Assembly (NCBI GenBank): GCA_964504055.1 | Contig: CAZDCU010000005.1 | Span: forward strand, 7,802-32,000 | Origin: an uncultured Methanomassiliicoccales archaeon | Lineage (GTDB): Archaea; Thermoplasmatota; Thermoplasmata; Methanomassiliicoccales; Methanomethylophilaceae | Length of the DNA: 24,199 bases | Direction: 5' to 3' | Part shown: positions 1-24,199 of the stretch, piece after piece | Layout: the number at the start of each line of letters is the position of its first letter | Position numbering within the stretch: position 1 is the stretch's first letter | Made by a program: the position numbers and the translations under genes | The notes under the pieces: model-generated | What the model saw: only the letters and a program-made list of their open reading frames with translations | Database searches by the model: none | What the model was told of the DNA's origin: nothing

Positions 1-1121
1 CGGTAGTATTTCCCGTCGTATGTTATTCCGCATCCGCCTCTGACGGCGACGATATTCATCTTGGCTTCCAACGGAATGTGAATATCCGCGGAATTTCCTT
101 TCAGAATGACTTCCTTACGGGTGATTGATATTGTAACATCATCATCGGCGGTGACTGCGTTATCTCCAGACATGATTTTGAGAACACAGTGCCCGTCGGA
201 TGCTATCACATCATCGTTCCACGATTCCGATTCTTTGACCAACTCAGACCTCTGCCACATATCCCAGTCGTAGAGATTGTCGAATACTGCACCTTCATTG
301 AAGAATCCGTATTCGTCTACCGTTACGGAATATCCGCACGCATCGCATGATAATACATCGCCGTGACTGTGAAGATGTCCGTCTTTCTTACACTGGGGGC
401 ACCTGAAAACCAATCTTTCCATATGCTCCGCACGGTTTTCACGGTCGTAAACCACTCTGTGTTCACGGTTCCAATCGTAATGGTTTACGTAGAGATCTTT
501 GTAAATGATTGCATTGATTTCTTCGGAAGACATCTTCTCGAGATCTTCCTTTCTGTAAACGTTTACCACATGACCCAGCAGCGGACCTTTCGAACGGCTG
601 TCGGCCCACTTCGGTTTCAGGAAATATCCGCCGTCAACTCTGAATGTGATTAAGTCTGCATCGAGATACTTGATCATCTCGCCTGTACGTCCGCGGATTT
701 CGGCGGTAACGCCGTTGGGAGATTCTTCGCCTTCGGCCGCCATGAAAACGCTGATTCCTTTCTCTATGGTTGCTTTTGCTGCTTTGACTGCATCGTCGGC
801 TTTCTCTCCCTTACGGCGGTAGATTCCGTTTGTCGCAAAATGTAACAATCTTCTCAGAGAAGGTTTTCTTAAGAGTGCATCGCTTATGATGAATCTTCCG
901 TAGTGCCTGAAAGATGTCAGCACTCCCAGGAAATCGTAGTCGCAGACGTGATTATACGTAAGAACACACGGACGTTCCACTTTTCCGGCGTATCTTTCGG
1001 TACGTATGTTGTAATGCCTCTTCACTATCGGCAGTACCAAACCGTGTCCCGGTACCCACAGGCAGAAACGATACCATAACGTGTGTTTCGGATAATCTAC
1101 GCCTTTATTCCTCGAACCCAT
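1..1121 (-). CDS. LPLAT/PlsC-family acyltransferase, N-terminal ~373 codons (3' end runs off the left edge)
   Basis: The minus-strand frame is open from ATG (1121-1119) to the window edge. It is absent from the ORF track because no stop falls in the window. Own translation: MGSRNKGVDYPKHTLWYRF...VLTYNHVCDYDFLGV...VFMAAEGEESPNG...FRCPQCKKDGHLHSHGDVLSCDACGYSV. It has the HX4D block (NHVCDYD) and EG block typical of glycerolipid acyltransferases, followed by a CxxC...CxxC zinc-ribbon-like segment. Confidence 0.7.
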   Translation of the reverse strand, partial: MGSRNKGVDYPKHTLWYRFCLWVPGHGLVLPIVKRHYNIRTERYAGKVERPCVLTYNHVCDYDFLGVLTSFRHYGRFIISDALLRKPSLRRLLHFATNGIYRRKGEKADDAVKAAKATIEKGISVFMAAEGEESPNGVTAEIRGRTGEMIKYLDADLITFRVDGGYFLKPKWADSRSKGPLLGHVVNVYRKEDLEKMSSEEINAIIYKDLYVNHYDWNREHRVVYDRENRAEHMERLVFRCPQCKKDGHLHSHGDVLSCDACGYSVTVDEYGFFNEGAVFDNLYDWDMWQRSELVKESESWNDDVIASDGHCVLKIMSGDNAVTADDDVTISITRKEVILKGNSADIHIPLEAKMNIVAVRGGCGITYDGKYY

Positions 1122-1203
1122 AACCGGACTCACTCTTGGATGAAATATCTGCAGGATGGATATAACATAAACGGGATAAATGTGCAGCCGAAGGTCTGCA
1201 TAT

Positions 1204-1470
1204 TCACTTCTTTTCCTTCTCAACCTGCGCCATTATTCTGTCGTATGCATCGGATCCGATGCATTCTCTTGCGTGTTCGCAGTAGAATATGCATGAATTC
1301 AAATCATTGTACGCAACGAATCCGCAGTTGTAACACGTAGCTTTCACATCCGTTGAAAATAACTCAATGTCTGCGCCGCATTCGGGACACTTCTTTATCT
1401 TCAGCGACGGGGTGCCGAAGTTACCTCCTCCGGGACATTTGAATTCCATATTTCCGAAGATGACTGACAT
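1204..1470 (-). CDS. small Cys-rich zinc-ribbon protein, family not recognised
   Basis: 88-aa ORF with KCPGGG, CPECG, CYNCG and CIFYCEHARECIG cysteine clusters. It lies 82 nt upstream of the acyltransferase on the same strand. An alternative start at MEFKCP (nt 1449) is possible. Confidence 0.5.
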   Translation of the reverse strand: MSVIFGNMEFKCPGGGNFGTPSLKIKKCPECGADIELFSTDVKATCYNCGFVAYNDLNSCIFYCEHARECIGSDAYDRIMAQVEKEKK

Positions 1471-1506
1471 TGCTTATCTACCTTCCCCACATACCCTCCG
1501 ATACAC

Positions 1507-4500
1507 ATGGAAGACTGCAGCGCCGTATACGACGAACTCAGGACACTCAGGGACGCACTCCGCAGGGAACATACCGTCGGCGGAAGGGAACCGAGAATCT
1601 GTTCAGATGAATCATTGTATGATATGGCGGAAAGGCTTCCCGCGAAGAAAGAAGATCTTCTGATGATCAAAGGTATAGGAGATACCTTTGCGGAAAAATA
1701 CGGGGAGAGTTTCCTTCTCATTACCCGTAAATATATCAGAACTGCGGCGAGATCTGTACCGCTTACAGGTGCATCCGAAAATGCTCTGAAGGATCTTCAG
1801 AAGAAGTTAACCGATATAAGCAGAGGAAATCCCCTGCTGTACTGTCCCAGAATGTCAAAGAGCAGAATGTGCGACCTGACTTCTTTCGGTATTTACAATC
1901 CCGCCGATGCAATCGGCGGGGAAGAGAAATTCCTCTGCGACATCACCGATAAAGAAAAATACGAAGGACTGAACCTGATTTACAGGGAAGCACTCCGCGA
2001 TCTGAGAGAAAAGGGAATTACAGACCTCTTTACGGCATATCCCTTCGCCGACGGATATCTTTCCGAAGATTTCCGCATAATGGCTCCGTTGATGCTGTTT
2101 CCCGTAAAACTGAAAAGAAACAATCACGCTTTCAGTCTTTCATACGACGATTCGAGAGACCCTGTCTTCAACAACACTCTCGTACTCGCAGCGATGAGAA
2201 CAAACAGGAAAGAAGGAGCATTGCCTGACTGTGTGATTGACGATATTGAAAATATCTCTGAAAAAATGATGTCTTTCTACCGTGAAAACGGCATAGTTCT
2301 CAAAGACACAGAACATAAAGTCATTAAATTCACAGGACCCGAAAGTAAAGATAAACTCACAGTAAGACACAACCTCGTCCTCGGAAGATTCCCCCTTCAT
2401 TCCAATTCGATTCAGAGAGATTTTGACTCATTGGCAACAAAGGAAAACATCAACAGAATTCTTAACGATTTGATATCAAATCCCGAAAACGAACCCGAAG
2501 ATCTCACTGTGTCAGGTCCCGATGTAAAGGAGAGAGATATCACTTACATCAATCACCTGAACAGCGCTCAGGAGAAGGTAATCGAAGCACTTGTTTCCGA
2601 AGACGGAATCGTCGTTCAGGGACCTCCGGGAACAGGTAAATCTCAGGTAATCACGGGAATAATCACAACTGCGATTAACGAAGGAAAAACCGTTTTAATG
2701 GTCTCGGAGAAGAAAACGGCATTGGATGTAGTCCATTCCCGTCTCGGAAATCTTTCAAAATACACAATGATGATTGATGATGTCTCCGACAAGGATCTTT
2801 TCTACAGTCAGCTGAAGATAATGCTCGATCTCCCTCCCGATATGAGAACATCTCCCGCCGAAATCGATCCTATTTCGGATAAAATCGAAAATCACATCTC
2901 CGAACTCACCCGTATCGCCGACGGAATGTACAGGCCCGATGCATTCGGAATAGAACCGTACAGACTGTATTCTCTCGTAAAGAAAGTGGATCTTAACGAT
3001 CCGAAAGAATATGAAAGGTATATTCTTCTCAAAGACAACATCTCTTCCACTTTACTGAACATCGATTTTTCTCAGTTAAATGAATCTTACACGCATTTCA
3101 CCGAGAAGAAAGCTGTAGACGATCTCAGAACATACTACCAATGCCTCGACGCAAACCCGTGGATGGCATACATCAGAAGAAATCTCACCGATTTTGAGTT
3201 AAGGAGTTTAAAATCGGATTTACGGGGTTTATCCAAGACTTCACGCAGTTACAACTCCATGGACTTCTCCGACAGACTCTTCGGAAAAGGACAGATGATG
3301 AGGACGGCGACAGCCGTCCTCAACAGATACTTCACCAACTACAACGCAAAACATATCGACCAGTTACTGAACGATGCCGAAAACACGTTGGAATCCCTGG
3401 ATATGTATCCGGAATATGCAGAAAAACTGTCTTCATACGAAAAACTCCCCAGAATCCAAAGAATGTACGGAGAAAATATCATCTCCGTAAACACGAAGAT
3501 TCCTTCAAGTTACGAAATGAGCAACGACGAACTCTTCGCATTCATTCTGATGGATCATCTCAGAAGATTCGAAGAGGAAAACGCAGATCTTCTTTCCGAT
3601 ATCGATTCTTTCGAAACTATAAGGAATGAAGTAGACGCAGATATCTCCGACAAAAGAAAAGCAACCGAAGACAGAGTCGGATTCATTCTCAGGGATTCAT
3701 TAAAAGCGGTAACGGAATCGAAAATGATTTCGGAAATGCGCAGAATCGCCGAGAGTAAACGCAGATGGTCGGTAAACAGATTCATCTCGAGATTCGGTTC
3801 GGATTTGTTCAGAGGGATCAGAGTCTGGCTCATGACTCCCGAAGCAGTCTCGGAATTACTTCCGTTGGAGATGGGATTATTCGATTTACTTGTGTTTGAC
3901 GAAGCTTCCCAAATGTACGTAGAGAAAGGAATTCCTTCGATCTACCGTGCGAAGAAAGTCGCCGTCGCGGGAGATCACAAGCAGTTACGTCCTTCAAGTC
4001 TCGGAAGCGGAAGATGGACTTCCGATTCCGACGAAGGCACCGACGAAGACAGCTTATTGGACCTCGCAAGAAAGAGATACGACTCCGTAATGCTCGATTT
4101 CCATTACAGGTCAAAGTACGAAGAACTGATAGCATTCTCAAATTACGCTTTCTACAACGGAAGACTGCACGTATCCCCGAATGTAGACATTCCTTCGGTA
4201 CCTCCGATTGAAACACATCTCGTGAAAAATGCGTTATGGGAGGACAGATGCAACCGTAAGGAAGCGGAAGAAACCGTATCTCTTCTTCAGAATATTCTTA
4301 CAAACCGTGAAAACAACGAAAGCATCGGAATAATCACTTTCAACACGTCCCAGAGGGATTTGATCTACGACATAATCGAAGAAAGATGTCATAAAGACAG
4401 AGAATTCTGCGATATAATCAAAAAAGAATCCGAACGCAGGGAAAACGGAGAAGACACGGGATTGTTCCTGAAAAACATCGAATCCGTTCAGGGAGACGAA

Positions 4501-5148
4501 AGAGACATCATAATCTTCTCAGTCGGTTACGCCAAAAACAGATCGGGAAAGATAGTAAGAACCTTCGGCTGGCTCAATAACCTCGGAGGAGAAAACCGTC
4601 TCAACGTAGCGATAAGCCGCGCAAAGAGAAAAATTCACATTGTGACATCATTCCTCCCCGAAGAATTAGACGTATCGGACAGCAGGAACGAAGGTCCGAG
4701 ATTACTGAAAAAATACCTCGAATACGCATTCGCGGTCAGTTCCCGTAACAGAGACGGAGAAGAAAAAATCCTCAGTTCTCTTTCCGTTAAGGAAGAAGTA
4801 GCATACGATTCCTCATCCGTCTTCAGCGATCAGATCTGTAAATCCCTCAAAGCAAGAGGATACGACGCGGAAACCGACTTCGGTATCGGCGGTTACAGTA
4901 TCGACGTAGTCGTAAAAGACGGAAACAGATACGTTTTGGGAATAGAATGCGACAATTCCCTCTACGCCGGAGCGGCATCCACAAGAGAAAGAGACTACCA
5001 CAGACAGAAATATCTCGAATCGAGAGGATGGAAAATCCGCAGGGTTTGGAGTAACAAGTGGTGGAACAATCCCGAAAAAGAAACCGATGCAATCGTTTCT
5101 CTCTTAAAATCGGAAGGCTGCAATCCTCGGACAATGCGAACAATATAA
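1507..5148 (+). CDS. HRDC / DUF4011-like / Upf1-like SF1 helicase (AAA_11-AAA_12 type) / DUF559-Vsr-like endonuclease fusion protein
   Basis: 1213-aa ORF. aa ~5-75 are HRDC-like (YDELRTLRDALR...IKGIGDTFAEKYGESFL). aa ~95-310 are DUF4011-like (ISRGNPLLYCP..., LGRFPLHSNSIQRDF). Walker A GPPGTGKS is at nt 2620-2643, followed by a ~420-aa insert and then DEASQM (nt 3898-3915), GDHKQLRP, VQGDERDIIIFS and RLNVAISRAKRKIHIV. The C-terminal GYSIDVVVKDGNRYVLGIECD...RDYHRQKYLESRGWKIRRVW (nt ~4891-5050) looks like the Vsr/DUF559 PD-(D/E)xK fold. Confidence 0.85.
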   Translation: MEDCSAVYDELRTLRDALRREHTVGGREPRICSDESLYDMAERLPAKKEDLLMIKGIGDTFAEKYGESFLLITRKYIRTAARSVPLTGASENALKDLQKKLTDISRGNPLLYCPRMSKSRMCDLTSFGIYNPADAIGGEEKFLCDITDKEKYEGLNLIYREALRDLREKGITDLFTAYPFADGYLSEDFRIMAPLMLFPVKLKRNNHAFSLSYDDSRDPVFNNTLVLAAMRTNRKEGALPDCVIDDIENISEKMMSFYRENGIVLKDTEHKVIKFTGPESKDKLTVRHNLVLGRFPLHSNSIQRDFDSLATKENINRILNDLISNPENEPEDLTVSGPDVKERDITYINHLNSAQEKVIEALVSEDGIVVQGPPGTGKSQVITGIITTAINEGKTVLMVSEKKTALDVVHSRLGNLSKYTMMIDDVSDKDLFYSQLKIMLDLPPDMRTSPAEIDPISDKIENHISELTRIADGMYRPDAFGIEPYRLYSLVKKVDLNDPKEYERYILLKDNISSTLLNIDFSQLNESYTHFTEKKAVDDLRTYYQCLDANPWMAYIRRNLTDFELRSLKSDLRGLSKTSRSYNSMDFSDRLFGKGQMMRTATAVLNRYFTNYNAKHIDQLLNDAENTLESLDMYPEYAEKLSSYEKLPRIQRMYGENIISVNTKIPSSYEMSNDELFAFILMDHLRRFEEENADLLSDIDSFETIRNEVDADISDKRKATEDRVGFILRDSLKAVTESKMISEMRRIAESKRRWSVNRFISRFGSDLFRGIRVWLMTPEAVSELLPLEMGLFDLLVFDEASQMYVEKGIPSIYRAKKVAVAGDHKQLRPSSLGSGRWTSDSDEGTDEDSLLDLARKRYDSVMLDFHYRSKYEELIAFSNYAFYNGRLHVSPNVDIPSVPPIETHLVKNALWEDRCNRKEAEETVSLLQNILTNRENNESIGIITFNTSQRDLIYDIIEERCHKDREFCDIIKKESERRENGEDTGLFLKNIESVQGDERDIIIFSVGYAKNRSGKIVRTFGWLNNLGGENRLNVAISRAKRKIHIVTSFLPEELDVSDSRNEGPRLLKKYLEYAFAVSSRNRDGEEKILSSLSVKEEVAYDSSSVFSDQICKSLKARGYDAETDFGIGGYSIDVVVKDGNRYVLGIECDNSLYAGAASTRERDYHRQKYLESRGWKIRRVWSNKWWNNPEKETDAIVSLLKSEGCNPRTMRTI

Positions 5149-5173
5149 CCGTCATTGCGTAATTACGGAAATT

Positions 5174-5644
5174 ATGACACTCAGCATCGGGGATAAAGCA
5201 CCCGACTTCACGGCGGAAAACACCGAAGGAAAAACCTTCAGTCTTTACGAAGAACTCAAAAACGGACCTGTTCTTCTGAACTTCTACGTCGGAGACTTCG
5301 GAATCAACTGCACCAACTATATGTCAAAATTCATCGAGCAGTTCGACCGCATTAAAGAGACAGGAGTAAGATTCGTCGCAATAAACAACGACAGCATGGA
5401 CAGTCATAAGATGTTCAAAGACCGTCTCGGAGCACCGTACGAATTTCTTTTCGACAAAGACAAAGAAACGGCAAAGAAATACGGCGCAATTGTCGGCCCG
5501 GGACACCTCGTAACGGGATTCACAAACAGAGAATTCTATCTCATCGACAGAGACGGTACGATTAAATTCATCTGGAGATCGCCGGAACCCAAAGTACTGC
5601 CGACAGTCGATGTGATAGTCGACGGAATCAAAGCATCGCTTTGA
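5174..5644 (+). CDS. thioredoxin-fold AhpC/TSA (peroxiredoxin/Bcp-like) protein
   Basis: 156-aa ORF with GDKAPDFTAENTEGKTFSLYE...VLLNFYVGDFGINCTNY, the peroxiredoxin-type N-terminal layout with one candidate peroxidatic Cys. The PxxxT part of the motif is divergent. It starts 25 nt after the helicase-nuclease gene. Confidence 0.7.
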   Translation: MTLSIGDKAPDFTAENTEGKTFSLYEELKNGPVLLNFYVGDFGINCTNYMSKFIEQFDRIKETGVRFVAINNDSMDSHKMFKDRLGAPYEFLFDKDKETAKKYGAIVGPGHLVTGFTNREFYLIDRDGTIKFIWRSPEPKVLPTVDVIVDGIKASL

Positions 5645-6316
5645 TTACTTATCCTGAAGAATGACTTCCGTCACTTCCAAAGTGCCGGAGTCTTTCTTCA
5701 TTTTTTTCTCCGATTTTTCAATCACAAGCTTCTTCTTAAACAGAGGAGAATCCAAAGTCATCGACTCGTACTCTCCGCCTTCGCCCATGATACTCACACC
5801 GTGCTTATCCCTGAGTTTCAGAAGATCTTTTTTCGCCTCGTTATCAAGATGTCTTCCCAGCCATTTTTCATCCAAGCCTTCGGCGAAAACACCCACAATC
5901 ACTGCATCGATACCTGCGGAAACCATTTCGTCATAGACCATCGACTGATCCTTTCTCCACAGAGGTGCCAGCATAATTAAATCCAACTCTCCGAGAACCC
6001 TGTTCATACGGTCCCACTGATAATCCGACCATAACGCACCGACAACAACACCGTCGATGTCCAATCCCGAAAGAACATCTCTCAGAGCATCCAAATCTCC
6101 CTCTTCCGTACCGTCGGATACTGCGGTAATCAGAGGAATATCCATAGCCTCCGCCATTTTCGGAACGATACCCAAATTAGGCGTATGGAAAATCCATGAC
6201 GCACTGTCCGAGGGAACGATGTTCACAAGAAACCTTACCTCATGACCCATCTGATGTACCAGATATGCAGCGAACGAAGAATCCTTCCCGCCGGAATACA
6301 ATGCAGCCAACTTCAT
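5645..6316 (-). CDS. diphthine-ammonia ligase-like N-type ATP pyrophosphatase (MJ0570/Dph6 family)
   Basis: 223-aa ORF starting MKLAALYSGGKDSS (SGGKDS PP-loop), with the overall MJ0570-family layout. Its stop codon directly abuts the stop of the convergent 5174-5644 gene. Confidence 0.75.
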   Translation of the reverse strand: MKLAALYSGGKDSSFAAYLVHQMGHEVRFLVNIVPSDSASWIFHTPNLGIVPKMAEAMDIPLITAVSDGTEEGDLDALRDVLSGLDIDGVVVGALWSDYQWDRMNRVLGELDLIMLAPLWRKDQSMVYDEMVSAGIDAVIVGVFAEGLDEKWLGRHLDNEAKKDLLKLRDKHGVSIMGEGGEYESMTLDSPLFKKKLVIEKSEKKMKKDSGTLEVTEVILQDK

Positions 6317-6381
6317 TGAGAACGGATAACGCTCATCAGCAATAAATAGACGGAGGACATAGAGCGCCGTAAGGCGACAAC

Positions 6382-7065
6382 ATGGCTGAAGCGAACCTCA
6401 AGAAGATAGTTGCGGAGAAGGCAGTGGACGATTATGTCAAAGACGGAATGTACGTCGGTCTCGGAACCGGCTCCACCGCTTACTATGCAATACTGAGGGT
6501 CGCGGAGAAAGTGAAGGAAGGATACAGTCTCACATGCGTCGCAACATCCGTACAGAGTGAGAACCTCGCCAAAGAAAACGGCGTAAAAGTCGTTCCCCTG
6601 AGCGAAGTGGATCATCTCGATGTCACAATCGACGGTGCCGACGAAGTCGATAACGACATGCAGCTCATCAAGGGATTGGGCGGAGCTCTTCTCAGAGAAA
6701 AAATAGTTGCTTCATCGTCAGTCAGGGAAGTAATCATCGTCGACTCTTCCAAGAGAGTCGAAGTCCTCGGTGTGAAGACACATCTTCCCGTCGAAGTACT
6801 GAAATTCGGTCATGAGAAAACGAAAATCATGCTCGAGAGACAGGGATGCAAAGCAACTCTCAGGATGAAAGACAACGAACCTTTCGTCACCGACGGAGGA
6901 AACTACATCTACGACTGCAAATTCGACGCAATCGCAAATCCCTTCTTCCTCGAATCGAGGATCGACGTAATCCCCGGAGTCGTCGAGAACGGTTTATTCC
7001 TGAACACAGCCACAACCGTGTTAATCGCATCGGGAGACGGAAGCATAGAGAAGATGGGCGAATGA
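6382..7065 (+). CDS. rpiA: ribose-5-phosphate isomerase A
   Basis: 227-aa ORF with GLGTGSTA, DGADEVD and KGLGGALLREKIVA motifs. Confidence 0.9.
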   Translation: MAEANLKKIVAEKAVDDYVKDGMYVGLGTGSTAYYAILRVAEKVKEGYSLTCVATSVQSENLAKENGVKVVPLSEVDHLDVTIDGADEVDNDMQLIKGLGGALLREKIVASSSVREVIIVDSSKRVEVLGVKTHLPVEVLKFGHEKTKIMLERQGCKATLRMKDNEPFVTDGGNYIYDCKFDAIANPFFLESRIDVIPGVVENGLFLNTATTVLIASGDGSIEKMGE

Positions 7066-7120
7066 ACGCCGTTCTTTCTCTATAAATAATATAGAAAGAG
7101 ATTGTGCACCACCCAATCTA

Positions 7121-7130
7121 TTTTTATATA
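7121..7130 (+). promoter_or_regulatory. candidate archaeal TATA box for the L44e-S27e-eIF2alpha-Nop10-PAC2 cluster
   Basis: TTTTTATATA lies 46 nt upstream of ATG 7176. GGTGA (7166-7170) is a plausible SD 5 nt before the ATG. Confidence 0.4.
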
Positions 7131-7175
7131 ACCTCGATATTAGCAACCTTCCACGCATAATCAAGGGTGAATCAC

Positions 7176-7454
7176 ATGAAAATGCCCAGAACGATCAAAA
7201 CATACTGCCCCTTCTGTGAGACGCACACCGTCCACGATGTAGAAAGGGTCAAAAAGAAGAAAGCAAGCGAACTCAAATGGGGTCAGAGGAGATTCAGAAA
7301 GGTCACCGCCGGTTACGGAGGTTTCCCGAGGCCTAAGCCCGAAGGAAGGGAAAAGCCGACCAAGAGGGTCAACATCAGATACAGATGCACCCAGTGCAAG
7401 AAAGCACACCTCACAGCCTGCATAAGAGCAAAGAAGTTCGAGCTTACGGAGTGA
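7176..7454 (+). CDS. rpl44e: 50S ribosomal protein L44e (eL42)
   Basis: [20 protein letters not shown]...[10 protein letters not shown] zinc-ribbon r-protein. The track ORF begins at GTG 7167. ATG 7176, preceded by GGTGA, is the more likely start. Confidence 0.9.
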
Positions 7455-7459
7455 TCCCC

Positions 7460-7627
7460 ATGGTTAACGAATTCGTCAAAATCAAATGTGCCGACTGCGG
7501 CAACGAACAGGTTACATTCAGCAAAGCAGCGACCACAGTCACATGCAACGTCTGCGGTGCCACCCTCGTCAAACCCAAGGGCGGAAAAGCCGACCTCAAA
7601 GGCGAAGTGGTCGAGGTATACAACTGA
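7460..7627 (+). CDS. rps27e: 30S ribosomal protein S27e (eS27)
   Basis: The internal ATG of track ORF 7385-7627 gives MVNEFVKIKCADCGNEQVTFSKAATTVTCNVCGATLVKPKGGKA (C4 zinc ribbon). It starts 5 nt after the L44e stop. Confidence 0.9.
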   Translation: MVNEFVKIKCADCGNEQVTFSKAATTVTCNVCGATLVKPKGGKADLKGEVVEVYN

Positions 7628-8412
7628 TGTCCCGCTCCAGAGAATTTCCCGAGAACGGAGAGCTCGTAGTCTGCTCCGTCGTCAACGTGAAGAACTTCGG
7701 TGCCTTCGTCACATTGGATGAATACGAAGGAAAAGAAGGATTCATTCACGTCAGGGATATTGCCTCTGGTTGGGTGAAGTACATCAGAGACTTCATCAGA
7801 GAAGGACAGAAAGTTGTCTGCAAGGTTCTGGGCGTAGATTCACAAAAAGGTCACATCGACCTTTCTTTAAAATCCGTCAACGACCATCAGAAGAGAGAGA
7901 AAGTCCAGCAGTGGAAGAATGAGAAGAAAGCCGAAAAGCTTGTCGAAATCATCGCCGAGAGACTTTCAATTTCAGTTGACGATGCCTTCGATGAGTTCGG
8001 AAACGAACTCACCGAGGCTTATGATACATTATACGGTGCATTCGAAGCCGTAGCCGCCAACCCCGACGAACTCCGCGAGGAGTATACCGGAGATTGGGTG
8101 GAAACGTTCATCGAAGTCGCCAAAGAAAACGTCACACTCCCGTATGTGGAGATCGATGCGATTCTTGAGATGAAAACACTCGCACCCGAAGGAGTCGAAG
8201 ACATCAAAGCCGCTCTCAAAGCGGGACTCGACGAAGCGGGAGACGATGCGGAAGTTTCGATTACATCCGTCGGTTCTCCGAAATACAGAGTGGTTATCAC
8301 CGCCGATGAGTACAAAACGGCAGAGGATGTTCTCAAGAGAATCTCCAACGCTGCGATTAAGTCACTCACCAAAGCAGGCGGAGAAGCGACACTTAAACGT
8401 GAGAGCAGGTGA
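7627..8412 (+). CDS. eif2a: translation initiation factor 2 subunit alpha (aIF2-alpha)
   Basis: The ATG overlaps the S27e stop (TGATG). The S1 domain reads GELVVCSVVNVKNFGAFVTLDEYEGKEGFIHVRDIASGWV. The upstream extension of track ORF 7486-8412 is an out-of-context read-through. Confidence 0.9.
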   Translation: MSRSREFPENGELVVCSVVNVKNFGAFVTLDEYEGKEGFIHVRDIASGWVKYIRDFIREGQKVVCKVLGVDSQKGHIDLSLKSVNDHQKREKVQQWKNEKKAEKLVEIIAERLSISVDDAFDEFGNELTEAYDTLYGAFEAVAANPDELREEYTGDWVETFIEVAKENVTLPYVEIDAILEMKTLAPEGVEDIKAALKAGLDEAGDDAEVSITSVGSPKYRVVITADEYKTAEDVLKRISNAAIKSLTKAGGEATLKRESR

Positions 8413-8612
8413 CGGCCGTGAAATCATCCCTGAGAAGGTGTCCGAAATGCGGACGCTATTCGTTAAAGGGATTGTGTCCTGTGTGTTCCTGCGAAACAGT
8501 GAACGCACATCCGCCGAGATACTCTCCCGACGACCGTTACGGCAGATACAGGAGAGAATCGATTATTCAGGAGTATGGGGAAAATGGGAAACTGCACGAC
8601 AATAATTTATGA
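8409..8612 (+). CDS. nop10: H/ACA RNP protein Nop10
   Basis: CPKCGRYSL...CPVCS...HPPRYSPDDRYGRYRR. The GTG start overlaps the eIF2alpha stop (GTGA). GTG 8418 is an alternative start. Confidence 0.85.
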   Translation: MTAVKSSLRRCPKCGRYSLKGLCPVCSCETVNAHPPRYSPDDRYGRYRRESIIQEYGENGKLHDNNL

Positions 8613-9339
8613 TGAAATTCCCGAGTTTAAGAAACCGATTCTTATCGAAGGTTTACCGGGTGTCGGTAACGTAGGTAAGATTGCTGCGGATTTCATCGCG
8701 GAAAAACTGAATGCAGTGAGATTCGCTACCGTATACTCAGACAGTTTCCCTCCGCAGGTCACGTTGGATAACGAGTGCGTTATCGACATGGCATGCAACG
8801 AACTCTACTATGCGAAAGCGGGAGATAAGGACATCATTCTTCTTCTGGGAGAATATCAGGGAACGACTCCCGAAGGACAGTATCTGATCTGTGAGGATTT
8901 AATGAAAGAAGTCTTCATAAGATTCGATGTTTCGAGGATTATCACACTCGGGGGATACGGTACAGGTAAAATGGCCGACTCGCCGAGAGTTTTGGGCGCA
9001 GTGTCAGATGCCGAATTAAAAGAAGATCTGGAGAAACACGGCGTTGTATTCTCTCCGGGAGAACCCGCGGGAGGAATTGTGGGTGCATCCGCACTTCTTG
9101 TGGGTTTCGGTAAGATTTACGGTATTCCTTCACAGTGTCTTATGGGCGAAACATCGGGATATTTCGTCGATTACAAGAGCGGAATTGCATTGCTGAATGT
9201 CCTTGAATCGATACTCGGTATCGAGTTGGACAAATCCGAACTGAACGACAAATGTCAGCAGATCGACGAGCTTACTGCAAAAGTCAAAGAGATGGAAGCA
9301 GGCCAGCAGAAACACGCAGACCTGGGCTACATCGGATGA
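8575..9339 (+). CDS. PAC2-family proteasome assembly chaperone-like protein (COG1938 type)
   Basis: 254-aa ORF with PILIEGLPGVGNVGKIAADFI near the N-terminus, in the usual position after nop10 in archaeal clusters. Start 8575 or 8584; either overlaps the nop10 3' end. Confidence 0.75.
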   Translation: MGKMGNCTTIIYDEIPEFKKPILIEGLPGVGNVGKIAADFIAEKLNAVRFATVYSDSFPPQVTLDNECVIDMACNELYYAKAGDKDIILLLGEYQGTTPEGQYLICEDLMKEVFIRFDVSRIITLGGYGTGKMADSPRVLGAVSDAELKEDLEKHGVVFSPGEPAGGIVGASALLVGFGKIYGIPSQCLMGETSGYFVDYKSGIALLNVLESILGIELDKSELNDKCQQIDELTAKVKEMEAGQQKHADLGYIG

Positions 9340-9379
9340 GCCAGATTGCGGTTTTCCGTAATTCCGGCTTAACAGCAAG

Positions 9380-9389
9380 TTTAAATAAT
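9380..9389 (+). promoter_or_regulatory. candidate TATA box for tRNA-Tyr
   Basis: TTTAAATAAT ends 21 nt before tRNA position 1. Confidence 0.35.
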
Positions 9390-9410
9390 CTATCCTTATT
9401 GTCGGATTGT

Positions 9411-9521
9411 CCTCACTTAGCTTAGCCTGGCTAGAGCGGCTGACTGTAGAGAGTTCCCGGCAATGCCGGTACAGCCGCTGAAATCAGCAGATCCCCTGTT
9501 CAAATCAGGGAGTGGGGACCA
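9411..9521 (+). tRNA. tRNA-Tyr (anticodon GTA) with a ~33-nt intron and encoded CCA
   Basis: Hand-folded cloverleaf. Acceptor CCTCACT/AGTGGGG (C1-G72), D arm GCTT-AGCCTGGCTA-GAGC, anticodon stem GCTGA (9439-9443)/TCAGC (9484-9488), GTA at 9446-9448, variable AGATC, T arm CCCTG-TTCAAAT-CAGGG, A73, CCA 9519-9521. Forty nt separate the anticodon-stem strands, so an intron of about 9450-9482 (canonical 37/38 position) must be removed. The intron contains the hairpin CCGGC-AAT-GCCGG. Confidence 0.85.
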
Positions 9522-9613
9522 ATTATTATCACTGTTTCGGATGAGCGTGAGCTTTGTCGATAAATGCTACAAAATCCTGAATTTATTTATACGGCGCAAC
9601 GTGGTCTTCAATT

Positions 9614-9763
9614 ATGTCTAGATGTCCGTTCCCACGTGCATGTGATTGTCCGTTTGACGAAGGCTGTGCACATTGTCCATTAGATGGCCCATACTATGCC
9701 AGTAGGCCCGAAGATGTTCTCGGAGACTACGATCTCAGCGCATACAATGAAGATGAAATTTGA
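9614..9763 (+). CDS. hypothetical 49-aa Cys-rich, acidic-tailed peptide (below ORF-track cutoff)
   Basis: Own translation: MSRCPFPRACDCPFDEGCAHCPLDGPYYASRPEDVLGDYDLSAYNEDEI. ATTTATTTATA (9581-9591) ends 22 nt before the ATG, consistent with a leaderless archaeal mRNA. There is no homology evidence. Confidence 0.3.
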   Translation: MSRCPFPRACDCPFDEGCAHCPLDGPYYASRPEDVLGDYDLSAYNEDEI

Positions 9764-9841
9764 CTTTGCGTGCAACAGAGATTAAAATTGATACGTAACA
9801 CACCCCTATGGATTCCATTAGGAGCCTGTCAGTTTCCGCAT

Positions 9842-10255
9842 TCACGCCCTTAAACTTTTGAGAGACACGATATCTACGCCGATCATGCGTTTGAGTATGA
9901 CTTCACCGAGGAGGTTGAAGTTTTCCTCAGTCTCTTCCTTCTCCATCCAATCCATTGTGTATTCGCAAGCAAGTGTTGGACCAGCATTACCGAGATCTTC
10001 TCTAATCAGCCCGTCACAGTATTCACTGAAGGATTCATAGTATGCTTTCATACTGAATTCTCTCTGATGCTCCATTGCATATCTGCATGAGAATTTACAG
10101 AGGTCATCGTGATAGAAAACTGCGAAAAAACGGAGGAGATTATCCTCATCCATGTCCTCTATCGGTTGGAACGCTTTATTCAAAGCATAAATTTTCATTT
10201 TCAACTTTTCCAACTGATATTCACTCAAATCTTCCAACTTCATGTCCATTGACAC
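9842..10255 (-). CDS. hypothetical acidic 137-aa protein
   Basis: A clean ORF with no competing frame, Glu/Asp-rich (MSMDMKLEDLSEYQLEKLK...WMEKEETEENF), with no recognisable motif. Confidence 0.5.
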   Translation of the reverse strand: MSMDMKLEDLSEYQLEKLKMKIYALNKAFQPIEDMDEDNLLRFFAVFYHDDLCKFSCRYAMEHQREFSMKAYYESFSEYCDGLIREDLGNAGPTLACEYTMDWMEKEETEENFNLLGEVILKRMIGVDIVSLKSLRA

Positions 10256-10383
10256 CTTGTTGAATCTATGTTCGCAAGTCCTACATTAATTATCCCGGTG
10301 AAAGAGATATTGTCGACAAAATTTCAGCCATAATTGATTGACCTCACATACTCCTTAAGTGAATCAAAAACATCTCCACTTTC

Positions 10384-10467
10384 ATTTTAAATCTCATTTA
10401 AACATAATTTTCAAATTCGTTTAAATTTCATTTTAATATTTTAAATCTCAAATTAAATTTTAATATT
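10384..10467. repeat. AT-rich short direct repeats in a divergent intergenic spacer
   Basis: ATTTTAAATCTCA occurs exactly at 10384-10396 and 10438-10450. ATTTTAATATT occurs exactly at 10430-10440 and 10457-10467. There are also several TTTAAA cores. Confidence 0.6.
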
Positions 10468-10474
10468 CAGTTGA

Positions 10475-11494
10475 ATGTGTATTGTCGTGGAGAATATGAC
10501 TATGAAGTGCACTACGCCGGAAACAATCAGATTGCAGAGAGATACTGCCAACACTTCAACCGATCAGTTGATTGTGGAAAAAAGCGGAATGCAGAACATA
10601 AACATCGATACACTAAACAAATACAGAGATCTCTTCCGCTCCAATACACCCAATCACCCGTGGCTTAATGAATCGGATGAAGAATTACTCAAATTCCTCG
10701 GAGCCGCAGAAATCGAAAACGGAGAATTCAGATTGACAGTCGCGGGACTGTTAATGTTCGGTAACAGCTACGAAATAACGCACATTATTCCTAACTATCA
10801 CCTAGATTACAGAAGATATGAATGTAAAGATGAATGGACTGATAGATTGAATTCGGATACTGGCCTTTGGTCCGGAAACATCTTCGACTTCTTCATAGAC
10901 GTGTCCCGCAGAATAATAGATTCCGATGATCGCCCGTTTACACTTAATAATGATGTGATTAAAGCACAGAGAGAAATGATCCTCAACAGCTTAGTGCATG
11001 CTGATTATTTCAGAGGAGGAAACATTGTCGTCATATCTGAAAAAGACAGCCTGACCGTTCGTAATTCTGGTAACTTATGTATTTCTCCTGAGAAGTCCAT
11101 CGAAGGCGGATTCAGCAATCCACGCAACCCTGTACTGATGAAAATGTTTACTCTTGTGGGTTTTGCGAAACGTTCAGGCGACGGAATACGGAGCATATTC
11201 CGCACATGCAGAATGATGGGGCTCCCGCTTCCCGAAATAATCGAAGAATACAATCCGACTTGCGTCGTATTCAGAATGGGGTTGAAAGGTTCCGATGAAA
11301 TGGAACCGAGGATAATCCAATTGATGATTCAGAATGAAAAAATCGGCATAGATACAATAGCTGATTTTTTGGGTGTTTCTAAGAGTACAATTTCAAGAGA
11401 AATCACCAAAATGAAAAATGAAGGAAAAATCTCCAGAATAGGCGGATCTAAAGGTCGTTGGGTTGTTAATGAGCTAGAAAACGACGGTAATTGA
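10475..11494 (+). CDS. COG2865-type putative regulator: HATPase_c_4-like ATP-binding domain plus C-terminal wHTH, lacking the usual N-terminal AlbA_2 domain
   Basis: 339-aa ORF with LNESDEELLKFLGA...FRLTVAGLLMFGN, REMILNSLVHADY, GFSNPRNPVLMKMFTLVGFAKRSGDGIRSI and a C-terminal IADFLGVSKSTISREITKMKNEGKI. This matches the middle and C-terminal parts of AlbA_2/HATPase_c_4 proteins as I remember them. Confidence 0.65.
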   Translation: MCIVVENMTMKCTTPETIRLQRDTANTSTDQLIVEKSGMQNINIDTLNKYRDLFRSNTPNHPWLNESDEELLKFLGAAEIENGEFRLTVAGLLMFGNSYEITHIIPNYHLDYRRYECKDEWTDRLNSDTGLWSGNIFDFFIDVSRRIIDSDDRPFTLNNDVIKAQREMILNSLVHADYFRGGNIVVISEKDSLTVRNSGNLCISPEKSIEGGFSNPRNPVLMKMFTLVGFAKRSGDGIRSIFRTCRMMGLPLPEIIEEYNPTCVVFRMGLKGSDEMEPRIIQLMIQNEKIGIDTIADFLGVSKSTISREITKMKNEGKISRIGGSKGRWVVNELENDGN

Positions 11495-11500
11495 TGCCTT

Positions 11501-11567
11501 AATCGATTGCGATTGGAATGCTAATCGATTAGAATCGATTATAATTGATTAACATTCAAAATCGATT
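11501..11567. repeat. cluster of the 8-bp palindrome AATCGATT
   Basis: Perfect copies lie at 11501-11508, 11523-11530, 11533-11540 and 11560-11567. A degenerate AATTGATT lies at 11543-11550. The cluster sits in the 3' spacer between convergent genes. Confidence 0.8.
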
Positions 11568-11640
11568 TTCCTTTCAAGCGAAAATCAGTGCCTCACATTC
11601 AAAGACTTCTCAATTGCATCCCTACGTCTGCATATCGCAA

Positions 11641-12024
11641 TCAGAGCCTTGATTCAGCCTTCGACAGGAACTTCTCATTATCGACGATGAATCTCTCATG
11701 CTTTCCGGAACCGATTTCTCCAGCGGAATCTTTAACAATAACAGAAAAAACCAATCTTCTTCTGTCAATCTCAATCAACTCGGTCTCGCAGGTAACCTCG
11801 ATGCCGATCGGAGACGGGGCGGAGTGTGCTATGTCGAGATGCGTTCCGACTGTGCTCTTTCCCTCTTCGAGGAAAGGTGCAACACTCTGACTTGCCGTAG
11901 CTTCAATCAACGCAATCATCGCAGGCGTCGCATAAACGGGAAGCGTTCCGCTTCCGACTGCTTCGGCAGTGTTCTCTTTCACAACTTTTTCCGTCTTGGT
12001 TCCCTTAATCCCGACGTTCAACAT
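11641..12024 (-). CDS. hotdog-fold thioesterase (FlK/COG5496-like)
   Basis: 127-aa ORF with GSGTLPVYATPAMIALIEATA...GTHLDIAHSAPSPIG...RRRLVF, the layout of the small predicted-thioesterase family. Confidence 0.65.
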   Translation of the reverse strand: MLNVGIKGTKTEKVVKENTAEAVGSGTLPVYATPAMIALIEATASQSVAPFLEEGKSTVGTHLDIAHSAPSPIGIEVTCETELIEIDRRRLVFSVIVKDSAGEIGSGKHERFIVDNEKFLSKAESRL

Positions 12025-12070
12025 AATTTACACATACGAAATCGGGATTATAATGATAATTGACGAAAAA

Positions 12071-14824
12071 TCAACTAGAACCGTCACTTGATAACAAGTA
12101 ACCGTACAACTCTTCAGGAACTGATTTTCTCAATTTCAAAGGTATTCCAACAACTGTTTTTCCATCTAACGTTGTCTCTTCACAACGTTCAACAATTGGT
12201 TTTGCCTGCCCCATATAGTAGAAATCAATCCCTTCACTGTCACTTTTCTTAATGAATACAGGAATTATCAATCCATTCGACGATGATGCTAAGATTTCCC
12301 TTACATCTGCACTTGTCATATCGCGACCAGATTTAGACATCCAATCAAACACATCGCGATTTTCGAATCCTTCGACATATTTTGTAGTCGAACTAATATC
12401 ATCACCTTTGTGATATGTGACGAATATTGGGCAAGTGTTATCTCTCAACATATACCCATACATGGTGGAACTGCAATCCTTATCCCAATTCAAAATCCTG
12501 CAGACATCCTTACGTGAATATTTCTGATACAGTGTAAACCCGAGATCGTCCTTTTCTGCATAACGTGATGATGCTATTTCTTCACCACAATCTATTGCGT
12601 CTACTATCAGTCCCTTCATCTCCGGAACAGACAACATACTATCGAGAATCTTGCTTCTGCGAATGACGTTTCCATCCTTCACAATGAGAGCCCACGAAGG
12701 ATGCTGGCTCATTGTACTATTGGTATGATATTTACCGTCCAATACATTGATTGCCGACATCAAAGAATCTGTGTCGGGATCGTCGATAGAATCGATTGTT
12801 ACCTCAGACGAATCAACCATAGAACGAAGTACTTTCAGCTCTTGGATGCGCTTCCCATTCACAAAACTCGATATGAATGTCAAAGCATCGTCCTGTGCAT
12901 CAGACATTAAGAGATGTTCTTCTTTAGCCTTCATTCTAAAAGCGTTGAGATTATCCATTTTACTAACTAACACAGTAGGATCCAATGATCCTCCGTGGAG
13001 AAGATCACACAATGAAGGAGGGCGTCCAAGCCTCGATTTCATCAAAAGATACTCATTCTTCAGCATCTTCAACGTAGAAAGCTTGCTGCGATCTATGTTA
13101 GATAAAATCCTGTCTTCAACAATACGCTCAAAACCGACAGTAGAACAACCGGGAAGGAATCTACTCATCATGAATCTGCGCAGATTATCCTTATCGCAGG
13201 ATCTATCTCCTGAAAGGGCTGTCGGAATCATGAAATTGTTCTCATAATTTCCTATGAAATCCAAAACAATCAATGATTTATCAGGATCTTTTGTCCTACG
13301 CAATCCACGCCCAAGCTGTTGTATGAAGATTATTGCAGACTGTGTCGGACGTAGCATCAGAATCTGATTCACCAAAGGAATATCGACACCTTCGTTGAAG
13401 ACGTCACGTGTGAAGATGTAATCCAGGGAATTGTCATCATCTGATTGAAGGCATTGCATTGCTTTCTTTCTGTCTTCGATTGAATCTTTCGCACTTAACG
13501 CGACAGTCCTGTATCCGTACTCATTCATCATCTTCGAAAGTGCTTCACATTCCTCTATTGTACTGCAGAAAATCAATCCTCTGGCTCTGTCTCCGTACGG
13601 CCTGTAATACTCAGCTTTCTCAATGATATTCTTAATGCGTTCTTTACAGGTAAGCGCATTGAAAGTGGAATTGTCATCAATTAACTTTCCATCAACAGAT
13701 ATCTCTGATACTCCGTAGTAATGGAACGGACAGAGAATTCCCATCTCTAATGCCTTGTTAAGGCGAATTTCATATGCGACATTATAATCAAACATCTTGA
13801 AAACGTCTGCATCATCTGTCCTTTCAGGTGTTGCAGTCATTCCCAACATGAAACGTGGTCTGAAATACGAAATAATTTCAGAGTACATCGAAGCGGTGGA
13901 GTGATGTGCTTCGTCACACACGATATAATCGAAATGCTCTCTTGAGAATTTTTCTTTGTAATTTCTCATAGTCTGTATCGTTGCAAACAGACCATCGGAA
14001 TCCTCTTCCTTCCTGTTTCCTGTATAGAAACCAAGAGAATACTTGTCGCCCAAAACCTTGAAGTAGCTTTCTTTCGCATCCTTCAAGATATTTTCATTGT
14101 GAACCAAGAACAAGAAACGTTTCGGTGCAAATTCTTTCACATCAAACGCGGAAAGATATGTCTTACCTGTACCGGTCGCAGAAATCAAAATTGCACGTTG
14201 TTTCCCTTCTTCACGTAAATTACGCAACGAATCCAATGCTTCCATTTGCATCTGATTCGGCCTAGGAGCAGCATTCAACTGAACTACGGTCTGTTCCTTT
14301 GGAGGAATTATACGATGCACACGATAATTCTGTATCCATTCCTTCGTCAAAGGTACGGATAACTCCCACATTCTCTCAAATTCTGATTGAATCCTCTCTC
14401 TAAGAGGATCAACAACCGACGATAACTTAAGATTCCATTCCAAGTTCGTACACAATGCCTTATCAGTAAGATTGGAACTTCCAATGAACGCAGTCAAGGA
14501 ATCTTTCTCATAGAACATGTATCCCTTGGTGTGGAACATCTCTTCACATACTCTCACTTCGTGATCTGTATGTTCTAGCAACCAATCCAACGCATTCGGA
14601 TCGTTGAATCCTAAGTAATCTGTAGTGAGAATACGACCTTTGACACCACGTTCGTGAATGTCTCTGAAGGCCTGATATAATGTGCTCAGACCCCCCATAG
14701 TTATGAACGCGACTGAGAAATCGAATCTATCGCATGAACCCATATGCCTTATGAGCGAAGTATGTACTTTGACCCCTTTTGCATCGTCATTGTACAGAAG
14801 AATCGGTTCAGCATCGCCACTCAT
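12071..14824 (-). CDS. HKD (PLD-family) nuclease / SF2 DEAH helicase (ResIII + Helicase_C type) fusion with a long uncharacterised C-terminal region (DUF3427-type architecture)
   Basis: 917-aa ORF. A single HKD motif FHTKGYMF...FIGSSNLT (H98/K100, nt ~14533-14525). Walker A ISATGTGKT (nt ~14179-14159), VCDEAHH (nt ~13915-13904), MTATPER and QQLGRGLRR. About 350 aa follow the helicase core with no motif I can name. Confidence 0.85.
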   Translation of the reverse strand: MSGDAEPILLYNDDAKGVKVHTSLIRHMGSCDRFDFSVAFITMGGLSTLYQAFRDIHERGVKGRILTTDYLGFNDPNALDWLLEHTDHEVRVCEEMFHTKGYMFYEKDSLTAFIGSSNLTDKALCTNLEWNLKLSSVVDPLRERIQSEFERMWELSVPLTKEWIQNYRVHRIIPPKEQTVVQLNAAPRPNQMQMEALDSLRNLREEGKQRAILISATGTGKTYLSAFDVKEFAPKRFLFLVHNENILKDAKESYFKVLGDKYSLGFYTGNRKEEDSDGLFATIQTMRNYKEKFSREHFDYIVCDEAHHSTASMYSEIISYFRPRFMLGMTATPERTDDADVFKMFDYNVAYEIRLNKALEMGILCPFHYYGVSEISVDGKLIDDNSTFNALTCKERIKNIIEKAEYYRPYGDRARGLIFCSTIEECEALSKMMNEYGYRTVALSAKDSIEDRKKAMQCLQSDDDNSLDYIFTRDVFNEGVDIPLVNQILMLRPTQSAIIFIQQLGRGLRRTKDPDKSLIVLDFIGNYENNFMIPTALSGDRSCDKDNLRRFMMSRFLPGCSTVGFERIVEDRILSNIDRSKLSTLKMLKNEYLLMKSRLGRPPSLCDLLHGGSLDPTVLVSKMDNLNAFRMKAKEEHLLMSDAQDDALTFISSFVNGKRIQELKVLRSMVDSSEVTIDSIDDPDTDSLMSAINVLDGKYHTNSTMSQHPSWALIVKDGNVIRRSKILDSMLSVPEMKGLIVDAIDCGEEIASSRYAEKDDLGFTLYQKYSRKDVCRILNWDKDCSSTMYGYMLRDNTCPIFVTYHKGDDISSTTKYVEGFENRDVFDWMSKSGRDMTSADVREILASSSNGLIIPVFIKKSDSEGIDFYYMGQAKPIVERCEETTLDGKTVVGIPLKLRKSVPEELYGYLLSSDGSS

Positions 14825-14941
14825 GCAATCAGATCGATCTGGCTGTATTTCCGGTTTGCGATCCGTCAGGCGTTCTGCGGAATAACAATTGTTAATTATT
14901 AGACAATAATGTAAAATATTAAGGAATTAAATCAAGGTCAA

Positions 14942-15835
14942 ATGATATCGGGCGACGACAGAAGGATTGCAAAATATTTCGGCAGAAGAGAGTCCGCCGA
15001 CAGCGACATGATTGAGCTTCCTTCGTCGACTTTACACAACATTCTGAAAGGCACACTGATTTTCATCGCCGGAATCATGATTATTGTAGTCATTTGGCAG
15101 TGCTTCGCATGGTACTACAATGAAATGTATGACAGACTGCTGAAATTCCCGTATCCTCTGGAAACATTCGAGAGACTGTATCAGTACCTCTTCGAAGATA
15201 AGCTGATGTTCCGTACGACAATATACTCGCACATCGCCGCGAGTATGAAAAGATGGCTGACCGCATTCCTTCTCTCTACCCTGTGCGGTATCGCTCTGGG
15301 TATGTTCCTCGGATACTTCAAGAAAATATATCCCGTAGGAATCTCACCCGTGAATATCATTCAGATGATTCCGGGTATGGCGTGGCTCCCCGTTGTATTA
15401 CTTGTATTCGGAATCAGTGATGAGTCGGCAATTATGATCATCTTCCTGATTTCGTTTGTTATCATTACAATAAACGTCGCAGGAGGAATCAGAAAGATTC
15501 CCGATGTTTACATGAGAGCGGCGGATATGATGGGCGCAAACGCTGCAGTCAGAATTTTCAAGATTATGATACCCGCATCAACATTGGATATCGTAAACGG
15601 ACTGCGTCTCGGAATGGGAAGTGCGTGGAGAGTATTGATCTCGGCTGAAATGGTTATCGGAACTGGAATCGGATTGGGATTCGCCATTTCCGAACTCCGT
15701 GCACTGATAGATTACACCGGAGCGTTCGCATGTATCGCCGTAATCTGTGTCATCGGCCTGATTATTGACAAGTTAATCTTCGTAAACATCGAAAAGTACG
15801 TCCGCCACAAACTCGGCATGGACCAGGATGTGTGA
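14942..15835 (+). CDS. ABC transporter permease, NitT/TauT (SsuC/TauC-like) family
   Basis: 297-aa multi-TM ORF with ADMMGANAAVRIFKIMIPASTLDIVNGLRLGMGSAWRVLISAEM (the EAA-type loop region). An internal start at MIELPSS is possible. Confidence 0.85.
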   Translation: MISGDDRRIAKYFGRRESADSDMIELPSSTLHNILKGTLIFIAGIMIIVVIWQCFAWYYNEMYDRLLKFPYPLETFERLYQYLFEDKLMFRTTIYSHIAASMKRWLTAFLLSTLCGIALGMFLGYFKKIYPVGISPVNIIQMIPGMAWLPVVLLVFGISDESAIMIIFLISFVIITINVAGGIRKIPDVYMRAADMMGANAAVRIFKIMIPASTLDIVNGLRLGMGSAWRVLISAEMVIGTGIGLGFAISELRALIDYTGAFACIAVICVIGLIIDKLIFVNIEKYVRHKLGMDQDV

Positions 15836-16607
15836 TATCATGATAGAACTCAGAGGTGTCTCGAAAGCATACTACATGAAACGCAACATGAGTCGTGCGA
15901 GGATTGTACTTGATAATATCAATCTGAAAATCGAAGATCATGAGTTTGTCTGCATCATCGGTCCGTCGGGATGCGGAAAGACAACAGCCCTCAACATCAT
16001 CGCAGGTTTTGAATCTCCTACATTGGGAGAATGCTACTGCGACGGTGAAAAGGTAGAAAAACCCTCACCGAAAAGAGGTGTCGTCTTCCAGGATTACAGC
16101 CTATTCCCGTGGATGAGTGCCAAAGGAAATGTTATGCTGGCACTCGAATGTCTCAATGTACCCGAAAAGGACAGAGAGGCAATCGCAATGGATGCACTCA
16201 AAAGGGTGCGTATGGCCGAATATGCAGACATGCGCCCCAACACACTCTCGGGCGGAATGCGTCAGAGGGTTGCAATTGCAAGATTATTGGCGATGGATCC
16301 GGACATAATGCTCATGGACGAACCGTTCTCGGCATTGGACGAATACACACGTTCAATCCTTGACAAGGATATCGTCGACATTTGGTCCGAAGAGAAGAAA
16401 ACAGTCGTGTTCGTCACACACATCATCGACGAGGCACTCACTGTTGCCACGAGGATTATCCTGTTATCGGACTCACCCGGAAAGATTGTCAAAGAATGGC
16501 GTCTCGAACCGGGATCCGAAAGGGAACTCACATCCCCGGAATTCATCGCACTTAAGAAGGAGATCATGGAAAATCTGGTCTCAAACAGTAAAGAATACAA
16601 CATTTAA
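15828..16607 (+). CDS. ABC transporter ATP-binding protein, NitT/TauT family
   Basis: Walker A GPSGCGKTT, signature LSGGMRQRVAIAR, Walker B LMDEPFSALD. It overlaps the permease by 8 nt. The alternative start ATG 15840 (MIELRGVSKAY) is equally plausible. Confidence 0.9.
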   Translation: MCDIMIELRGVSKAYYMKRNMSRARIVLDNINLKIEDHEFVCIIGPSGCGKTTALNIIAGFESPTLGECYCDGEKVEKPSPKRGVVFQDYSLFPWMSAKGNVMLALECLNVPEKDREAIAMDALKRVRMAEYADMRPNTLSGGMRQRVAIARLLAMDPDIMLMDEPFSALDEYTRSILDKDIVDIWSEEKKTVVFVTHIIDEALTVATRIILLSDSPGKIVKEWRLEPGSERELTSPEFIALKKEIMENLVSNSKEYNI

Positions 16608-16622
16608 GGAGGGAAACAGAAA

Positions 16623-17756
16623 ATGGATTCAAAGAAAATTCTGGTGATTGTCATCGCAGCGATTGTCGTCATCGGAGGAGTCACAGCTGTTGTTATCAAC
16701 AATAACAACAACGACAAAGGAAAAGAAACAATTTCCATCGCATACCTCAACCTCGGATACTACCCGTTCATGGTAGGATTTGAGAATGGATGGTTTGACA
16801 ACCTTGATTTCAATGTCAAACCGATTGTCGTTACGGGAAGCGGACAGGACGCGGTCAATGCAGTATTGGCCGGAGATGCAACAATGGCAGCAACAGGAGA
16901 TGCTCCGTTCATCAACACACTCGGAAAATACGGAAACGACATTGTCGGACTTACACAGTACACACAGTCATCCGGTTCACTCGCAGGACACATTTGGATT
17001 GCAAACAAGAGCTTGGAAGGTAAGCTCGATGCAATCGAGAAAGATGCAGACGGCGTTGTCTCCAACTCCGCAACAACAGCGGGACAGATCAAGAAAATCA
17101 CCGAAGATAAAGAAGGAAAAAATGGCGGCATCTTCTCTATCGGAGTTATCAACGGTTCGACAACCCACACCAACATCAGGAAATGGTGCCTCTCCAACGG
17201 CCTCACATACGATGAGGGTGCATTGGGTGCAACACTCAAAACAGATGTTGATGTACACATCATTCAGGTCCCCAAGGGATCCGATGCAAGTGTCCTCATC
17301 ACATACCTCGAGAATGTAGATGCACTCGCAACAAACAAGACACTGAACGGAAACATTATGTCATCCACAGCCGGTGACAAAGTCTACGCATTCGGTGACT
17401 CGTCCGCACTCAGCGGAACATCATACAGCGTTCTCTGTACCACACAGGCCAACTACGATAAGTACAAGGATCAGATGATACAGGTTCTCGAAGTCCTCAA
17501 AAATATCGAAGAGTGGATTAAGAAGAATGTTGACGAATCCGCAAAAATCTGTGCAGATCTCAGCAATGACAAAGCAGAAACCATCGTTAAGAACATCAAC
17601 GGTGCGAACTACAAAGTCATCTGGGACACCAACGAAAAGAACTACGACAGCTGGGTCCAAACTGCGAAGATCAACGGTTATAACATCTCGGTAGAGACAT
17701 TCATCAATGCATGTCCCTGCAAAGATACTATAAACGCCTGGTACACAACAGCGTAA
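16623..17756 (+). CDS. membrane-anchored ABC substrate-binding protein (NMT1/SsuA/TauA-like)
   Basis: 377-aa ORF with the N-terminal TM helix ILVIVIAAIVVIGGVTAVVI, then an alpha/beta binding-protein-like sequence. It is third in the transporter operon, and GGAGGG precedes the ATG. Confidence 0.7.
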   Translation: MDSKKILVIVIAAIVVIGGVTAVVINNNNNDKGKETISIAYLNLGYYPFMVGFENGWFDNLDFNVKPIVVTGSGQDAVNAVLAGDATMAATGDAPFINTLGKYGNDIVGLTQYTQSSGSLAGHIWIANKSLEGKLDAIEKDADGVVSNSATTAGQIKKITEDKEGKNGGIFSIGVINGSTTHTNIRKWCLSNGLTYDEGALGATLKTDVDVHIIQVPKGSDASVLITYLENVDALATNKTLNGNIMSSTAGDKVYAFGDSSALSGTSYSVLCTTQANYDKYKDQMIQVLEVLKNIEEWIKKNVDESAKICADLSNDKAETIVKNINGANYKVIWDTNEKNYDSWVQTAKINGYNISVETFINACPCKDTINAWYTTA

Positions 17757-17765
17757 AACCATAAC

Positions 17766-17787
17766 GTCCCCTCCCCTGGGAGGGGAC
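17766..17787. terminator. GC-rich hairpin between convergent genes, followed by a T-run
   Basis: GTCCCCTCC-CCTG-GGAGGGGAC (a perfect 9-bp stem), then ATTATTCTTTTT. Confidence 0.5.
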
Positions 17788-17800
17788 AGATTATTCTTTT

Positions 17801-18181
17801 TCAGTTTTGTTTCATCTCTTCGTACTTGAGATTCGAACCTCTGCTGACATCTACGGGATATTTTGCATTGTTTTTTGCAATCTTTTCATTCAACGCGGTG
17901 CAGAGATCGATATTATTCATCTGAGCAAATCTGAGAACAAAGTAAAACACATCAGCCAATTCGTCCCTGATGTCTTCGGATCTTGATGCATCCTCAAACA
18001 ATGCTTTACTCTGTTCCTCGGTTTTGAATCTGAATATCTCCAGGAGCTCCGCCGATTCGGTTGCCATGCCTATCGCAAGATCCTTGGGATTGTGGAACAT
18101 GTCCCAATCCCTCTCTTCGCAGAATTTCTTAACGGTATCTTTCGCATGTTCAATCGTACACTCGGCATCGCCCGCTGTCAT
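17801..18181 (-). CDS. MazG-like nucleoside triphosphate pyrophosphohydrolase (DCTPP1/RS21-C6-like)
   Basis: 126-aa ORF with FCEERDWDMFHNPKDLAIGMATESAELLEIFRFK and IRDELADVFYFVLRFAQ, the EExxE...D metal-binding helices of the all-alpha NTP-PPase fold. Confidence 0.8.
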   Translation of the reverse strand: MTAGDAECTIEHAKDTVKKFCEERDWDMFHNPKDLAIGMATESAELLEIFRFKTEEQSKALFEDASRSEDIRDELADVFYFVLRFAQMNNIDLCTALNEKIAKNNAKYPVDVSRGSNLKYEEMKQN

Positions 18182-18209
18182 GGATACCTGTTTGACTTAC
18201 GGCAAGATA

Positions 18210-19133
18210 TTACTTTCCGTTCTCTACGGAAAATTCCGATCTGACAGCGGCGTTTGCCTCATCACGTAAACTCTCGAAAGGATCTTTGTATCTGAACCTC
18301 ACCGCCCTCGTACGACCTTCCTTGTGAAGTATTCCTCTCTCCGCCAAATCCGTAAGTTTCGCTCTTACCGACTGATCCTCAAGGCCGTCCGTCCACACAG
18401 ATGCATCCTGTATCGTGAATGTCCCGCTGCGTATACGCGAATGTTTAACGAACGAAATCTCATTTCCGTCCAAACCTGTTGTTATGTCCCTTTCGACACA
18501 GTATTCAGCCGTCTCGGAATATGCATCATACAGTACTGATATCAAATGTTCCAGAATCTCCTGAACCGTACTGTCCTCCGGAACAAGTTTGAACAATGCC
18601 GCATCGGTTTTGCACATCCCGATGTTTCCGAGGCCTGTCGCATACAGCAGTCTGTGCAGAAGTGCCGATGCTTCTCTCATACTCATGTACTGCGACATTT
18701 CACTGTAAAATACGGAAGCAGTCACCAGCGAATCGTACGGAGACGTATTCACGAAATCAATCAGTTCGGATTCTCCTTCTCTTACTATGATGATATCCGT
18801 TCCCAATATGTATGAGCACATCCGGCGCACATCCGAGACGTCCCACGGAAGATTTCCGAGACCGTCGGAGATACGTGCGTATATCAGATACAGTGCGCTC
18901 ACCTCGGAATCGCTCTGAGGTTCGGCCTCACCGCGGCATAATTTCATTACGACATCATACGGAACATCGATTTCATCTTCGGCGAGACTGCACGAGACAT
19001 TGTCCGCCAAAGCACCGTAGAGAAGATTCCCCATATCGTTCTCGCCGAGTATGAACTCCCCGAGCCTGTAATCCATGAAGCGGATTTCCTGTATCTTTTT
19101 CTGCAGTTCCGAATTGATAACGGCATCGATCAT
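18210..19133 (-). CDS. hypothetical protein with a possible degenerate Fic-like fold and a C-terminal winged-helix
   Basis: 307-aa ORF. By eye the spacing of blocks (SCSLAEDEI; SEVSALYLIYARI; IIIVREGE; SPYDSLVTASVFYSEMSQYMSMREASALLHRLLY) resembles a Fic domain, but the HxFx(D/E)GNGRxxR motif is absent. The C-terminal VRAKLTDLAERGILHKEGRTRAVRFRY looks like a wHTH. The gene call is solid. The fold assignment is weak. Confidence 0.55.
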   Translation of the reverse strand: MIDAVINSELQKKIQEIRFMDYRLGEFILGENDMGNLLYGALADNVSCSLAEDEIDVPYDVVMKLCRGEAEPQSDSEVSALYLIYARISDGLGNLPWDVSDVRRMCSYILGTDIIIVREGESELIDFVNTSPYDSLVTASVFYSEMSQYMSMREASALLHRLLYATGLGNIGMCKTDAALFKLVPEDSTVQEILEHLISVLYDAYSETAEYCVERDITTGLDGNEISFVKHSRIRSGTFTIQDASVWTDGLEDQSVRAKLTDLAERGILHKEGRTRAVRFRYKDPFESLRDEANAAVRSEFSVENGK

Positions 19134-19345
19134 CAGATCACTCTTACCCTTACCGTTACACCCTTTTCCGAACGTCTGCTCCCGCCCGATACCCAGAACG
19201 TACCTCTTTCACAATCCGCGGACCCTCTTCCGCGGTAATCGGGATCGACGGCAAACTGTCCCTCGATAACATCCAACTCTCTGTCCCTGCCTGTACGCAG
19301 AACAACATCACATTCCTCCGAAGGAGGCCCACAATTCGGAATCAT
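19133..19345 (-). CDS. hypothetical 70-aa protein, first gene of the operon
   Basis: Its stop overlaps the ATG of the 307-aa gene by 1 nt (TGATG). A TATA-like element (minus strand CATTATATATC, 19366-19376) lies about 21 nt upstream of the ATG. No family was recognised. Confidence 0.45.
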   Translation of the reverse strand: MIPNCGPPSEECDVVLRTGRDRELDVIEGQFAVDPDYRGRGSADCERGTFWVSGGSRRSEKGVTVRVRVI

Positions 19346-19365
19346 ACATCCTCATTGAGGCTGTT

Positions 19366-19376
19366 GATATATAATG
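19366..19376 (-). promoter_or_regulatory. candidate TATA box for the 19345-17801 operon (leaderless-type spacing)
   Basis: The plus strand GATATATAATG is CATTATATATC on the minus strand, and its proximal edge is about 21 nt from ATG 19345. Confidence 0.35.
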
Positions 19377-19419
19377 ATTTCTTGATTAAGATATGTTTAT
19401 ATCGTAATCGTTTATCCCC

Positions 19420-19439
19420 GCGGCCCCGTCAGGGGCCGC
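19420..19439. terminator. GC-rich perfect hairpin after the 19449-20051 gene
   Basis: GCGGCCCC-GTCA-GGGGCCGC lies 10 nt beyond the minus-strand stop codon. Confidence 0.5.
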
Positions 19440-19448
19440 AGGAATGAT

Positions 19449-20051
19449 TCATTCGAAGAAAATCTTCATGCGTTCCTCTCCTCTCTTGGATTCGATAAAC
19501 GCTTCGCGGTCGTCGTAATATGAACCGACTTCCTTCGGAATCTTCAGCAGACGGAGTATTACCGCAATAATCAACGCACCCGTAAACATCATACCTATGC
19601 TGAGTGTCGCGTCCTGTCCGTTAATCGGAAGAACAACCGTCATCAGATCGGAAAGATCTCCGAAGTTCATCACGATAACATATCTTATTGCACTGTAAAC
19701 GGAAACGAGTGTACAGAAAATCATACGGCCGATGTTTCCGCTTCTGTAGAATCCTCTGAAGAATGCGAGAGGTACCGTAACAATACCTGTCATCCACGCT
19801 CTCTTAAACAGAGCGATAAGACCTTCCGTATCGCATTTTGCGAGATAATCTTCGATTGAAGTTGTATCCACATCATATCCGAATGCAGCGACGAACGATC
19901 TGAGTGTTTCCGGTTCCGTAAGCATATCCGCAAGGAATTTGGGGATCAGCACAGCCAAAACCACCGCTATGAATGCACGTATGATTCCTCTGATAACGGA
20001 TCCGTAAACCCAGACGGCTTTGAATTCCCGTCCTTTGGAGACTTTGTTCAT
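19449..20051 (-). CDS. hypothetical polytopic membrane protein
   Basis: 200-aa ORF with several hydrophobic helices (IIRAFIAVVLAVLIP, MTGIVTVPLAFF, IFCTLVSVYSAIRYVIV, MMFTGALIIAVILRLL). Its ATGA start overlaps the stop of the upstream gene. Confidence 0.7.
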   Translation of the reverse strand: MNKVSKGREFKAVWVYGSVIRGIIRAFIAVVLAVLIPKFLADMLTEPETLRSFVAAFGYDVDTTSIEDYLAKCDTEGLIALFKRAWMTGIVTVPLAFFRGFYRSGNIGRMIFCTLVSVYSAIRYVIVMNFGDLSDLMTVVLPINGQDATLSIGMMFTGALIIAVILRLLKIPKEVGSYYDDREAFIESKRGEERMKIFFE

Positions 20052-21046
20052 GCGGATGCCCCCTCGAGATATGTCAGGAATTTTACAATCTGTTCGGCCT
20101 GATCTTTCTCTATTGTTACGACAGATCCGCTGTATGTGATTATGATCTTTCCGTCCTCATCCGTCATATCCTTGAGGAATGACGAAAGTGAATCATACGT
20201 ACCGAGATCGACTTTCACCGTTCCGAGTTCGCCTGAAACAGATGCAGATATGCCGAGACCGCAGATGTCTCCTCCGTCGATACTTGATATCAGATCCGCA
20301 ATGATCGAGGAACCGTCGCCCAATGAGATGTCGAAAGTTTCCGTACCCGTACTGCTGTCGATTGTAACGGTTGTGTTGGCAATACCCATCAGATTTCCGA
20401 GATTTCCGATCATACTGAAGGACATCAGGAATATGTACGAAACATTGAGATCCATCACAACGTCGCATCCCATCGCCTGAAGAACCGTAAAGGTAGACAT
20501 TGGAATAGAAACGGTAAGTTTCATCATTCCGCCGTTTATCTCGACTTTGGAATCGGTCATCGATTTGAAATCACCTTTTTCAAAATACAATTTGAGATCG
20601 GGTTTGGTGTACTTCGCCGCCATTTCGGATGTTTTCATGGTGACTGTAATGATTTTGTCATCATCCGTGGATTCGTCGACCATTATCATCCTTACGATTT
20701 TTCCGTTTTCGTCCGTTACGGAATAGGACGTTGCTCCTGCCGTCATGATATTGTCGGCAACGGTGTCGGCATCGTCCTTGGACCCCAAAGTCTCATGTGT
20801 CAGACCGTATACGACGATTCTTCCTCCTCTGTCGTACGCATTGGAGATATTCGTCGATACAGAACTCTCGGGCGTATCGTCCCTGATTATGAATACCGCA
20901 TCCTCGCCGATACTTATGTCGGCCGTAAGGTGTACTCCTCCGTCATCGATTTTGATAAAAACCGAAAGTAAAGGTGCCATCATGGCCAGAACGATTATCA
21001 GTACGGCTATGCCGACAATCAGTCTCGCCTTCGTCCTGTTCTTCAT
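20048..21046 (-). CDS. hypothetical N-terminally anchored extracytoplasmic protein
   Basis: 332-aa ORF with one N-terminal TM helix (LIVGIAVLIIVLAMMAPLLSVFI), then a Ser/Thr/Asp/Gly-rich, beta-looking sequence with no motif recognised. Confidence 0.65.
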   Translation of the reverse strand: MKNRTKARLIVGIAVLIIVLAMMAPLLSVFIKIDDGGVHLTADISIGEDAVFIIRDDTPESSVSTNISNAYDRGGRIVVYGLTHETLGSKDDADTVADNIMTAGATSYSVTDENGKIVRMIMVDESTDDDKIITVTMKTSEMAAKYTKPDLKLYFEKGDFKSMTDSKVEINGGMMKLTVSIPMSTFTVLQAMGCDVVMDLNVSYIFLMSFSMIGNLGNLMGIANTTVTIDSSTGTETFDISLGDGSSIIADLISSIDGGDICGLGISASVSGELGTVKVDLGTYDSLSSFLKDMTDEDGKIIITYSGSVVTIEKDQAEQIVKFLTYLEGASA

Positions 21047-21134
21047 AGCATATCTAATGTTACGGACACAATATAATAGTTGACCGCCGACGGTAACTAT
21101 TAATCAACATCAGATTATTTCGGATGCCAATACA

Positions 21135-21986
21135 ATGAAATCGGCGATATTCTACTGTCCGAAATCCTGCAACGGGAAACACCGCAACGATATGGAAAAG
21201 ATAGTGGAATACATGAAAAACAGCAACGCCGATTTTTCATATCTCGAACTGAACGGAGAGACTCCCGAAGATATTGTAAAATTCTGCGAATCTTCCGATG
21301 TAATCGTAATCGGAGGGGGAGACGGCACGGTAAACCGTGTTATCAACGCAACGTACACCATGAACAAACCGTACGTACTGTTACCGTTCGGTTCCGGTAA
21401 CGATTTTGCGAGATCTTTCCAATGTCCGAAAGACGGGAAAGGATTGTCGGAAACACTGAATAAAATGCACGGACAGACCGTGGATCTCTGGGAACTGAAC
21501 GAAAATACGGTGTTTGTTCAGAGCATCTTCATCGGATTGTCCATAAAAACCATAGAAATCAAGAACGAACTCGGGTGCAACGGATATCTGAAACCTATAA
21601 TCAAGGCGCTTTCCGTATACGAACCGGAACACGTTCATGTTTCCGCCGGTGAAGAGACAGCGGACGGCCGTTATCTCATGGCTGCGGTTCAGAATGTGAA
21701 AACTACCTGCAACGGACTGAAGATGACTCCTTCTTCGAAAGTCGATGACGGGAAACTCGAGGTAATTGTCTGTCCCTATGTCGGAAGATACCGCCTGATT
21801 ATGAATCTCTTATCCACGAAAACATCGTGGGTCTGCAACCAGCCCAATGCAACTGTTCTGACATCGGATCATGTTCACATCGAAGGCGACGGAGAAATGA
21901 CATACACAGTCGACGGAGAAGTGAAGAAATCTATGGGTTTGGATATCAGACTCTCCGACAGGAAAATTACGATACTGAGTCTCTGA
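21135..21986 (+). CDS. diacylglycerol-kinase-family lipid kinase (YegS/BmrU-like)
   Basis: 283-aa ORF with VIVIGGGDGTVNRVIN and LLPFGSGNDFARSF (DAGK catalytic-domain motifs). Confidence 0.85.
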   Translation: MKSAIFYCPKSCNGKHRNDMEKIVEYMKNSNADFSYLELNGETPEDIVKFCESSDVIVIGGGDGTVNRVINATYTMNKPYVLLPFGSGNDFARSFQCPKDGKGLSETLNKMHGQTVDLWELNENTVFVQSIFIGLSIKTIEIKNELGCNGYLKPIIKALSVYEPEHVHVSAGEETADGRYLMAAVQNVKTTCNGLKMTPSSKVDDGKLEVIVCPYVGRYRLIMNLLSTKTSWVCNQPNATVLTSDHVHIEGDGEMTYTVDGEVKKSMGLDIRLSDRKITILSL

Positions 21987-22000
21987 TTTCAAAGAGGTGA

Positions 22001-22337
22001 CTGAGTATACCGATTGATTTCAACAATACGGAAGAGATCACCGTGCCGGGAATGAATAACGAAACCGGTACAATAAGTGCAAAGATGCATATCTGTAAGC
22101 AGTGAAAAATAATTCCGTGTTCTGTTCATCCCGGCAGTTCCATCGGTTATCATAAGCATGAAACCAGTGATGACATTAACTACGTAATTTCCGGTAACGG
22201 AAAAGCAATATGCGACGGACATGAAGAAATTCTGTATTGCAGGAGCCTGTCAGATATGCAGAAGGGGCTCGTCACACAGTATCGAAAATACCGGAAACAA
22301 AGACCTGATTCTGCTTACAGTTGTTGTGGAACAGTAA
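22001..22337 (+). pseudogene. decayed cupin-domain gene
   Basis: Own translation gives ...IDFNNTEEITVPGMNNETGTISAKMHICKQ, then an in-frame TGA (22103-22105), then KIIPCSVHPGSSIGYHKHETSDDINYVISGNGKAICDGHEEIL (cupin motif 1). A +1 frame change near 22232-22236 leads into IAGACQICRRGSSHSIENTGNKDLILLTVVVEQ* (cupin motif 2, stop 22335-22337). There is no canonical start after the upstream in-frame TGA (21998-22000). Confidence 0.7.
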
Positions 22338-22349
22338 TCCGAGCCTGGA

Positions 22350-22420
22350 AAGTTTTGTTCATTTTTTCCGGAAACTTCAATTCGGATTCAAGTTTTGTTC
22401 AAAATTTCCCGAAACTTTCA
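22350..22420. repeat. tandem ~30-nt imperfect direct repeat, each unit with AAGTTT...AAACTT dyad symmetry
   Basis: R1 22350-22379 is AAGTTTTGTTCATTTTTTCCGGAAACTTCA. R2 22390-22420 is AAGTTTTGTTCAAAATTTCCCGAAACTTTCA. R1 contains the 10-nt palindrome TTTCCGGAAA (22365-22374). Confidence 0.6.
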
Positions 22421-22493
22421 CCGTTATTCCGATATGTATTCCGCATCCGAATCAAGGACATGTTTTAGTACAGTAAACTTAGTACGGCATAAT

Positions 22494-22847
22494 ATGAGTA
22501 CAACTACCGGCGAATGGAACAAACTCGGTTTCGCTGTCGCTATCCTGATTATCGGTTTCGCGCTGTTGGCGTTTCTTCTCCAGGCCGATGTGATTTACAT
22601 TGTGGGCGGTGCACTGACTGTGTTCGGAGTGTACCTTCTCCTGTCATCTATTATGAAAGATCACAAAATCGATCAGATGGGTACATCCGAATCGGGTTCC
22701 GCACTTTGGCTCGGATCCATTGTGACTGCTTTCGGTCTCGCAACCATGTCCTACGGTATCAAAAACAACTGGATGGTCCCCGTTGCGGTATTCCTCATTG
22801 CGATGGCAGTCTACATCATATACACGGTCGCAGCCAAGAGGATGTAA
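22494..22847 (+). CDS. small hypothetical membrane protein (about four TM helices)
   Basis: The internal ATG of track ORF 22395-22847 gives MSTTTGEWNKLGFAVAILIIGFALLAFLL... The upstream 33 codons lie in the repeat and spacer region and look non-coding. Confidence 0.6.
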   Translation: MSTTTGEWNKLGFAVAILIIGFALLAFLLQADVIYIVGGALTVFGVYLLLSSIMKDHKIDQMGTSESGSALWLGSIVTAFGLATMSYGIKNNWMVPVAVFLIAMAVYIIYTVAAKRM

Positions 22848-22896
22848 AGATCCGATATGTGAACCCTTAATTACGAAACGGTACATCCGGTAAGAT

Positions 22897-23454
22897 ATGG
22901 ATGCCGTTTCCCTGATTCTCATAGCCGTAGGGCTTGCGATGGACGCCTTCGCAGTATCCATCTGCAAAGGATTGGCAATGAGAAAACCGTCGCTGAAGTC
23001 GATGGTGATAATCGGACTGTGGTTCGGAGGCTTCCAGGCTCTGATGCCCACAATCGGTTATCTTTTGGGTTCGTCATTTCATTCTTACATTGAAAATATC
23101 GACCATTGGATTGCGTTCATTCTTCTGCTGATCATAGGAGTGAACATGATCAGGGAATCCTTCAGTGACGAGGAAAACGTAGACGACAGTATCGGATTCA
23201 AAGTAATGCTGTTACTTGCAATCGCGACAAGTATCGATGCCCTGGCTGTAGGAATCTCTCTTGCAATGACCGGTGCGGACATTGTGTTATCTGCATCTGT
23301 CATAGGATTGATTACGTTCGCAATCGCCGCAGTCGGTGTAAAAATCGGAAGTATCTTCGGAGACAAATACAGCAACAAAGCGGAATTCGCCGGAGGCTGT
23401 ATTCTTATCCTCATAGGACTGAAGATTCTTCTCGAACATCTCGGCGTTCTGTGA
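22897..23454 (+). CDS. mntP: manganese efflux pump MntP family protein
   Basis: 185-aa ORF with the duplicated LAMDAFAVSI / IATSIDALAVGISLA motifs and about six TM helices. Confidence 0.85.
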   Translation: MDAVSLILIAVGLAMDAFAVSICKGLAMRKPSLKSMVIIGLWFGGFQALMPTIGYLLGSSFHSYIENIDHWIAFILLLIIGVNMIRESFSDEENVDDSIGFKVMLLLAIATSIDALAVGISLAMTGADIVLSASVIGLITFAIAAVGVKIGSIFGDKYSNKAEFAGGCILILIGLKILLEHLGVL

Positions 23455-23495
23455 AATCCCGTATATAGGGGTACTGTGTTCCGAGCCTCGATATC

Positions 23496-23639
23496 ATGCC
23501 GATGAGCAAGAAACAACTCGAGAAGAACAAGCAGAAACAGAAGGCTGAGGCCGCAGAGCTTGAAAAAGCAGCCGCAAGCGGTGACGGCGAAGCCAAGAGG
23601 AAGCTTGAGAAGCTCCAGAAAAAAATGGCAAAGAAATAA
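23496..23639 (+). CDS. hypothetical 47-aa Lys/Glu-rich helical peptide (below ORF-track cutoff)
   Basis: Own translation: MPMSKKQLEKNKQKQKAEAAELEKAAASGDGEAKRKLEKLQKKMAKK. GTATATAG (23461-23468) lies about 28 nt upstream of the ATG, and a strong hairpin follows the stop. The two overlapping minus-strand track ORFs have low-complexity Ser/Ala/Leu sequences. Confidence 0.4.
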   Translation: MPMSKKQLEKNKQKQKAEAAELEKAAASGDGEAKRKLEKLQKKMAKK

Positions 23640-23648
23640 ACACGTATT

Positions 23649-23674
23649 CCGCAGAGGGTTTTACCCCTCTGCGG
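23649..23674. terminator. GC-rich hairpin between convergent genes
   Basis: CCGCAGAGGG-TTTTAC-CCCTCTGCGG (a perfect 10-bp stem). Confidence 0.5.
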
Positions 23675-23684
23675 CGTAATATTT

Positions 23685-24199
23685 TCACTTCTTCTTACCC
23701 TGATTCGCTACGGAAGTCATCTTGGAAGCGATTGCATCCTGATCTCCGAGGAATTTCTTCGAAATGAGTTTCATACTGTCATCGAACTCATAGACAAGAG
23801 GAACTCCTGTGGGAATATTTACTCCGACAATTTCTTCGTCTGAGATATTCTCAATATACTTCACCAGCGCACGTAATGAATTTCCGTGAGCTGCGATGAG
23901 AATTCTTTTTCCTTCTTTCATCTTGGGAACAATCTCGGAAAGATAGAAAGGAACTACACGCTCCACAGTGTCGGCAAGACATTCTGTCAGAGGAAGATTC
24001 TCTTTGGGAACATCTCTGAACATGGGGTTGAATGCAGGATTGCGCTCATCATTCTCTTCCAGTGCGGGAGGTCTTACGTCATAGGATCTTCTCCACAGTT
24101 TAACCTGATCTTCACCGTATTTCTCCGCAGTCTCAGACTTGTTCAGTCCCTGCAGAGCACCGTAGTGCCTCTCGTTGAGCTTCCATGTTTTGTAAACAG
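23685..24199 (-). CDS. gpmA: 2,3-bisphosphoglycerate-dependent phosphoglycerate mutase, C-terminal part (5' end beyond the right edge)
   Basis: The frame stays open upstream of the track ATG (24023) to the window edge: [49 protein letters not shown]..., then ...[17 protein letters not shown]. Confidence 0.9.

What the first reader, a model, noticed from the sequence alone, without database searches (positions are those of the whole stretch)
1507..5148. HRDC-capped DUF4011 / Upf1-like helicase / Vsr-like endonuclease fusion (Hhe-like) in an archaeon
The order DUF4011-like region, AAA_11/AAA_12-type SF1 helicase with a ~420-aa insert between Walker A and DEASQ, then a DUF559/Vsr-fold nuclease (IDVVV...GIECD...RGWKIRRVW) matches my recollection of the single-gene Hhe system (helicase plus Vsr endonuclease) reported by Gao et al. 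2020 in bacteria. Two things are unusual here. A clear HRDC domain, a nucleic-acid-binding module of RecQ/RNase D, sits at the extreme N-terminus. The gene also has host-like composition and is wedged between housekeeping-type genes rather than in an obvious island. Together with 12071-14824, the window carries two unrelated helicase-nuclease giants with opposite domain order.
Basis: partly seen in the sequence, partly recalled or inferred. Interest (0 to 1): 0.65.

Follow-up and report, generated by a model that had tools for sequence, protein, structure and literature searches.

The report
Conserved HRDC helicase-nuclease in gut methanogens
This 1213-residue gene really does fuse an HRDC domain, an Upf1-like helicase and a Vsr-type nuclease and is a distant relative of the anti-phage protein Hhe, but in gut methanogens it is inherited like a near-core chromosomal gene, not like a mobile defence cassette.

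Summary
ORF 1507-5148 (+) encodes HRDC, a DUF4011 N-domain, an Upf1-like SF1B helicase with a ~330-aa helical insert, and an MTES_1575 (Vsr-fold) nuclease. All catalytic motifs are invariant in 45 orthologues.

The Hhe interpretation holds only at superfamily level:
- Hhe scores 379 bits against a cut-off of 2000. ProA scores 542 against 1500.
- The C-terminal DUF3320 is absent, and the protein is about 600 aa shorter than those profiles.

The HRDC cap is neither rare nor archaeal. About 50 clusters at 50% identity carry it, including Clostridia, Treponema and Mollicutes.

The archaeal copies form one clade (NJ bootstrap 100/100). Midpoint rooting places it among bacterial sequences, but its sister group is unresolved. 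They sit at one locus (FlK | HEL | ... Dph6-RpiA-aIF2α) in 51 of 56 informative loci found through the neighbouring gene Dph6. They co-diverge with their neighbours (r = 0.86), and their dN/dS (0.05-0.13) equals that of the housekeeping neighbours. No close relative was found on plasmids or viral contigs.

Best reading: an active helicase-nuclease, probably acquired once from bacteria and then fixed. It most likely works in DNA maintenance or surveillance. A fixed immune role is not excluded.

The parts
1507..5148 (+). Complete gene, 1213 aa: HRDC, DUF4011 N-domain, SF1B helicase, Vsr-fold nuclease
   Evidence: ORF list and translation. Aligns end to end with more than 100 orthologues of about 1240 aa at 47-95% identity.
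1522..1719 (+). HRDC domain (residues 6-71)
   Evidence: Pfam HRDC, E = 1.8e-11. Matches the RecQ HRDC structure 1wud, E = 8.7e-6. Also matches the C-terminus of DpdF in PADLOC.
1759..2541 (+). DUF4011-type N-domain (residues 85-345; Pfam hit 121-226)
   Evidence: Pfam DUF4011, E = 5.4e-10. AlphaFold2 model of residues 81-350 has pLDDT about 90 in its core. No PDB fold match better than E = 0.33. Invariant residues include R160, E161, R164, R167, D173, Y178-P-F, P199-V200, D214 and R217-D218.
2542..2826 (+). First part of helicase domain 1A (residues 346-440): LNSAQ motif and Walker A GPPGTGKS (residues 372-379, nt 2620-2643)
   Evidence: Pfam AAA_11 and AAA_30. Motif residues are invariant in 45 orthologues. 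IGHMBP2, Sen1 and Upf1 match this stretch.
2827..3816 (+). All-helical insert of about 330 aa between motif Ia and motif II (residues 441-770). It occupies the position of the Upf1-family 1C 'prong' (inferred).
   Evidence: The AlphaFold2 model is all-helical here, with pLDDT about 80. My HMM of this insert matches the HRDC-bearing relatives in full and the others only in part or not at all.
3817..4686 (+). Rest of helicase domain 1A plus domain 2A (residues 771-1060): DEASQ (798-802, nt 3898-3912), GDHKQLRP, QGDERD, RLNVAISRA
   Evidence: Pfam AAA_12, E = 6.3e-21. Motifs invariant. Foldseek matches to Aquarius, SETX/Sen1, UPF1, IGHMBP2, DNA2 and ZNFX1, E from 5e-14 to 1e-7.
4822..5100 (+). 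Vsr-fold endonuclease domain MTES_1575/DUF559 (residues 1106-1198), with D1133, E1147, D1149, R1160, R1162, D1163 and H1165
   Evidence: Pfam MTES_1575, E = 2.4e-28. These residues are invariant in 45 orthologues. MTES_1575 was defined as a Vsr-fold REase (PMC3710099).
1204..1470 (-). Context: divergent small zinc-ribbon ORF (88 aa), conserved next to or near the helicase gene in the closest relatives
   Evidence: Weak Zn-ribbon Pfam hits. tblastn finds it at 91% identity in L090/L091 and 58-61% in L005/L093.
5174..9339 (.). Context: conserved housekeeping block AhpC(+), Dph6(-), RpiA(+), L44e/S27e, aIF2-alpha(+), Nop10, PAC2(+)
   Evidence: Pfam. The same block flanks the helicase gene in all archaeal loci with enough flank.

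Best explanation
The gene encodes an enzymatically intact, single-chain helicase-nuclease. It belongs to a distinct HRDC-capped, DUF3320-less branch (about 1240 aa) of the large DUF4011 / SF1B-helicase / MTES_1575-nuclease superfamily. That superfamily also contains the anti-phage proteins Hhe and ProA.

Shown:
- The architecture.
- Invariant ATPase, helicase and nuclease catalytic residues.
- An Upf1-like fold.
- One archaeal clade, which midpoint rooting places among bacterial sequences.
- A fixed chromosomal position in Methanomethylophilaceae-type Methanomassiliicoccales.
- Co-divergence with the flanking genes, and the same purifying selection as those genes.
- Occasional clean loss.

Inferred mechanism:
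- The HRDC and the DUF4011 N-domain dock the enzyme on single-stranded or branched DNA.
- The SF1B motor translocates 5'->3' using ATP. The long helical insert acts as the family's 1C-type regulatory or strand-separating element.
- The C-terminal Vsr-fold endonuclease cuts the DNA that the motor engages.

Inferred role: because the gene behaves as a near-core, vertically inherited gene, I judge that it constitutively processes aberrant DNA (genome maintenance or surveillance). I do not think it is a horizontally shuffled anti-virus cassette. It probably entered the methanogen lineage once from bacteria.
For: Architecture and motifs. Fold: Upf1-like SF1B helicases only.

A distinct branch:
- My region HMMs find HRDC in 50 of the best 150 clusters at 50% identity. 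These 50 are about 1180-1290 aa long and match my HMM of the insert over its full length.
- No DUF3320.

Vertical inheritance:
- The synteny FlK | HEL | (0-8 kb) | Dph6-RpiA-aIF2α-PAC2 holds in all archaeal loci with enough flank, at 43-100% helicase identity.
- Sampling anchored on Dph6 rather than on the helicase finds the gene in 51 of 56 informative loci, or 47 of 52 distinct lineages.
- Helicase distances track those of the neighbours: r = 0.86, Mantel 0 of 2000 permutations, relative rate 1.28.
- dN/dS is 0.046-0.128, against 0.038-0.18 for Dph6, RpiA and AhpC.
- GC3 is host-like.

Origin:
- The archaeal clade has NJ bootstrap 100/100. Midpoint rooting places it among sequences from Clostridia, Treponema and Mollicutes.

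Not obviously mobile:
- Plasmid matches are all below 35% identity and none covers the HRDC.
- Only three distant matches in viral contigs, none covering the HRDC.
- In Clostridia the gene sits next to the dcw cluster in at least 12 loci, and in Treponema directly after murD.

Precedent: a large DUF4011 gene is a core gene in every P. aeruginosa isolate (PMC10250203).
Against: - The only characterised relatives are anti-phage proteins. Hhe loses its activity when the nuclease is mutated (bioRxiv 10.1101/2022.06.16.496414).
- The best-scoring models are defence models: PDC-S37, ProA and Hhe.
- HRDC also occurs in the defence helicase DpdF.
- The gene is dispensable. It is cleanly absent, with no remnants, from L092, L094, L107, L108, L111 and L113.
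- In one Oscillospiraceae chromosome the homologue lies beside an E1-E2-JAB fusion gene and a weak phage-portal-like ORF.
- No operon partner or repair-gene neighbour points to a specific pathway.
- Substrate (DNA or RNA), polarity and cleavage specificity are all inferred.
- The tree is NJ only, and the bacterial sister group is unresolved (40/100).
Confidence: 0.55

Rival explanations
1. It is a genuine Hhe/ProA-type innate immune protein that has become fixed in the chromosome. The helicase scans or is loaded on invading viral or plasmid DNA, and the Vsr-fold nuclease degrades that DNA (or host DNA, in abortive infection).
For: - Strongest matches are to defence models: PDC-S37 8.9e-159, Hhe 5.7e-82, ProA 3.4e-162.
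- Hhe defence depends on its nuclease.
- The gene has been lost in some lineages.
- An E1-E2-JAB fusion gene lies next to the homologue in L029.
- HRDC occurs in DpdF.
- A variable slot holding a type IV restriction gene lies about 4.4 kb downstream in the window.
Against: - Scores are 3-5 fold below the curated equivalog cut-offs and are no higher than the generic superfamily level.
- Present in about 90% of lineages at one locus, across divergence down to 39-43% identity.
- dN/dS and co-divergence cannot be told apart from those of the housekeeping neighbours.
- No close relatives on plasmids or viral contigs.
- The stretch between the gene and Dph6 holds a metal-transporting ATPase, not defence genes.
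Confidence: 0.3
2. It acts on RNA or RNA:DNA hybrids, like Sen1/SETX, Upf1 or Aquarius. The HRDC would work as it does in RNase D and Rrp6, for example in R-loop removal or transcript surveillance.
For: - The best fold matches are RNA helicases: Aquarius, SETX/Sen1, UPF1 and IGHMBP2.
- HRDC occurs in RNase D and Rrp6 (my own knowledge).
- In archaea the gene lies near the exosome and translation gene clusters.
Against: - The C-terminal domain is a Vsr/DUF559-type DNA endonuclease fold.
- The gene forms no operon with the RNA-processing genes. Its neighbours are divergent or convergent.
- The same fold family includes the DNA enzyme Dna2.
- The bacterial orthologues sit in quite different contexts, next to the dcw cluster.
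Confidence: 0.1
3. It is an inactive relic or a decaying gene left over from an old transfer.
For: The gene has been lost in some lineages.
Against: - The reading frame is full-length and every helicase and nuclease catalytic residue is invariant in 45 orthologues.
- dN/dS is 0.05-0.13.
Confidence: 0.02

Closest known systems
Hhe (Gao et al. 2020; NCBIfam NF042953, PADLOC PDLC02194)
   Same: A single polypeptide with a DUF4011-type N-domain, an AAA_11/AAA_12 SF1 helicase with a large insert, and an MTES_1575/Vsr-fold nuclease. Nuclease catalytic residues are conserved, and Hhe defence needs its nuclease glutamate.
   Different: - 379 bits against the cut-off of 2000.
- 1213 aa against a profile of about 1800-1900 positions.
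- No C-terminal DUF3320.
- An N-terminal HRDC has been added.
- Inherited vertically at a fixed locus rather than in islands.
ProA (NCBIfam NF058533) and PADLOC candidate PDC-S37 (PDLC05009)
   Same: These are the best-scoring named models: ProA 542 bits, PDC-S37 529 bits. The best-scoring aligned stretch in each is the C-terminal helicase and nuclease part; a second matched stretch is reported but not located.
   Different: - Far below the ProA cut-off of 1500.
- In both profiles the best-scoring stretch ends about 200 positions before the profile's C-terminal end, and our protein ends there.
- I could not find the source literature for either, and PADLOC labels PDC-S37 a candidate.
- Relatives without HRDC score the same or higher on ProA.
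Core DUF4011 protein of Pseudomonas aeruginosa (PA14_RS11765) flanking defence hotspot cDHS1
   Same: A large DUF4011 protein that is a conserved chromosomal core gene, present in every isolate, and not an island gene (PMC10250203).
   Different: Its sequence was not compared here. It is bacterial, and I do not know whether it has an HRDC or a DUF3320.
Upf1-like SF1B helicases (IGHMBP2, Sen1/SETX, Upf1, Aquarius, ZNFX1, Dna2)
   Same: Same motor fold and motif set: LNxSQ, GPPGTGKS/T, DEAxQ, GDxxQLxP, QGxExD, RLNVAxSRA. Dna2 likewise combines an SF1B helicase with a nuclease in one chain.
   Different: - 10-14% identity in the structural alignments.
- These are eukaryotic proteins, and most work on RNA.
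- In Dna2 the nuclease is a RecB-type domain at the N-terminal side.
- None has the DUF4011 N-domain, the 330-aa helical insert or a Vsr-fold nuclease.
RecQ / RNase D HRDC domain
   Same: The N-terminal 70 residues match Pfam HRDC and the RecQ HRDC structures 1wud and 2rhf.
   Different: In RecQ the HRDC is C-terminal to an SF2 helicase. Here it is N-terminal to an SF1B helicase.

Membership tests
Hhe (single-gene anti-phage system) | Whole-protein score at or above the curated equivalog cut-off (NCBIfam NF042953, 2000 bits) | tested here: not met
   378.6 bits. The best stretch covers only residues 735-1201, aligned to profile positions 1227-1681 of 1797.
Hhe (single-gene anti-phage system) | DUF4011 N-domain, AAA_11/AAA_12 SF1 helicase and Vsr-like (MTES_1575) nuclease, in that order | tested here: met
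   Pfam hits in that order, all above their gathering scores.
Hhe (single-gene anti-phage system) | C-terminal extension after the nuclease (DUF3320 / wHTH) and an overall length of about 1800-1900 aa | tested here: not met
   No DUF3320 hit at E <= 0.1. The protein ends 15 aa after the nuclease and is 1213 aa long. That Hhe itself carries DUF3320 is my recollection. It is supported indirectly: the profile extends about 120-130 positions past the matched nuclease, and plasmid relatives are annotated as DUF3320 proteins.
Hhe (single-gene anti-phage system) | Protects against phage, and the protection depends on the nuclease | not testable with these tools
   Needs challenge assays. Only residue conservation (D1133, E1147, D1149) could be shown.
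Hhe (single-gene anti-phage system) | Accessory-gene behaviour: patchy distribution, and location in islands or on mobile elements | tested here: not met
   - Present in 51 of 56 informative syntenic loci.
- Co-diverges with its neighbours, r = 0.86.
- No close relative on plasmids or viral contigs.
ProA (NCBIfam NF058533) | Whole-protein score at or above the cut-off of 1500 bits | tested here: not met
   542 bits. The best stretch is residues 684-1201, aligned to profile positions 1201-1704 of 1903.
PADLOC PDC-S37 (defence candidate) | Match to the PDLC05009 profile under PADLOC's own score and coverage rules | tested here: inconclusive
   E = 8.9e-159, 529 bits, two stretches. The best is residues 747-1202, aligned to profile positions 893-1340 of 1550. 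PADLOC's thresholds and system rules are not available here.
Upf1-like SF1B helicases | Complete motif set (Q/LNxSQ, I, Ia, II DEAxQ, III GDxxQLxP, IV, V, VI) and the 1A/2A RecA fold | tested here: met
   Motifs are present and invariant. Sequence and fold matches are to IGHMBP2, Sen1, Upf1, Aquarius and Dna2.
Upf1-like SF1B helicases | 5'->3' translocation on a single strand | not testable with these tools
   Inferred from family membership only.
Vsr/DUF559-type PD-(D/E)xK endonucleases (MTES_1575) | Domain match with the catalytic Asp ... Glu-x-Asp and the downstream Arg/Asp/His residues conserved | tested here: met
   MTES_1575, E = 2.4e-28, 98.5 bits against a cut-off of 38.2. D1133, E1147, D1149, R1160, R1162, D1163 and H1165 are invariant.
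Housekeeping (lineage-core) gene | Present in essentially all members of the lineage at a conserved locus, with purifying selection like that of its neighbours | tested here: inconclusive
   Largely met: 51 of 56 informative loci, r = 0.86, and dN/dS 0.05-0.13, the same as the neighbours. However, at least two sublineages lack the gene with no remnants. A census of complete genomes could not be run.

The most novel reading that the evidence does not exclude
A helicase-nuclease of the Hhe/ProA immune superfamily crossed from gut Bacillota into the ancestor of the Methanomethylophilaceae. There it was domesticated into a constitutive genome-maintenance factor, a Dna2-like end- or flap-processing enzyme built from defence parts. 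The HRDC cap and the loss of DUF3320 would mark the switch from defence to housekeeping. This would be an inter-domain example of an immune protein taken over for a core function.
Probability: 0.2. Interest if true: 0.6.

Novelty: new variant of a known kind. Interest (0 to 1): 0.38.

Why it matters
Automated defence annotation would probably label this gene Hhe-like or PDC-S37. Here, however, it behaves as a near-core gene of the methylotrophic gut methanogens, and of several gut bacterial clades. That has three consequences:

- A hit to a defence model at superfamily level is not evidence of an immune function.
- It defines an uncharacterised HRDC-capped branch of about 50 clusters at 50% identity. 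I found no paper in the searchable library that pairs HRDC with DUF4011, and there is no solved structure of a close relative.
- It offers a tractable question: do DUF4011 helicase-nucleases have a housekeeping DNA-processing role? If so, that role could also explain the core DUF4011 gene of Pseudomonas aeruginosa.

Tried and rejected
I re-ran it with residues 1-1200.
- Literature searches for PDC-S37 and ProA, and for papers holding at least two of HRDC, DUF4011, DUF559 and DUF3320, found nothing usable. The provenance of ProA and PDC-S37 stays unknown to me.
- A fold search of the DUF4011 N-domain against the PDB gave no significant match (best E = 0.33), so its fold and function remain unassigned. 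I looked for a PD-(D/E)xK signature in it by eye and found none.
- No tRNA genes are in the window. The sigma-70 promoter and terminator scan gave no more sites than the shuffled controls, and it is not designed for archaea.
- I suspected that the stretch between the gene and Dph6 was a defence hotspot and rejected the idea. It is 0 bp, about 0.5 kb (AhpC) or 2.4-3.8 kb long, and in the locus where genes were annotated (L001) it holds a P-type metal ATPase with HxlR regulators and a nitroreductase.
- Some 'HEL' hits in the metagenome scan were artefacts. My ORF extension in L057 read through into AhpC. I reclassified these loci as lacking the helicase gene.
- Two aIF2-alpha dN/dS values were extraction artefacts and were ignored.
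- The bacterial sister group of the archaeal clade could not be resolved (40/100 bootstrap). The direction of transfer is inferred from breadth of distribution and midpoint rooting only.

Full report
**1. Observation**

The window holds one uninterrupted ORF at 1507..5148 on the + strand, 1213 aa. Pfam finds the following domains in order:
- HRDC, residues 6-71, E = 1.8e-11.
- DUF4011, residues 121-226, E = 5.4e-10.
- AAA_11, residues 350-417 plus a second stretch.
- AAA_12, residues 849-1047, E = 6.3e-21.
- MTES_1575, residues 1106-1198, E = 2.4e-28, with a weak DUF559 hit over the same stretch.

Walker A (GPPGTGKS, 372-379) and DEASQ (798-802) are 420 residues apart.

The neighbours are a peroxiredoxin, diphthine-ammonia ligase (Dph6), RpiA, aIF2-alpha and PAC2. 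Named homologues place the window in the Methanomassiliicoccales. The nearest named relative is Candidatus Methanarcanum hacksteinii, with 75% identity for the helicase and 81% for Dph6.

**2. Is the enzyme intact?**

In an alignment of 45 archaeal orthologues at 48-95% identity, all Upf1-like helicase motifs are invariant: LNSAQ, GPPGTGKS, DEASQ, GDHxQLRP, QGDERD and RLNVAISRA. So are the nuclease residues D1133, E1147, D1149, R1160, R1162, D1163 and H1165.

An AlphaFold2 model of residues 1-1200 has mean pLDDT 74. It shows four parts:
- An HRDC helical bundle.
- A beta-rich N-domain.
- The two RecA-like helicase domains, split by an all-helical insert of about 330 aa (residues 430-770).
- A compact alpha/beta nuclease.

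Foldseek and sequence searches against the PDB return only Upf1-like SF1B helicases (Aquarius, SETX/Sen1, UPF1, IGHMBP2, DNA2, ZNFX1) and the RecQ HRDC. The DUF4011 N-domain was modelled on its own with core pLDDT of about 90. It has no significant PDB match (best E = 0.33).

**3. Relation to Hhe**

PADLOC ranks the candidate PDC-S37 first (E = 8.9e-159), then Hhe (5.7e-82). NCBIfam ranks ProA first (542 bits, cut-off 1500), then Hhe (379 bits, cut-off 2000).

For all four models the best-scoring aligned stretch covers only the C-terminal helicase and nuclease part. The profiles run 120-210 positions beyond the point where our protein ends, and no DUF3320 is detected.

The nearest relatives that lack an HRDC score 520-670 bits on ProA and 370-476 on Hhe. 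Scores of this size are therefore the background level of a very large superfamily, with 7,500 clusters at 50% identity at E < 1e-30. The protein is a relative of Hhe and ProA, not a member of either family.

**4. The HRDC-capped branch**

I built HMMs for each region of the protein and ran them on the best 150 cluster representatives. Fifty of them have the N-terminal HRDC. Those fifty are 1180-1290 aa long and match my HMM of the insert over its full length. The others lack the HRDC, are often longer, and match the insert HMM only in part or not at all.

A scan of one genome per GTDB species found at least 575 relatives. Full-length matches that include the HRDC occur in:
- Methanomassiliicoccales, 43-60% identity.
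- Oscillospiraceae (including a complete 3.25-Mb chromosome) and other Clostridia, 42-45%.
- Treponema, 39-44%.
- Anaeroplasma, Acholeplasma oculi ATCC 27350 and Izemoplasmatales, 35-42%.

The HRDC cap is therefore neither rare nor specific to archaea. NCBI already names such proteins 'HRDC domain-containing protein'. I found no open paper that pairs HRDC with DUF4011.

**5. Inheritance in the archaeal lineage**

Every archaeal locus with enough flank shows the same arrangement: FlK(-) | HEL(+) | 0-8 kb | Dph6(-) RpiA(+) L44e S27e aIF2-alpha Nop10 PAC2. This holds at helicase identities from 43% upward.

To avoid sampling only genomes that have the gene, I anchored searches on Dph6 instead:
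- Five look-ups gave three loci from two lineages with the gene and two without.
- A metagenome scan gave 80 loci. Among the informative ones, 51 carry the gene and 5 do not, which is 47 against 5 distinct lineages.
- The two look-up loci that lack the gene (L092, L094) have no remnant at tblastn E <= 1e-3. Four of the five metagenome loci without it (L107, L108, L111, L113) have the AhpC-type arrangement, like L092 and L094, with no helicase hit at E <= 1e-5.
- The fifth (L126) diverges from a conspecific contig just past Dph6, so the gene may simply lie beyond the fetched flank.

Other measures agree with vertical descent:
- Pairwise helicase distances track the mean of Dph6, RpiA and aIF2-alpha (r = 0.86, Mantel 0 of 2000). 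These three genes track each other equally well (0.83-0.88). The helicase evolves 1.28 times as fast.
- In eight close pairs, dN/dS for the helicase is 0.046-0.128. This is the same range as Dph6, RpiA and AhpC.
- GC3 is 0.50, within the host range. The type IV restriction gene at 12071-14824 has 0.41.
- The stretch between the helicase gene and Dph6 is not a defence hotspot.

**6. Origin**

In an NJ tree of 72 full-length sequences, the syntenic archaeal sequences form one clade with 100/100 bootstrap support. Midpoint rooting places this clade among bacterial sequences. The exact bacterial sister group is unresolved.

Wide bacterial diversity set against a single archaeal order suggests one transfer from bacteria, probably gut Bacillota, into the ancestor of this methanogen group. 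That direction is an inference.

**7. Mobility and bacterial context**

tblastn against 72,556 plasmids gives only matches below 35% identity. None covers the HRDC, and they are annotated as DUF3320 or DUF4011 proteins. IMG/VR gives three distant matches, none covering the HRDC.

In one Clostridia clade the gene lies divergent to mraZ-mraW-PBP-murE-murF-mraY in at least 12 loci. In Treponema it directly follows murD. One Oscillospiraceae locus instead has an E1-E2-JAB fusion gene and a weak phage-portal-like ORF beside it.

**8. Interpretation**

Shown: an intact SF1B helicase fused to a Vsr-fold nuclease, in a distinct HRDC-capped and DUF3320-less branch, inherited vertically as a near-core but dispensable gene.

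Inferred: the HRDC and N-domain recognise single-stranded or branched DNA. The motor translocates 5'->3'. The nuclease cuts the engaged DNA.

| Reading | Confidence |
|---|---|
| Constitutive DNA maintenance or surveillance | about 0.55 |
| Chromosomally fixed Hhe-like immunity | about 0.3 |
| Role on RNA or R-loops | about 0.1 |
| Inactive relic | about 0.02 |

The second is the main rival: it is supported by the known function of the only characterised relatives and by the sporadic losses. The inactive-relic reading is excluded by conservation.

A core DUF4011 gene in every Pseudomonas aeruginosa isolate (PMC10250203) is a precedent for non-island members of this superfamily.

**9. Verdict**

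The finding is real. The Hhe label is right only at superfamily level. The features described as unusual (the HRDC cap, the archaeal host) are common to a sizeable branch found in both domains.

What is noteworthy is the housekeeping-like inheritance of a protein that resembles a defence protein. Novelty: a new variant of a known kind. Interest: moderate.

Noticed in passing
window 9500-15000: A low-GC stretch (GC 0.39-0.41, GC3 0.41-0.44) lies after PAC2. It carries an unassigned ORF (9842-10255, -), a HATPase_c_4 + HTH gene (10475-11494, +) and a 917-aa type IV methyl-directed restriction-enzyme-like gene (12071-14824, -; PADLOC mREase_IV E = 6e-214). The slot after PAC2 differs between relatives: resolvase + AAA_22 + SLFN_AlbA_2 in L090, DUF4143 ATPases in L091 and L093, VapE in L005, LRR/Flg_new in L094. 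It looks like an integration or defence hotspot.
   Followed up: partly
window 11641-12024 (-): The FlK-type thioesterase lies directly upstream of the helicase gene in most relatives. Here it sits 6.5 kb downstream, inside the low-GC stretch next to the restriction gene, yet its composition is host-like (GC3 0.53). This points to a local rearrangement.
   Followed up: no
L034, L042-L052, L059 (Clostridia); L067, L075, L088 (Treponema): Bacterial orthologues lie next to the cell-division and cell-wall (dcw/mur) cluster in two phyla. In Clostridia the gene is divergent to mraZ-mraW-PBP-murE-murF-mraY. In Treponema it comes directly after murD. UvrC lies 3 kb downstream in L045.
   Followed up: partly
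L011, L070, L016, L019, L021, L078, L079, L055: Several contigs with archaeal synteny or near-identity to the window sit in MAGs labelled Anaerovoracaceae, Lachnospiraceae, Bifidobacteriaceae, Ruminococcus CAG:579 or Bacteroides salyersiae, so they are probably mis-binned. Conversely, L055, in a Methanomethylophilaceae bin, carries a bacterial-type copy of the gene.
   Followed up: no
L029:13925-16168 (-): A 747-aa fusion of ThiF (E1), Prok-E2_A and Prok-JAB domains lies directly downstream of the Oscillospiraceae orthologue. A weak phage-portal-like ORF lies upstream. This is a conflict-system type of neighbourhood, unlike the other loci.
   Followed up: no
L057:9977-14089: My ORF extension found no stop codon between the helicase gene and the downstream AhpC gene, giving 1370 aa. 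This could be a real helicase-peroxiredoxin fusion or an assembly error.
   Followed up: no
L126 and L124: These two contigs are 98.6% identical over 11 kb but diverge completely 365 bp past Dph6. This indicates within-species variation on the helicase side of Dph6. The gene is absent, or more than 10 kb away, in L126.
   Followed up: partly
proteins P0085 and P0112: These are 1823-1836-aa versions whose N-terminus carries a TctA transporter domain (PF01970). They are probably gene-calling fusions with the upstream gene rather than real architectures.
   Followed up: no
window 7486-8412 (+): The listed aIF2-alpha ORF is 308 aa, but the orthologues are 260 aa. The true start is probably downstream, which leaves room for the L44e and S27e genes seen in relatives (ORFs at 7167-7454 and 7385-7627).
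   Followed up: no

Follow-up and report, generated by a model that had tools for sequence, protein, structure and literature searches.

A probable SauUSI-family Type IV restriction endonuclease, carried on a single chain, in an uncultured Methanomassiliicoccales archaeon

A gene on contig CAZDCU010000005.1 of an uncultured Methanomassiliicoccales archaeon encodes one polypeptide of 917 amino acids, in which a single HKD nuclease motif and a DEAH helicase core are followed by a long C-terminal tail. What such a protein does, and whether it serves in defense, is the question that this locus raises. A preliminary description had called it a candidate single-gene nucleic-acid immunity factor, with the tail as a possible sensor of targets or modified bases. 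We analyzed the gene within a window, by which we mean the whole stretch of 24,199 nucleotides at positions 7,802 to 32,000 of the contig; coordinates below are those of the window. The open reading frame at 12071-14824 on the minus strand begins with ATG and runs uninterrupted to its stop codon at 12071-12073. The features discussed in the text are the following.

12071-14824, minus strand: probable SauUSI-family Type IV modification-dependent restriction endonuclease gene, complete (uninterrupted open reading frame and full-length homology)
14318-14824, minus strand: PLD-family nuclease domain, residues 1-169 (Pfam PLDc_2; residue alignment to SauUSI)
13079-14317, minus strand: SF2 helicase-like ATPase/translocase, residues 170-582 (Pfam ResIII and Helicase_C; 48% identity to the SauUSI ATPase domain)
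12530-13078, minus strand: helical coupler region (aligned to SauUSI coupler residues 618-805 at 23.6% identity; helical in the AF2 model, with high pLDDT)
12074-12529, minus strand: SRA-like target-recognition domain (TRD), residues 766-917, the C-terminal part of DUF3427 (40% identity to the SauUSI TRD)
14825-14941, no strand: divergent intergenic region of 117 bp, GC 0.36, between the SauUSI-like gene and an ABC permease gene
17801-18181, strand not given: DCTPP1-type MazG pyrophosphatase gene, 3 kb away

The PADLOC model mREase_IV (PDLC03658) matches the protein with an E-value of 6e-214 over model positions 25-951 of 953. A phmmer comparison with PDB entry 7CLG, the Staphylococcus aureus SauUSI structure, gives E=7.1e-206 in a single stretch that pairs query residues 3-911 with chain residues 25-952, at 41.2% identity across 895 aligned positions. 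A chance open reading frame is excluded, because these E-values against a solved structure lie near 1e-200. Pfam places PLDc_2 at residues 47-153, ResIII at 189-335, Helicase_C at 414-509, and DUF3427, correctly guessed in the preliminary description, at 653-910; a precomputed annotation also gives PF26350 (DUF8090). The domain architecture is established: PLD nuclease, SF2 ATPase, helical coupler, and SRA-like TRD follow one another in one chain, in the SauUSI order. The product of 12071-14824 is very probably an archaeal SauUSI ortholog, that is, an ATP-dependent Type IV modification-dependent restriction endonuclease in one polypeptide.

The end-to-end matches to the PADLOC model and to 7CLG uphold the idea of a single-gene immunity factor. 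The accompanying statement that no function had been assigned to a PLD-helicase-DUF3427 fusion, and least of all to an archaeal one, was mistaken: the layout is that of SauUSI (PMC3141236, PMC7913695) and of a standard PADLOC/REBASE-style Type IV model. SauUSI biochemistry was published in 2011, in a paper that already mentioned bacterial and archaeal orthologs (PMC3141236), and was followed by the crystal structure 7CLG in 2021 (PMC7913695) and a single-molecule dissection in 2025 (bioRxiv 10.1101/2025.10.16.682607); the literature searched contained no biochemistry of an archaeal member. The gene is, as such, a defense gene of a known enzyme class, already understood structurally and at the single-molecule level. 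Its likeness to SauUSI (S. aureus SAUSA300_2431; 7CLG) comprises the order of the four domains, 41% identity from end to end, the catalytic, motor, and pocket residues, and the lack of a cognate methyltransferase. The window protein differs in being archaeal and in having 36 fewer residues, most of them missing from the N-terminus and the linkers, and its gene has no counterpart to the NUDIX gene SAUSA300_2432 that adjoins SauUSI.

The nuclease domain carries a single HKD motif (FHTKGYMF...GSSNLT, residues 97-120, nt 14465-14536). Residues H98, K100, N118, and E129 align to SauUSI H119, K121, N139, and E150, whose alanine mutants are inactive (PMC3141236), and each of the four is invariant in 120 of 120 homologs. 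The early suggestion that a lone HKD motif would have to dimerize, as in Nuc/BfiI-type enzymes, is true of the type enzyme, since SauUSI dimerizes through its nuclease domains with a BfiI-like interface (PMC7913695). Cleavage by SauUSI depends on ATP and needs 5mC or 5hmC (PMC7913695; bioRxiv 10.1101/2025.10.16.682607). The SF2 core is likewise complete, with motif I (GTGKT, residues 218-222, nt 14159-14173), motif II (DEAH, residues 304-307, nt 13904-13915), motif III (TATPER, residues 330-335, nt 13820-13837), and motif VI (QQLGRGLR, residues 502-509, nt 13298-13321) all intact. Every motif quoted in the preliminary description is present, and the positions given here are verified.

The fold of the tail is established by structure prediction. 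The AF2 model of residues 570-917 is confident (pLDDT 90.6, pTM 0.87), and a Foldseek search with it returns SauUSI 7CLG as the best match (E=1.3e-16), followed by SUVH4/5/6 SRA complexes with methylated DNA, AspBHI, and MspJI; the SUVH5/6 and KRYPTONITE complexes of SRA with mC DNA score between E=3e-5 and 8e-4. The SauUSI structure paper names the TRD pocket residues for a flipped 5mC (PMC7913695). Of these, Y831, F841, I842, and W868 correspond to Y791, F801, V802, and W828 here, the predicted 5mC pocket; these four, E818, and Y789 are all encoded within nt 12341-12460. Across 120 homologs the Tyr, Phe, and Trp are invariant or nearly so, and the fourth position is Val or Ile. The conserved pocket, the model, and the Foldseek matches together bear out the notion of a modified-base sensor and point to an SRA-like reader of flipped 5mC.

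Two positions of the TRD depart from SauUSI. E818 replaces D858, which is predicted to hydrogen-bond to the flipped cytosine, and is Glu in 47 of the 120 homologs; Y789 replaces M829, the intercalating finger, and is Tyr in 102 of them. Judged from the alignment, SauUSI itself is the family outlier at position 829. Specificity could nonetheless differ from that of SauUSI. An alternative built on this point keeps the same machine (PLD dimer, SF2 translocase, and flip-out reader) and has it tuned to another modified base or context, such as a strong bias toward 5hmC or another 5-substituted cytosine of archaeal viruses, or toward N4-methylcytosine. Besides E818 in place of the base-contacting Asp and Y789 in place of the intercalating Met, it can draw on the limited identity to SauUSI of the TRD (just 40%) and the coupler (24%), and on the fact that the residues that set sequence context are not readable from the apo structure (PMC7913695). 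We nevertheless regard it as unlikely: the aromatic cage for the 5-methyl group (Y791, F801, V802, W828) is fully conserved, the Glu and Tyr states are widespread in the family, including relatives of the experimentally tested clade, and all structural neighbors of the tail are readers of 5mC or 5hmC.

For a SauUSI-type enzyme that reads 5mC or 5hmC, the mechanism can be sketched by transfer from SauUSI. The archaeal protein would form a homodimer through its PLD domains, bringing together two HKD half-sites with which either strand can be cleaved. The C-terminal SRA-like domain would scan DNA and flip 5-methylcytosine or 5-hydroxymethylcytosine into the aromatic pocket of Y791, F801, V802, and W828, with E818 contacting the flipped base. 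Recognition of the modified base would act by way of the helical coupler to activate the SF2 ATPase, and the motor would then translocate on double-stranded DNA, extruding a loop and bringing the nuclease to distal sites, where double-strand breaks would be made. The host would be safe through absence of the recognized modification, and no cognate methyltransferase would be needed because protection consists simply in being without it. The sequence context recognized by SauUSI is S5mCNGS and may be another in the archaeal protein. For the latter we infer dimerization, ATP dependence, and 5mC/5hmC specificity by analogy with SauUSI.

Several other systems share parts of this design. McrBC, MspJI, and AspBHI follow the same logic as SauUSI-type enzymes, cleaving only if cytosine is modified. 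MspJI and AspBHI have SRA-like flip-out domains, structural neighbors of the tail studied here, and no motor; McrBC, unlike the window protein, joins a GTP-driven AAA+ motor to a PD-(D/E)XK nuclease. The DUF3427 modified-cytosine sensor is shared with the DUF3427-PD-(D/E)XK fusions (the McaZI, BwiMMI, EfaL9I group) and YenY4I, which restrict the 5hmC phage T4gt and tend toward defense islands (PMC6765204). These enzymes, however, use a PD-(D/E)XK nuclease, have no motor, and are ATP-independent, whereas the window protein has a PLD nuclease and an SF2 translocase. NgoAVII and CglI also combine a PLD nuclease with an SF2 helicase-like ATPase that hydrolyzes ATP for cleavage (PMC7913695), but they divide nuclease and ATPase between different subunits, recognize an unmodified site through a B3-like domain, and are paired with methyltransferases, in contrast to a single chain with an SRA-like modified-base reader. 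BfiI and Nuc likewise have one HKD motif per chain and an active site formed across a dimer, and the SauUSI interface resembles that of BfiI (PMC7913695); they have neither motor nor methyl reader, and BfiI, of Type IIS, works without metal ions or ATP.

The comparison drawn in the preliminary description with DISARM, in which the PLD-fold nuclease DrmC and the SF2 helicase DrmA occur in a defense setting, proves to be a distant resemblance. DISARM is a multi-gene, methyltransferase-linked system, while the window gene stands alone. DrmC models match the 917-residue protein only marginally (E=0.007-0.02 across 22-50 residues), and the window contains no DrmA, DrmB (DUF1998), DrmMI/II, DrmE, or methyltransferase gene; the marginal scores and missing partners rule out a DISARM reading. 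A Type I or Type III R subunit is ruled out in the same way, since the R-subunit models score far below their family cut-offs and on the SF2 core only (EcoAI R, 105 against 550 bits; HsdR, 18 against 285) and the window holds no Mod, HsdM, or HsdS gene.

The gene lies between non-defense genes. Upstream, 117 bp away, is a divergently transcribed ABC permease gene, and downstream, at 46 bp, a gene for an FlK-type thioesterase. The region 14825-14941 presumably holds the promoters of both divergent genes and is too short for the NUDIX gene found upstream of other Methanomassiliicoccales copies. Neither a methyltransferase nor a specificity subunit occurs among the called genes of the 24 kb window, and the 25.5 kb source contig contains no methyltransferase domain either. 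Of the 23 open reading frames of the window, none falls below the SauUSI-like gene in GC (0.408) or in GC3 (0.414); the remaining ones average GC 0.463 +/- 0.025 and GC3 0.528 +/- 0.045, so that z is about -2.2 and -2.5. This contrast is real but modest. The gene had been described as an isolated block of low G+C, and it is indeed lowest of the 23, but it is not isolated in this respect, for the reading frames at 9842-10255 (0.411) and 10475-11494 (0.413) and the spacer at 10256-10474 (0.265) are also AT-rich. The FlK gene, between the AT-rich stretches, has a host-like GC of 0.492. The possibility that tRNA genes or repeats delimit an inserted element was considered and rejected: ARAGORN finds no tRNA gene in the window, and around 9000-15200 the only repeats are short, low-identity matches such as chance would give, from which element boundaries are not definable. 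One flanking gene of the window, encoding HATPase_c_4, recurs near SauUSI-like genes elsewhere (L036, at 38% identity; L002, L047, and L072, weakly). It is the sole one to do so, and this recurrence is insufficient as a basis for linkage.

Comparison with relatives gives the gene a history of long maintenance. In the nearest relative (L022), the region is collinear through the SauUSI-like gene, with a break near position 11641, just past FlK. L022 is 89% identical at the nucleotide level; between the two copies of the gene dS is 0.58 and dN/dS 0.049, and two flanking genes have dS of 0.47-0.61 and similarly low dN/dS. The gene is intact and is maintained under strong purifying selection; it is syntenic and co-diverged with its flanks in L022, so that any acquisition lies further back in time. 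No empty site was found in close strains, as exact-sequence look-ups of both flanking genes returned only contigs with the gene in the same slot. Three other Methanomassiliicoccales genomes share none of the flanks.

Beyond the nearest relative, the distribution is patchy and island-like. In more distant Methanomassiliicoccales the homolog usually lies in defense islands, while the immediate neighbors of the window copy (ABC transporter, thioesterase) are not defense genes. Homologs at 64% identity adjoin genes for GmrSD, RloB/AAA_21, Fic, DndB, HipA, a transposase, BrxC/D, and Cas3-like and McrC-like proteins, which is the kind of defense-island association that the preliminary description had proposed to look for. 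Homolog relationships were drawn by average-linkage clustering on Kimura distances. Of six other archaeal loci, five have a homolog richer in AT than its flanks, and in the sixth homolog and flanks are nearly alike. Atypical in composition and, among more distant relatives, non-syntenic, the gene behaves in these respects as a defense gene.

These observations bear on a second alternative, in which the protein has no part in defense and instead serves DNA repair as a housekeeping helicase-nuclease; database labels such as "repair helicase Rad25," "RadD-like," and "DEAD/DEAH box helicase" suggest as much. The helicase core does match RadD, XPB/Rad25, and UvrB models weakly, some sources name homologs Rad25 or SrmB, and metabolic genes, with which it has co-diverged, surround it in both the window and the nearest relative. 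The model matches, however, take in the SF2 core alone and stay well short of curated cut-offs (for example RadD, 86 against 720 bits), whereas it is a proven restriction enzyme that matches along the whole length. The gene also varies in location across Methanomassiliicoccales, often lying in defense islands, its composition is foreign, and Foldseek identifies the tail as a methyl-cytosine reader. We consider a repair function very improbable and retain the assignment to the SauUSI family.

Most members of the family have a partner that the window copy lacks. By tblastn, 92 of 97 evaluable loci have a NudG-like NUDIX gene within 400 bp of the homolog, placed 5' of the restriction gene in 48 and 3' of it in 44; this linkage was first reported in 2011. 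Neither the window, searched by tblastn with four NUDIX-partner queries, nor L022 contains a match. The claim of no partner gene is accordingly true of the window copy, which has no methyltransferase or specificity subunit beside it, but not of the family, which normally has the NUDIX partner. The best-known substrate of NudG is 5-methyl-dCTP. Among solved structures, the partner NUDIX protein is most closely related to CTP/dCTP pyrophosphohydrolases, one of them E. coli NudG (PDB 2RRK). One might suppose that the NUDIX enzyme provides self-protection, clearing the 5-methyl-dCTP that shredding of methylated foreign DNA sets free and so stopping incorporation of 5mC into the host and self-restriction, with the window lineage as a rare case that tolerates the risk or is covered by MazG; we hold this to be a doubtful proposal.

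Replacement of the missing NUDIX by the window MazG is unsupported. MazG-like genes were found near homologs at eight loci, four of them within about 300 bp. At each of the six such loci whose large flanking ORF was scanned, MazG comes with a DUF2075/Schlafen-group-3 helicase, and a GIY-YIG domain is present in four of these helicases; no such helicase is present in the window. At the four other loci without NUDIX, no MazG occurs within 10 kb. Beside homologs, MazG thus usually forms a module of its own with that helicase.

Restriction persists in S. aureus after deletion of nudix (PMC3312211), and the NUDIX gene is a frequent companion, neither required for restriction nor defining of the SauUSI family. 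That the window gene is a remnant, decaying or inactivated, which has lost the ability to restrict through loss of NUDIX or conflict with a host methyltransferase, is scarcely credible. In favor of this view, 95% of homologs have the NUDIX gene that is missing here, natural inactivation is known from the premature stop in sauUSI of S. aureus RN4220 (PMC3312211), and a frameshift seems to interrupt the copy of Ca. Methanoprimaticola hominis Mx06 (L003). Against it, the frame of the window gene is intact with every catalytic and motor motif present, dN/dS of 0.049 over dS of 0.58 indicates that purifying selection has long acted on the gene in two lineages that both lack NUDIX, and deletion of nudix did not abolish restriction in S. 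aureus.

For the family, the remaining question is the role of the NUDIX partner and why a few lineages, including that of the window, dispense with it. The window gene and its many relatives annotated as "DEAD/DEAH box helicase" or "Rad25" should be renamed SauUSI-family Type IV restriction endonucleases. For the organism, the assignment predicts that this gut Methanomassiliicoccales lineage rejects cytosine-methylated DNA. Transforming such archaea would call for DNA from Dcm-/C5-methylase-free hosts, as it does for S. aureus, and the enzyme bears on which viruses and plasmids enter these archaea.

On the minus strand, positions 12071-14824 form one open reading frame of 917 codons that runs without interruption and carries every motif quoted in the preliminary description, at verified positions:

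Residues 97-120: HKD signature FHTKGYMF...GSSNLT, in a single copy
Residues 218-222: Walker A motif GTGKT
Residues 304-307: DEAH
Residues 330-335: TATPER
Residues 502-509: QQLGRGLR

Four Pfam domains are recognised in the protein: PLDc_2, ResIII, Helicase_C and, with E=1.5e-69, DUF3427. This layout had been thought to lack an assigned function, but it is that of SauUSI. The PADLOC model for Type IV methyl-directed restriction enzymes, PDLC03658, is matched over positions 25-951 of 953 (E=6e-214), and a PDB sequence search aligns residues 3 to 911 with 25-952 of the chain in 7CLG (E=7e-206), which is Staphylococcus aureus SauUSI solved by crystallography (PMC7913695). A 2011 paper describes SauUSI as an ATP-dependent Type IV enzyme that cuts 5mC- or 5hmC-containing DNA at S5mCNGS and is built from a PLD nuclease, a helicase/ATPase and, as its specificity domain, DUF3427; that paper already counted over 150 orthologues across the genomes of bacteria and archaea (PMC3141236). 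The 2021 structure is a dimer formed through BfiI-like nuclease domains, with a helical coupler and an SRA-fold target-recognition domain (TRD) (PMC7913695), which bears out the earlier expectation that a nuclease with one HKD motif dimerises. According to a 2025 preprint, recognition of 5mC triggers loop translocation, and DNA is shredded by repeated cleavage cycles (bioRxiv 10.1101/2025.10.16.682607). Judged by these matches, the architecture is not an orphan, and their full-length extent supports the single-gene defence role proposed for it.

For a residue-level comparison, SauUSI 25-952 was reconstructed from the printed alignment and then aligned with 119 homologues. Overall identity between the archaeal protein and SauUSI is 41.2% (nuclease 44.5%, ATPase 48.0%, coupler 23.6%, TRD 40.0%). 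H119, K121, N139 and E150, whose replacement by alanine kills SauUSI (PMC3141236), correspond to H98, K100, N118 and E129, none of which varies among the 120 sequences. In the SauUSI TRD, the predicted pocket for flipped-out 5mC is made up of Y831, F841, I842 and W868, with D858 touching the base (PMC7913695). The archaeal pocket is Y791, F801, V802 and W828; across the 120 sequences Tyr and Phe are invariant, Trp nearly so, and Val and Ile alternate. D858 and M829 of SauUSI are replaced by E818 and Y789, states that are common within the family (Glu in 47 and Tyr in 102 of 120).

The C-terminal tail, residues 570-917, was modelled from a 34-homologue alignment (pLDDT 90.6, pTM 0.87). In a Foldseek search of the PDB with this model, SauUSI is the top match (E=1.3e-16, TM 0.70), followed by the SRA domains of KRYPTONITE/SUVH4, SUVH6 and SUVH5 bound to methylated DNA, and then by AspBHI and MspJI, 5mC-dependent restriction enzymes. 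The structure prediction and search that had been suggested for this region thus found an SRA-type reader, and the guess that the tail senses a modified base holds, although it was already known. The tail comprises the coupler and a predicted methyl-cytosine reader.

No methyltransferase or specificity gene occurs anywhere in the window, as had been noted for the immediate surroundings. GC (0.408) and GC3 (0.414) of the gene are the lowest among 23 window ORFs, the others averaging a GC3 of 0.528 +/- 0.045. To this extent the proposed AT-rich islet stands, with modest contrast; its limits do not, because the ORFs 9842-10255 and 10475-11494, beyond the thioesterase gene FlK on the 3' side, and the spacer between them are likewise AT-rich, so that the low-GC zone is wider than the gene and is broken by a host-like one.

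Neighbouring genes for eIF2-alpha, ribosomal proteins S27e and L44e, PAC2 and diphthamide synthase identify the host as an archaeon. Among species-level genomes, the closest homologues come from Methanomassiliicoccales, Ca. Methanoprimaticola hominis among them (62-64% identity), followed by gut Firmicutes (about 40%); the window protein clusters with about 36 sequences, including those Methanomassiliicoccales copies that could be traced to a listed protein. The homologue in Ca. M. hominis Mx06 (L003, 10001-12699) is matched by two tblastn segments overlapping at about 10354-10363, which suggests a frameshift; the gene could be a pseudogene there, or the assembly could be wrong.

L022, the nearest relative (89% nucleotide identity), has the homologue in an identical position, with the ABC permease gene on one side and FlK on the other. 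The window and L022 copies differ by a dS of 0.58, within the 0.47-0.61 of two flanking genes, at a dN/dS of 0.049; position and rates together show that the gene is functional and has been inherited vertically since the two lineages split. Seen over longer times, its behaviour is that of a mobile defence gene. In three other Methanomassiliicoccales genomes, a search out to 10 kb from the homologue turns up no gene that flanks it in the window. These copies and two more sit among GmrSD, RloB/AAA_21, Fic and NYN genes, DndB with a Dam-like methylase, HipA, a transposase, BrxC/D, a Cas3-like helicase and McrC-like genes. Among six other archaeal loci, five have a homologue richer in AT than the sequence on either side (GC for example 0.30 vs 0.52 in L037 and 0.43 vs 0.58 in L036); in the sixth, L034, the two are about equal. 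Searches for an empty site, a tRNA or a repeat bounding the window gene found none. The L037 homologue (8001-10850), 52% identical and located in a 1.6 Mb archaeal chromosome, has a GC of 0.297 (GC3 0.197) vs 0.520 in its flanks, lies by itself between genes for PMSR and aldehyde dehydrogenase without an adjoining NUDIX gene, and looks like a recent horizontal acquisition.

The first two archaeal loci inspected each have a NUDIX/NUDIX_4 gene directly at the 5' end of the homologue. With these proteins as queries, a NUDIX homologue was found adjoining the restriction gene in 20 of 20 genome loci. Once 80 metagenome loci had been added, 92 of the 97 loci that could be evaluated had a NudG-like NUDIX/NUDIX_4 gene no more than 400 bp from the restriction gene, in 48 cases on its 5' side and in 44 on its 3' side:

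L002-L021, L036, L038, L040-L119: loci considered for the NUDIX linkage
L034 9580-9999, L007 9300-9662: examples of the NUDIX gene

The window is one of the five evaluable loci without it, and L022 also lacks it. The linkage is not new; Xu et al. reported in 2011 that at least 60 SauUSI-like genes are linked to a putative pyrophosphohydrolase (PMC3141236), and Monk et al. in 2012 that nudix deletion leaves restriction in place (PMC3312211). The partner's nearest PDB relatives are CTP pyrophosphohydrolases (3GWY, E=2e-26; 2RRK, E. coli NudG), which invites the testable idea, not found in the literature searched, that it might clear 5-methyl-dCTP and so avert self-restriction.

A MazG pyrophosphatase gene of the DCTPP1/RS21-C6 type lies 3 kb from the restriction gene and terminates a run of genes that share its orientation (332, 200, 71 and 307 aa):

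17801-18181, minus strand: MazG-like, 126 aa; PDB 6SQW (dCTP pyrophosphatase 1 / RS21-C6), E=2e-17
18210-19133, 19449-20051 and 20048-21046, minus strand: co-oriented ORFs upstream of MazG

The arrangement is kept in L022, and the three largest genes of the run (332, 200 and 307 aa) have no Pfam or PADLOC match. We found no evidence tying this MazG to the restriction gene. As a NUDIX substitute it was rejected as unsupported: all four other NUDIX-less loci lack MazG within 10 kb, and in the six scanned loci with MazG beside a homologue it comes with a DUF2075 helicase, a separate module that the window does not contain. That module, a MazG-like gene (about 109 aa) with a DUF2075/Schlafen-group-3 helicase, directly adjoins NUDIX-SauUSI-like genes in diverse metagenome loci:

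L071 12889-14913; L011 2399-4461; L069 475-2530: MazG + DUF2075
L074 7260-9445; L093 4453-6665; L092 917-3435: MazG + DUF2075

MazG is partnered with the helicase in six of six loci scanned, and four of the six helicases have an N-terminal GIY-YIG domain. The module fits the DUF3427-DUF2075 association mentioned previously (PMC6765204), and may be an uncharacterised defence pair.

Elsewhere in the window, the 1213-aa product of 1507-5148 (plus strand) combines HRDC, DUF4011, an SF1 helicase core (AAA_11/AAA_12) and a C-terminal MTES_1575/DUF559-type endonuclease. Its matches to two candidate defence models of PADLOC, PDC-S37 (E=9e-159, partial coverage) and Hhe (E=6e-82), make it a likely second defence gene, about 7 kb from the SauUSI-like one. 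Collinearity with L022 breaks down in a variable region just past FlK (window 10256-11494, L022 13323-15715). There the window encodes a 339-aa HATPase_c_4 + HTH protein, 38% identical to the L036 copy, that lacks the N-terminal SLFN_AlbA_2 domain of full-length relatives (551 aa in L034, 536 aa in L036); the 219-bp spacer ahead of the gene is very AT-rich (GC 0.265). The L022 counterpart is longer (74% nucleotide identity), with extra HATPase_c_4 fragments. A putative ABC-transporter substrate-binding protein (16623-17756, plus strand) evolves much faster than its neighbours, with 73% amino acid identity to L022 and dN/dS of 0.40 vs 92-95% and 0.05-0.11 for the four adjacent genes measured; diversifying selection on a surface-exposed protein, or allelic replacement, could account for this. 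L022 has an extra AAA_14/DUF4143 ATPase gene (1662-2843) where the window has 408 bp of intergenic sequence (21987-22394), a second indel between the lineages.

No experimental work on any archaeal SauUSI-family member was found in the literature searched. The protein studied here adds an archaeal member, new and uncharacterised, to an enzyme family that is well understood; it is no surprise in itself and mildly useful for annotation and for gut-methanogen genetics.
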